Part shown: positions 1 through 50,163 of the stretch, piece after piece
How positions within the stretch are numbered: the stretch's first letter is position 1
Layout: each line of letters starts with the position of its first letter
NCBI GenBank assembly: GCA_009859145.1
Contig: VRVR01000030.1
Span: forward strand, 255,069-305,231
Direction: 5' to 3'
Source: Andalucia godoyi And28
Lineage: Eukaryota; Protista; Jakobida
Length of the DNA: 50,163 nt
The notes under the pieces: model-generated
The model's database searches: none
Seen by the model: the letters and a program-made list of their open reading frames with translations, nothing else
Told to the model about the DNA's origin: nothing
Program-made: the position numbers and the translations under genes

Positions 1-183
1 GACCCGCGCATTTTCCACTCGAAAAGAAACCGAAGTGCGTGTGTTGAATCCGCGATCGACAAGACGAAGAAGAGACACGTCATTGTTTTTCTCATTTCAT
101 ATTTTTCAGGGAAAAAAATTAAAAACCAATAAATAATATTATTTAAGAGTTCTGATTGACGAAGAAGCAAGGTGTGAAGAGCA

Positions 184-1239
184 ATGTACAGTTCGCCGTT
201 GTTGAGTGATTCATTGTTGGAAGTGCCAAAGCTGCAGAGTGCGCGATGGGCGGATTTCCGTGCGCTGCAGACTTTTGCATGGGACTCGTCGACGCCGCTT
301 TCCGAGCTATCTTGCCCGGTGTTTGGAGCGGTGGTGTACCTGTGCACCGTATTTTTCCTATCGAGATTCATGAAGAACCGAGCTGCGTTTTCATTACGGT
401 CAATCACAGCAGTCCATAATCTGTTCCTTTCGGTGCTGTCCTTTGCTATGGCAGTTGGGATTTCTGTTCAGGTGTTGTATGAGTTCCGGTCTGTGCTGTC
501 TCCGCTGTTCGGGCCTGGCAACTCGTTCCTGTTCTTTTCTCCTCGATGGCTCTCATTTCTGGTACGCCCGTCGTCGACGTTGGGGCTGTTGAACAGTACC
601 GAGGATGCTGGCAGTGGAGGCATCTGGGACTCGCTGCTAACGGTGTTTTGCGATCCACAGTCGAAGCTCACGACTGGTCCGTTGATGTACTGGTCGTATC
701 TTTTCTACGTGTCAAAGTACTACGAATTCATCGATACGTTTCTGATGTGTCTTCGCAAGAACGAGCTTGGATTCTTGCATGTGTTCCATCATGCAACAGT
801 GCCGCTCTTGTTCTGGGTATACATGACAGATCGGCAGACTGCACACTGGCCATTGGTGCTCCTCAACGCAGGAATGGCGCATGTGCCCATGTACTACTAC
901 TATTACCTCACTTCGCGATACCAAGGCATCAAGGTTCCTTGGAAGCACTGGATCACCAGACTCCAGATTGTACAGTTTGTGCTTGACTTGACAGTGTCGT
1001 GGTCGTTTGTCGTCTATGAGCACATCATTGGAATCGACTGCGCTGGAGGCGCGACGGGATTCGTCCTTGGGCAGTGCATCGGAGTCGCATTTTTGTACTT
1101 GTTCATTGACTTTTACATGCGGTCTTACACTGCAAAGGGTAAGGCTTCTCGTCCCAGCACCACCAAGAAGAATCCCCCTAGACCACCACCACCACCAGCA
1201 GCAGCAGCAGCAGCAGCAGCCAATTCCAAACAAGACTGA
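184..1239 (+). CDS. Fatty acid elongase (GNS1/SUR4/ELO family)
   Basis: Motifs KYYEFIDT, LHVFHH (HxxHH), HVPMYYYY and TRLQIVQF; multiple hydrophobic segments. Confidence 0.95.
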   Translation: MYSSPLLSDSLLEVPKLQSARWADFRALQTFAWDSSTPLSELSCPVFGAVVYLCTVFFLSRFMKNRAAFSLRSITAVHNLFLSVLSFAMAVGISVQVLYEFRSVLSPLFGPGNSFLFFSPRWLSFLVRPSSTLGLLNSTEDAGSGGIWDSLLTVFCDPQSKLTTGPLMYWSYLFYVSKYYEFIDTFLMCLRKNELGFLHVFHHATVPLLFWVYMTDRQTAHWPLVLLNAGMAHVPMYYYYYLTSRYQGIKVPWKHWITRLQIVQFVLDLTVSWSFVVYEHIIGIDCAGGATGFVLGQCIGVAFLYLFIDFYMRSYTAKGKASRPSTTKKNPPRPPPPPAAAAAAAANSKQD

Positions 1240-1430
1240 AAATGGCTGATTGAACGAACGGATGAATGAACTGAACGAATAAACGTGCGAATGAAACGAT
1301 CGGCATCATCATCATCTTCTTGACTCGTGTGTTTTACATTGTTGCTGTTGTTTGCTGTTGTTGTTGATGGTGGATTCTTTTTTTGAGGAGAAAGAGAGGG
1401 AGAGGGAGGTCAATGCTATGCTTGCAGCCC

Positions 1431-2033
1431 TCAAGAAGGAGAAGAGGCAGCGGCGGCAGGATGGGACGAGGAGAGTTCTCTGATCTTATCCTTGACGAAC
1501 GCCTGTGCCGCATCAGCGTTGAACTGCTGTCCTGAAGTATCGATGCGTTGGCTCATCTTCTCGAGTGTTTCCTTGAGCATCTCGCCAAATTCGATTGCCA
1601 TGTCCTCCATTTTTTGTTTTTGCTCTGCGATTTCACGGTCCTTCATCCCGACCAGATGGTCCTTTTCCTTCTTTTGCTGCTCGAGGGCAATGCGCGAAAG
1701 CTCCAGCTCATCCCGCAGATTTGCAATTGTGTTTTCCAGTACATTGATCCGCGTAATCAGCTCTTCCTGCATCGCCTTGTACTGACGCGTCATGTCAGAA
1801 GTAATGGCAAAACGATCATCCTGCTCCTTTGAAAAGTCCTCGTGCAGCTCTCGAACCCGCGTAGACAACTCAAGCTGCTCGCTCTTTGACTTGAACGTTT
1901 GCTCCGATCGCATCGCCAGAAACCGCTCCAGAGCTTCAATCCGCCGCTCATATCGCTGGATCTTCTCCTCGGGACTCATCTCGTCATCATCACCACCCTT
2001 CTTCTTGTCCTTCCCGGCCTTCTTCGGTGGCAT
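1431..2033 (-). CDS. CCDC153: Coiled-coil protein, CCDC153/DRC12-like (dynein regulatory complex); start placed at MPPKKAGK
   Basis: About 200 aa; MPPKK-K-rich N-terminus followed by a continuous coiled coil ending MAIEFGEMLKETLEKM; family recognised from memory only. Confidence 0.65.
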   Translation of the reverse strand: MPPKKAGKDKKKGGDDDEMSPEEKIQRYERRIEALERFLAMRSEQTFKSKSEQLELSTRVRELHEDFSKEQDDRFAITSDMTRQYKAMQEELITRINVLENTIANLRDELELSRIALEQQKKEKDHLVGMKDREIAEQKQKMEDMAIEFGEMLKETLEKMSQRIDTSGQQFNADAAQAFVKDKIRELSSSHPAAAASSPS

Positions 2034-2147
2034 TCTTCTCGTCCGTTTTTCTTCTCTTGCTCTTACGCTTCCTTGCTCAAAAGAAAAACGAACCAATATA
2101 TAATGACTGCGTGTATCCTCCTCCTAAAGCTACCAATGCCACCAACT

Positions 2148-2190
2148 CTACCACTACCACTACCACTACCACTACCACTACCACTACCAC
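2148..2190. repeat. (CTACCA)n hexanucleotide microsatellite
   Basis: Directly visible tandem repeat. Confidence 0.9.
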
Positions 2191-2416
2191 TACTACTAGC
2201 CGTCGCTATCATGAAAAGCCAGAAAAAGAAAAAGAAGAGAGAATTCAGAAACCATGAAAGACGCATCCTGGAATTACCACGGAAACTTAACCGTTTTTTG
2301 CCTACGGCCGTTGGAGGCCTTTTTCTTCTTTCTTCTGTCAGTTTACTGATGTGATGATTCGTACGGACTACAGGATAGTAGAGAAGAGACGGAAAGGCAA
2401 GGGGGTGTGTCAGCTG

Positions 2417-4174
2417 TCAAGCAAAGAAGGGCTTGTAGACACCTCGCTTGTTCCTTGCGGGGGCCGACATGTCGAGTCTGCGCTGGGCTTCACGAATGTG
2501 CTCCGGCTCGATGGCGGTGCGGTTCTTGTCGCCCTGTCCGATCCATTTGCCCACAATCGGCGCCTGCAGAACTCCCATTCCAGTTCCCTTAATCACGGGG
2601 TTCGCAAGCAGCCGATCCGATAGCATGAGTACGGACGCGCCAGTCCCAAACAACACGGTGTCGCGAGCTTCAATCCGTGCAAGATTGACGTGATGATGAC
2701 TGTGGTGTGCATGGTGTCGAGCCGCCGCCGACCCACTCATACTTGTGCTTGTGCTGGTGCTTGAGTTTGTTGCTGATGCGAATCCACCCATTCCAGCACC
2801 AGTACCAGCGCCAGCACCAGCACCGGAACTTGTGCTTGGTCCCATGCCCGGGGGCCCAAACGAAGAGCCAGCAGCAGACCCACCGACAGATGATGCAGAG
2901 GTGGACGAGGATGCCGCCGCCGCCGACGAAGGCACAGACAATAGTGACCCCGAAGCAGAAGCAGACGCAGAAGAGGAGGAAGCCGAGGAAGCACTGCCAC
3001 TTAATGATACGTTTGTTGTTGGATTTCCGGTTGACGAGACGAGCGAGAGTGCACCAGGTCCAAAAGAAGGTGCCATGGACGGGGCGAAGGAAAGATTAGG
3101 ACCGAACATCGGTGCAAGGTTATACATTGCAGAGATGCCGGAAGGTGGTACTGGACTCGCGGATGGTCCCAGGATATCTCGTTTGACGAGTATGGCGAGC
3201 TGGACAAGGAGACCGACTCTGCGGAACGCAAGATGACCAAGGACATCCAGCACATCCTCATCAAGAATATTTGCAAGACCGATCCATTCGCGAAATGCTC
3301 TTGTCTTTTTGTATGAAAAGGACGTTGCTCGGAGCATGGAGTATTCTTCATACTCGGAAATGCTCATTGACTCGGACATCCAATCCGCAACTGCAAGCGC
3401 GCGCTTCTTCGCCGGGGTCGGGAGCGCAAGGAGATTGTGCGGATCAAACGTAAGCGACGACTCGTCAGCGTCAGAATCATCCGAAAAATAGTCCAGCTGC
3501 GCTGCAAACGACGACGGGTCTGTCGACAATGGCCGTTTTGCAGGTCGATGACTTCTAGCAGCCGACGCAGCAGCATTGGCATTCCCGCCGGAAGAGCCGT
3601 TATTTGTTGAAGATGACGAAGAGGCAGAAGCGGTGGTGGCGGATGCCGCACTTGATGAAGCAGAGGAACTTGGTTGTGGAGGTCCGATTGCAGTTGCAGA
3701 GGGAATGGTGGGAGCATTGTCCGCCATGTGACCCCTTCGAATCGCGTCCTTCCATGACAAGTATCTTCTTAGCAGCGCAACAAGCTCTACATCTTTGGAG
3801 AACAACGACAGGATAGAATGCACCGTCACTGGCTTTTCGCCTTGATCGGAACCCGCCACCAGTGCATAGTGCGAAGTCAAAATCGATGGGTTTGACGACG
3901 TCGCCTGGGCCTCAGCTTGAGCTTGAGCCTGAGCCTGAGCCTGAGCCTGCGCCGGTGGCTTTGTCGATGACGACTTAAATGTAGTCGTGGGCATTGTGGG
4001 ACTCGGAAGATGGGAAATGATATCCAACAGATGCAAATGAACCAAATGGGTCACAAGACGCACCGATCGCTGATTAGGGTTCGCAACATCGCCGAAAAGC
4101 ACCATCAGCCGTTGCACATCTGCATGAAACGACGTCCATGCACCTCCTGACTGCCCTCCTCCCGACTTGCTCAT
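2417..4174 (-). CDS. SPT3: SAGA subunit Spt3 (two histone-fold halves, long low-complexity inserts); start at 4174 or 4279
   Basis: VQRLMVLFGDVANP (first fold); EYEEYSMLRATSFSYKKTRAFREW, DVLDVLGHLAF and IEPEHIREAQRRL match Spt3 motifs. Confidence 0.85.
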   Translation of the reverse strand: MSKSGGGQSGGAWTSFHADVQRLMVLFGDVANPNQRSVRLVTHLVHLHLLDIISHLPSPTMPTTTFKSSSTKPPAQAQAQAQAQAQAEAQATSSNPSILTSHYALVAGSDQGEKPVTVHSILSLFSKDVELVALLRRYLSWKDAIRRGHMADNAPTIPSATAIGPPQPSSSASSSAASATTASASSSSSTNNGSSGGNANAAASAARSHRPAKRPLSTDPSSFAAQLDYFSDDSDADESSLTFDPHNLLALPTPAKKRALAVADWMSESMSISEYEEYSMLRATSFSYKKTRAFREWIGLANILDEDVLDVLGHLAFRRVGLLVQLAILVKRDILGPSASPVPPSGISAMYNLAPMFGPNLSFAPSMAPSFGPGALSLVSSTGNPTTNVSLSGSASSASSSSASASASGSLLSVPSSAAAASSSTSASSVGGSAAGSSFGPPGMGPSTSSGAGAGAGTGAGMGGFASATNSSTSTSTSMSGSAAARHHAHHSHHHVNLARIEARDTVLFGTGASVLMLSDRLLANPVIKGTGMGVLQAPIVGKWIGQGDKNRTAIEPEHIREAQRRLDMSAPARNKRGVYKPFFA

Positions 4175-4680
4175 CCACCCCGCACAACCCGCAGCTCTAA
4201 TGTATACCAGCAGCAATAAGCAATAAGAAGCAGCAGTAATGGCGTTAAACGGATCCTCTACCTTCTCGGAAGGCTCCAAAGTCCAAACCCAAGCATGTCG
4301 TGATTCTCATAGAGGGGGAAGCATGTTGCACTACGATCGGCAGTCAGCACAAAGCCACGAAACTCCAAAGACGAAGAGTCGAAACTTTCGTTGCTGTTGC
4401 GCAGAGCTCACCAATCTCCCAAGGCAAATATGCGCACTGGGTTGGTGCTGTTTCCAAGTCGAAAGAGTGTACGAAAGAAAGGCAACAACAACAACGTCGT
4501 TCCGAACAAGGCAGTTTTGTGAAAGCGACAGAAACGCGGCAAGGGTTTGGGGTTTTAACTAGTAGGTGCTGTTCCTGTAATAAGAATGCTTGTGTTGTTA
4601 AGAAAACGTCATACATCTGAAGAATAAAGAGCACCCTGTACAGCAAAAAGACATTTCATCGGTGTGTGTCTGTGGGGGAT

Positions 4681-5700
4681 TCACGGAGCAGGACTTGTGT
4701 GCGTGTTTCCTGCGATGCGAAACCGCCACCAGTGGTGCTTATCTGCACCGGCGTATTCGATCCCGACTCTCGGAGACTCGATGATTTGGAACGATTGGCA
4801 GTCGGACAGTGACATTCTCCCTGGCCCGCGAAGTTGTGCCCCGAAACGCTTACCCACCGCTACTTGCCCATCACTGGCGCCCTGTTGACGTCGCGGTCTC
4901 TTTCTGCTCGGTTGTGTTTCCTCTTCCACATCTCCCATCCCCACCACCGTCGCTGCCTCCAGCTTTTCTGCAGGTTCGTGGATTCTCGTGTGTGCCCGCA
5001 TGGGTGCAATGGACGTGACGAAAGTCGATCCGGCGTCTTCGATCCATATGTTGCTGGATGCCGGGTCCAAAAACGCGAAATTGAACGACCCGTCAATCCC
5101 AAGAGCAGTCGTCACGAGACCCGGTCCGCATCCCAGCGGCCTTTTCAGCGCCTTGTACTGCGCTTGCAGCACCATCAACAGCTCGTCACCACCACCACCA
5201 CCGTCACCGCCATTCGGCATCGTTGGCGACAGCAGACTTTTCTTCTTGGAAGCAAGCATCGATCGTCGCATCATCTCTGTGGTGCCCTCAACAGGCTGAA
5301 TCGCACGGATAAGCACGCAATATGGAGTGGATTTTGGACCAGCGCTGATGTTCAGCAGCCAGTGAATCCCATAGCACTTGTACACGTACACACACCCGCC
5401 AGACTCATATAGCGGAGCCGTCCGCTGTGTCTTTCGATCTCCAAATACATGACTCCCGCGATCATTCACTCCTGCATACGCCTCCGTTTCCACAATCACC
5501 CCGCTCGTATACACCCATTCCTCGTCCTCGTCCTTCTTCTCCTTCAATTCTTCTTGCGTCGCGTCGTGTCCCTGTCCTCTGCGGTGCGATCGCGTGACAA
5601 GAAGCTTCCCTAACAATCCTTTTGCACACGAGATCGCATCGCTTCTTTCAAAATACTCCAACGGCACCAACGGATACCGCTTGGTCATCTTCCCCGCCAT
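4681..5700 (-). CDS. MPG: 3-methyladenine DNA glycosylase (MPG/AAG family); start placed at MAGKMTKRY
   Basis: AKGLLGKLLV, GVIVETEAY, VYVYKCYGIH, VLIRAIQP, GPGLVTTALGI, SPRVGI and WRF motifs. Confidence 0.93.
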   Translation of the reverse strand: MAGKMTKRYPLVPLEYFERSDAISCAKGLLGKLLVTRSHRRGQGHDATQEELKEKKDEDEEWVYTSGVIVETEAYAGVNDRGSHVFGDRKTQRTAPLYESGGCVYVYKCYGIHWLLNISAGPKSTPYCVLIRAIQPVEGTTEMMRRSMLASKKKSLLSPTMPNGGDGGGGGDELLMVLQAQYKALKRPLGCGPGLVTTALGIDGSFNFAFLDPASSNIWIEDAGSTFVTSIAPMRAHTRIHEPAEKLEAATVVGMGDVEEETQPSRKRPRRQQGASDGQVAVGKRFGAQLRGPGRMSLSDCQSFQIIESPRVGIEYAGADKHHWWRFRIAGNTHTSPAP

Positions 5701-5996
5701 TCGCAATCCCCAAAATCCCGACTTTCCCAATCCAGAAAACCAATCACTTCCCGCAGTCCCCACACGGCGAAACTCCCGACAGCCTCTCAGAAGGCCACAC
5801 AGCATTGGGGAGTTGGAGGATAAAAACCTCCGACTGCCCTCCGCCAGTCGACGCTTGTCAACTGCACCACTCTTCGATTATGGTTGTGGAAGGATATATA
5901 TATTGCATGGTAGCGTGTTGGCTTGAGGAGGCAAAACAAGAACGACGCAGTACGCTTGTATACGAAGATAAAGCGGACATCGAAAGACAGACAGAC

Positions 5997-5998
<2 letters not shown>

Positions 5999-6028
<30 letters not shown>
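5999..6028. repeat. (GA)n microsatellite just upstream of ATG 6055
   Basis: Directly visible. Confidence 0.9.
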
Positions 6029-6054
6029 CAAAGAGGTTTTATATTGCGGGAGTG

Positions 6055-7086
6055 ATGATTCAAGCTGTGTTGATTACGACGTCTTCGGGGATGCTAGTGT
6101 ATCACAAGGCGTATCCATCGTTTCACACGACGGGGTTCTCGGCGTCACCACCACAAGTGTCCGGGGCAGGTGGGCGGCAAGCAGTGAACCCGAAGGCGCA
6201 GACAGTGGCGACACAGCCGCGGCTTGTGGCGTCTCTGTTGACTGCGATTACAGAGTTTTCGATGCGGACGTTGGGAATGCGGCCGCTGCAAGTGCGGCTG
6301 AACCATCAGACGGTGTGTCTTGCGTACTCTGTGAATCCGGACTCGCCGGCGGTGCTGTCGTGTGCGGTCTTCCTGGACCCCGAAGACGGAATTGTGTTGG
6401 GAAAGTTCCTTGCACAGGAGCTTCTTGGGCGGTTCCTGGCGGCGTTTGTGGCTCCTGCGCGGTCGAGCCAACAGCAATCGTCTGCAATGGACACTCTGTT
6501 CTGGAATGCACACATGCCGAGGTTTGCAGCCGAGTTTGGCTCGCATGTTCCCGACTGCTTGCGCGCTTGTGTCCGGTCGCTGCTCATTCAGCTCGTGCAC
6601 CATGCAAGAGGCGGCGTGCGAGGCGCGGTGCTGGTTGCGGGTCCACGAATCGTGTTTTCTACAATGGCATTGCAGCACACTGGAGTGGCGTTCCAAGCAA
6701 GTCCGCCAACCGTACTGGCGAGCCAAGGATCGGACAGTGGGTTTGATGGAACACGTCTTGTCGCGGCACTCGGTGCGATGAGAAACATGGGGACGGACGT
6801 CCTTGCGCCGTTCAACGATGCGCCGCGTGACGTTGTGTTTGCGGGAAAGGGAGGCGCAATCCGCATCTTCTCGCTCCATGCAGAAGAGGCGTCGTTGGTC
6901 GTGCTGTATCGAGCATCGGCAGTGAATGCGGAAAGCGCCGGGAAATCAACCGCCGTCGAACTGTCTCTTCGTGCCACGCAGTACGCTGTCACGGGTCTCT
7001 CGTTGCTGATCCATGCGCTGCGCACTGTTGCAGATTCTAGATCTGGTTCTCTATTGGTGCCGTCTTCCGTCAGTCGCATGTCCTAG
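6055..7086 (+). CDS. Uncharacterised protein with an N-terminal longin-like domain and a probable C-terminal roadblock-like domain
   Basis: 343-aa open frame; start moved past the GA repeat. Pattern MIQAVLITTSSGMLVY / QPRLVASLLTAITEFS / LSCAVFLD / helix fits a longin fold. Fold call is inference. Confidence 0.7.
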   Translation: MIQAVLITTSSGMLVYHKAYPSFHTTGFSASPPQVSGAGGRQAVNPKAQTVATQPRLVASLLTAITEFSMRTLGMRPLQVRLNHQTVCLAYSVNPDSPAVLSCAVFLDPEDGIVLGKFLAQELLGRFLAAFVAPARSSQQQSSAMDTLFWNAHMPRFAAEFGSHVPDCLRACVRSLLIQLVHHARGGVRGAVLVAGPRIVFSTMALQHTGVAFQASPPTVLASQGSDSGFDGTRLVAALGAMRNMGTDVLAPFNDAPRDVVFAGKGGAIRIFSLHAEEASLVVLYRASAVNAESAGKSTAVELSLRATQYAVTGLSLLIHALRTVADSRSGSLLVPSSVSRMS

Positions 7087-7288
7087 TGCACTCACGGTTG
7101 TTTTTTCGCATGCGTCATTTTTCCAAATACCATTGTCAAGGAGATTTCCCCTTCTTTGTCCCAAAAGCCACCATGCAACGCCGTCGCCGGCAGGTATCGC
7201 CACGCTCGGCCCCGTATGTATGGCGATGTGCCTACGTTCCTTCTAACTCCCTCACTTTTATTCTATTCTATTTTTTGATTTTAAATCA

Positions 7289-9472
7289 CTATTCCGCGTT
7301 TGCGGCCTGCGTCACGACGCTCTGCGCCAGTCGGAAGATGTTCACATGAGACGCAGTCCCACGCTTCCAACCGTCTGGATACCATCCTTGGTCTCGCTGA
7401 CACATTCGATCGTAGTACCACTGCAGTTGCGGGTACTGACCGGCAAGGACTAATCCTCTTCGCACCAGATACTCCAGTACAGGGAAAAACGCGACGTCTG
7501 CGATCGTCACGCAGGAAGCAAACGGCTCTTCTTGAATATATGACTCCCATATGCGCAGCTGCGAGGCTGTATGCTCGAGGGCACTGCGGATCGACGCCTG
7601 CTCGCCATTTGCCAGTGTCAGCACGCTCTTCGTAAACAAGAGTTCCATGCCTTCATAAGCGCTTATCAAATACTCCGTCTCTTGCATCCGTGTGCGCACT
7701 ATTCCTTTCAGACGCAAAGGAAGGTTTCTGCAAAACGAGATTGATGATTGAGCCGGATTCGTCGAGGACGAGGCAACTTCAGTGCCATCTGTCTGCAAAG
7801 CCGATTCATCAAGATGCGTCAATATTGCCAGAGATTCATGCAGGACCGTCCCGTCTTCTTCAAGCAGCACTGGTGTTTTCCCTTGAGGATTGATATGCAA
7901 AAACAAAGGGTTGCGCGTATCTCGCACTTTGCCCATGATTTTCATGCGAACGGGCTTAAAAGGCAGCCTGCATTCGAGGAGCATCATCATTGCACGCATG
8001 CTTGGAATCGAGCCGTTCACATAAAACAGTTTCCGTGTGTACAGTGGTGCGCCCTGGATCCTCTTTGGGTTGCAAATGGCGCGCGAGCGAAAGCCTCCGC
8101 CATACACAGCCATCCACCGAAACACCGAGCTCGTCAAGCGATTTTCTAAATGAAATGCAGCGAGCATTTCCGTTTCATCCGTGTCACGCATCGGTGTCTC
8201 CAAACCTCGCAGGGCTTCCAAGAACGTGCGGAACGGACTTCCTTGGCCCCATATGAGCTGCTGCGAATCCATCGATGTTTCAAATGTGCCAATCTTTCGA
8301 AATGTGAACGAAACCCGCTCACCTTCGATGGGCTTCCCATGTGCGTTGTACTTTTTCGGAATGCTGTGGAGGTAATCCGCATTGGCAGCCAGGGACAGTA
8401 TGAAAACCGATCCGTGCACCATGGGAATTTCAACCGTGCGCGATATTCCTTTTGCTCTGAGCACCATGGTCCGCGTACTGCCGAAGCTGACATTCACAAT
8501 GTTGGTGCTAGGGATAATATCCAGTGTCTTGTCAGAGTGCTCGCCAATGTTGTCTTCTCCGTGTCTGTATCTCTGCAACAAACCGTGATTCAAATCGTGT
8601 CCGACAACCAATTCCACCCGCCGACGGATCTCATCAACGATTGGCGAAAACCCGGATGCGACAGGGTGTTCCGACGCTGGATGGCGATAGAGAGGCATGG
8701 TCGGTCCGTTCAACATCTCGCATTGCAGAGCAACCAACCGCGGAACGACGCTAGTACCATGAGAATGCATCACACCCCATTTGATTTCATCGATAATGGA
8801 GCGGACATCGTAATCGGCAAGGACGCGGGGATAGAGGGTGAATCCATCACCAGCAAGCGACAGATTCGCAGGGATTGCAGAGTCTTTGAGGATGTCTTCA
8901 AAACGAATTGTTTGGATACTGCTGCATCTCTCCTTCATTTCCTTGAGAGCTCTCCGATGGTCTTGCGATGTTGCAGCGGCGCAAAGGTCGCTCACCACTT
9001 GCACCGTATAGCCAAGATGCACCGCGTCCAACGCACTGGCCAAAACACAAACATTGGTAGCAACGCCAACGATCCACAATTCCGTGACTCCGCAGCGCTG
9101 CAGATCTTCGTGTAATGTTGTGTTTGCAAACGCAGAGTACCACCGTTTGCACACCACCACATCGGAAACAGGGTCGATCGTCAGGGGATGTGCGAGCTCG
9201 TGGCCAAACGTTTGCGGAATGCAGCATGTCTTTCTCCCTCGGTGCGTGCCGTTCAAAAAGGCGCTCTTTTGCGCGGAAATGACAATGTCCGGTTCGTCCG
9301 TGCAGTTCGAGTAGTCGGAAAGAATCCAGAAAACCCATTTCCCGGTTGCGCGAGCAGTAACGCAGCACCATTGAATGCCTGTTGAGAGTACGTGAGCATC
9401 CACATGCCGTTGCGGAAACGCACCGTTCGGATGAAGAAAATCGTTTTGACAATCAATGACGAGAAGAGCCAT
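7289..9472 (-). CDS. Fusion of isochorismatase/cysteine hydrolase, 2OG-Fe(II) oxygenase (AlkB-like) and GST-like domains
   Basis: VIDCQNDF, KRWYSAF, GVATNVCV (D-K-C triad); HSDK, HSIP, RVSFTFR (HxD..H..R); INPQGKTPVL, ESLAIL, TIADVAFFP (GST N/C). Confidence 0.9.
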   Translation of the reverse strand: MALLVIDCQNDFLHPNGAFPQRHVDAHVLSTGIQWCCVTARATGKWVFWILSDYSNCTDEPDIVISAQKSAFLNGTHRGRKTCCIPQTFGHELAHPLTIDPVSDVVVCKRWYSAFANTTLHEDLQRCGVTELWIVGVATNVCVLASALDAVHLGYTVQVVSDLCAAATSQDHRRALKEMKERCSSIQTIRFEDILKDSAIPANLSLAGDGFTLYPRVLADYDVRSIIDEIKWGVMHSHGTSVVPRLVALQCEMLNGPTMPLYRHPASEHPVASGFSPIVDEIRRRVELVVGHDLNHGLLQRYRHGEDNIGEHSDKTLDIIPSTNIVNVSFGSTRTMVLRAKGISRTVEIPMVHGSVFILSLAANADYLHSIPKKYNAHGKPIEGERVSFTFRKIGTFETSMDSQQLIWGQGSPFRTFLEALRGLETPMRDTDETEMLAAFHLENRLTSSVFRWMAVYGGGFRSRAICNPKRIQGAPLYTRKLFYVNGSIPSMRAMMMLLECRLPFKPVRMKIMGKVRDTRNPLFLHINPQGKTPVLLEEDGTVLHESLAILTHLDESALQTDGTEVASSSTNPAQSSISFCRNLPLRLKGIVRTRMQETEYLISAYEGMELLFTKSVLTLANGEQASIRSALEHTASQLRIWESYIQEEPFASCVTIADVAFFPVLEYLVRRGLVLAGQYPQLQWYYDRMCQRDQGWYPDGWKRGTASHVNIFRLAQSVVTQAANAE

Positions 9473-9799
9473 GGATGAGGAGAAGAAGCAAGGATCATGG
9501 AATCTGCGGTGAAGTTCCCAGAAGAAGAAGAAAAAGAAGAAGAAAAAGAAGAAGAAAAAGAAAAAGGAAAAACCAGCGAGTGCAGGATCCATCTAGGGAA
9601 GGCACATCTTCATTCTCGCAAACAAGCCCGACATCGATGAAGTTCAACGAACCTGCATGACTCAGCAACACCATCAAAGAAAAACGATTCAAGCCAGTTC
9701 GTCCTTCCATAATAATAATGATGATGCACAACGCACATCGTGAAATGGCATCACGAGAAAAATCGACAGGAGCTGCCAAAAGCGATCGTTCGCAGCTTC

Positions 9800-11188
9800 C
9801 TAGATAATGGGGAATGTGGGATCAATTGCGTGTTTCCAGGCCGTTAGTCCTCCCTCAACATTCTTGACGTTGACAAGTCCTCGATCCAGCATCAGTTTGA
9901 TTGCTCTCCGAGAATCATTTCCACGGCGGCATACCACAAAAAGAGTACAGCTCCCTGATGACTCCAAAGCTTGCAGAACATTCCAAGACGGGTCATTTGC
10001 ATCTAGCAAATTCGAATACGGCACGTTCAGCGCACCCCGGAGAGTGCAAGCGGCATATTGATGTGGTTCGCGTACATCGATCAAGAATACTCGTTTCAAC
10101 GGAGGCGATGGGTTCGCCTGCAGCACAGTGTTCAACGTAGCACAATCAATCGTCTGGTGAGATTCCATGTCTGGAACCATTTCCGATGGAAGAAGCGCAT
10201 CCCCCCCGCACACATCCGACAGCTGTCTGTCAATGTAGGGAGTGGACAGCTTGCCAGCCATCGGTCTTCCGGCACCGCAAGAATGACAAGCCGGATTCCT
10301 CTTCCGAATCATGAAGGACCGAAAGGCAAAATCCAGCGCAGAAAAATAAAGCATGGACCCGGAAGCGACCTTCATATCCACGTCTTTCAGCAGAGCACGC
10401 AAATTCTGAGCAGCCCTGCATTGCTCACCTTCCACAACAGACTCTCCACAGTAACATCCCTTACCCGCATCCTCATGCCTATCCGTGTTTTCCACATGCG
10501 CACTGTCCATCTCAGAGAACGACGACTTGCGAAGATTGACGAGGACGGCCATGGTTTGCAGTGCTTGAAAGCAGCCCATGATTCCGGGGAGGATACCAAG
10601 GACTCCCTGGTCGTCACAGGACCTGACTCGGGCCGCTGGCGGCTCTGGATGAACACACCGATAGCAGGGTCCGTCGCGAAAATGGAAAACACTCAGCTGT
10701 CCCTCCGTCCCGATTGCCGCTGCCGAAACTAAAGGCTTGTGGAGCATACAGCACGCATCATTTGCAAGATATCTCGTCTCAGGATTATCGCAGCAATCGA
10801 CCACAACGTCGTACTTCTCCACGATTTCCAAGATGTTTTCTTCTGAGGCTCCGTCCGCGTACGTCTCGACATTGCACAAATGGTTGATTCTGCGGATGGC
10901 GATGCTTGCCGAGTCAACCTTCTTCATCCCGCATGTTTCTTCCGAATGGATAATCTGTCTTTGGAGATTTGTTTCATCCACAACATCATGATCGCATATC
11001 CCAATTCTACCAATTCCAGCCGCAGCGAGATAGAGAAGCACCGGAGATCCAAGGCCCCCAGCTCCGATCACAAGCACTGACGACGACAGCAAAACCTCTT
11101 GGAATGCAACTCCTCCAATCGACCCAACACTACAATGGCGCGCATACCGCAATAACAAAGGGACCGGAATATCGTGTCTTTTCTCCAT
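9800..11188 (-). CDS. MOCS3: Adenylyltransferase/sulfurtransferase MOCS3/Uba4 (ThiF + rhodanese)
   Basis: VIGAGGLGSP, DVVDETNLQRQ, PCYRC, C-terminal rhodanese VVCRRGNDS and GGLTAWKHAIDPTFP. Confidence 0.95.
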   Translation of the reverse strand: MEKRHDIPVPLLLRYARHCSVGSIGGVAFQEVLLSSSVLVIGAGGLGSPVLLYLAAAGIGRIGICDHDVVDETNLQRQIIHSEETCGMKKVDSASIAIRRINHLCNVETYADGASEENILEIVEKYDVVVDCCDNPETRYLANDACCMLHKPLVSAAAIGTEGQLSVFHFRDGPCYRCVHPEPPAARVRSCDDQGVLGILPGIMGCFQALQTMAVLVNLRKSSFSEMDSAHVENTDRHEDAGKGCYCGESVVEGEQCRAAQNLRALLKDVDMKVASGSMLYFSALDFAFRSFMIRKRNPACHSCGAGRPMAGKLSTPYIDRQLSDVCGGDALLPSEMVPDMESHQTIDCATLNTVLQANPSPPLKRVFLIDVREPHQYAACTLRGALNVPYSNLLDANDPSWNVLQALESSGSCTLFVVCRRGNDSRRAIKLMLDRGLVNVKNVEGGLTAWKHAIDPTFPII

Positions 11189-11532
11189 TATGAGATTTAA
11201 ACCAAAACGACTCCAAAACAAAACCTGGCACTCACAACAAAAAATAATAATAACATAATAATAATTAAAAATAAAGAATGAAAATCGAAAGAGAAAAAGA
11301 CAGGTTTCGCGATTCGCACAGCTTCGCGAAGCAAAAGAGTTTCCCCCCGATTGAGGTCTCGTGACAGGTCATTAAATTCCCGCAAGTGGTGTGCTTGTCC
11401 GACTTCCCGACAATGACGTTCCTCGAATGAAACAACACGAATCTAATAGACGCGAAGGAGAGAAAGAAAGAAAGACAGACAGAAAGAAAGTGATCTGAGA
11501 GAAGAGCTTTTTGCATATCATTCGAGACAAAG

Positions 11533-12165
11533 ATGCCTAAGCGGAGTCGTTCTGAAGAGCTGCATGTGTTGTTTGCGCACGGAGCAGGGGCGCCTTCGAC
11601 GTCTCCATGGATGGTCCAGTGGTCCAAGCTTCTGGAGACTCATTTGGGCGCGACAGTCCATCGATTTGACTATGGATCCGCTCGATTCCCTCCGCAAACG
11701 CTGGCACGGCATACATTTGAGCTCAAAACACTGCTGTCCTCGATTCCTGAGGATGCAAAGGTAATCATGGCAGGAAAGTCCATGGGTGCCCGCATCTCTT
11801 GCATCGTGGCTGCGCAGCTTGACGACGCGGATCGCGGGCGGATCGCGGGGGTAGTCTGTCTTGGGTTTCCTCTGCTGGATCAAAAGGGAGATGCCAAAGC
11901 AAGAAGAGAGGTCTTGGAAAAATTCCCGACTTCCATTCCGCTGGTCCTTGTGCAAGGCACTCGCGACAAGCTCACTCCTCTGGATCAACTCGAAGCCATC
12001 TCAATCAAGGCTCCCTGTGCTCTTCTGAAAGTCGAGACAGGCGACCACTCACTCGAGATGCTCAAAGGCGAGCTCAGACGAATCGGAAAAGACCAGAAAA
12101 CATTCGATGACGGTTTGGCCGCCCGCATCGCAGACGCACTGCAGTCCTTGCAGAATCCACCGTAA
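11533..12165 (+). CDS. Alpha/beta hydrolase (KANL3/Tex30-like, small bacterial-type)
   Basis: FAHGAGAP, GKSMG nucleophile elbow, QGTRD and GDHSL complete a Ser-Asp-His triad. Confidence 0.88.
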   Translation: MPKRSRSEELHVLFAHGAGAPSTSPWMVQWSKLLETHLGATVHRFDYGSARFPPQTLARHTFELKTLLSSIPEDAKVIMAGKSMGARISCIVAAQLDDADRGRIAGVVCLGFPLLDQKGDAKARREVLEKFPTSIPLVLVQGTRDKLTPLDQLEAISIKAPCALLKVETGDHSLEMLKGELRRIGKDQKTFDDGLAARIADALQSLQNPP

Positions 12166-12393
12166 AAAAGAAGAAAGGCCTCTTTTCATTTTTTAAAATT
12201 ACAGCATGCTTTTTTACAGTCAGCAAAGTCCGAGATTGGAGTCGCATTCAGTCCTTCATTTCCCACGTTCCATTTCTTCCTTCTTCTTTTTCTTTGCATG
12301 CGTGTGTGTTTTCTTTTTCATTTATGCTGTAGGGTACGCCTAGGCTGTTTTTGCTGTGTTTGTTTTCTTGAAGATCGGGGTTGCTGGAGGCAG

Positions 12394-14289
12394 ATGCTGC
12401 GGTCGCAGAGGCAGAAGCGCGCAGTAGAGAAGCTCGAGCGCAACCTGTTTCCGATTTCTTTTCTGTTCTTCTTCGTGTCGGTCGCCTTGATCATTGTGTT
12501 CACACTTCCCCGAGTTGTCACGCTGTTTGGTGTACCGATCGAGAATCCTGCATTGCAGAAGCCGCGGGAAGATGAGGAATCGATGATATCGCAGGGCGGG
12601 GTATCTGCGTTCCCTGCTTCGTCGTTCACGTCCATCTACCCCATATTTGCAAAGTCGAAATCCGGCTCTGTTCTATCCACATTTGAGATTTTCCGGAAGC
12701 TTCTGCCGTACACTTCGCTCTCCACAGGCACATCATCGTTTCTGTCAGTGTACAAGCCTCCAATGTCGCAGCAAACATCTTCCATCATCATTGCTGTGGA
12801 TTTTGAAGATGTGCAAATGTTCCCCTTTCTTGCGTCGTTTGCACATTCCTTGCTCAAGAGGGCGCAAGCAAAGTACATATCATCGGACGTTGTTTTCATG
12901 GTCGTTGAAGACTACCTGGAATTGGCCCACGAGCTTGTGCATCCTACGCAGCGGTTTGCGGGATTGTTTCCAACCGTGATTCGAGGTGTGATTCATCTCG
13001 CGAGCGCACACCGACTGCTGCGCGTGGATTCAGGGAACCGCATCGCGAATTCCACTGTGCTCATCAATACAGACTCTTATTTTGGGTATAGCTCACAGCT
13101 GGATCTTGTGCTAATGGCATCGTCCCGCCTTTCTGCCGCTCGTTTATCCTATGTCGTGCAGCACGGAGACATCGTTTCCCATCTGTGGAAGACGCTGTCG
13201 AGGATTCCGGTGGTTGTGGATCGCAGAGATCCCATGGTTTTGAGACTGCAAAACATTCAAGTGGTCTCCGAAACATTCCACACCTATGGAAATTCAGTTT
13301 CTACGCTGGCAGATATTGGAAAGAGCCTTGAACTGCAAATTCGGTCCCTGTCGAATCTAGACGAGCAGCTGCATCACTCGTACACTCATTATGTTTTTGA
13401 CTCCCAAACACTGTACTGTTTGTCACTTGCTGCTTTCCCCGTCGTGGGTCTGTTTGCTGCTAGTGCCTGCTGCCTCGCGGCCTTTGTCATGCATACGCGA
13501 ACGAAGGAGTCCATGATGATGGCGTCCATTCGCCAGGCCGCTCATTCTTCCAACACGAGACCCTCAGTCTCGGATGCGTTTACGCTGGACGCCGAAGTGC
13601 AGATTTTGAGATGGAGAATGTACGGACAGGCGATGAAGCGAATGGGATGGATCTGCGCCTTTGCATGTACGTTTGCTTTGGTACCGGATATGGACCTATT
13701 GTTTGCAGTTCCGTTTTATCTCTTGTTGCAAGGTGCTTTTTATCGAGGCTCTCGCTCCTTTGGGGTGCATGCCCATTCGTCTGTCAATGCACTGTTGACG
13801 GTGTATTACGTGCTGTCGACTTTTTTCGCAATGCTCTTTTTGTTTGAGCATGTGGGACTGAGCTTCTTCTGTGCAATCGGACAGGCTGCAATGTTCCCGT
13901 TCCTCGAGTCCACCGCAAAGTTCATCACCAGAAGCCGGCAGTTTAGAATTGTTCAATCGTCTGCAGAAGTGCTCTCCAAGAAGACAGACGGTGATCCCAC
14001 GCCTTCTTCCACTGGTCTGCAGATTGTTGAAGATGCATCGAGCAGAAGGTCCTCCCTGTTGTCACTGATGGCGTACGCTATGTCTCTCGTCTTCTTCGCT
14101 GTTACTCTGTTTTTGGTGATTATCCCATTGAATGTGTGGGTTCCGTTTCTTTTCCCGGGTGCTGCCATTCATCCAGCAGCTCCCGTTGTTCTGCTCGTCC
14201 GCAGCTGGTCCGTTCTTCTCCATTTTATCTTCTCCATGTTTATGTTCTGCCTGTCTGCTCCAACATCGTCTCCCACCCTCTCCTTCTGA
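12394..14289 (+). CDS. GPAA1: GPI transamidase subunit Gaa1/GPAA1; start placed at MLRSQRQK
   Basis: N-terminal TM helix, luminal domain, RSLSNLDEQLHHSYTHYVF (cf. RSLNNLLExxHQSFFFY), multi-TM C-terminus. Confidence 0.8.
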   Translation: MLRSQRQKRAVEKLERNLFPISFLFFFVSVALIIVFTLPRVVTLFGVPIENPALQKPREDEESMISQGGVSAFPASSFTSIYPIFAKSKSGSVLSTFEIFRKLLPYTSLSTGTSSFLSVYKPPMSQQTSSIIIAVDFEDVQMFPFLASFAHSLLKRAQAKYISSDVVFMVVEDYLELAHELVHPTQRFAGLFPTVIRGVIHLASAHRLLRVDSGNRIANSTVLINTDSYFGYSSQLDLVLMASSRLSAARLSYVVQHGDIVSHLWKTLSRIPVVVDRRDPMVLRLQNIQVVSETFHTYGNSVSTLADIGKSLELQIRSLSNLDEQLHHSYTHYVFDSQTLYCLSLAAFPVVGLFAASACCLAAFVMHTRTKESMMMASIRQAAHSSNTRPSVSDAFTLDAEVQILRWRMYGQAMKRMGWICAFACTFALVPDMDLLFAVPFYLLLQGAFYRGSRSFGVHAHSSVNALLTVYYVLSTFFAMLFLFEHVGLSFFCAIGQAAMFPFLESTAKFITRSRQFRIVQSSAEVLSKKTDGDPTPSSTGLQIVEDASSRRSSLLSLMAYAMSLVFFAVTLFLVIIPLNVWVPFLFPGAAIHPAAPVVLLVRSWSVLLHFIFSMFMFCLSAPTSSPTLSF

Positions 14290-14701
14290 TGCTGCGCATT
14301 CTTTGTTCGGCTGCAGTCACCTCTCACGCTACTGCAAGTCTGCGTCTAGGTGGGTTAAAGAAATCCCAAAAAAGGCTCCGGATACCAGCTGTACGAGTAT
14401 GCGTGTCATTCTGACACCGCCCATTTCCCCCGATTATGTCAGTGCATAGTTGTAATTCCCCCCGCATAGAACAGTCCTGGCTGGTTTCGGGTTTCGTTTT
14501 GCGTGTTATTCATTTTATGTATTTATTTTATTCATACATATATACATACGTATATTTATATATATACATATATTTGTTTCTCTTCGTTTCTCTTCGTTTC
14601 TTCATTTTTTAATTTATTTTTTAAATTATTTTTTTCTTCTGTCATTTTTTGGTGTTTGATCCTTTAGTAGAACCCTTGGCGACTGTTCAGCTCTTTGGAA
14701 A

Positions 14702-15937
14702 ATGTCGTTTGATGGAAAAGGAACCGTGATTATCGATGTTGGAACAGGATACACAAAGATGGGGTATGCAGGGAATGTGACTCCATCCTATGTGATCCCG
14801 ACGGCAATTGGTCTTCCGGACGCAAAGTCCAATGTGTCTGCGATCAAAGGTGTGGATGACCTCGACTTCCACATTGGGCAGGCTGCGATCGACAATGCCA
14901 ACTTTTACAAGCTTTCGTACCCCGTTCGCCACGGCCAAGTTGAGAACTGGGATGCGATGGAGCGCTTCTGGGAGCAGTGTTTCTTCAAGTATCTTCGGTG
15001 CGACCCCTCCGACCATGCCGTTGTCCTGACCGAGCCGCCACTGAACGCACCGGAAAACAGAGAGTACACAGCCGAGGTGATGTTTGAGACGTTTGGTGTG
15101 AAGTCCATGTACATTGCAGTGCAGGCAGTGTTGGCGCTCACAGCCAGTTGGACGTCGAAAAAGGCGGCGTCCGCAAACACTGTGGGGTTGTTGTCTGGCA
15201 CGGTTGTGGACTCCGGAGACGGCGTGACGCATGTGATCCCTGTCGTGGAAGGCTATGTCATTGGATCTGCGATTCGTCATATTCCGCTTGCCGGACGAGA
15301 CATCACCGAGTTCATCATGCGCTTCATCAAGGAGCGAGAGCCGTTACTGCCTGCAGAGGACGCCTTGCAAGTTGCGATGCGAATCAAGGAAAAATATGGA
15401 TACGTGTGCCAGTCGCTTCCCAAGGAGTTTGCCAAGTTCGACAAGGATCCGTCCAAGTACATCAAGATTTATGAGGGTCTTGACCGGCGAACCAAGCAGC
15501 CGTGGAAAATCGATGTGGCTTACGAACAATTCTTGGGTCCGGAGGTGTTTTTCAACCCGGAGATTTTCTCTTCCGACTTCACCACTCCACTGCCGCAGGT
15601 AGTCGATCAGGTTGTGCAGGCCTGTCCCATCGATACCAGACGTGATTTGTATCGCAACATTGTGCTTTCTGGCGGCTCTACGATGTTCCGCCATTTCGCC
15701 AAGAGGCTGCAAGAAGATGTCAAGGGTATTGTTGACAATAGATATGCTTCTGCGGCAACGCAAGTCGATGTCAATGTCATCTCGCACGATTTCCAACGGT
15801 ACGCTGTGTTTGTCGGTGCATCTGTCATGGCTGCCACCGCTGGCTTTGAACAAGTGCTCATCACCAAGCAAATGTACGATGAATACGGCCCATCGATCGC
15901 CCGACATTCAAAGCTGTTTTCCGCTTCCACACTGTAA
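14702..15937 (+). CDS. ARP3: Actin-related protein 3 (Arp2/3 complex)
   Basis: IDVGTGYTKMGYAGN, DDLDFHIG, LTEPPLNAPENREYTAEVMFETF, LYRNIVLSGGSTMF, QRYAVF. Confidence 0.96.
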   Translation: MSFDGKGTVIIDVGTGYTKMGYAGNVTPSYVIPTAIGLPDAKSNVSAIKGVDDLDFHIGQAAIDNANFYKLSYPVRHGQVENWDAMERFWEQCFFKYLRCDPSDHAVVLTEPPLNAPENREYTAEVMFETFGVKSMYIAVQAVLALTASWTSKKAASANTVGLLSGTVVDSGDGVTHVIPVVEGYVIGSAIRHIPLAGRDITEFIMRFIKEREPLLPAEDALQVAMRIKEKYGYVCQSLPKEFAKFDKDPSKYIKIYEGLDRRTKQPWKIDVAYEQFLGPEVFFNPEIFSSDFTTPLPQVVDQVVQACPIDTRRDLYRNIVLSGGSTMFRHFAKRLQEDVKGIVDNRYASAATQVDVNVISHDFQRYAVFVGASVMAATAGFEQVLITKQMYDEYGPSIARHSKLFSASTL

Positions 15938-16326
15938 GCTCAATGTTTCGCAAACGGGTGGTCTGTCGGTTCTGTCTGTTGGTCTGTGGGTTGTCATGTC
16001 ATGTCTGTCTCTTTTTTTTTCTTTTCTTTTTTTTGGTTCTGTTTGTTTTTGAAATTCAACAATGCTCTTGTCTGTGTCGGTATGTGTTTCCAAGGGCTTT
16101 GTCCAATCACGTCATCTTATAAAATGTCAAATATCTGCTTTTATGTCGTCGGTTGTTTGCTTGGCTCGTATCTTCCTGTTTTTGTCATTTTTATTATTAT
16201 TGAAATTAATTAAAAAATATTTATTCTTCTTCCTTCACATTCATCATCAATCCAACGAACGAAAACTCTTCTGCATGCACATCCCTTGTGAACGTGCAAA
16301 CTTCACGCTCACAAGTGCGAGCGGAG

Positions 16327-17358
<1,032 letters not shown>

Positions 17359-17416
17359 TCAGTTACTGAGCGACGCACTCCTTGAAAACAATAAAACAAA
17401 AACAAAAAAGAAAGAA

Positions 17417-17449
<33 letters not shown>

Positions 17450-17740
17450 AGTATGAAAAGAAGAAACAGAAAACGAAAGAGAATTTGGTTCATGCATCGT
17501 TTTGATAAGTGCAAAGCTACTTTCAGTGATGGCTTGACCCTCAGGGCTTCAAGTATGAAAAAAGGTCCGACATCGGGTTGTTCGAGTGACAACTTGATTT
17601 GTCTGCCGGGGCGTCGAGCTCCCCTGACAGTGACAGTGACAGTGACAGTGACGGATGACAGGTGACAGGGCTGAAAAACTGTACGGCAGGAAAGAGGCCT
17701 TTGCGTTTTTATTGTTGTGTATGAGCGCCTGGGGAGGTTC

Positions 17741-17743
<3 letters not shown>

Positions 17744-17808
<65 letters not shown>
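17744..17808. repeat. (AG)n microsatellite; further (GA)n at about 17425-17448 and (CAGTGA)n at about 17626-17650
   Basis: Directly visible. Confidence 0.9.
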
Positions 17809-17812
<4 letters not shown>

Positions 17813-17839
17813 AGATGAAAACAAGAACTAAACGACTCT

Positions 17840-19843
17840 TTACTCTGTGGCTGGGTTATACGCCTCCAAGAAAGACCTGGCGGCATCTCCGCGGCGTGCA
17901 ATTTCGCCTTTCCACGAGTCCACCCGCGAAGCGACTTGGTCCAGGAGTTTCTTTGCGTTCTTGCACTTTTCGATGCGCGCTTCTCGGCTGAGATCGACTC
18001 CGGGAGACCCGAAACTGTGCGCCAGAGTGGTGTTGATCGTTTCGCGGAACGCAATCCAGATCTGCCGAGCGGTATCCACTGCAGACAATGCATAATCTTC
18101 AAACTTTGCAGCGGCCGGGCTGGCCAAGATCGATGTTGCAATTCCAAGCAGTTGAATTCCCAGATCGAGCGTGAGATGCGACGGATCAATGTGCTTGAGA
18201 ACGTCCACGGCAATAGCAGCAGCCTCATCAGGGGATCCGCGCTGCGCCAGGACAAGTGCGTCCATTGCTCCTTTCACATCACCCCGTTGCCACTGCAGAT
18301 TCACTGCACGCACGTGTGTCAGTCTTGAGGTCAGAACGCCCACGAGGCGCTCGTGTGGAGATGCAATTTCAGAAAAGAGGCGGTTCGGATCCGCTGGCAA
18401 TGCTCCACTCATGTCTCCGCCATCAGATGCATGTGTGGAAGAAGAAGAAGAAGAGGATGAAGCAGAACGACTCGGTTGGGAATACTGCGGTTGCGCTGCG
18501 TACCCGTCGTTGACATTCAAGTTGGAGATTGCATATGCAGAGGAAAGATTCGACGCAGAAGTGTGAGACTGATACGACTGAGAAGGCTGTGAGTGAGATG
18601 GCTGGCGCTGCGACGGGTCGGTCTTTGGGACGTAAATCTCGACATTGGGCTGTGAATTTGATGGCCGGCGTAGCGGCTGGTCCTGTGCTGCTGCGCTTCT
18701 TCGATCGCGGTCCACCGCTGCATAGCTCGATGGCTGGGGAAACGATTGCGCGGAGCCCGCCGAAGAGACAGGGGCAGCCGGTGAAACAGAGGCCGCAGAG
18801 GCAGACGCGACACTCGCAGCGAAATTCTGTGCATAAGAGCTAGCGGAGAACGGGGCGAGCCTGTTTGTGTTGCATGCCCAAACAGAGACAAAAGATTGCG
18901 CCGTGGATACGGCAAGCGTTTGGAACTGACCCGTCGTTGCAGATTGACAGGTGTGCAAATCAACAATGGATCCCCACCGAGCATCTGCCCAGTCTGCGGA
19001 CTCAACCACGGGCTCCCAGCACCAGGTTCGCAGCGATTCTTGCGTAGCGGCCAAACAGCATGAGCCGTCTGGAGAAAATTCCGCAGCACGAATACGAGAA
19101 GGATGCGTCTCTGCGACTCCCAGTTGTGTGAGCGTTTCCAAGTCCCAAAATACCAACCTTCGATCAGCGCCTCCTGTCACCATGAGGAATTCTTGCGGGT
19201 GGAAATCGATGCACGTCACTGTGTTGGAATGACCACTTGCAAACTCCGCAAGACACTTTCCGGCAGCCAAATCCCAGACTCGCACTGCTCCGTCCTCTGC
19301 CCCAGAGACGATCCATCGTCCATCCGGAGTAAACCGAACTGCAGTAACCGGCGAAGTATGGCCTCGAAGTGTGCACAGGCAACTTGCGCTTGAGCTCGAT
19401 GCATTGGAAGAGCTCGAGCTCGAGCTCGAGTTCGATGCCGATTTCCGCCGTCCATCCCAAACCTTGACCTGCGTATCTCGCGAGCCGGACGCCAATACCT
19501 GAGAAACGAACGGATGCACCTCGCATGCTTCCACAGCCGATCGGTGCCCACTGAAAGAAGTGCCCTTTTGCGATGCGAGATCCCACAGCTTCAGCAGTCC
19601 ACCTTCTGTCCCAGCAAGGACGTTTTCTTCCGATTGGTCAAAACGCACGGATGTGACGGAAGACGCATGCTGTGCAAGAGAAAGAACCGCATCGGGTTTT
19701 CCGATCGTCCAAAGGGATACACGCTTGTCGGCTCCTCCAGTCACCAGAACCTGCGAAGACCGTCGGCCAATGTGTGCACAGTTCACTTGAGACAAGTGCG
19801 CGACGAATTCTTGGATTTTGGCAATTGGATTCGGTCCCTGCAT
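17840..19843 (-). CDS. KATNB1: Katanin p80 subunit (WD40 repeats + con80 domain)
   Basis: EFVAHLSQVNC, LVTGGADKRVSLW, WD repeats; C-terminal LTSRLTHVRAV..WQRGD and LTLDL. Confidence 0.93.
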   Translation of the reverse strand: MQGPNPIAKIQEFVAHLSQVNCAHIGRRSSQVLVTGGADKRVSLWTIGKPDAVLSLAQHASSVTSVRFDQSEENVLAGTEGGLLKLWDLASQKGTSFSGHRSAVEACEVHPFVSQVLASGSRDTQVKVWDGRRKSASNSSSSSSSSNASSSSASCLCTLRGHTSPVTAVRFTPDGRWIVSGAEDGAVRVWDLAAGKCLAEFASGHSNTVTCIDFHPQEFLMVTGGADRRLVFWDLETLTQLGVAETHPSRIRAAEFSPDGSCCLAATQESLRTWCWEPVVESADWADARWGSIVDLHTCQSATTGQFQTLAVSTAQSFVSVWACNTNRLAPFSASSYAQNFAASVASASAASVSPAAPVSSAGSAQSFPQPSSYAAVDRDRRSAAAQDQPLRRPSNSQPNVEIYVPKTDPSQRQPSHSQPSQSYQSHTSASNLSSAYAISNLNVNDGYAAQPQYSQPSRSASSSSSSSSTHASDGGDMSGALPADPNRLFSEIASPHERLVGVLTSRLTHVRAVNLQWQRGDVKGAMDALVLAQRGSPDEAAAIAVDVLKHIDPSHLTLDLGIQLLGIATSILASPAAAKFEDYALSAVDTARQIWIAFRETINTTLAHSFGSPGVDLSREARIEKCKNAKKLLDQVASRVDSWKGEIARRGDAARSFLEAYNPATE

Positions 19844-20103
19844 GACTGATGAACGTACCCGCGCCTTCTAGATCCTCCCAAGAGTTTTGCTCAGTGTAAC
19901 AAAAACCAAAAAAACACAACAACAACAATAAATACTATATCCAATATAAAGTAGACAAATGCATGTTTAATTGCAAAAACGACAGCATCGTTAAAAGCCA
20001 CTCTGGTATCAAGCATCAAGCCATAAAGAGAAAAAGAAGAACAGCCGGCTTTGACGACCAAAGCGTGTTTTTTTAGTGGAGTGTTATTTTTTCTTTATTT
20101 ACG

Positions 20104-20421
20104 AATGGTAAGAAACGACGGATGAGACATCGGGAGATGGCTTTGCAGGGTTAGCGGCGGATCCAATGCAGGACCGTGCGCACGGAGATGCTGTCTTTGG
20201 GGGCCGTTACGGGGCTTTTCCATCAGCGATTGCTGCACAACGCAGACGAGTTCATGGAATGCCAGGTCGAATACACTTCCAAGACAAGTGGACTGTGTGG
20301 TGGCTTGATTCACCGCGTCGCTTCGGTGGAAAACAGGATCTTCACATGTCTGCAGTGCGCTTGCTGGATGACACATCGATCATGATTATGGAACGGTGGT
20401 GCGAGCAACATTTATCTTAAA
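20104..20421 (+). mobile_element. Decayed Fanzor2/TnpB-like RNA-guided nuclease remnant (C-terminal RuvC/zinc-ribbon part), with a stop and frameshifts
   Basis: Hand translation: EMALQG*RRIQCRTVRTEMLSL..FHQRLLHNADEF..VEYTSKTSGLCG..RIFTCLQC..[shift]IDHDY[shift]NGGASNIYLK; order and spacing follow the TnpB motif ExYTSKTCxxCG..FxCxxC..DRDxNxAxNI. Confidence 0.7.
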
Positions 20422-20524
20422 CAACACCCGAAGTGCAATGTTGAGGCCTACCCCTCCGGTTTTCCTGGTCCTGCAATACGGTCCGGGTTTGCATCATTGA
20501 TTCATGATGCATCGTCAGCGATGG

Positions 20525-23128
20525 CTATGTGGACGATGAAAGGACCTTCCGTAGCAACGGGCTGAATGACTTTTCAGCATCCAGCTTGACCGAGCTCTTG
20601 ACTTTGGCGGTTGCTGATCCTTCGGGATCCACGATCAACTCAACGAGGAATGTAGATGGGACAATCGCGGTATCTCTGGCGTAGAAGAAGGCCTTGACGA
20701 AGTCTCCCATGGCTCCCTTGGCCATACAGGTGATTCCATACTCTGCAAGATCTGCTTCCAACGTATCAATGTCTGTGGTCTGGAGATCCACTTGCAAAGG
20801 AGCGCACTGCTCGAACGTGCCCCAGTGTTTTTGGAACGTTGCCGGGTCCAGAGAAAAGTTTGGATCAAGTTGGAATGACCGGGGCTGTGGAGCGCTCGAA
20901 CCGGGAGCAGAAGATGACGGTGCCTTCTTGGGGCCGCTGTCAAACACAGGCAGTCCTGATGCAATTGGCGACCGGGTGTTCGACGGAGAGCTATTGCTGC
21001 CTCCAGAAGACGAAGGATCAACAAGGGATGAGAAATTGACGCCGTGCTTCTCAAACACAGAGACCGATTGCTGGGATCGCGCCTGTGAGGATGCTCCAGG
21101 AAAGACATTGCCAGTGCGAGGTCTGTCGTCGGCCTGCTCCTCTTCATCCTGTTCGTCCTGCTCGTCCTCTTCGCTTGCATTCCCGTCATCGACGTCTCCG
21201 TTTCCGCCGTCTGCACGAGGGGCCCCTTCCACCACGGTTTCTTCTTCTTCTTCGTCTTGCCGCAATGCACCGGCCAATCCAGTACCCGTAAACAAAAATC
21301 GCTCCGACGGAATATCAAAGACGACCGAGAGGGTGTTGAATTCTTCAAAGAAGAGGCGTTCACGAATTGCGGAACTTTCGTCTTCCGCAAAACGCTCCAC
21401 AACCTGCTTCTGCGGAACAACGACAGCCTGTGCGGCGGATATGTCTCGTTTCAACAACCGATAGTACAACAAGCCACGATCATGCACATCGGCATGCGAG
21501 AAGTCCTCGACAGCGATCTTGAGGACGCGGCCGAGTGTCGGTTGAACTTCGGGAGGTCTGACGAAAAACAGCTTCATACACGTCGACAAAAGCTCGAGCC
21601 GAACGGAAGACTCAAGATCAGAAAATCGAAGAGAAAAGGCTTCGCACACGTAGGGCGCGTCATCGAGGGCACGGCCAAACTCACCGAGCAGCCACAGAAG
21701 AGCGCATGTCGCTTCCGTAAAAATGGCCTTGGACGAATATGCATTTGCAGTATTGACAGAATTGTTCCCAACATCATTCACAAACTCTTCTCCGGAGCTC
21801 TCAATGCTGCTGAGAATGGAGGAGGAACCAAGGAAGAGCTTCGTAAGCTTTTCCAGGAGCGGGATGATGTCGGCTCGCGGCGGAAATCTCCTCAACAAAT
21901 CTCGCAACTGGCACAACGAAGCTGCGACAACGTGCGGAATGCGATAGTCCACAAAGGACTGCAAGGCCTTCAGGACAGTCTGCAGGGCGTCTGGAACGGA
22001 CAGGCAGATGGATCCCATGGTTTTCACAGCATGGTTCGAAAAGATGGTCTGTCGTTGCATGATAACGTACTGGGAAATTTCGTTGATGATTTCGTTGCAT
22101 GTATGTTCCGTTGCAATCTTGGCCAGAATGTCAAGCTTGACCAAGCGAACCTCGAGCGGATCTGCATACTGCACGAAAAACAGACGATAATCCGAGCTGA
22201 ACACAGACGGCGATCGAGCACAGAGCAGCTTGATATGCGTCAGCACGGAATACGAGAGTTCGGAAGAAGAGCAGATGGCAAACGTCAACAGTGGCTCCCG
22301 GATGCGTCCCATGACCTTTTTCTGTACCTTGGACGACATGTCCGCCGTCAGCACAATGAGCGCTCGTGTAGCGCCAAGCACAACAGCAGAATTTGAAGAC
22401 ATGAACAGGTCATCCACGAGATCCATGATGTCCAGGGCCTCTTCTGCAGATTCCGGCATGTACGACGCCAACAGATCGAGTATTCGGCACTGATGCCACT
22501 CTGAAAAGTTCTGAAGATCATTGAGCAAGGCATGCATGGCGGCCCGGTCCAGAGTTTCTCCGAGCTCAACCAATACCGCCACCGCATTGGCGACAACCAG
22601 CTTGTCTCTGTCTCCAAGGCACGTTCTGAGTTTCGATCTCAGATCGCCACCGACCTCCACAAGCGATGGTGCGGTGTTGAACAGCTTGAGGCATGCCATC
22701 ACTGCGGCAGCACGAACATACGCAGACGAGTCCAGGAGCGCAGACATGATCATTGGCTTCAAATACTCCACAGTGGACTTGATACGCAACGACGAGAACG
22801 TACGCAGAGCAAGCCCTCGAACAACTGGAGAATAGTCCTTGAAGTCCCGCTGCAGTGCGGAAACCGTCAGCAGCGCGATGTCCTGGTTTGAATGAGCATA
22901 CTGCGTCATATACAAGTACACCATTTTCTTCTGAACCATGTCCTGCGTGGAACACAACATTATCATTTCCGAAAACAGCGAAGACACATCAACACCCATC
23001 GTCATCAACGCGACAACCTTCTTGACAACGTCGCGGCGCCGAAAATGATCCTTTTCTGAATGAGCGTTTCGCAGAGACTGCTTCAGCTCATAGATCTCAC
23101 CTTTCTTCTGGTCGGAAAAGTACGACAT
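20525..23128 (-). CDS. AP4B1: AP-4 adaptor complex beta subunit; start placed at MSYFSDQKKGE
   Basis: KKGEIYELK, MTMGVDVSSLFSEM, VQKKMVYLY, RGLALRT, DVHDRGLLYYRLL; appendage LDPATFQKHW. Confidence 0.88.
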   Translation of the reverse strand: MSYFSDQKKGEIYELKQSLRNAHSEKDHFRRRDVVKKVVALMTMGVDVSSLFSEMIMLCSTQDMVQKKMVYLYMTQYAHSNQDIALLTVSALQRDFKDYSPVVRGLALRTFSSLRIKSTVEYLKPMIMSALLDSSAYVRAAAVMACLKLFNTAPSLVEVGGDLRSKLRTCLGDRDKLVVANAVAVLVELGETLDRAAMHALLNDLQNFSEWHQCRILDLLASYMPESAEEALDIMDLVDDLFMSSNSAVVLGATRALIVLTADMSSKVQKKVMGRIREPLLTFAICSSSELSYSVLTHIKLLCARSPSVFSSDYRLFFVQYADPLEVRLVKLDILAKIATEHTCNEIINEISQYVIMQRQTIFSNHAVKTMGSICLSVPDALQTVLKALQSFVDYRIPHVVAASLCQLRDLLRRFPPRADIIPLLEKLTKLFLGSSSILSSIESSGEEFVNDVGNNSVNTANAYSSKAIFTEATCALLWLLGEFGRALDDAPYVCEAFSLRFSDLESSVRLELLSTCMKLFFVRPPEVQPTLGRVLKIAVEDFSHADVHDRGLLYYRLLKRDISAAQAVVVPQKQVVERFAEDESSAIRERLFFEEFNTLSVVFDIPSERFLFTGTGLAGALRQDEEEEETVVEGAPRADGGNGDVDDGNASEEDEQDEQDEEEQADDRPRTGNVFPGASSQARSQQSVSVFEKHGVNFSSLVDPSSSGGSNSSPSNTRSPIASGLPVFDSGPKKAPSSSAPGSSAPQPRSFQLDPNFSLDPATFQKHWGTFEQCAPLQVDLQTTDIDTLEADLAEYGITCMAKGAMGDFVKAFFYARDTAIVPSTFLVELIVDPEGSATAKVKSSVKLDAEKSFSPLLRKVLSSST

Positions 23129-23590
23129 TCTTTTCTTTTCTTTTCTAACGTGAGCCACAACCAGCAATGACAAGAAAATCGAAAATATGAATCAGCATAA
23201 TCAGTAAATGAAAGAAGAAAAAGAACGAAAATATAATAACAACAAAAGAAGAAAAGGCGGGACGTGTTAAAAGGAAAACGGGACTTATTCGATCAGAGAA
23301 AGGCACGCAAAGCCCATTCGGAGCAATTACTTTTTCCCCTTCTCTCTGTTCTCTTCTTTGCAGGATTCAAGCATCAAGGAATCAAGCAAAGAAGGAAACC
23401 CCGGCATTGTTTGGCGCCAGGCGGGTCTGTGCAAGTTTATTTTCTTAGATTTTAAATTTTTCTTGATGTAGTTTTTGTTTTGTTATTTGTTGTGCACAAA
23501 AAAAACCAAAAAAACCAAAAAAAAACACTCTAAAACTAAAACTAAAACTGTCGCCACTTTTCTGTTTCTTTTTCTTTGTGCGCTTGTCAA

Positions 23591-26500
23591 ATGTCACATG
23601 CTGATGTGGACAGGCAGGTTACAGTGCTGAAGAAACAATTGGCTGAGCTGGTGGATGAAATATTGTACAATGAGCAACAGATTGCCACGTACGAATCAGA
23701 AGTGGAGCGGCTGAAGGCTGTTGTCGCATCCTATGAATCCGAGCATCGGTCTCAGCACACTCTGGAATCCTTTATTGAGGAAAACCAAAAGTTGAAACGA
23801 GAGGTTTCTGAATTGCTGAGGAACCAGCAGCAAGCTCAAGACGAGTTGACGAGTGTCATACTGGACCAGAGCGCAAAGTTGTCGCACGTCGATCTTCATC
23901 CTGTGACTGTCACGGATCGTGATGCACAGACATCTCCGTTCGAGAGGGAGTCCAGAGCCGTGGAATTGGTTCGCGACTCCAACGAGACTTTTGACTTGGT
24001 CTGCAAAATCGCTGCCAACTTTGGAATCCACGTTGAGCGGTCTACGTGGAGTGCGGGCACTGCTTCGCAGATTCTCAGTGCAGTGGACCAGTCCAATGCC
24101 AAAGTCTCTGCGTTCGCCGCCGAAAACGATGCGTTGCGAGAAGAGGCTCGCAGATGGAGGGCCTCTATTTCGGAGATGCAGGAAGAAATGAAGGGTTTCA
24201 AGCGAGAAGTTGAGGCAGCTGCAGCCGCTCAGCGTGATGACCTTTCTTTCCAGGTCAAGGATCTGGAAATGCAGCTGGCCCTCGAAAGAAAGCGTATGTC
24301 TTTTTCATCTTTTGTTCTTGCTTTCCCTCCCCCACTTCTCTCTTCGCATGGGTTTGCTCGCTTTTTCTTCTTCCGTCTCGGCGTTTCTTATTCTCTAAGC
24401 CCCATTACATTCTTGATTTCTGTTTTTTAGAGAGGGAGCAAACACAAAGGATGCTTTCTGCCGAGCAATCCGCTAGATTGCAGTTGGATGCAGTTATGAA
24501 CGCAAGTCTGCAGACAGAGAGCACCATCAAGATTCGAGAGCTGTCTTCGAAGATTCTTGAGCTTGAATCGTCTCTGTCGGATGCGTCGATGAGGAGAGAA
24601 CAGGAACTTAGCCGAAAGGAAGCGCAGGCTGCTGCGACAGAATCTGAGCTCCAAACAAGAATACAGCATCTCGAAAATCGGTTAGAGGCCGATCGAAGTT
24701 CTGCAGAGATGGAGCGGAGCACACTGCATCAGAAGCTCCGGGATGCCATGGCGAATGCGTCAAAGATAGAGACGGTTCTCCAAGAAAAGATTTCTGAGCT
24801 GCGGGTTGACAGTGTGAAGAGTTTGGACACTGAGACCGCGAAGAGACTGGCGCAGCATGCGGTTGTGGAGTCGGAATTGAAAGAACGGATTCGCCTGCTG
24901 GAAGCCAGAATGCTTTCAGAGAAGGAGGAGTTTGACTCGGAGCGGTCCAGTTTACAAGCAAGATTGCAGGAGAGTCTAAAAATGGAAACGATTCTTCGGG
25001 AGAAGATCAGCGAAGTGAAGCTGGACTTTGAGCAGCTGCAGCCAAGACGAGCGCAAGAATCGTCTGAAGCTGATCTGAATGAAAAGATTCGCCATGTGGA
25101 GGCTCGTCTGGCACTGGAGAGGGACGCATTCGAGTCTGAAAAGGCGATGTTGAGGAATCGCTTGCAAGTCATGGAAACCGAATCCAGCAAAGTAGAGACT
25201 GGACTGAGAGAGAAGATCAGTCAACTGGTCCTTGACGGTACTCGGAACTCCGAAGAAGCGTTGGCAGCCAAGGCTCGCGAATTTCAGACGTTGGAAGCAG
25301 GCCTACGGGACACCATTGGCCGTCTGGAGGCGGAGCTTCGACTGCAAACAGAGGACGCCGAAGCCACTCGTTCTGCCTTGGAGCATCACGTGTCTTCTCT
25401 GCAAGAAGAAGTGACGCAAATGAATGCCAGCATATGCGAAAAGTCGATGTTGATCGAATCCATGGAAAAGTCAACAGTGTCTCACCAGGATGTTGAGTGC
25501 AGTCTGTCAGACAAGATTGAGCACTTGGAACGGCAGCTCGCTGAGCGAGACCAGACGTTTCTTGATCTGGACAATCAGTATCGCGTGGCCATGGACCAGG
25601 CGTCAGAGCGCGAGTTTGCTCTCCAGGAAAACATCAGCCAGTTGCAGGCAGAAATCGACCAGAACGTGCAGCTTTTCCGTGACCTTGAGCAGCAACTTGC
25701 GCATGAATCCACGGTCGAAACCGAACTTCGCATGAGAATTCAGGATTTGGAACGAAAACTCGCGGGCGCAGAGTCGCGGACGCAAAGTCAAAATTCAAGT
25801 GAGGTTACGGGACTGCAGTTGAGAATTGCGGATCTAGAGAGCACCTTACTGTCGGAGCGCCGCAAGCACGAGTACGAGACCGAAACTTGGAAGAACAAGG
25901 TTAAAATTGCGCATAATGAGAAGTCGGATCGTGTCAGTGTGCGAGAGCGCGCGCTTGAAGAAAAGGAGCTGTCGTTAATCAACCAGGAGCGTCACATAAC
26001 GAATTTGTGGAATCAGACGGAATCTGAGTTGGTGCATGTCCATGATGAGCTTCGTTTACAGGAGAAGCGTGTAGCCGGGATGGAAGTAGCGGCTGAAGAT
26101 TTTCTTCGAGATATGACGGCGCTGCGGCAGTCTGTCGAAGACGCCACCGCGTGTGTCCGTCAGTTTGCGCAGGCGCCGGCGTCGTTCTTCCAGAATCCGT
26201 CGAACATGGAGTCGCTTCAGCGTTTCGTCACGCTTCTGATCCAAGCCGCCGAGCAGTCTGATGTGCGCGGGCAGGTCATGGATGCACGCCTTCAGGTTCG
26301 ACTCCTGCGTGATGCGAACGCCCAACTCGAGCAGCAGCGAGTCTACCTTGACCGGCAGTTGCATGGTGTTCACAGCAAGCTGGCCTCTTTGGAACGCGAT
26401 CTTCGTAAATCGGAAGATGTTTTGCGAGCCACGATTCGAGAGCGGAACCGAGCGGAACTTCAGGTCACGAAACTGGAAGAGGAGATCGTCCTTTTGCACA

Positions 26501-26613
26501 ACCAGTCCCACAACCAAACGCTGAACCTGTCAGCGAGCTCCATCGGCTCGAATCCTAGCCCGCAGCGCTCATTGATTCTGGAACGCAGTCGCCTGTCATT
26601 GTCATCGTCATAA
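23591..26613 (+). CDS. Long coiled-coil protein (about 961 aa), two exons 23591-24293 and 24431-26613
   Basis: Splicing GTATGT..TTTAG joins the two ORFs in frame (ERK-Q-REQTQRM); heptad-rich with internal repeats. Confidence 0.85.
24294..24430 (+). other. Spliceosomal intron (137 nt)
   Basis: GTATGT donor, T-rich body, AG acceptor; restores frame. Confidence 0.9.
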
Positions 26614-27120
26614 GCCCGCTCTGCGGCATCCTCTCCTTTCCTGCTTTTCCTCTCCTTCTCCCTGCACGCGTACACGCAGATGCGCACGAATGTACATATG
26701 CGCCTGTGAGAGTATTAGCGGATGCGGCTCACCCATCGCCTTCCGCGAATTGAGAGCCGATCGTCATTCGAGTAAAAAGCACTTCTCTTTTGCAGCACCG
26801 ACAAGTCCGATCGTACGATTGTCCGATACTTGCAAATGGCAATCTCCAAAAACAGTCCGCTGTACGTGCACGCTTGCACGGATGACGGATTCTACACCTG
26901 TCGCGTGCAGAATCGTCGTCTTCTTCTGGACTTTCCTTTTCTTCTTCTTTTCCTCCAGCAGATATCACACAATACATAATATACCGTATCCACTGCTTCC
27001 GCGGTTCCTGCTGTTCCTGCTGTGTGCTGCTGCTTGATTAGTGTTGCTTCTTCCCCCCATTCCTTTGCTGTTACTCAGTGCCGGTGTAGTAGCAGTAGTA
27101 CACGTATCTTGATAGCAAGG

Positions 27121-28848
27121 ATGGCTGCAGCTGTTGTTCCTCCTCAGAGCTCGCTGTCCACTCCAGTAGAGCTGTTTGTAGAGTGTCGCAATCTGGTGAA
27201 TCTAGACGTGAGCTCCAAAAGTGATCCGATCTGCCAAGTTCGGCTGTGGGATCCAGCCCGACAGGCGTGGTTTGAGGTTGGCCGCACGGAAGCCATCGCA
27301 GACAATCTGAATCCAAAGTTCCTGACTTCGATCAAAATGAACTACCAGTTTGAACGAGTGCAGAAGATCCAGTTCTGCTTGTGGGACATGGACTCTTCGA
27401 TTGCCAATGGCGCTGCTGCGGTCCTTATTCCAGAGAACCTGCACAAGTCGCGGCCCCACGACTTCATCGGCATTTTCGAAACGCAGTTGGCAAATGTGCT
27501 ATGCGCACGTAACCAGTCGCTTTCCGGAGAGTTGCGAAAACCTGCATCGACAGAGATTCGAGGGCTGATCACGATCCGAGGCGAGGAGGTGTCGACGGGA
27601 GGCATTATGGGCACTGCAACATACAACATGGCCGGACAGGGGCTCGACAACAAGGACGGGATGTTTGGCAAGTCGGACCCGTTTCTCGTTTTCAACCGAA
27701 TCCGGGAGGACGGTGCAACCGTGCCTGTCTTCAAGACGGAGGTTGTGAAGAACACCTTGAATCCTGCATGGAAGCCGATCTCCGTGACGTCGCAAGCGTT
27801 GTGCAACGGAGATCTCGATCGGCCCATTCTTGTGGAATGCTTTGATTGGGACAAGAAAGAGCAGTTTGAACTCATTGGCTCCTTCCGCGCTTCTATGCGC
27901 TCGTTCGTCCCGGGCGCCCGATTCGTACTTTGGAACGAAGAAAAGAATGCAAAACAGCAGAAAAAGGGGAAAAAGTACGAAGGATCTGGATCGATCGTCA
28001 TTCAGAATGTCCAGTTCTGCCGCGAGTATTCTCTTGTCGATTTCCTCAGAGCCGGATATGAAATTTCTGCAGTTGTTGGCATCGATTTTACGGGATCCAA
28101 TCTTGCGCCTACGTCGTCGCAGTCCTTGCATTACATCCCCCCCGGGACGCCGCTCATCGTCGATCCTGCGTCGTTCAATTCGGAGAATCAGCCGTCCCCG
28201 GTCAATGATTATGAGAGTGCCATCTTGTCCGTTGGCTCTGTTCTTGCGCCCTACGACAAGGACGGCATCATTCCCACGTATGGGTTCGGAGCAAAGATTC
28301 CGCCCAACTGGAACGTCAGCCATTGCTTCCCGGTGAATTGCCAGGCGGTCGGAATCCCTGGAGTGTTTTCGTCGTACCGTGGAGTGGTGACGCAAGTGGC
28401 GTTCCACGGTCCGACGTTGTTTGCTCCGCTGATTCGATCCGCCTGCCAGCTTGCTGTTGCTGAACCCTCAAAGTACTTTGTGCTGCTCATCTTGACCGAC
28501 GGTGAGATTCAAGACATGCCCGACACAATCGATGCCATCATCGATGCTTCTGCTCTGCCACTTTCCATTATTATTGTTGGAATCGGAAAGGAAGGATTTG
28601 AAAACATGCGTGTGTTGGATGCGGACGATGTACCTCTGCAGCGAAATGGGCGCCGAGTGGACAGGGACTGCGTGCAGTTCGTACCATTCCGTGATTTTGT
28701 TGGAAAACCTGTTTACTTGCTGGCGGAAGCGGTGTGTGCAGAACTTCCACGGCAGTTCCTGCAATACTGCGCGCGCAAGAACATCACTCCCGACGCCGTT
28801 GCAGCCTTCCGTGCGCAGCGTTGTCTGGCAACTGCACCGCCGCCATAG
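27121..28848 (+). CDS. Copine (C2-C2-vWA); start placed at MAAAVVPP
   Basis: SKSDP and GKSDPFLV C2 motifs; GIDFTGSN, SLHYI, GPTLFAPLI, LILTDGEI, PLSIIIVGIG, RDCVQFVPFR. Confidence 0.96.
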   Translation: MAAAVVPPQSSLSTPVELFVECRNLVNLDVSSKSDPICQVRLWDPARQAWFEVGRTEAIADNLNPKFLTSIKMNYQFERVQKIQFCLWDMDSSIANGAAAVLIPENLHKSRPHDFIGIFETQLANVLCARNQSLSGELRKPASTEIRGLITIRGEEVSTGGIMGTATYNMAGQGLDNKDGMFGKSDPFLVFNRIREDGATVPVFKTEVVKNTLNPAWKPISVTSQALCNGDLDRPILVECFDWDKKEQFELIGSFRASMRSFVPGARFVLWNEEKNAKQQKKGKKYEGSGSIVIQNVQFCREYSLVDFLRAGYEISAVVGIDFTGSNLAPTSSQSLHYIPPGTPLIVDPASFNSENQPSPVNDYESAILSVGSVLAPYDKDGIIPTYGFGAKIPPNWNVSHCFPVNCQAVGIPGVFSSYRGVVTQVAFHGPTLFAPLIRSACQLAVAEPSKYFVLLILTDGEIQDMPDTIDAIIDASALPLSIIIVGIGKEGFENMRVLDADDVPLQRNGRRVDRDCVQFVPFRDFVGKPVYLLAEAVCAELPRQFLQYCARKNITPDAVAAFRAQRCLATAPPP

Positions 28849-28978
28849 CTCGTTGCATCCGCAGTATGAAAAATTAAGAAACATTTGTGTTTTTTTAATT
28901 ATTAAAATTAAAAATTGAATTGGTCTTCCTGCTAATGGAACATCCGCTTTTTACGATTACCTTGGTGACTGCGAAAGA

Positions 28979-29257
28979 TCAAAATTGCTGGATGGTTGGT
29001 GTCGGCTTCTGTGTGCGACTGGACGGTTCTGTCAAATGCTGGTCAAGGGCTTCCTGATTCGCGGGCCTTGCATGATCTTGCGGCAGACCTGCTCCAGTCG
29101 AAGTGCTGAATCTGACGTTCGCTGCTTCCTTTCTTCGGGTTGGCGCTGCAAGAAGGACTCTACGAAGCGCAGCGCACAGTTGATTTGCAGACGTTCCGAG
29201 AAGCGCACTGGCACCTGTGAAAGCCTTGCTGATCGTTGCGAGCGGCATACGATTCAT
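28979..29257 (-). CDS. Possible small orphan ORF (92 aa) with a basic, Ser/Ala-rich N-terminus
   Basis: ATG-initiated ORF in a non-homopolymeric stretch; no recognisable motif. Confidence 0.25.
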   Translation of the reverse strand: MNRMPLATISKAFTGASALLGTSANQLCAALRRVLLAAPTRRKEAANVRFSTSTGAGLPQDHARPANQEALDQHLTEPSSRTQKPTPTIQQF

Positions 29258-29715
29258 CTGACTTGTATAGTTCTGTCAACGTGCTGATTTTCAAATAGAA
29301 AGAACAAACGATGGAAGCTCGTCATTCCGTTTTATTCCTCTTCCTTTCTTTCTTATATAAAAAGTTTTAATGTTTTGTTTTTTGCTTTCTTGGTTGGAAC
29401 TTCGCGTTCAGTCGAGGTGAACGCTCTTTCCTGCCCATTCCTCGGGCGTATCTTGTGTTCTTTGGGTCACGGACCGCCACTTCTATCTGCACGGCAACTG
29501 CACAAGAAGACATCGTCAAGTTTCGGAAAGCAGGAAGGTGTTTGAAAATGCCGCCGCAAACGACACCTTGTAAAAAAATGAAAGCCCCTGGTGCATTCGA
29601 ACATAAAAGCAGTCTTTTAATCAAGGCAATCTCAAGTGGGCGAAGAAGAACACATGCATAAAGCAAAGCAAAACAAAAGAAAACAAAACAATAAAGCAAA
29701 GAATTCGAAACAGAC

Positions 29716-30991
29716 TTAGAGCTCCTCTGGGACCTCGACTTGGAACCCAAACTGAGCACAGAGCTCAGCGGCGCGCTTCTCCTTGTTGAGCTTGTTACGG
29801 TTCCTCTCTTCAAAGCGGGAGTAGTTGTCGAGGATGCGGCGGATCAGCGTAGTCGTCGTGAGTTCTGGGAAATCTGCATCCACGGTGACGAGAATACCCT
29901 TCTGCTCTGCAGCATGATACTTTTTCGATCTTGACTCTGCATTTCCACGATCCGACACAACGCCTCGAACGACGACATCTGCCTTGATCGACTCCAAGAA
30001 CGCACTGTCGATCACCGTCGGCACGTCAAATACGATATCGTCAACGTGTCGGTTGGACAAGATGGAGAGCACTCTTTCGTGCCATCCAAGAACTGGGAAT
30101 GCCTTGCTTCCCTTTTGTTCGCCCACCTGCTTGTCTGAAACAAGTCCGACAATGAGGTAGTCGCCCAAGGCGCGAGCCCGTTTGAGGAAGTCGCAATGTC
30201 CCGCATGATACAGATCAAACGCGCCCTGCACATACACAATTCTGTCCCCTTTCTTCGCCGATCTGCGTTCGCCGCTAAACTGTGCAATCTTGCGCACCGT
30301 TGCGTTGAGCCGCGAGTTGTTTTCCGTCTCGTGGGCCCGGTTCTCAGAAAGGCGCAACATGCGGTTAATCAGATCCGTTGTGCTGATTCCTTCGGTTCGC
30401 TTAATAAGCTTGAACTTGCCAGCATCTCGAATGCGCTTGTACGAGTCCTCTCCATGCTCGTTCACTGCAAGGTCTTCGCCATGCGCAACCCAGTCAATGT
30501 TGAAGCGCTCCACGACTTCAAAGGTAACTGTGTACGGAACAGCCCACGCAATCTCATCGCACCATCGAACACTCTTCACCATCTCCAAGCGCTCGCGATC
30601 CGTGTTCACCGGCTCTCCCTTTACTGGGGTAATCGCTGCGTTCGTATGAATCCCACACACCAGCACATCACCATGCTTTTTCGCTTGTCGAACTAGCGCA
30701 CACACAGACACACAGAAAGAAAGAAAGAAAGCGAGTAAGAGAATGCAAAATTAAAAAACAACAAAACACAGACATAAGTATCATCCAGAAGAACGAACGA
30801 ACTGATGAACGAATGAATGAAGAAGGGAAAAACAAACAAACAAACGTGATTTAGGTTTCCCACATACTGGCATTGAAGTGGCCAACGTGCATAACATCGT
30901 AGCAGCCATCAAGGTATATACGCGATGGTTTCTTGGTGCCCGGATCCGACTCGCGGTCGACAATCACAATATGCTCCATTTGTTCAGTCAT
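29716..30991 (-). CDS. PCYT2: Ethanolamine-phosphate cytidylyltransferase, two exons 30991-30868 and 30692-29716
   Basis: Two CTase domains (DGCYDVMHVGH and QGAFDLYHAGH), KRTEGISTTDLI; splice gives GHFNA-I-RQAK. Confidence 0.95.
30693..30867 (-). other. Spliceosomal intron (175 nt)
   Basis: GTATGT donor and CTAG acceptor on the minus strand; restores the conserved HFNAIRQA. Confidence 0.92.
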
Positions 30992-31728
30992 AGGGATGGT
31001 GATAATCGACAGCGAACAAGAACTCTGGAATGCGCAGGCAAAAAACAACAATAGCAGCGGCAGCGGCAGCTCAACAGAAGCAAACTATCCTCTCCAAAAT
31101 AAAACAGCAAAAGACAGTTCGGATTAGCCTTTGGGGCTTTTGGAATGCGTGAAAACAGGAAAACAGGAAAATGACCGAGGGAGCAACTACGGCTGACAGC
31201 TTTTTTGCGTCAACGCTGAACATCTGTTTTTGCTTGTCTTTTATAACCGAACCCACAAGCAGCACTTTTCATCAGAGACAAAGACAAAAACATATCATGG
31301 CTCCAAAGAGGGGCCTTCCCAACAAACTCACACCGGCCATGCTCGACCCTCTCGTCGGAGACAGAGAGCAGAAAGATGAAGCGACGACCCTTTTTTGATG
31401 TAAAGCAATCTGCATTGAAGAGTTGGTGCTCGCCCCCAAATACAAGCAAAACAAAAAAAAAACTTGTGGCTTGGATCTGTCTTCGGTGACAGCGTAGCCG
31501 ATGATCAATAAACGGTTGGTTCATGTTTTGGCGAGCGGGTCTCCAAAGACGGCATTACGACTCTTTTTTCTTTTTTGAAGTTGGGTCTGTTTACCACAGT
31601 CAGATTGATATGCAGGCACATTGGTATATTTGCGGCATGGTCGGATATTGGAGATGAGTGATTCAAATAAATACAGCGCGGGGGAAGGGGAGGGGGAGAG
31701 AGAAGACTCTAAATGCAGCATGCACGCT

Positions 31729-32272
31729 TCAACCCTTTGGATCTCCAAAGATTTGATGGACGTACTTCAGAGCAGCAAGACTCGCATCGTGTTGCATGTC
31801 CCGTAATTTTGCGTGCCTCCTTGCACTTGAAAACTCGCGGACGGAAAAGGCGGCATCTTCAGGGAGCTGAACGACGGCCTTTCGACGGCCTGCATCTTGG
31901 TACGTTGACTGTCCCTTGTTGAGGGCCAGTAGATAGTCATGCAGTAAAGACTTGGGCAACCGCTTTTCCGACCACGTTTTCTCGTCAAATGTTCTTGGTA
32001 GTCCTTCGACAATACGGTCCAGCTTCTCCTTTGCACTCAGATTCCATCCCTGCTCACTGAACGCAGATCGTCGTTTCTTCTTCTTGTTGTTCTCTTTCGG
32101 CGGCTCAGCCCGCGCATCTGCATCCATCTCGTCCGTTATCCCAGTCTCATTCAAATGACTCGCTTTGAATCGCTTGGAGTCTCGATCCTTGCTGTCTCCT
32201 GTTCGTTTTGATCGTTTCCCGGATGTGCTGTCTTTGGAGACTTTCTGCTCATGCTTATGATGACGTGTTTGA

Positions 32273-32305
<33 letters not shown>

Positions 32306-32982
32306 GCAGAATCAGTAGCGAACGCATCTTCCTTCACCCTCTGCCTCTTTCGGCTTGACGATTCCAGACCATGTTCACCATCCCAACGATCCTTTCGATT
32401 AAAATTGTTGCTACCGTTGCCATTAGAACGACTGCTGTTGCTAATGTCGTTATTGCTGTTATTGATGTGATGGTTTCTACGAGAAGAACGATCTGCAAAC
32501 GACTCGTTTGCTTCCGCACGGGAAATCATTCTGCAAGTCCACCCAAGATGGCCTCGTCCGCCGCACAGGAAGCAATACTTTGTTTCCTTTGCTTCAAACA
32601 GCCTGGAGTTCGCGCACGAGAAGTGCCCGCTTACACCGCAGTTCATGCATACCGCATGCGAAGCAGGATCGCAGTCCATCAGTCCGGACATGAATGTGCG
32701 CTGTGGACAATCCCGGATGACATGACCCGTGAGATAGCACGCATGGCACTGCACATGCCGTGATCGTCCAAGCATCGATTCGGGGCAGTCCTGGGACTTG
32801 TGCCCCGGTTCCCCACAGCGATAGCAGAACCCGTGGCGGCACGAGTTCTGCTTGTGCTGCATCGACCCGCACAACAGACACACATCTCCTGAAGGAGGCT
32901 CTTCAAACCCCAGAGCCCGAAGCACCGGGTCTGAATGAGGAACAATCAGATCCGCTGCGCTCAATCCATAATATCGATTCAT
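31729..32982 (-). CDS. AIR1/2 (ZCCHC7)-like multi zinc-knuckle protein with an extra C-terminal dsRBD-like domain
   Basis: NRYYG motif (cf. GRYF); five CCHC knuckles (e.g. CYRCGEPGHKSQDC, YCFLCGGRGHLGWTC); C-terminal LPKSLLHDYL..HDASLAAL. Confidence 0.8.
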
Positions 32983-33387
32983 GCTACCGTCTCGGCTCTG
33001 CCGCTACTACCGTTTTTGTTGCAACCACTGATCTTGTTACTCGACTCCCCCTGCGCACGGCACTAAGCAGGAATAAAAAAGATAAATAAAAAATGTATAA
33101 AAAACATGAAGAAGAATTTAAAAAAAAATTAATAATATATAAATGAAAAGAAAAAGACGGGAAACAAATAGAGATAACACAATAGATGAAAAGAAAAAGC
33201 GGCGTCGATCCGCGAGTTGCGAATGTCGGAGGTTTGTCGGGTCTTTTTCTAAAAGGTGGTTTTGAAAAGTGCTGAGCAAAGCTTGAAGGAGACTGGTGGT
33301 GTGGATGTTGATGGTGGTGCATCTGCGAGATTGAGAGTTGTCTGTTGCTGAAAGACTCCTTATTTTCTTTTCTTTATTTTCTTCGGA

Positions 33388-33946
33388 ATGTCGGACAGTT
33401 GCATCTTTTGCAGGATTGTCAGAGGCGAAATTCCTTCGTACAAGGTGTACGAAGACGAACATGTGCTGGGGATCCTCGATGCCTTTCCAGCCGCTGATGG
33501 CCACACACTTGTGATTCCCAAGAAGCACGCTGCGCAGTTGTGGGACGCGTCGCATGAGGACTTGTCAAAGTGTATGGGCATTCTGCAGATTGTTGGAGAA
33601 AAGATCACGCAACTTCCCGGAGTCACAGGAATCAATCTGGTATGGCTTTCTTTTTGTCCCTCTTCTTCTTCTTCTTCTTTATATCTACATTATATATTTT
33701 ATTTAAAAACATAATTTAATCGAGTGTTGTTTTCCGACGAGTTTTCGGTCGTTTTTCTTTCTTTCCTGATCTGAGCATCAGCTGCAAAATAATGGAAAGT
33801 CCGCAGGTCAGGATGTTCATCACGTCCATTTTCACTTGATTCCGCGCCACGACGACGACGACCTGTGCCGCCTTCCAAAGTCTGGTCCGATGATCGAGTC
33901 GACGAAAGCCCAGTCTCTGCTAGCGTCGCTGAAAGTAGTCCTGTAA
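33388..33946 (+). CDS. HIT family nucleotide hydrolase (Hint-like), two exons 33388-33639 and 33782-33946
   Basis: CIFCRIVRGEIP, GHTLVIPKKH; exon 2 (not in the ORF track) gives LQNNGKSAGQDVHHVHFHLIPR. Confidence 0.95.
33640..33781 (+). other. Spliceosomal intron (142 nt)
   Basis: GTATGG donor, CAG acceptor; joins GINL to LQNNG. Confidence 0.93.
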
Positions 33947-34002
33947 TGAATTAAACGACGACTCGCATTTCTGTGTGTTTTTTTTTTTTGTGTTTTATGT
34001 GC

Positions 34003-35165
34003 TTAGTTTGAATCTGCCACGGGCCCTAACGTGCAATACAGGTAATGAAGGGCCATCAAACTGGCTGCATGCTCACCGGTCTTCACAGACGGATAGTTCT
34101 TGATGGTTGTGAACTCTCTGCGTGTGAAGATCGGGTCATCCGGAAGCAAAACGGAAATTTGGAACTCGTGTCCAAACTGCTGTCTCTCAAACTTGGGCCC
34201 GCCCTTCTTCAATGACTGCAAATATTCGAGAAGCATGGACTTTGGCATGCGCGTCGTGTCTTTCCACGTATCCTGGTCGAATGTCGCAGGCAAACTTTCG
34301 TGGAGACTCATTTCCTCGAGCGCTGCCTCGGTTTCCAACAGCGTGTCATCCAGTTCGAACTCGTCCAAGTTTGCTTCTTCAAGCTGCTGCTCTTCATCCC
34401 ACTCTGGGTGCGCATCCTTCTCATATACATCCACACCAGCATCATCGTCGACAAACATTGCTGCATTCGTTGCAAACAGCTCGCGACCGGTCAGTCCCTT
34501 CTTCTTCGGGCCGCCTTCCTTGTCCTTCGCTCTTTGCTCTGCCGCTCTCTTCAAGTCGTTCTCTGCCTTCCACTTGAAGAACAGCTCCTCTGTCAGCACC
34601 GTCTGATTTCCATCGACAAGCTTGGATCTCTCTTCGTCCACGACTTCCTCCAGCGTCTTTACTTCCTCCTCCGAGTCGTCCGAGGCCTCGGAGCCGCTTT
34701 CGTCTGCATCGCTGTCTTCTGCTGCAGCTTCCGCTCTTCTCTTCTCAGCTTCCTCGCGTGCAAGCCGATCCTTTTCAGTCTCTGCAGGACGGAAAAGACG
34801 CAACAGCTCCTCTTGGCGAGCCTTGTCCTGCTCGCGCTTCAACCGCCGAGCCTCGTTTGGATCCACAGTCTTGCGACCCCCACCTCCATGAATCTGCGTT
34901 CTAACAGTACTTACAAATTTCTGAACCTTTTTTGACTTGCTCTTGTTTTTCAATCCAAAACTGATATTCAAAAAGGAAGGACAAATTAAAAACATTAAAA
35001 AAATGGGTTAGTACGTGTAATTTGTGCCATCGCAGGGAAGAGTTGCCGATTTGCGAAACCGTGTGTGTACTACTATCCATAATAACGCCAGCAAAAAGAC
35101 AATGATGCATACGTCAATTCCTCGACCTTCTTTTCTTTTCTCTGCTTTTCCGCTTTCGGTGGCAT
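34003..35165 (-). CDS. ZC3H15: ZC3H15/Tma46 (DFRP1)-like protein lacking CCCH fingers, with a C-terminal dsRBD-like domain; exons 35165-35113 and 34960-34003
   Basis: Spliced N-terminus MPPKAEKQRKEKKVEELTFGLKNKSKSKKVQKFV; DFRP motifs LTEELFFKWK, LTGRELF, FVDDD. Confidence 0.85.
34961..35112 (-). other. Spliceosomal intron (152 nt) with a TACTAAC branch point at 35013-35007
   Basis: GTATGC donor, CAG acceptor; restores the conserved TFGLKNK. Confidence 0.93.
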
Positions 35166-35493
35166 GTTTCTATGCAGCTGCAGGCTTCTTCTTTGTCTGA
35201 TGGACAAACCCCCCGAGTGTTTAAAAGAAAAATAAAAAAAACAAAAAAAAACGAATTATAAAAAAAATCCAAAAAACAAAAAGAATCTGAAAAATGGAAA
35301 AAGCGCGACGAGAGGAAGCAAAGACCAACCTGAGAAAACCAGAAGCCTGTTATTTTAAGTCTCAAGTCCGAGGCATCAAGTTCTATTGGAAACCGCACGA
35401 CTTTTGCTCGCGAGTGTTTTTTCTTCTCACTTATTTTTGGAATCATTTATTTTCATGATCTGTTGAGAACGGGCGAGTTCCAGGTCGAATCAC

Positions 35494-35656
<163 letters not shown>

Positions 35657-35670
35657 GGGGAATAAAGAGG

Positions 35671-36120
35671 ATGTTTTCAACACGGATTTCAAGGATCGTG
35701 CGTCCGATGTTTGCTAGTGCTCGGAATTTTTCAGAGGGAGGAGGACACCCAGATTTTGCGAAGCGGTTTAAAGCACCTGCTGCGTCTGAGAAGGAGATCC
35801 ATGATCGAATTGCACGGGATGTGAAAGCGGCGGACATTGTGCTGTACATGAAGGGCACTCCTGAGGCACCGCAGTGTGGTTTTTCACAAGCGGTTGTCAA
35901 GGTTCTGAAAGCAGAAGGCGTTCCTTTCAAGGCACACAACGTTCTTGCAGACGATGCACTTCGCCAGCATCTGAAGACTTTCACCGATTGGCCCACGATT
36001 CCTCAAATCTTCATTAAAGGAGAGTTCGTTGGAGGATGTGATATTCTTGTTGGAATGTACCAGGCTGGAGATCTTCACAAGACTTTGCTTGAAAAGGGCA
36101 TCAAGAAGGACAAGTCTTGA
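35671..36120 (+). CDS. GLRX5: Monothiol glutaredoxin Grx5, probably mitochondrial
   Basis: [32 protein letters not shown]; Arg/Ser-rich presequence [20 protein letters not shown]. Confidence 0.96.
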
Positions 36121-36328
36121 AGAATGTTGGGCATTCAGACCCTTTACAAGAGTAGTAAAATAGAATTTTAAAAAATAAAATAAAAAACCACCACCACCAC
36201 CACCACAACAACAACAACAACAAAAAAAACAACTAAAAAACTAAAAACAAACTGATACGTCACAACGATCAGTTATTCGTCTTCTTCTTTTGATTACTAT
36301 TTGAATTACAAATTTAATAGTTTAAATA

Positions 36329-37555
36329 CTACAGGACTTCGGACGCACGACCCCAGTATCGGTTGATAAACGGAGTCTTCCATTGCTCAATCTCCGGATT
36401 CTTGTTCTCGGGATACCATTTGGAGACCTTCATGGTCTCATACGCGTCTTTCTGGGCAGATGAAAACGCATCGTAGCGGGCCTTGATCTTTTCCGCATCC
36501 TTTGCATTTGCCTCCTTCTTGGATTTCACAGCGGCCTTGATCGCATTCTTGATGCGATCGATCTCAGCAGCATCGGTAATTCCAGAGTCGTCGCAAATCT
36601 CCTGTGCACGATCTGCGATTGTGTCCATTTCCCAGTCGTGGTCAAACAACAGCGGCGGATTGTCTTCGCGCTCCACCTGCACTTGTACAGAAGTTTCCTG
36701 TCCGCTTGACGCCTCCTCAATGTCCTTCTTTCGGAGAATGTACGGAAGCGCATATGTAAACTCATTGCGACGCTCGATCGGCATCTTTTTGATCATCTCC
36801 TTTCGAGCTCCACATCGAAGTGCGTGGATGACGGTCGACTCGACTCGGCGCCACGATAGCTTCAGCCTTGAAAATGGAACCATGATTTCCTCAACCAGCT
36901 GCACAGACTTGAGAGAGATGAGTTCGGGCGGTGCTACCTTCGACTCGACGACGACAATCGCAGGAATCAAAACAACCTGGTCCTGACCGTCAACCTTGCA
37001 GAACTGTGGTTCTGTGACCCCAAACATGTAGATCTTGTGTCCCTCCGGAGTGCCATTCTCTCGCTCGGAAAGATACTTCCACAGGTGCTCGAATGTCCAG
37101 TCGTGATCAAAAATCCTTGCGTAGTTTTCCCATTCTGTTCCGCAAAAGTATACGTCCTTCCATTCCGTCCACGACTCTTCCACGCTTTCATCCGAAACTT
37201 CAAAGTACACCTTCTTGGCTTTTGGCGGACGCGGTTTCTTTGTTTTCGGCGCAGCCACCACAGCTTCCGTCTCCACAGGAGGGGGAGCAGCAGCACGTTT
37301 CCGCGTCGCTTGCGCCTTGGGCTCCGCTGCCGTCGCCTTTTTTTCCAACTTGTCGGCCTTGGGTTTGCCTGCTGTGGGCTTGTTGGCCTCAGACTTGACA
37401 CCATTGGATGGAGCAGAAGGTTTCGCAGGCATCGCCGGCTTGGAGGAAGTACGGGTTTTTCGAGGTGCGAACTGCTTCGAGCGAAGAGCTGCAGTCTCTG
37501 GAGAGGCCAGCGGGGCATCCACTGTGTCGTGCATCGAATGATCTTTGGAAGACAT
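36329..37555 (-). CDS. HIT4: HEAT INTOLERANT 4 (HIT4)-like nuclear protein; start placed at MSSKDHSM
   Basis: GTEW, IYMFGVTEPQ, IPAIVVVES, EFTYALPY, DWEMD, KWYP and the terminal PFINRYWGRASEVL resemble Arabidopsis HIT4 as I recall it. Confidence 0.8.
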   Translation of the reverse strand: MSSKDHSMHDTVDAPLASPETAALRSKQFAPRKTRTSSKPAMPAKPSAPSNGVKSEANKPTAGKPKADKLEKKATAAEPKAQATRKRAAAPPPVETEAVVAAPKTKKPRPPKAKKVYFEVSDESVEESWTEWKDVYFCGTEWENYARIFDHDWTFEHLWKYLSERENGTPEGHKIYMFGVTEPQFCKVDGQDQVVLIPAIVVVESKVAPPELISLKSVQLVEEIMVPFSRLKLSWRRVESTVIHALRCGARKEMIKKMPIERRNEFTYALPYILRKKDIEEASSGQETSVQVQVEREDNPPLLFDHDWEMDTIADRAQEICDDSGITDAAEIDRIKNAIKAAVKSKKEANAKDAEKIKARYDAFSSAQKDAYETMKVSKWYPENKNPEIEQWKTPFINRYWGRASEVL

Positions 37556-37731
37556 GTTGTTATGAAGATTCGCTTTGTCGTACAACCGAGTACACACACA
37601 TGCACACACACACACACAAAATGAGAAACGAAACTCAATGATGTTTTCTCTGAGACTCGCTTCTTTGCGCAGACAGAGAGCTTCTGAAGAGGGTTTAATC
37701 CCCTCTTCTTTCTCTCTCTCTCTTGGAATCA

Positions 37732-37745
37732 GCATCACGTGATGC
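37732..37745. promoter_or_regulatory. 14-bp palindrome GCATCACGTGATGC (E-box core), copy 1
   Basis: Seen directly; about 177 nt upstream of the HIT4-like ATG. Confidence 0.55.
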
Positions 37746-38170
37746 AATGAAAACAGCTCTCGTCGGGAAAAAACCAAGCGACTTCCATTTCCGATCAGCG
37801 GACGTTTGAGCAATGGCAATTCTATTTCAAAATGAACACCAAACAAAACAAAACAAAACAAAACAAAACAAAAAGAGAAAAAAAAAGAAAAGAGGCAATA
37901 ATCAATTATCCTTTCCTTTATCTCAACCGAGTCGTATGGTGAACGGATTGTACATGGTGTAGTTTACTCGTCTTCTTTGTTATTTGATTGTCGAAAAAGA
38001 AAAAAAAAAAAAAGAAAAAACAGGCAAGGAAGAAGAAGAAGGACTAAAAGCGGAGCTCTGTTTCTTGGGAGACTTTCGCAAAGCTTGTTCGTTTGCGAAT
38101 CACGCAGGTTTTTTTCTACCCCCCAGTTGTTTTGCGGAGATCTAGGCTGCTCTTGGGTTTTTCTCTTTCA

Positions 38171-38545
38171 ATGCAATCGTCGGATTACTCGCCATTGCGG
38201 TTTCAACCGAAAGAAGATCGAGCTGGGTATTCGCTGCCAACACTGATTCTCTGTCGTGCCAACAGCCCGTCTGTGGGGTCTCTGAAAGAGCAGTTCCTCC
38301 CGCTGTGTGCAGAAGTCACAGTTCCATTTACCCTGCAGGGATTATTGACGTCTTCCTCAGCTGCGTTTGATCTGCTTTCCGATTCATGGATCTCCCATTT
38401 TTCTCTCAATTCTGCAGCCGCATCGCAACTTTCCAGTGTCGGTGACGTGTCGGCAGGCTCTGTTGTCTTCTTGCATTTCAAACACGCAATCAATGACGAT
38501 GCGTGGTCCGAAACTGACTGTTTGCTCTTCAAGGATGCAAATTGA
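38171..38545 (+). CDS. Hypothetical protein (124 aa)
   Basis: ATG after a T-rich leader, coding-like composition, fills the gap between two genes; no motif recognised. Confidence 0.45.
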   Translation: MQSSDYSPLRFQPKEDRAGYSLPTLILCRANSPSVGSLKEQFLPLCAEVTVPFTLQGLLTSSSAAFDLLSDSWISHFSLNSAAASQLSSVGDVSAGSVVFLHFKHAINDDAWSETDCLLFKDAN

Positions 38546-38627
38546 CGTCACCACCGTGTGAGTATTGCGAATGCTTATAATTTATAGTGTTTTTTGTTGA
38601 TTGCGAGTGTGTTTTTTCTCCTCTTTT

Positions 38628-39320
38628 CTAGGACTGATCTCCGTGCTCCTCGTCTGCGTCGTCATAGAGCCCGTCCTCGTCCTCGGCGTTGCTGTTGTTT
38701 TCATCATCATCATCATCATCACCATCATCGTCGTCGTCGTCGTCATCACCGTCGTCCATGCCTTCAAAGTCTTGGTTTTCATCGTCTTCGTCAATGTCGG
38801 GATTCATCTCGACGCATTTCGAAAATGTGTCGTACATGGAATCGCACAGTGTCGCCGCATTGCGGTCTTTTGCGTCTGCCGGTACAATCTGGAACTGCAA
38901 GCTTTCGGCAGCCTCGTCGATCTTGCCGTCTACAGCCTCATCGTCTGTCCTTGGACCGTCAATCTGGAGGTAGATACAGGATCGTTTGGTGTGGCCGACA
39001 GCATGCATCGCGACTGCAGACCATGCAATACGGAACCCAAGCGACTCGGAGCGCTTGGTCAAAAAATATAACGACCGGGACGTGACGTGCAGATCGCCTT
39101 CTCCAAGAAGTTCATATTGATCCAGTGGATCACCCTCACCTTCTGCCTCTGCCTCCACCTCTCTTTCACCTTCTGCCTGTGTGTCCTGTTCCGAGTGAAG
39201 CAGCTCGCGATAGAGTAAAACATGAGGTATGTATCGAATCGTCTCTTCATCATCGATGGGAAACACAGTGGGGACCATCCGTGATCCGTCCGGAGACGCT
39301 CGCCATCCAACTTGATCCAT
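38628..39320 (-). CDS. CLNS1A: Methylosome subunit pICln (Voldacs/PH-like domain); start placed at MDQVGW
   Basis: GEGDLHVTSRSLYF, GFRIAWSAVAMHAV, CIYLQID, MYDTFSKCVEMNPD, acidic tail. Confidence 0.85.
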   Translation of the reverse strand: MDQVGWRASPDGSRMVPTVFPIDDEETIRYIPHVLLYRELLHSEQDTQAEGEREVEAEAEGEGDPLDQYELLGEGDLHVTSRSLYFLTKRSESLGFRIAWSAVAMHAVGHTKRSCIYLQIDGPRTDDEAVDGKIDEAAESLQFQIVPADAKDRNAATLCDSMYDTFSKCVEMNPDIDEDDENQDFEGMDDGDDDDDDDDGDDDDDDENNSNAEDEDGLYDDADEEHGDQS

Positions 39321-39373
39321 TCCTGAACTATGTGATGCGATATGTGATGCGCCTATGTCTGTAAGCAGGTAGT

Positions 39374-39375
<2 letters not shown>

Positions 39376-39425
<50 letters not shown>
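39376..39425. repeat. (TG)n microsatellite upstream of pICln
   Basis: Directly visible. Confidence 0.92.
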
Positions 39426-39434
<9 letters not shown>

Positions 39435-39907
39435 GCGGATGTTGCTCTCTCCGTTTGCACGATCCCACAGGACCAATGCAGCTCTGGACCGTGGTTCGGG
39501 CTCCAGCATCAAGTGCTGCAAGAAAGCAAGGCACAACAAAACACTCAACGATCTCGGCACCGGGCAAACAGCCTGCTCGTCCTTCTCATATTTTTTTCTC
39601 TATTGGTCTTGTTGGTCTTGTAGGTCTTCTTCTTTTGTAGGTCTTATTGGTCATCAGATTTCACAAGAAATCGAGAAACACAGAGTCGTGCTGAAAGCAG
39701 CCAGAATATTTTGTGTTTCAACGGTTGATTGGGTTTTCTTGGGTGTTTGTTTGTTGAGGGTTTTTCTTCTTCTTCTTTCCATTTTCAAAATTTCCATTTT
39801 TAATTGTAATCATTTTGGGCAGCTGTCTCGCATATCACCGCCCAAAGCATTGCAACTCTGCAAAGCCATAATAGTTGTAACAAAATTCTTGTTGTTCTCC
39901 TCCTTTC

Positions 39908-41314
39908 ATGACACGACGACCACCGTTATTTGTGGTTTTGAACTCGTCATGCACCGATTCAAAAGGTGTTTGTTTCAGTGTCCCGTCAGCGCAGGAGAGG
40001 GTTCTGACGACAGAGTCGGTTGATTCTTCGTTCGAGTCGTCTGATAGTAAGACTCGAAGGAAGAACGGAATTGCTGTGCGTGCATCTGGTCCGTCGATCG
40101 GCGTCGTTCCTCAGGAAACGAGGTTTGACCAGGTGCACATCGGACCCGATTGCAGCGTGCTGTATGATGGTCTTCTGGGAGAATGCGCCGTGGTCCCATT
40201 CATGGGCAGCAGGTCGTCAGTCCACTTTTTTTCAAGCTCTTATTCCTCTGCCTACGGCAAAGACACGTTTTTTCGACTGGCTAATTTATGTGCTCATGAC
40301 TTTGCAGAAGCCCGCGAATCTGGCGCAGTGAAAGAGTTTAGAATACGTGCAAGGCTGGGGGTGTACGGAGCCATACAGAATCTGGTGGCTTTGCCGGAGC
40401 CGTGCGATGACTTTTTATGTGACGATCAATCGTCTTCTGACACGACTATGGAAATCATCGAGAAGTCGTTTGATGTTGTCAGTGATCCGGCGCGCGCACC
40501 ACATGCCATCCTGCTCCTTAGTTTTTTATGTTTTGTGGATGCGGAAGAAGAGCCTACTGGCGCGCGATGGCGATCCACGACGTTTGTGTTGCTGAAACCG
40601 ACGACTGCCGTTACCGAAGAAAGGCATCGGCAGCATAATCTATCTGTCGATCGACTGATTTCAGCTCTGCATAGGCTCTCGGGATCGGACAGCGCTACGA
40701 AGATTTCTTGGAGAGAACAGGCAGTTTTGAGAGAATTGCAGCCGGTGCTTGCAGCCCCATCGTCGATTGTCTTGTACATTGCATGTCTGGATCCTGGTGT
40801 GGATTCTGATGACTCTCTGAAGAAGAATTTGAGTACAATTAGAGATCTCGTTTCGCACCGCACCGATCGTCTGTCCTCGACTCGGACGCTCTCGAATTCC
40901 GAGGATGCCGAAACTCCTTCCACATCCCGCTCTGTTGACTCGATTGCGAGGACCACACCAGCCGCGTCTGCTATAACCCGCCTCCAAGAGAAGCTGCTTG
41001 CCGAAAAGGCAAGTTCCAGGAGGCTGCATCGATCTTACGCAAGCCAAAATCGCTTTCCGTCAAATCTGAGCAACGGTGGTGGCTCAAATTCTAGTTTCCC
41101 TTCGACTCCGCGAAGTGTTGGTGTGTCGTCCAACGGTTTCACGACGGCTTCCACGACGATTCCTGACATTGTTGTGAAGGGTCACGTATTTGAAACGCTC
41201 GCCCAGCGCGTGGTCGTCTGCGCCGAGCATTCTAATGTAGGACCTACGAAGACTCCACGTTTCTTTTCGTTTCGGGAGTCCGCTGGTTTCCTTGTTGACG
41301 GGTCTCGAAGATGA
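39908..41314 (+). CDS. Highly divergent kinesin-motor-like protein with degenerate nucleotide motifs
   Basis: RFDQVH (FxFDxVF), RAPHAILLL (SRSHAI), NLSVDRLISAL (alpha4), ISWREQAVLRELQPVL..LYIACLDP (PYRDSKLTRLLQxSL..MIAC.SP). Confidence 0.65.
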   Translation: MTRRPPLFVVLNSSCTDSKGVCFSVPSAQERVLTTESVDSSFESSDSKTRRKNGIAVRASGPSIGVVPQETRFDQVHIGPDCSVLYDGLLGECAVVPFMGSRSSVHFFSSSYSSAYGKDTFFRLANLCAHDFAEARESGAVKEFRIRARLGVYGAIQNLVALPEPCDDFLCDDQSSSDTTMEIIEKSFDVVSDPARAPHAILLLSFLCFVDAEEEPTGARWRSTTFVLLKPTTAVTEERHRQHNLSVDRLISALHRLSGSDSATKISWREQAVLRELQPVLAAPSSIVLYIACLDPGVDSDDSLKKNLSTIRDLVSHRTDRLSSTRTLSNSEDAETPSTSRSVDSIARTTPAASAITRLQEKLLAEKASSRRLHRSYASQNRFPSNLSNGGGSNSSFPSTPRSVGVSSNGFTTASTTIPDIVVKGHVFETLAQRVVVCAEHSNVGPTKTPRFFSFRESAGFLVDGSRR

Positions 41315-41544
41315 GCGCATTTTTATATTTTTTCCTTTCCATTTTTCTTCTTTTGCATCTTTCCTTTTCCAATGATATATTTGGCTATTTCCTCATGTTT
41401 TTCCCTCTCACTCCACCGCGAACTTCGATCATTGGCTATTTTCTCTGAATATGAGAATTTACTTTACACAACAACTACTGCGGTAGTTCATATGTCAATC
41501 ACATTTCCCCGCCTATGTCCTGTACACAACCGAAAGAAAGGAGC

Positions 41545-44500
41545 CTATCGATTTGATAAGCTCGTTCGCGGTCTTGATAGTTTTTCTGCATTGGAAATTT
41601 GCAACTCTGCGACATTAGCCTCCAGTGCCTTGTTGCGAGACCGGAGCTGATCGATCAGCGACGACACGGGGTTTTCATGTCGGGGCCGACTTGATTGTTG
41701 AGATACAATCGGGCGACGTGCGGGTGTCAAGGACACTGTCGATGGTTGTAAAGGTTCCTGAAGTCTTGAAGTTTTGATGAACACTCGGTTGCCCGAGGAG
41801 CTCTTGCCCCTTCCCATAATGACCGGTTCGTGACCAGAGACGAAGGGATTGGAGTATCCGTACTCTTCCTCGAAAAGCGGCGCGTTCAGATGGTACTGAC
41901 GGTCGTTGCGCTTCACAGACGACGACGGTGACCCGACGGCTGCTTTTGCAGACTTCTGGCGCCTCTTGTTTCGTGACGATGCAGCCACCATCAACCCGTC
42001 TGGAGAGTCGTCTTCCATGTTCGCTGTCAAAGAAGAAGACAACGGAACAGCCAACAACCGTCCAGAAGAAGAGGAAGGTCGAAACTTAGAATGAGCGGAC
42101 TGGGGGCGACCTGAACTTCGAGGACGAGCTGACGGAGAGGTCTGACGTGCGTCCTCCTCCTGCTCACCCTCCCCTTTCTCGAGGGGCTTCGCCGCGGCTT
42201 TCGCTTGTGCAATTTTGTTGAGATTCACGTCGAAGTCCTGCCCCCAGTCTTCTGCAATGATGTCATCGAACTCATCATCCAGAACAAAATTGTCATCGCC
42301 TCGAGCGCTGTCATCCGCATGAGAATCCGGAGACCTTGAAACTGCCTCCATGGAGGCAGGAAGGAGAGTAGCAGCATCTGAGGCTTCCGAAACATCCTCT
42401 GCAGACCCCACAGAGGACAGCGATGCAGCAGAGTTGGACGACTGCGGACGTCTTGATTCTCCAGCGTTGGCGGAGTCCGCGCTGAATTCATCTTCTTCGG
42501 AAACAAACAATCCTCCACGACTCAGCAACCTCTTCCTTCCTTCCGAGACTGACGCAGATTCTCCTCTTGACGGCACCCGTTGATCCTCTTTCAAAAACTC
42601 TCGCTGCTCTCCTGATCTGTTCAATCGGGAGACCGAATTCGGTCTCCAAGCTGCACGGACAGACGACCTGTGCTCCAACACCACATTTTCCTGGAAGCTG
42701 TCTCCCGGAGATCTATGAGACGACGGGCCATCGCCGGAAAGAATCTTGCGATGTTCCAAGTCCAAAGCCTCCGGAGGAGGGCGCTGGCGAGACGGGGGAC
42801 GCGAGAACACTTTCCCCGCTTCCGCGGCCAACCCGGTTGTTTTTGCCGCCGAAGCCGTTGCAGTGCCGATGCGCAGCGGGTCTGAAGGTGCGTCATTGCT
42901 GGAAGACACTGATCGGGCATGCGCACTGGCCACCCGTCTCTCCTTGTTCTTACCATGCGACGCAGCGGATACGTTTTCTGGCTTTGCGGCATTGCCAAAG
43001 GTAACAGTCGTGTCAACCACGCGAAGATGCCGTGGAAATACGGAAAAGACCTGGATGCGGACAGTATGACCATAAAGGTCCTCCGGAGAGTCCACCCATC
43101 CAAAATCGTTGACGCAATCCATGATGGACCGATCAGGTTCTGAGAAAATAATCTCGCTCCTTGCGTTCACGCGAACGTTTCGATACACATATGTTGCATG
43201 GCGAGAGTCTGTGACGTCTGTGACGTGAACATCGAATTTCCAATCCTCCACAGACGTGGAGTGGCGTATTTTGACATAAAGGAAGTAGAACTCCCTCTTT
43301 GTTCGGTGCGCAACGTCAGAGTCTGCATCCGATGATTTTTCAGAGTTTGTTTTTCGAGAGGAGGAGGCAATGGATGCCGAGGACGATTGCGGCCGCGCAG
43401 ACGACAGGAATCGCGATTCTGCATCTTCAAGACCAGATGGTGGTGATCCATTGTTTTGCTGCGCACCTAATGAGGACGCAACAATAGATCTGCGCTTGCG
43501 ATCGGCGTCCTCCGCCAACGTCGACCGTCTCTTCGTCGGGTACAGGGACGAATGATCGTCCACAGTGGATTTGTTCTTCTCTTCCACGTACCCGTCCATA
43601 GAGGTCCAATCCCGGGTGTCCACAGGTCTGGTATCCATGGCGGGCGTTGGACCAGCGGTATGCAGCGCTGCAAAGGGCGGGACGAAGTGTCCAGAAGGCA
43701 CAACACCTGATGCAGTAAGGAGATTTCCCGAAGAACTGAAAGGGCTTGCAGTGCCGCCGCCAAGCGTAGACGGGAGTTCTGCGGGGCCGCCGGATGAAGC
43801 CAGCGACTTTGTTGCCGACATTGCCGCGCGGAATGCAGCCATTGAGGCGGAAGGCTTCCTTTGCAATCCCCCTAGATGGGATTGTGGCTGATTGAACAAC
43901 TGCGGCATCAAACTCCCCGAATCCGAGTCCACGGAATGGAAATTCGGCGGAGGAAGCGCCGACGGATTTGAGCTCGACAGCATGGAGTCCCACATCGCAG
44001 ACTCGACATATCCTGTTCTTGACTGCACATCATGCTCAATCCCTTGCCACGCAGATGTCTCCATGTCCTGCATCAAGTCTCGAATTCGCTTTCCGCCCAC
44101 AGAAGAAGCCGGTCTCGCCGCCGGGGCATCCATAGTCGCCGATGGCGGTCGTGACGAAATCTTCAATCGCAGTTGCTCTGAACTCGAAGCAGTATCCGGC
44201 CGGTTCGCCCTTCGAACGCGGGTTGGAGAAAAATTGCGAACCCCGACCGGCTGCAGCATCTCGTCCATTTCTTCCGTCTCAATGTCGTCTGTGATTTCCA
44301 CGGGCTTTGCAATGGACGTCTCCGTCACGGTCGCGGTTTCCTCAACTTTTTGGACCCTTTCGGCGTCAAGAATGTTTCGTGCAACCGCAGTATCGCCTTT
44401 AACAGAATCCGCATAGCGATGGCGCGGAGTCTTGCCCTTGACAAAAATCGGGAACGGGACCAGTGGATCAAAGAATGCGTCCATTGTCCTTTCCCGCTCC

Positions 44501-44568
44501 TCCAAGGTCCTCAGGGCTTGCTCTATCTTTGTGAGGCTCATGCTCACGTGTGCGTGGTATGTCGTCAA
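41545..44568 (-). CDS. Large, mostly disordered Ser-rich hypothetical protein (about 1000 aa) with one beta-rich island and a C-terminal coiled coil
   Basis: 3-kb uninterrupted ORF; no family recognised; start 44568 or 44541. Confidence 0.8.
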   Translation of the reverse strand: MTTYHAHVSMSLTKIEQALRTLEERERTMDAFFDPLVPFPIFVKGKTPRHRYADSVKGDTAVARNILDAERVQKVEETATVTETSIAKPVEITDDIETEEMDEMLQPVGVRNFSPTRVRRANRPDTASSSEQLRLKISSRPPSATMDAPAARPASSVGGKRIRDLMQDMETSAWQGIEHDVQSRTGYVESAMWDSMLSSSNPSALPPPNFHSVDSDSGSLMPQLFNQPQSHLGGLQRKPSASMAAFRAAMSATKSLASSGGPAELPSTLGGGTASPFSSSGNLLTASGVVPSGHFVPPFAALHTAGPTPAMDTRPVDTRDWTSMDGYVEEKNKSTVDDHSSLYPTKRRSTLAEDADRKRRSIVASSLGAQQNNGSPPSGLEDAESRFLSSARPQSSSASIASSSRKTNSEKSSDADSDVAHRTKREFYFLYVKIRHSTSVEDWKFDVHVTDVTDSRHATYVYRNVRVNARSEIIFSEPDRSIMDCVNDFGWVDSPEDLYGHTVRIQVFSVFPRHLRVVDTTVTFGNAAKPENVSAASHGKNKERRVASAHARSVSSSNDAPSDPLRIGTATASAAKTTGLAAEAGKVFSRPPSRQRPPPEALDLEHRKILSGDGPSSHRSPGDSFQENVVLEHRSSVRAAWRPNSVSRLNRSGEQREFLKEDQRVPSRGESASVSEGRKRLLSRGGLFVSEEDEFSADSANAGESRRPQSSNSAASLSSVGSAEDVSEASDAATLLPASMEAVSRSPDSHADDSARGDDNFVLDDEFDDIIAEDWGQDFDVNLNKIAQAKAAAKPLEKGEGEQEEDARQTSPSARPRSSGRPQSAHSKFRPSSSSGRLLAVPLSSSLTANMEDDSPDGLMVAASSRNKRRQKSAKAAVGSPSSSVKRNDRQYHLNAPLFEEEYGYSNPFVSGHEPVIMGRGKSSSGNRVFIKTSRLQEPLQPSTVSLTPARRPIVSQQSSRPRHENPVSSLIDQLRSRNKALEANVAELQISNAEKLSRPRTSLSNR

Positions 44569-45193
44569 TCACTACGCTGCGGCTGATCTAGTCAACGACA
44601 CGAAGAACCTGAAAGTCCGTTCGTCTTTTGTATTTACTTTTTCTGCTCCCTTGTCAGAACGGCCCTTTCTGCTCCGGCCCAGTTTTTTTATAATTACGAC
44701 GTTCTATTCCCATCCGACGAATAGGACCGGACCCCCCCCCCCCCCCCGGAAAAGCCAGTAAGATCATAATTGCCTACAGCAGGCGTTATCCCGGTGGTGC
44801 TTGCGAGGAGGGTTTCTACTTTTTTAAAATCACAGTAGCAGATTTTAATTTTTTTTTGTGAGAGTTTGCGAAATCACGAATTGAAAAAATGATGATAAAA
44901 TAACAAAAGAAATCGACAATCGGAATGGAGAAACTAAATATTTAAATTTAAATTAAAAAAAAAAAAAACAAGGAAAAAAGAATCATTTAATAATAAGAAG
45001 CAACAAGAAATGAAAAAATTAGCACAAAGCAGCTGTGTTTACAAGAACACAGGCGAACCCTACTTCTTTTGCAGCACAGATTGCAGAACCAGTTTTTTTG
45101 AGACAGGCGTGCGGCAGAAATCGAGCTTCCTCACAAGAAAGCACCACCACGATTACCCCACCCCCCCAAAAAAAAACAAAAAAACTGCACTCC

Positions 45194-45829
45194 TTACGCA
45201 GCCAAAGACAGGGAGGCTTTCGGGAGCTGGAAGGTCATTTCGAACCACGGACGCTGGCCCATATCGACGGCGGCCTGTCCAATGATCCGAAAGCCATGCT
45301 TCTCGTACATCTTGATGACTTTATCGTGTGCCAGGAGCGCGACTTCCTGGATTCCCGAAAGTCTCGGGACCTTGTATGCGAGGTATGCTTTGAGCAACCA
45401 CGCTCCGATTCCTTTTCCACGCAGCTCGGCTCTGACGGCAACCGAGTGGATGCAGAGTCTGCGTCCACCCTCGTCATGAGACTTCATGACATCCGACGTG
45501 ATGCACGAAGCAGCCGAGCGAGAAGACGAGATGAACGCAACGATACGCTTGGAGCGCACGTCACGAGCCACTAGGAAATGATCTGGACAGCGCAGAATAC
45601 GGTCCAAAAACACATGCTCCTGAGTGGCCTCGTCCGCGGAAAAGGACTCGCGCTCGATCTGAACAATATCGTCCAGATCTTTCAAGGTCACAGGGTTAAA
45701 GTCAAGGAAGAGGCCAATGGGTCCTTCGAAAGGCACTGGGACAGTGACTGGGACCGGGACAGAAGGCGCAAGAAGAAAGTTCTGTCCAACGACATTGGGG
45801 AGAGCAACACAGAGATCTGCGGCGACCAT
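45194..45829 (-). CDS. GNAT N-acetyltransferase, AANAT/Paa1-like
   Basis: IERESFSADEA, LCIHSVAVRAELRGKGIG (motif A), MYEKHGF, WFEM. Confidence 0.88.
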   Translation of the reverse strand: MVAADLCVALPNVVGQNFLLAPSVPVPVTVPVPFEGPIGLFLDFNPVTLKDLDDIVQIERESFSADEATQEHVFLDRILRCPDHFLVARDVRSKRIVAFISSSRSAASCITSDVMKSHDEGGRRLCIHSVAVRAELRGKGIGAWLLKAYLAYKVPRLSGIQEVALLAHDKVIKMYEKHGFRIIGQAAVDMGQRPWFEMTFQLPKASLSLAA

Positions 45830-46310
45830 GGTGAATTCAGTTCAGCGGAGGTAGTAGGGGAAATAAAGGGGTTGACCATCAAGAAACGGAATGTCAAGTA
45901 TGGGGACGTCAGCTTTATCTTCAGAGGTTCTTTAAAATCCAAACACTTGTAGTGGTTTTGAAGGAAAATGACGAACACGATGAGAAGCGCTTGGAATCGA
46001 GTGCACTAGGAGAACGAACCTTTGTCTTGTTTTGGGATACGAAAAAGGAGGAGAGGAAGAAGAGAGAGAAAACAGGAAAAGGAAAACGAAAAGGAAAAGG
46101 AAAAGGAAACAGGAATAAAAATAAGCGAGTGTGAGCCTTAAATACGAGTAAAATTGTCCGCTAAAAAAATAAAAAGGTGAACCTGGTTGCCGAAGTCAGT
46201 TGAGCTGGCAACTGGAAGGTAAGATTACCGCATGTGGTAAGATTCGGGTTGCAGTGTGCTGACGTCACATGTCACACATAGTCAATGGTCACCCATCCGA
46301 AGGGAATCCT

Positions 46311-46324
46311 GCATCACGTGATGC
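46311..46324. promoter_or_regulatory. 14-bp palindrome GCATCACGTGATGC, copy 2; TGACGTCA at 46260-46267 nearby
   Basis: Seen directly; about 203 nt upstream of the urea transporter ATG. Confidence 0.55.
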
Positions 46325-46526
46325 TGCGGTGGCGGCCTTTCCTTTTTTGGACAGCAAGACTGCAGGAGATTCCGCTGACACCTGGAAGGGGCGGCGAAAT
46401 CCCCGACCGTCGTTATCGCTCTGGTCCTGCATCGCTGTTTTCTTTTAAAGGAGGGGATGTCTAGGCGCTGGTCTCCGTTTGACAGTCTGCCCTCCCATTT
46501 TGACTTCCAAAGCAACAACAACAACA

Positions 46527-49199
46527 ATGCATTCAATGCCTTTCGCAAGAGAGCCCCGCATTTCCATGTCTGCCGATGATGGCGTGAACGAGACGGACGA
46601 ACTGCGAGTATACGGCACATTCGGAATCCAGTCCAGCGAAAAGACGCTTGGAGAACAGCAGAACTCTGGATTTCTTCCGCCCTCGCAGACGTCTCAGAAC
46701 TGGAAATCCGTTAGCGATCGAAAGACTTCCAAGGGACCAAAGAAGTCGGTCAGACAGCGGGCGTTTCTCCGGCTGCAGGATTTTGGCGGAACTGCCTCAA
46801 GACTCCAGATGACGAATGCATCTTCCTACTTTGCATTCGTGTTTGTCGACACTGCCTTGCGAGGAATCTCTCAGGTTTTCTTCGTAAGCAACCCGCTGAC
46901 AGGAATTCTGTTCGTTGCCGGTATTGCTATTGAATCGTGGTATCTGGCGGTGGCGTGCTTGATTGGTGCCGTATCCTCCACGGTTTCTGCATACTTTTTC
47001 GAGCTGGACAAAGGATCCACGCAGTCCGGCTTATTCGGATACTCAGGGGTCCTGACTGCAATGGCAGTGGCGTTCTTTTCGTTTGGAGACAAGAGCGACC
47101 CTTTTCCGGCTCCGCAGATTTTTGTGCCGCTCGTGTTCCTCCCTGTGTTTGCAACCATCTGCACAGTGGCGTTCGGATCCTTCTTTGCTGGAAAGCTTGG
47201 AATTCCTCCTTTCACATTCCCTTTTCAAGTTGTGACCTGGACGTGGCTGCTCTTTGCGCAGGCTTCGCTGTACTTTCAGAACAATGGGAATATTCTGGCT
47301 CCTCGTTCTCCGCCGGCGTTCACTTCGATGAGCACAGCCGCCGCGCTGACGTATGATGGTTCGGAAGTCGTTAGGTCATTCTTCACGAGCGTTTCGCAAG
47401 TATTTTTCCTCGAGAATCCATATTCGGGAGCTGTTATGCTTCTCGGGATTGCAGTATCTTCTCCCATTATGTCCGCCGCAGCGCTGGGTGGAACCGTCTT
47501 GGGGGTGCTGTTTGCAATGGGTTTGGGGATCGCGCCGGCACCTATTTATGCGGGGCTTTGGGGTTATAATCAATGTCTTTCTGCGATTGCCATTGGTGGG
47601 CTGTTTTTCGTACCCCAAGGTACGAAGACACTGGTGATGTACGTGCTTTGCATCTTGTTCACGACACTCATTCACGGAGCAGTTGCATCATACCTTGTGC
47701 TTTTTGCTCTTCCTGCACTAACATTCCCGTTTACCATGGCGTCTTGGATCTTTTGCCTGCTGGGTGGAGCGGCAAAGGGCATCGTGGCCGTAGAGCTTTC
47801 TGCGGTGTCTGTTCCGGAAGATCATCGCCGCCGATTCCTTCTTTCTGCATTCGTTTTCAGAACGTTCAATTCCATCAGACTTGCTCACTCTTTTGTCGGG
47901 AACCAGATTCGGAAAGAAGATCTGCGATCCATCGAGAACGACATTGTGCCAGTTCTGACGTGCACGTGGGCAGCACACGGCTGCTTTGCAAAAATTCAAA
48001 AACTCAGAGATGTTGGCGTGGACTGCAGCATTCCAGATTATGACCTCCGTACTCCTCTTCATTTGGCTTGTTGCGAAGGGCACAACAAGATCGCCGAAGT
48101 TTTGCTGAAGCGATTTTACGTGCCGATTTCAGTCGATAAATTCGGAAATTCTCCACTGATGGATGCCATTTTCCACGGCCAGAGCAATATCGTTCGAATG
48201 TTTGTCAGTCACGGAGTTCGCGTCCAGGGAATTCGCGAGGAAACGCTCGGATTTTGGCTCTGCGCAGCGGCATACGAAGGAGAGTGGCAGTTTATTCGGC
48301 TTTGTTTGAGTGCTGGAGTCAATGTGAATTCTCTCGACTACGACTCTCGATCAGCGCTGTCGCTGGCGGTATCGGCGAACCGAAGCAGCATCGTCCCATA
48401 CCTGCTGGCGTGCGGCGCGAATCCTTACCTGCGAGATCGGTTTGGAAAGTGCCCCATTGATGAAGCGGCTTCGCAGGAAATGAAGCAGATGCTGCAAGCT
48501 CGTCATTCAAACGTCCAAACCACCACGGACAACCTTGCCCGCTTGTCGGAATCAATAGATGCGCAGAGTTCAGCTGGATTGCCAATGGTGAGCAGTGCTG
48601 ATGGTTCTGATGACGGTGCAGAGGGACAGATGGATGAGATGTCTGTTATTATCACCACACTGCTTTGCACAAAGGCATCCAGCGATGACGTCCCTGGAAT
48701 CCAATCCTTGCTTACAAGCCACCAACGGCATGGTAGTCTGGTAAGCAGCACTGACTATGACGGCCGAACACCGCTGCATGTTGCGTGTTCGCGAGGTTCG
48801 TCGAATGCTGTGCGATTTCTTCTTGAAAATGGTGCAAACGCACTTGCAGTGGATCGTTGGGGACGTACCCCGCTTTACGAAGCTGCCTATTCTGGGCATG
48901 CAGAGGCAGTCCTCAGCATCCTCAGTCATGCGGATAATGCTGCGTATTCAGATGCTTTCGTTTCAAAGGAGAAACTCGGATTCACCAAGTACTACCGGTT
49001 GGTACACGAAATTTGCATGCTGGCTTCATCTGGGAATTCTAAACTCTTGGATTTGCTCTTCCGTCACGGAGTAATTCCAAAAGACATTTGCGATTATGAC
49101 CAACGTACACCACTGCACATTGCAGCTTCTCTTGGGCATCGTGAGGTAGTCAGTGTATTGTTGGACGCAGGAGTCATCCCGAATCCCATGGATCGGTGA
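46527..49199 (+). CDS. Urea transporter (UT/SLC14 family) fused to C-terminal ankyrin repeats; extends to TAG 49281-49283 if TGA 49197 is decoded
   Basis: LRGISQVFFVSNP, GLFGYSG, PPFTFPF, SQVFFLENP, GLWGYN, PALTFPF, VPEDHR; then DYDxRTPLH and DR(W/F)GxTPL ankyrins. Confidence 0.93.
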   Translation: MHSMPFAREPRISMSADDGVNETDELRVYGTFGIQSSEKTLGEQQNSGFLPPSQTSQNWKSVSDRKTSKGPKKSVRQRAFLRLQDFGGTASRLQMTNASSYFAFVFVDTALRGISQVFFVSNPLTGILFVAGIAIESWYLAVACLIGAVSSTVSAYFFELDKGSTQSGLFGYSGVLTAMAVAFFSFGDKSDPFPAPQIFVPLVFLPVFATICTVAFGSFFAGKLGIPPFTFPFQVVTWTWLLFAQASLYFQNNGNILAPRSPPAFTSMSTAAALTYDGSEVVRSFFTSVSQVFFLENPYSGAVMLLGIAVSSPIMSAAALGGTVLGVLFAMGLGIAPAPIYAGLWGYNQCLSAIAIGGLFFVPQGTKTLVMYVLCILFTTLIHGAVASYLVLFALPALTFPFTMASWIFCLLGGAAKGIVAVELSAVSVPEDHRRRFLLSAFVFRTFNSIRLAHSFVGNQIRKEDLRSIENDIVPVLTCTWAAHGCFAKIQKLRDVGVDCSIPDYDLRTPLHLACCEGHNKIAEVLLKRFYVPISVDKFGNSPLMDAIFHGQSNIVRMFVSHGVRVQGIREETLGFWLCAAAYEGEWQFIRLCLSAGVNVNSLDYDSRSALSLAVSANRSSIVPYLLACGANPYLRDRFGKCPIDEAASQEMKQMLQARHSNVQTTTDNLARLSESIDAQSSAGLPMVSSADGSDDGAEGQMDEMSVIITTLLCTKASSDDVPGIQSLLTSHQRHGSLVSSTDYDGRTPLHVACSRGSSNAVRFLLENGANALAVDRWGRTPLYEAAYSGHAEAVLSILSHADNAAYSDAFVSKEKLGFTKYYRLVHEICMLASSGNSKLLDLLFRHGVIPKDICDYDQRTPLHIAASLGHREVVSVLLDAGVIPNPMDR

Positions 49200-50163
49200 G
49201 GATCAACGCCACTTCAAAATGCGCTCACTATGGGATTCGAAGACATTGCAAGCATTCTTCAAAAATACGACATCATGACGTAGAATGAGTCCCGCGCGAG
49301 GGACGGGGACCTCAAAAAAAAAAAAAAAGAAACAATCTCGATTTGCTGTTCCGAAGGTTCTCTGAAGGGGATACCGCCACTATTATAAAGGCCGTGATCA
49401 GCGAAGAAGCAGCAAGCACGTTCGTCGACAAAATTCAAAACCATTGGGATCCGGTTCCACCCTAAAGTATCAATTCTCTAATGTGTGAATTTATGTCTTC
49501 TGTGTCGCACTTCTCAGCATCTGCAGTGCGACTGTTCTGTGCTTTGCACGGTCGATACATTGCTCGCCCTGACGCACACGCCTTTTACATGCTTATTTCA
49601 AACAACCGATACATCGGGAATCACAAGTGAGTGTACAGTTCAACGCTGTTGTCCTGAATTACGGAAATTCGAACATTGATCAATTGGGCACAAGGGGCGT
49701 TACGCAGCCAAACAGTTTCGTAATCGATGAAGCATGACCAATGCGCTTCGGAAAAAACGTCTTCCAGCAAAGATTCTTCTGGATGTTCAGACAAATACAA
49801 ATACGGAAAATAACCCGTTGTGTTGCATCACACCCAAGATTGCAGTCTATTCATTCTTTTCGCCTCAACCTCGCTTCATAACATCAATCTGCCTCTTATA
49901 TATTATGTACACATTGATCGAAAGATCTCAATAGCGAAAACATTCCTACTTTCGACCTCAACAATAGTGACAGTCCCTCTGTCGATCGTCGGTAGGGTTT
50001 GAACATATACGGAACACGGTCCACAGCACTTTTTCTGAGGTAATGCTGGGGACTGGTAGAGTCGCGGACGGCGAGCAATCTGGCAAAAGAAATTCTCTTG
50101 GGGACGACGCCGTTCAGGAGTTATACGTAAAATATTAATTACCTAATTCCCGACTACAGTCGC

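Follow-up and report, generated by a model that had tools for sequence, protein, structure and literature searches.

An extended dsRBD shared by two neighbouring genes of Andalucia godoyi: a modest case of domain shuffling

Introduction

Two neighbouring genes of the jakobid Andalucia godoyi, here called A and B, encode proteins of different architecture that end in a similar domain. The product of A carries an array of zinc knuckles, and that of B resembles Tma46/ZC3H15 (DFRP1), the partner of the GTPase Rbg1/DRG1. What is this domain, how did it come to stand at the end of both proteins, and what might it do there? We address these questions for the stretch of 50,163 nucleotides that contains both genes (contig VRVR01000030.1, positions 255,069 to 305,231), which we refer to as the window.

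Results

Organization of the locus

Gene A (31729..32982, minus strand) is an intronless coding sequence of 417 residues, identical to database protein P0003, with a Pfam zf-CCHC match (8.5e-09). On the minus strand it encodes a zinc-knuckle array (aa 35-150; 32533..32880), delimited by a pattern search, by Pfam and by a weak collinear match to Air2 2lli; a low-complexity charged linker (32008..32532), which in translation is N/S-rich, contains a D/E run and is K/R-rich with KKKKRR; and a predicted C-terminal extended dsRBD (aa 326-413; 31744..32007), placed by BLASTP against B, AF2 and Foldseek. The tandem repeat (CCTCGT)5 at 32274-32305 lies inside the linker.

Gene B (ANDGO_06782, 336 aa; 34003..35165, minus strand) consists of exon 1 (35113-35165) and exon 2 (34003-34960), separated by a GT..AG intron of 152 nt in phase 2 (34961-35112, minus strand); the splice sites were read from the sequence, and the spliced product is P0002, or EP00762_Andalucia_godoyi_P005366. 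Its parts, again on the minus strand, are an intron-interrupted N-terminal basic region of Tma46 type (MPPK...FGLKNKSKSKKVQKF..., aa 1-82; 34768..35165), recognized by phmmer against 7rr5_T; the DFRP domain, which is the DRG-GTPase-binding region of Tma46/ZC3H15 (34387..34656; Pfam DFRP_C, Tma46 aa 218-280); and a predicted C-terminal extended dsRBD (P0002 aa 239-330; 34024..34299), placed by BLASTP against A, Pfam dsrm, AF2 and Foldseek.

About 1 kb separates the start codon of A (32982) from the stop codon of B (34003). The sole gene in between is a HIT-family (HINT-like) gene on the plus strand (33388..33946; Pfam HIT 3.9e-14), with exons 33388-33639 and 33782-33946, a GT..AG intron (33640-33781) and the motif HVHFHLIP encoded in exon 2. 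Its stop codon, as read from the sequence, is 56 bp from that of B, and the gene is no part of the A/B domain duplication. A preliminary description of this DNA had placed A and B on the same strand, about 2 kb apart, with only a HIT gene between them; this is confirmed, the dsRBD copies being ~2.3 kb apart and the HIT gene on the opposite strand. The compactness of the window and its GT..AG introns of ~150 nt agree with the published description of the Andalucia genome (PMC7050145). A kinetoplastid origin, which the compact and intron-poor appearance of the sequence might suggest, is rejected on account of these introns and of the EukProt identity of P0002 as Andalucia godoyi.

The C-terminal domains of A and B are homologous

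The two proteins share a homologous C-terminal domain of ~90 residues. BLASTP aligns aa 326-413 of A with aa 233-324 of the B open reading frame at E=2e-16, with 36 of 92 positions identical, 55 of 92 positive and 4 gap positions, which agrees with the preliminary count of ~33 identities in ~85 positions (31759-32001 and 34036-34293). When each domain was compared by tblastn with all six frames of the window, only the other copy was matched (E=2e-16 and 3e-17); no third copy was found there, the next-best matches having E of at least 0.27. At the DNA level, the 3' ends and downstream regions of A and B gave chance matches only, so that the boundary of a duplication is not visible. A recent duplication or gene conversion between the two genes is ruled out by the 39% identity and the lack of DNA-level similarity.

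Both domains are predicted to adopt a dsRBD fold

AlphaFold (AF2), which the preliminary description had proposed together with Foldseek as a check on the fold, predicts an alpha-beta-beta-beta-alpha arrangement for both copies. In the A model (pLDDT 73, core ~80-87), helices 29-39 and 79-98 flank strands 46-49, 55-58 and 69-71; in the B model (pLDDT 63, core 70-80) the helices are 27-36 and 79-98 and the strands 43-49, 52-58 and 71-74. The N-terminal extension has pLDDT<50 in both. The leading Foldseek matches are almost all dsRBDs, at a probability of 0.9-1.0 but with E of only 3e-3 to 0.2. The best for B are the dsRBDs of DHX29, HYL1, DRB4 and DUS2, and those for A belong to DRB2, DRB4, DRB3, Loqs, HEN1, RNase III and DUS2. 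Against Pfam dsrm (PF00035), B scores 18.8 bits (E=0.0025), under the cut-off of 23, and gene A gives no match; the family member P0011 clears the cut-off at 31.6 bits. In the PDB, a profile of 10 family sequences matches HYL1 (2.6e-4) and DRB4 (8.8e-4). The C-terminal domains of A and B are thus dsRBDs by predicted fold, as had been claimed, and the nearest solved folds are dsRBDs, those of DHX29 and DUS2 included.

The family signature has two parts, LPxx[FY]Dxx(T)W...PK (helix 1) and K[TD]AEHxA[SA]L (helix 2). The canonical GPxH loop between beta1 and beta2 is not evident, and B has FGHEF. The dsRBD core of A is basic (net +5, pI 9.8) and that of B near-neutral (net +1, pI 8.2).

Relation to the DUS2 dsRBD

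The best PDB match of the 10-sequence profile is the human DUS2 dsRBD, with E values for human and mouse DUS2 ranging from 8e-8 to 9e-6; the Amphimedon Dus2 dsRBD (8B02) follows at 3.6e-4. Profile positions 9-91 align with residues 15-95 of the hDus2 chain, and the N-terminal extension is covered. A profile of 7 sequences, comprising the DFRP-linked copies and A only, matches DUS2 at E ~0.01, tied with DRB4, and a three-sequence profile has no significant sequence match in the PDB. The preliminary remark that the FD..(W/Y)..PK extension recalls DUS2 is thereby supported at the profile level, at E=8e-8 with ten sequences and at ~0.01 with seven. DHX29 is not among the sequence-level PDB matches of either of these two profiles.

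In hDus2, K371, K420 and E376 contact RNA, mutation of K371 lowers tRNA binding ~8-fold, and the R361/R362 pair together with Q367 in the extension gives the preference for tRNA (PMC6451096). Alignments show that the equivalent of K371, the 'PK' lysine of helix 1, is invariant across the family. The K420 position is K or R (R in A, K in B), and the E376 position is E or D. The helix-2 basic pair is kept as R-K in the Naegleria-type copies.

Gene B encodes a Tma46-like protein without zinc fingers

The description of B as Tma46-like holds. Its Pfam DFRP_C match reaches 59.5 bits (4.8e-16; cut-off 27.5), and phmmer aligns aa 1-82 with aa 1-82 of yeast Tma46 (7rr5_T) and the DFRP region with Tma46 aa 218-280, the finger region being missing (whole-protein E=3.3e-4). 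The only Cys of B is at aa 327, and neither B nor the family relatives searched has a zf-CCCH Pfam match. In yeast, the Tma46 zinc fingers bind to the head and the shoulder of the 40S subunit, and their deletion abolishes ribosome binding (bioRxiv 10.1101/2020.07.06.190082).

DFRP_C is combined with a dsRBD in four further proteins, P0004 and P0014 (N. fowleri XP_044558272), which have no Cys, and P0007 and P0013, which have one each. The architecture of B predates Andalucia and is not a local gain, since Naegleria fowleri and further eukaryotic contigs have it too; the combination of a Tma46 N-terminus and a DFRP domain with a dsRBD, CCCH fingers being absent, goes back at least to the common ancestor of jakobids and heteroloboseans within Discoba. 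A literature search found no paper that combines DFRP with a dsRBD.

Gene A encodes a five-knuckle CCHC protein

The pattern search places the knuckles of A at aa 35-48, 53-66, 79-92, 112-123 and 137-150. Four are canonical C-x2-C-x4-H-x4-C and that at aa 112-123 has short H-x2-C spacing. Air2 2lli matches the array (aa 34-151) weakly and in collinear order (E=0.008), and the best PDB match of the last knuckle is Air2 ZnK5 (E=0.004). The PDB matches of the array include a retroviral nucleocapsid (1.3e-5) and TUT4 (4.2e-4), as against 0.008 for Air2. Air proteins are defined by the motif IWRxY between knuckles 4 and 5, a region visible as CPSIWRA in Air2 3nyb_B. No [ILV][WFY]Rx[YF] occurs anywhere in A, where RMISRAE after knuckle 5 is only a faint echo. 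With no IWRxY, and with retroviral nucleocapsids outscoring Air2, the 'AIR-like' identity given to A in the preliminary description is unproven.

No ortholog of A was found in 1.84 billion representative proteins, in a homologue search whose index is poor in eukaryotic relatives, or in a metagenome DNA scan, and the fusion in A is therefore not datable. It looks lineage-restricted, given thin sampling. The homologue searches yielded, apart from the query itself, only P0001, P0011 and a generic CCHC protein.

Spread of the family and gene order

An exhaustive search of the 1.84 billion representatives returned 12 family matches at E<=1e-3, among which Andalucia is represented by A and B alone. 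So few matches do not describe a high-copy mobile module, which the preliminary description had considered. No relatives were found in metagenome DNA scans. Besides those of A and B, at least two or three architectures (P0010/P0011, P0012) include the extended dsRBD, and copies across architectures are ~30-39% identical to one another.

The best match of A anywhere is B (63.5 bits), followed by the B ortholog P0001 (46.6) and by P0011 (41.6), and in the alignment a two-residue insertion (PEDAAF/PDDPIF) is common to A and B alone. A neighbour-joining tree makes A sister to the jakobid-type B clade, with a bootstrap of only 23%, and leaves an origin of A from B open. A profile of DFRP-type dsRBDs trained without Andalucia B scores A at 43 bits; P0011 and P0012, family members of unrelated architecture, score 51 and 48.

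On a jakobid-like contig (L002), a HIT gene lies immediately upstream of the B ortholog, and the contig ends 81 bp beyond it; the adjacency of HIT and B is thus conserved in a relative. Neither a HIT nor a CCHC gene lies next to the B-type locus of Naegleria (L003).

Discussion

Origin of the shared domain

The adjacency of A and B, the rank of B as best match of A and the indel common to both point to B as the probable source of the dsRBD in A, by way of an ancient partial duplication that took in its 3' end. The 3' end of B, stop codon included, would have been tandemly duplicated in the ancient past, and in the jakobid lineage the duplicated piece would have joined a zinc-knuckle gene next to it; the A copy would then have diverged to 39% identity with B. 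In B, the dsRBD may, at a guess, have replaced the zinc fingers as an RNA anchor that contacts an rRNA helix or tRNA, and would keep DRG1-DFRP1 bound to the ribosome. The A copy would let a protein whose zinc knuckles bind single strands recognise structured RNA as well. We infer both the direction and the mechanism of the duplication, as well as all of the RNA-binding functions of A and B. Taken as a whole, an old B architecture, a fusion in A derived from an ancient duplication of the B 3' end and a dsRBD that serves as RNA anchor form the account that we favour, with some reserve.

A does no better than P0011 and P0012 on the DFRP-type profile, so it could have belonged to the extended-dsRBD family independently and for just as long. 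A and B would then have taken their domains separately from an old eukaryotic pool, and their adjacency would be coincidental or secondary. This fits the presence of the domain in other architectures, the similar distances among all copies, the failure of A to nest within the DFRP-type clade by profile score and the bootstrap of 23%. However, the top match of A is the neighbouring copy, by at least 17 bits, the indel is common to the two, and both of the two family members lie two genes apart in a genome of ~20 Mb (PMC7050145), for which we roughly estimate a chance of <1e-3. Independent acquisition thus seems to us quite improbable. The preliminary description had instead envisaged a lineage-specific local duplication by which A, taken as Air-like (TRAMP), and the Tma46-like B both gained a structured-RNA or tRNA-binding module, and saw in this a hint of a tRNA/RNA quality-control link. 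Two adjacent, homologous copies, a DUS2-type extension, five CCHC knuckles as in Air1/2 and the weak Air2 matches would all suit a recent event of this kind. For B, the occurrence of its architecture in Naegleria fowleri and other contigs partly refutes it; the duplication can have supplied A at most, and 39% identity without DNA-level similarity makes it old rather than recent. The absence of IWRxY and the better scores of retroviral nucleocapsids count against an Air-like A. The link between TRAMP and the ribosome is speculation. The tRNA-discriminating pair R361/R362 of DUS2 (PMC6451096) is not conserved; B has Q-D at these positions and A has E-K. We regard the recent, quality-control version as very unlikely overall.

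Could the domain serve contacts between proteins and not RNA binding? A degenerate ('type B') dsRBD might mediate an A-B heterodimer or docking to one shared partner, and the loss of the hDus2 K419 lysine in A, B, P0001 and P0004, the absent GPxH loop, the near-neutral core of B and a protein-binding DRB7.2:DRB4 dsRBD pair (8igd) among the Foldseek matches are consistent with such a role. Against it stand the invariant 'PK' lysine, the retention of the second basic residue of helix 2 and of the acidic residue of helix 1, and the strongly basic A copy. We consider a protein-contact role unlikely.

Significance

The domain common to A and B represents genuine domain shuffling, if on a modest scale. 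If our inference about its role in B holds, a natural domain-swap experiment has taken place, in which a zinc-finger ribosome anchor was exchanged for a dsRBD in one eukaryotic supergroup, and the swap gives a handle on what the anchor of DRG1-DFRP1 must recognise. The N-terminally extended dsRBD, described as peculiar to the Dus2 of Holozoa (PMC9775027), would likewise have a wider distribution, and gene A would be a small, clean example of an RNA-binding architecture built from the 3' end of a neighbour. The general understanding of dsRBDs or DFRPs is unchanged, and the finding is an incremental one, concerning the domain architectures of a lineage that has been little studied.

Comparison with known systems

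Gene A recalls Air1/Air2 of TRAMP and ZCCHC7 in its five CCHC knuckles, which follow closely on one another near the N-terminus, and its last knuckle, CFLCGGRGHLGWTC, resembles Air2 ZnK5, CYNCGGKGHFGDDC. It differs from them in lacking IWRxY and in possessing a long charged linker and a dsRBD, neither of which is present in Air proteins; what is more, the knuckles of retroviral nucleocapsid and TUT4 match A as well as or better than theirs. Gene B keeps the N-terminal MPPK...FGLKNK..KVQK motif and the DFRP domain of Tma46/ZC3H15 (DFRP1, partner of Rbg1/DRG1), whereas the two tandem CCCH zinc fingers are missing and a C-terminal dsRBD, which the yeast and human proteins do not have, is present.

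The dsRBD-like domain of DHX29 (PDB 22tu, 9cpa; Pfam DSRM_DHX29), which occurs in ribosome-bound complexes, is the top Foldseek match of the B model (E=3e-3), and the weak family match P0008 fits DSRM_DHX29. Neither A nor B fits that profile, however, and neither has a helicase context.

The DUS2 dsRBD (human PDB 4WFT, 5OC4, 5OC6; Amphimedon 8B02) carries the extension KFDRRAYPAQITPK, to be set against [FY]DxxTWxxxxxPK in the A/B family. It shares with the B model the predicted alpha-beta-beta-beta-alpha core (4wft, TM ~0.6, rmsd 2.0 A), and the equivalents of K371, K420 and E376 are kept in the family. On the other hand, the R361/R362 pair is replaced by a non-basic family consensus, and the equivalent of K419, first lysine of the helix-2 KK pair, is gone from A, B, P0001 and P0004. 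The Dus catalytic domain is absent from A and B, in which Pfam finds zf-CCHC and DFRP_C, respectively. The taxonomic range differs as well: Dus2 dsRBDs, whose extension was called unique, have been reported from Holozoa plus Fonticula only (PMC9775027), whereas A and B come from Discoba. A bolder view, which we offer as a long shot, is that in Discoba a DUS2-type extended dsRBD, in place of CCCH fingers, anchors DRG1-DFRP1 to the ribosome or to tRNA. Jakobids would then have copied this module to a zinc-knuckle protein, perhaps an Air-like one of TRAMP, and ribosome-pausing and RNA-surveillance factors would recognise the same structured RNA. Were this true, the 'unique' Dus2 dsRBD prototype would be an ancient, portable eukaryotic module.

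The shared C-terminal domain of genes A and B is a dsRBD

Gene A, which encodes a zinc-knuckle protein, is an intronless minus-strand ORF of 417 aa (31729-32982). Gene B, Tma46/DFRP1-like, lies on the same strand in two exons (35113-35165 and 34003-34960) separated by a 152-nt GT..AG intron, the splice sites of which were read from the sequence; its spliced product of 336 aa is identical to the database protein P0002 (ANDGO_06782, EukProt EP00762_Andalucia_godoyi_P005366). BLASTP of A against B returned a single significant segment, pairing A aa 326-413 with B ORF aa 233-324 (36/92 identities, 55/92 positives, E=2e-16), in agreement with the hand count and coordinates of the preliminary description, which had claimed a common C-terminal dsRBD-like domain. 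When either domain was searched by tblastn against the whole window, the sole match was the other copy, everything else being at E>=0.27, and no nucleotide similarity is left between the two.

Pfam dsrm matches the B copy below threshold (E=0.0025, 18.8 bits, cut-off 23), and Pfam gave no match to the A copy; another family member, P0011, passes the dsrm cut-off with 31.6 bits. AlphaFold2 models, built on shallow alignments of three and four sequences, show the element order alpha-beta-beta-beta-alpha predicted for both copies: H27-36, E43-49, E52-58, E71-74, H79-98 in B (mean pLDDT 63) and H29-39, E46-49, E55-58, E69-71, H79-98 in A (mean pLDDT 73). The Foldseek matches in the PDB are almost all dsRBDs, with modest E values (3e-3 to 0.2) and probabilities of 0.9-1.0. 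For the B model the top matches are DHX29 (in ribosomal complexes), HYL1, DRB4, and the DUS2 dsRBD 4WFT (rmsd 2.0 A, TM 0.6 on target); for the A model they are DRB2, DRB7.2/DRB4, DRB3, Loqs, HEN1, RNase III, and DUS2.

Among 1.84 billion representatives, searched exhaustively with HMMER, just 12 proteins reached E<=1e-3. A profile of the domains from ten of them placed human and mouse DUS2 dsRBDs in the best six positions in the PDB (E=8e-8 to 9e-6), followed by HYL1 (2.6e-4), the Amphimedon Dus2 dsRBD 8B02 (3.6e-4), and DRB4 (8.8e-4). The alignment to DUS2 begins within the N-terminal extension, with KFDRRAYPAQITPKMCLLEW of DUS2 opposite family YDaatWkekktPKslLleY. With a narrower profile, limited to the DFRP-linked copies and A, DUS2 again ranked at the top, with E ~0.01 and DRB4 equal to it. 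The likeness to the extended DUS2 dsRBD, already suspected from the sequence, thus holds, at moderate statistical weight. Taken together, the predicted element order, the Foldseek and profile matches, and the dsrm score of P0011 identify the shared domain as a dsRBD.

Genomic context

A HIT-family gene (Pfam HIT, 3.9e-14; exons 33388-33639 and 33782-33946, one intron) does lie between A and B as had been described. It is on the plus strand, opposite to both, and convergent with B (33388-34003), 56 bp separating the two stop codons. The A. godoyi genome has a size of ~20 Mb and ~50% GC; its genes lie close together, and its few introns are of the GT..AG type and ~150 nt long (PMC7050145). The window agrees with it in GC, gene packing, and introns. 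Housekeeping neighbours include ELO, MPG glycosylase, an actin-family protein, GAPDH, katanin p80, beta-adaptin, copine, ethanolamine-phosphate cytidylyltransferase, glutaredoxin, ICln, a GNAT acetyltransferase, a Uba4-like ThiF+rhodanese protein, and a urea transporter fused to ankyrin repeats. The last is a 906-aa ORF (46479-49199, plus; Pfam UT 1.5e-74) with the repeats at its C-terminus. Uba4/MOCS3 is the activating enzyme of the URM1/tRNA-thiolation pathway; the gene for the Uba4/MOCS3-like protein (9800-11221, minus) lies ~20 kb from A/B with no evident connection to them.

One 767-aa ORF (7289-9592, minus) joins isochorismatase, AlkB-like 2OG-Fe(II) oxygenase, and GST N+C domains, an unusual fusion of three enzymes. 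Gene B and the glutaredoxin gene (35671-36120, plus) are divergent, and the intergenic space that they enclose contains an (AG)n/(CT)n microsatellite of 160 bp (35494-35653; ~80 dinucleotide units, 96% matches). Long ORFs of 284-1007 aa without a Pfam match at E<=1e-3 are found at 41545-44568 (minus), 12298-14289 (plus), 36329-37861 (minus), 39908-41314 (plus), and 23576-24430 (plus).

Gene B encodes a finger-less Tma46/DFRP1 homologue

The B protein matches Pfam DFRP_C with 59.5 bits (cut-off 27.5), and yeast Tma46 (7rr5_T) was its sole phmmer match in the PDB. The aligned blocks pair B aa 1-82 with Tma46 aa 1-82 and B aa 117-184 with Tma46 aa 218-280; between them Tma46 has its zinc-finger region, whereas B has a short acidic linker. 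Since B contains a single cysteine, it has no CCCH fingers.

Four other proteins have the same finger-less DFRP plus C-terminal dsRBD architecture: P0004, from a 2.4-kb contig of run SRR15116022, with a domain 42-45% identical to that of B; P0014, Naegleria fowleri XP_044558272 (UniRef name 'ZC3H15/TMA46 family C-terminal domain-containing protein'); and P0007 and P0013, from eukaryotic contigs. Each of the four carries FGLKNK, DFRP_C, and a weak dsrm match, and none has more than one Cys. Since the architecture of B is found both in a jakobid (Andalucia) and in a heterolobosean (Naegleria), it is old within Discoba, and the local gain of the dsRBD by B that had been proposed is contradicted. 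In contig L002 of a relative (82-2039; 2.4 kb, SRR15116022) a HIT gene sits directly upstream of the B ortholog and shares its strand, so that HIT and B have stayed adjacent while their relative orientation differs. At the Naegleria locus, neither a HIT nor a CCHC gene is a neighbour.

Gene A and the origin of its dsRBD

Five CCHC knuckles, one with shortened spacing, occupy aa 35-150 of the A protein; a long low-complexity charged linker and then the dsRBD complete it. Within the linker-coding sequence, a perfect (CCTCGT)x5.3 repeat (32274-32305), which encodes a DEDEDEDEDE run, is likely a site of length polymorphism. Of the PDB entries, a retroviral nucleocapsid (1.3e-5) and TUT4 (4.2e-4) match the knuckle region best. 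Air2 is collinear with the whole array at E=0.008, the last knuckle alone giving 0.004, but the IWRxY motif between knuckles 4 and 5 that characterises Air1/2 is absent from A. The label 'AIR-like' is not established. None of the searches, including that of 1.84 billion representatives (E<=1e-3), found an ortholog of A.

The best match of the A domain anywhere is B (63.5 bits), followed by the B ortholog P0001 (46.6) and by P0011 (41.6), whose architecture is unrelated to B. Starting from B, the jakobid-type ortholog P0004 (89) ranks above A (63.5), and A above Naegleria-type copies (42-55). In a neighbour-joining tree A is the sister of the jakobid-type B clade, and a two-residue insertion before beta3 is common to A and B alone. 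A and B are the only Andalucia proteins among all family matches, and they stand two genes apart in a 20-Mb genome. These observations favour an ancient local duplication of the 3' end of B in the jakobid lineage as the most likely origin of A's dsRBD. The case is weakened by the 23% bootstrap of the tree, by the lost nucleotide similarity, and by the fact that against a DFRP-type profile made without Andalucia B, A scores no better than P0011 and P0012. We therefore regard the duplication as somewhat more likely than not, and not as demonstrated.

The extended dsRBD (LPxx[FY]..W..PK) also occurs in at least two other eukaryotic architectures (P0010, at L005 3001-4305, and P0011; P0012). P0010 and P0011 have an unannotated N-terminal region in common; P0011 has a faint Hen1_Lam_C match (E=0.023), which recalls HEN1, where a La motif is followed by a dsRBD. 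P0012 has a Q/Y-rich tail.

RNA-contact residues and possible function

Functional residues of human Dus2 (PMC6451096) were projected onto the family alignments. K371, of the 'PK' motif, is invariant. B also keeps E376 and K420, for which A has D and R, and neither protein retains K419 (V in B, L in A). In place of the R361/R362 pair, the source of the hDus2 preference for tRNA over dsRNA (PMC6451096), B has Q-D and A has E-K. The core of A is basic (net +5, pI 9.8) and that of B near neutral (net +1, pI 8.2). On this mapping and charge, RNA binding by both domains is plausible and tRNA specificity is not supported. The main rival, a degenerate dsRBD that binds protein, would sit easily with the lost K419 and the near-neutral core of B, and less so with the invariant K371 and the basic core of A. 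The link between TRAMP and the ribosome in tRNA quality control suggested earlier is possible, with nothing specific in its favour.

The binding site of the yeast Tma46 fingers lies between the head and the shoulder of the 40S subunit, and Rbg1/Tma46 from which they have been deleted no longer binds ribosomes (bioRxiv 10.1101/2020.07.06.190082). The dsRBD of B would most likely stand in for the lost fingers and anchor DRG1-DFRP1 on the ribosome through RNA, with an rRNA helix or tRNA as its putative target. In A, the dsRBD may add structured-RNA recognition to the single-strand-binding knuckles.

Comparison with known systems

We found no literature on DFRP together with a dsRBD, and the extended dsRBD has been called unique to Dus2, with Dus2 dsRBDs confined to Holozoa plus Fonticula (PMC9775027). 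On these grounds, the Discoba finger-less DFRP1 with a DUS2-type dsRBD, plus a copy in a zinc-knuckle protein, amounts to a variant, not described before, on parts that are themselves known. It is an incremental addition, of interest to specialists who study how DRG/DFRP proteins or dsRBDs evolved.

Follow-up and report, generated by a model that had tools for sequence, protein, structure and literature searches.

A urea channel of the UT/SLC14 family with a probable regulatory tail of ankyrin repeats in Andalucia godoyi

The jakobid Andalucia godoyi And28 has a gene in which a complete urea transporter (UT) domain is followed, in the same reading frame, by a tail of twelve ankyrin repeats. 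The gene lies near the end of the window, which is the whole stretch of 50,163 nucleotides of contig VRVR01000030.1 that was analysed; all coordinates below are positions in the window and all features are on the + strand. The product is probably a UT/SLC14 urea channel with a regulatory ankyrin tail, one of a conserved family of UT-ankyrin proteins, a reading to which we assign a probability of about 65% on the basis of homology and analogy. UT-family urea channels are usually treated as simple pores, and the regulation of vertebrate UTs is a matter of trafficking and of phosphorylation of the short termini. A conserved tail of twelve ankyrin repeats, found in several eukaryotic supergroups, would imply added control or membrane organisation of urea flux.

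One Gene in One Reading Frame

Are the channel and the ankyrin repeats parts of a single gene? The open reading frame spans 46479-49199, with 46527 as its first ATG; the database model (P0001), of 877 aa, takes the second ATG at 46566 as its start (MSADDG). As assembled, the coding sequence (46527 or 46566 to 49199) stops at an in-frame TGA and encodes 890 or 877 aa. The protein begins with a hydrophilic extension (aa 1-106; 46527-46844) that is unconserved in the homologue alignment and predicted to be disordered. In an AlphaFold2 model that was built on eight family members, model residues 1-87 have a pLDDT below 50 (mean pLDDT 66.9, with the tail blocks mostly at 75-89).

From the UT domain to the ankyrin repeats, the frame is uninterrupted over 2.7 kb, with neither a stop nor a start signal between the two parts. 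The junction is conserved in an alignment of eight family members (PEDHRRRF ... IExxLxPxLLC). Two UT-ankyrin homologues, P0002 and P0008, are single open reading frames on genomic contigs (L001 and L002), and both parts are also present in transcript-derived homologues (Diaphanoeca, Spironema, MMETSP). It is hardly credible that the UT and ankyrin parts are two distinct genes that happen to abut in frame: nothing favours this beyond its general possibility, and it is opposed by the missing stop and start signals, by the conserved junction sequence, and by the identical fusion in 37 protein clusters, transcript-derived proteins included. The original prediction of one gene is borne out by the uninterrupted frame and by the recurrence of the fusion in genomic and transcript-derived homologues. 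We read the locus as a single nuclear gene in a protist whose genes are compact and poor in introns; the organisation of the Andalucia godoyi genome has been described in these terms (PMC7050145). The proteins are on record in EukProt only, and the neighbouring Arp3 is no more than 66% identical to any other sequence and shows no clear affinity.

The UT Domain

The UT (SLC14-type urea transporter) domain occupies aa 107-412 (46845-47762). It matches Pfam PF03253 with an E-value of 1.6e-74 and a score of 251 bits, where the curated cut-off is 25, and positions 1-290 of the 292 in the profile are covered. A complete UT domain had been predicted at about 46840-47830, which is essentially right. 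The closest solved structures are those of human UT-A and UT-B and of the Desulfovibrio UT (dvUT), with E-values of 1e-39 to 1e-82.

Both pore motifs can be recognised. In the first, PPFTFPF (aa 227-233; 47205-47225), the Thr aligns with the Thr of human UT-A FTLPF; the second, PALTFPF (aa 396-402; 47712-47732), contains the symmetry-related Thr and also aligns to the UT-A motif. The T, P, and F columns of these motifs are invariant among the eight aligned family members. Directly after the last membrane helix is the juxtamembrane motif VPEDHRRRF (47811-47837), which aligns with human UT-A YPEANRIYY; the same eight proteins all keep its P, its E, and one R. Judged by sequence, the pore motifs are intact and the domain is identified as UT/SLC14. 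The UT part of the AlphaFold2 model reaches moderate confidence only and superposes poorly on solved UTs.

Twelve Ankyrin Repeats in Four Cassettes

Pfam detects only UT and ankyrin families in the whole protein, the latter as Ank_2 (PF12796, E 9.6e-51) and Ank (PF00023, E 4.1e-41). The repeats, of the 33-residue helix-turn-helix type, are arranged in four cassettes of three. Cassette 1 (repeats 1-3, aa 473-567; 47943-48227) contains the motifs VLTCTWAAHG, DYDLRTPLH, and DKFGNSPL, and cassette 2 (repeats 4-6, aa 573-667; 48243-48527) contains WLCAAAYEGE, DYDSRSAL, and DRFGKCPI. An acidic, Ser-rich linker (aa 668-711; 48528-48659), whose length differs from homologue to homologue and for which disorder is predicted, separates two modules of six repeats. 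Beyond it are cassette 3 (repeats 7-9, aa 712-806; 48660-48944), with LLCTKASSDD, DYDGRTPLH, and DRWGRTPL, and cassette 4 (repeats 10-12, aa 825-918; 48999-49280), with ICMLASSGNS, DYDQRTPLH, and DR*GSTPL, which is broken by the stop codon. The DYDxR(T/S)(P/A)L motifs are at aa 504, 604, 743, and 856, and the D(R/K)(W/F/*)G motifs at aa 537, 637, 776, and 889, so that the spacing is exactly 33 residues in all four cassettes. The AlphaFold2 model of the tail has 12 helix pairs, grouped as four triplets, with a disordered stretch of 44 residues between triplets 2 and 3. The motifs, the Pfam matches, and the modelled helix pairs all agree with the earlier count of about 12 repeats in four blocks of like order. 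A fold search with the full model returned generic DARPin, ankyrin, and UT matches with poor superposition. Recent duplication of cassettes at the DNA level is ruled out, as only the region of the DYD motif repeats, with 67-76% identity over 33 nt.

How widespread is this arrangement? A UT domain with a tail of 340-770 aa recurs in at least 37 protein clusters (at 50% identity), and family members include Capsaspora (CAOG_00074), Andalucia (ANDGO_05627), Chromosphaera, Diaphanoeca, and Spironema. The homologues are 31-40% identical over 61-91% of the length, with the cassettes in the same order and register; no database relative with more than 40% identity to the Andalucia protein was found. 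When position-specific cassette profiles were built without the Andalucia sequence, the cognate cassette was best in every row and column, scoring 88.0, 95.5, 90.0, and 94.3 bits for cassettes 1-4. Each cassette is conserved by position throughout the family. The UT-ankyrin family is found across eukaryotes, and the four-cassette layout is ancestral to it.

Proteins of this kind have been recorded before. Cagliani et al. 2026 (Biol Direct 21:32, PMC12998343) list UT domains with C-terminal ankyrin repeats in protists, rotifers, and arthropods. The same listing is at odds with the view that animal and bacterial UTs are devoid of ankyrin tails, at least for the rotifer and arthropod UTs. By the terms of the original prediction, an architecture that proved widespread and already characterised would have refuted it. 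Widespread it is, as the 37 clusters show, and it is already listed in PMC12998343, but this does not extend to functional characterisation; beyond that listing, our literature search found no reports on the function, localisation, or expression of UT-ankyrin proteins. The architecture is already in the literature, and the Andalucia copy adds only a diverged, possibly truncated member.

An In-Frame TGA in the Last Repeat

The TGA at 49197-49199 takes the place of the conserved Trp in the last DRWG motif; of 31 homologues, 28 carry Trp there. It is followed by 27 in-frame sense codons, GSTPLQNALTMGFEDIASILQKYDIMT, and a TAG at 49281-49283 (49200-49283 in all), and this stretch still has the code for both helices of repeat 12; alignments to GLS and SKOR, described below, reach into it. 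Translation of the codons after the TGA would require either that the TGA be a mistake or that ribosomes read through it.

Several ways of explaining the TGA were considered and rejected. An alternative code in which TGA specifies Trp is ruled out, since several other long and real open reading frames in the window are closed by TGA and none contains it internally. Selenocysteine is ruled out because the position is that of a conserved Trp, and no SECIS element or other Rfam match was found in 45800-50163. An intron that starts with the GGTGAG overlapping the TGA is likewise ruled out, as the next 27 codons stay in the ankyrin frame and align to homologues. Given the Trp in most homologues, and given that other reading frames in the window end at TGA in the usual way, the TGA stems either from a recent nonsense mutation or from a mistake in the assembly, and it removes the last repeat; the assembled protein is without the helices of repeat 12. 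No independent copy of the locus was found among metagenome contigs that would allow TGA to be compared with TGG. Nine homologues (P0157, P0164, P0174, P0183, P0211, P0215, P0218, P0221, and P0226) end naturally 11-20 residues past the D of the last DRWG motif. Because these relatives end near the same point, the truncated product may still work.

Does the TGA mark a gene in decay? The locus might be a recently inactivated pseudogene with the TGA as its first lesion, and the loss of so conserved a Trp codon to what is an ordinary stop in this window, with no SECIS element, would fit. However, the 918 codons contain no other lesion; neither the pore motifs nor any of the remaining repeats are damaged, and the 27 codons downstream remain a good ankyrin repeat. 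The nine shorter homologues suggest that loss of repeat 12 is tolerated, and a single-base assembly error is equally possible. We consider inactivation improbable.

Resemblance to Glutaminase and Shaker Ankyrin Domains

The motifs of the cassettes are shared with the ankyrin module of glutaminase (GLS), as had been proposed: in PDB 5U0I, the GLS triplet has DYDSRTALH and DRWNNTP, 33 residues apart. They are also found in a plant Shaker channel, a second claim that held when checked for SKOR, whose ankyrin domain is built from a pair of DYD / D(K/R)(L/W)G cassettes (PDB 8JEC). The motif pair is rare, with only 31 occurrences among some 2100 repeats of unrelated giant ankyrin proteins.

Are the cassettes, then, glutaminase-type, as they were first called? 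The GLS triplet is 28-53% identical to the Andalucia cassettes over 50-92 residues. Per cassette, GLS scores 47-67 bits, cassette 2 of SKOR 52-61, and a designed consensus ankyrin 41-57. On the profiles of the four family cassettes, an idealised consensus triplet surpasses GLS every time; SKOR cassette 2 equals or exceeds GLS on three of the four, GLS being higher on the cassette 3 profile. Measured against ordinary triplets of giant ankyrin proteins that are unrelated, GLS ranks in the top 4-11% on the family profiles. With GLS about level with SKOR and a few bits above consensus, the term glutaminase-type can be kept for a resemblance only; these scores do not show specific kinship.

In single stretches, the plant channels match best. 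Cassettes 1 and 2 together align to the six-repeat domain of GORK in one stretch of 173 residues (96 bits), and cassettes 3 and 4 align to the six-repeat domain of SKOR/GORK with 95 bits. The likeness is confined to the ankyrin module: by Pfam, the voltage-sensor/pore and cyclic-nucleotide-binding homology domains of Shaker channels (SKOR/GORK/AKT1) are absent from the Andalucia protein.

Proposed Function and Alternatives

By homology, the UT domain would form a passive, trimeric urea pore with both termini in the cytosol. The C-terminal extension would then place about 480 residues in the cytosol as two modules of six ankyrin repeats, with two cassettes in each and the disordered acidic linker between them. 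The tail would not conduct urea; by analogy with Shaker and GLS, it may serve as a cytosolic platform on which partners (kinases or phosphatases, for example) dock, may restrain the channel core, or may do both. The regulatory role is suggested by the two characterised ankyrin modules that match best, those of Shaker and GLS/GLS2: in plant Shaker channels the domain binds CIPK23 and exerts feedback on gating, and the GLS/GLS2 triplet lowers enzyme activity (PMC12318183, PMC10912226). Several points weigh against this reading. Ankyrin repeats are generic interaction modules, so the analogy with Shaker and GLS fixes neither the partner nor the direction of the effect. A trimeric UT bearing ankyrin modules whose GLS counterparts form dimers would also be mismatched in symmetry, and the premature stop could mean that the gene is decaying in this organism.

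What else could the tail do? Its role might be mainly structural, as an anchor to the cortical cytoskeleton or a membrane domain, as a means of clustering, or as a tether like that of NOMPC, rather than in the control of permeation. Long ankyrin arrays (ankyrin-1, NOMPC) are indeed among the high-scoring matches, and the two modules are joined by a flexible linker. Against this, similarity per stretch is highest to the regulatory Shaker domain and not to ankyrin-1, whose best single stretch scores 39 bits against 96 for GORK, and the disordered linker splits the twelve repeats so that they form no continuous spring. A structural role is unlikely, though marginally less so than inactivation of the gene. 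More doubtful still is a tail derived from glutaminase that couples urea transport physically to enzymes of nitrogen metabolism as a metabolon. The GLS three-repeat module has the same motifs, and for each cassette the GLS score is 3-10 bits above that of a designed, capped consensus; yet SKOR cassettes fit equally well or better, the idealised triplet beats GLS on the four profiles, and 4-11% of natural, unrelated triplets reach the GLS score. Coupling to nitrogen-metabolism enzymes, part of the original prediction, finds no backing in gene order either, as no nitrogen-metabolism gene adjoins this gene or two of its homologues: what lies beside it in the window, and beside the homologues on their two contigs, is unrelated.

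A wider, speculative extension of the regulatory reading is that the DYD/DRW cassette of three repeats is an ancient, portable regulatory module that was grafted independently onto glutaminases, Shaker K+ channels, and UT channels, and that recruits the same class of regulator in each (e.g., a kinase/phosphatase pair). We regard this as a long shot. If it were true, many protist urea channels would be gated by signalling and not constitutively open, and the double cassette of six repeats would be the ancestral unit, tandemly duplicated here.

Comparison with Known Systems

Vertebrate UT-A and UT-B and bacterial dvUT share with the Andalucia protein a homologous membrane domain, the Thr motif in each half of the pore, and the juxtamembrane YPE/VPE. 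In contrast to it, they end soon after the membrane domain or duplicate it (UT-A1), and none has an ankyrin tail. The fusion proteins of PMC12998343 are closer in design, with a UT domain and then C-terminal ankyrin repeats in one polypeptide, as in the Andalucia gene. The paper lists the architecture and goes into neither the cassettes nor function. The Andalucia copy differs from other UT-ankyrin proteins in the premature TGA in its last repeat.

GLS (KGA) and GLS2 (PDB 5U0I, 5U0K) have a three-repeat module with both signature motifs, like each Andalucia cassette. However, GLS and GLS2 are soluble mitochondrial enzymes with just one cassette, which in overall profile similarity does not exceed the upper range reached by ordinary triplets.

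In SKOR and GORK (PDB 8JEC, 8WFZ), six repeats form two cassettes with the order xxAAxxGD / DYDxR(S/T)PLH / D(K/R)(L/W)GxTPL, as in the Andalucia tail. [quoted passage not shown] In SKOR and GORK, the ankyrin domain is the cytosolic tail of a membrane channel, as is proposed for the Andalucia protein. The likeness of the tail to a domain of plant K+ channels on which regulators dock offers a concrete hypothesis on how a urea channel might be controlled.

The ankyrin-tailed urea channel gene

The UT gene lies in a plus-strand open reading frame that opens at 46479 and closes with a TGA (49197-49199). Its first ATG is at 46527, the start originally predicted, while the public protein model P0001 (877 aa, present only in EukProt) begins at the next ATG, 46566. 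Beneath this gene, the opposite strand holds only short ORFs. Pfam finds a full-length UT domain at aa 107-412 (nt 46845-47762; E 1.6e-74, 251 bits against a cut-off of 25 bits), and several ankyrin models match the C-terminal half (Ank_2, E 9.6e-51). The closest solved structures to the membrane part are human UT-A and UT-B, zebrafish UT and Desulfovibrio UT, with E values of 1e-39 to 1e-82. The symmetry-related pore motifs PPFTFPF and PALTFPF align with their UT-A counterparts, Thr on Thr, and the juxtamembrane VPEDHRRRF aligns with YPEANRIYY of UT-A; the pore and juxtamembrane motifs aligned to UT-A give no sign of a degenerate pore. The domain assignments are nearly certain.

The tail had been predicted to hold about 12 repeats in four blocks of like order, and both motif positions and structure prediction bear this out. 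A plus-strand motif scan finds four DYDxR(T/S)(P/A)L motifs (aa 504, 604, 743 and 856) and four D(R/K)(W/F)GxxP motifs (aa 537, 637, 776 and 889), exactly 33 residues apart in all four cassettes. In an AlphaFold2 model based on eight aligned family members (mean pLDDT 66.9; most of the tail 75-89), the tail consists of 12 helix pairs arranged as four triplets. Triplet 1 runs straight into triplet 2, a disordered, acidic, Ser-rich stretch of 44 residues separates triplets 2 and 3, and triplets 3 and 4 are set apart by a short insertion. The duplications that gave rise to the cassettes are old, since in the DNA only the DYD region still repeats (67-76% over 33 nt).

A family with a conserved layout

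How widespread is this architecture? The joining of UT and ankyrin domains is already known, having been surveyed by Cagliani et al. (Biol Direct 2026; PMC12998343). They found ankyrin repeats, mostly C-terminal, to be the commonest UT partner in rotifers, arthropods and protists, and, drawing a parallel with TRP channels, suggested that the repeats have a regulatory role. Our literature search found no other report of the two in one protein. What is added here is the four-cassette anatomy, conserved position by position, its tie to the double cassette found in plant Shaker channels, and the premature stop in the window copy.

A word-indexed search returned seven relatives with identical Pfam content and 31-40% identity, including Andalucia godoyi ANDGO_05627 and Capsaspora owczarzaki CAOG_00074. 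The A. godoyi UT-ankyrin protein is 35% identical to that of the window and is possibly a paralogue. In an exhaustive HMMER search over 1.84 billion representatives, with matches re-scanned with the UT profile, a UT domain followed by a tail of 340-770 residues was found in 37 distinct clusters at 50% identity, the window's own included. Most are environmental sequences; named members come from Chromosphaera perkinsii, the choanoflagellate Diaphanoeca grandis, the hemimastigote Spironema and one MMETSP transcript. One member, P0004, is filed as 'MAG: hypothetical protein EOO41_01370, Methanobacteriota archaeon'; the family is otherwise eukaryotic, and the label most likely reflects a mis-binned eukaryotic contig.

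The family alignment was split into four cassette positions and a profile made for each, with the window sequence left out. Window cassettes 1-4 score 88.0, 95.5, 90.0 and 94.3 bits against their cognate profiles, the best value in every row and column. Thus, the four-cassette layout is older than the divergence of these lineages.

Genomic surroundings

The window is eukaryotic, compact and poor in introns, features that resemble the gene packing and intron scarcity described for A. godoyi (PMC7050145), and its genes alternate between strands. Its genes include an ELO elongase, GAPDH, Arp3, an adaptin and a copine; upstream of the UT gene, and divergent from it, lies a gene for a GNAT acetyltransferase. 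The DNA appears to come from a deep-branching protist with proteins recorded in EukProt only. Arp3 (14702-15937) has at most 66% identity to any other protein in a database of 5.8 billion sequences. A minus-strand ORF of 767 aa (7289-9592) encodes an unusual triple fusion of isochorismatase, an AlkB-like 2OG-Fe(II) oxygenase and a complete GST with both its N- and C-terminal domains. Since the 5' end of this ORF crosses a long run of T that translates as poly-Phe, the protein probably begins at the internal MALLVIDCQ. Two minus-strand neighbours, 31729-32982 and 34003-34995, have similar C-terminal segments of about 90 residues (TWSEKRLPKSLLHDYLLALNKG and TWKDTTRMPKSMLLEYLQSLKKG), which may represent a common unannotated domain; their N-terminal parts are unlike, as one carries CCHC zinc knuckles and the other a DFRP/Tma46 domain. 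Near the 5' end of minus-strand ORF 38628-39560, a (CA)n/(TG)n microsatellite is read as THTHTHTH; it sits immediately ahead of a Voldacs/ICln-domain gene and is probably 5' UTR, not coding sequence.

The in-frame stop and alternative readings

The TGA at 49197-49199 stands where the last DRWG motif has Trp, the residue found at this column in 28 of 31 aligned homologues. Beyond it, 27 in-frame sense codons still encode a good final repeat before a TAG at 49281-49283. TGA is an ordinary stop here, terminating several long, clearly real window ORFs and occurring inside none of them, and no SECIS element or other Rfam family matches the region. For these reasons, the TGA reflects either a nonsense mutation of very recent date or an assembly error of one base; protein databases and metagenome contigs yielded no second copy of the locus to choose between them. 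Nine homologues (P0157, P0164, P0174, P0183, P0211, P0215, P0218, P0221 and P0226) end naturally 11-20 residues past the D of the last DRWG, close to the TGA point, without the repeat 12 helices. The family thus seems to tolerate the loss of these helices.

The UT pore domain, its motifs intact, and the conserved tail of 12 ankyrin repeats belong to one polypeptide. We consider it about 65% probable that this is a urea channel with a regulatory and scaffolding tail, the uncertainty lying in the role, which is drawn by analogy. The stop codon could also mark a fresh pseudogene; set beside the intact pore motifs and the natural ends of the nine homologues, this seems improbable. A tail serving purely for anchoring is about as doubtful, if marginally less so. 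Least credible by far is a division into two separate genes: several named members are transcript-derived and two further homologues are single uninterrupted ORFs on genomic contigs, which settles the question for the family in favour of a single polypeptide. A glutaminase-derived tail, forming a metabolon with nitrogen-metabolism enzymes, is decidedly unlikely; the tail shares motifs with glutaminase, but no urea- or nitrogen-metabolism genes lie near the UT gene or beside two homologues.

Comparison with glutaminase and Shaker modules

Are the cassettes 'glutaminase-type', as first described? GLS has DYDSRTALH and DRWNNTP within one three-repeat unit, as in the window, and SKOR has the motif pair twice, its six-repeat domain being built from two cassettes that match those of the window in order and motifs. 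The GLS query agrees with PDB 5U0I at 98 of 99 residues, and the SKOR sequence was checked against PDB 8JEC. By BLASTP, the window cassettes score 47-67 bits against GLS, 52-61 against SKOR cassette 2, 44-53 against SKOR cassette 1 and 41-57 against a designed capped consensus. The six-repeat domain of GORK aligns with cassettes 1 and 2 over one 173-residue stretch (96 bits, against 39 bits for the best single stretch of ankyrin-1), and SKOR matches cassettes 3 and 4 at 95 bits. On the family cassette profiles, GLS scores 70-90 bits, SKOR cassette 2 79-90 and an idealised consensus triplet 109-152. Among about 2680 natural three-repeat windows from 111 unrelated giant ankyrin proteins, a background biased towards similarity to the query, 4-11% equal or exceed GLS and 0.6-8% SKOR cassette 2. 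The motif pair is uncommon, with 31 cases among about 2100 repeats (118 giant ankyrin proteins, cruder UT filter). The resemblance to GLS is real in signature motifs and triplet order; plant Shaker channels have it in equal measure, and it is too weak to claim glutaminase descent.

UT channels are trimers with a pore in each subunit and both termini in the cytosol, which places the tail there. Because the two most similar characterised modules regulate, the tail would act as a regulatory and scaffolding platform. The ankyrin triplet of GLS and GLS2 lies between the subunits and reduces activity (PMC10912226). The ankyrin domain of plant Shaker channels is a binding site for CIPK23 and phosphatases and, through the preceding bridge, moves the channel towards a pre-open state (PMC12318183).
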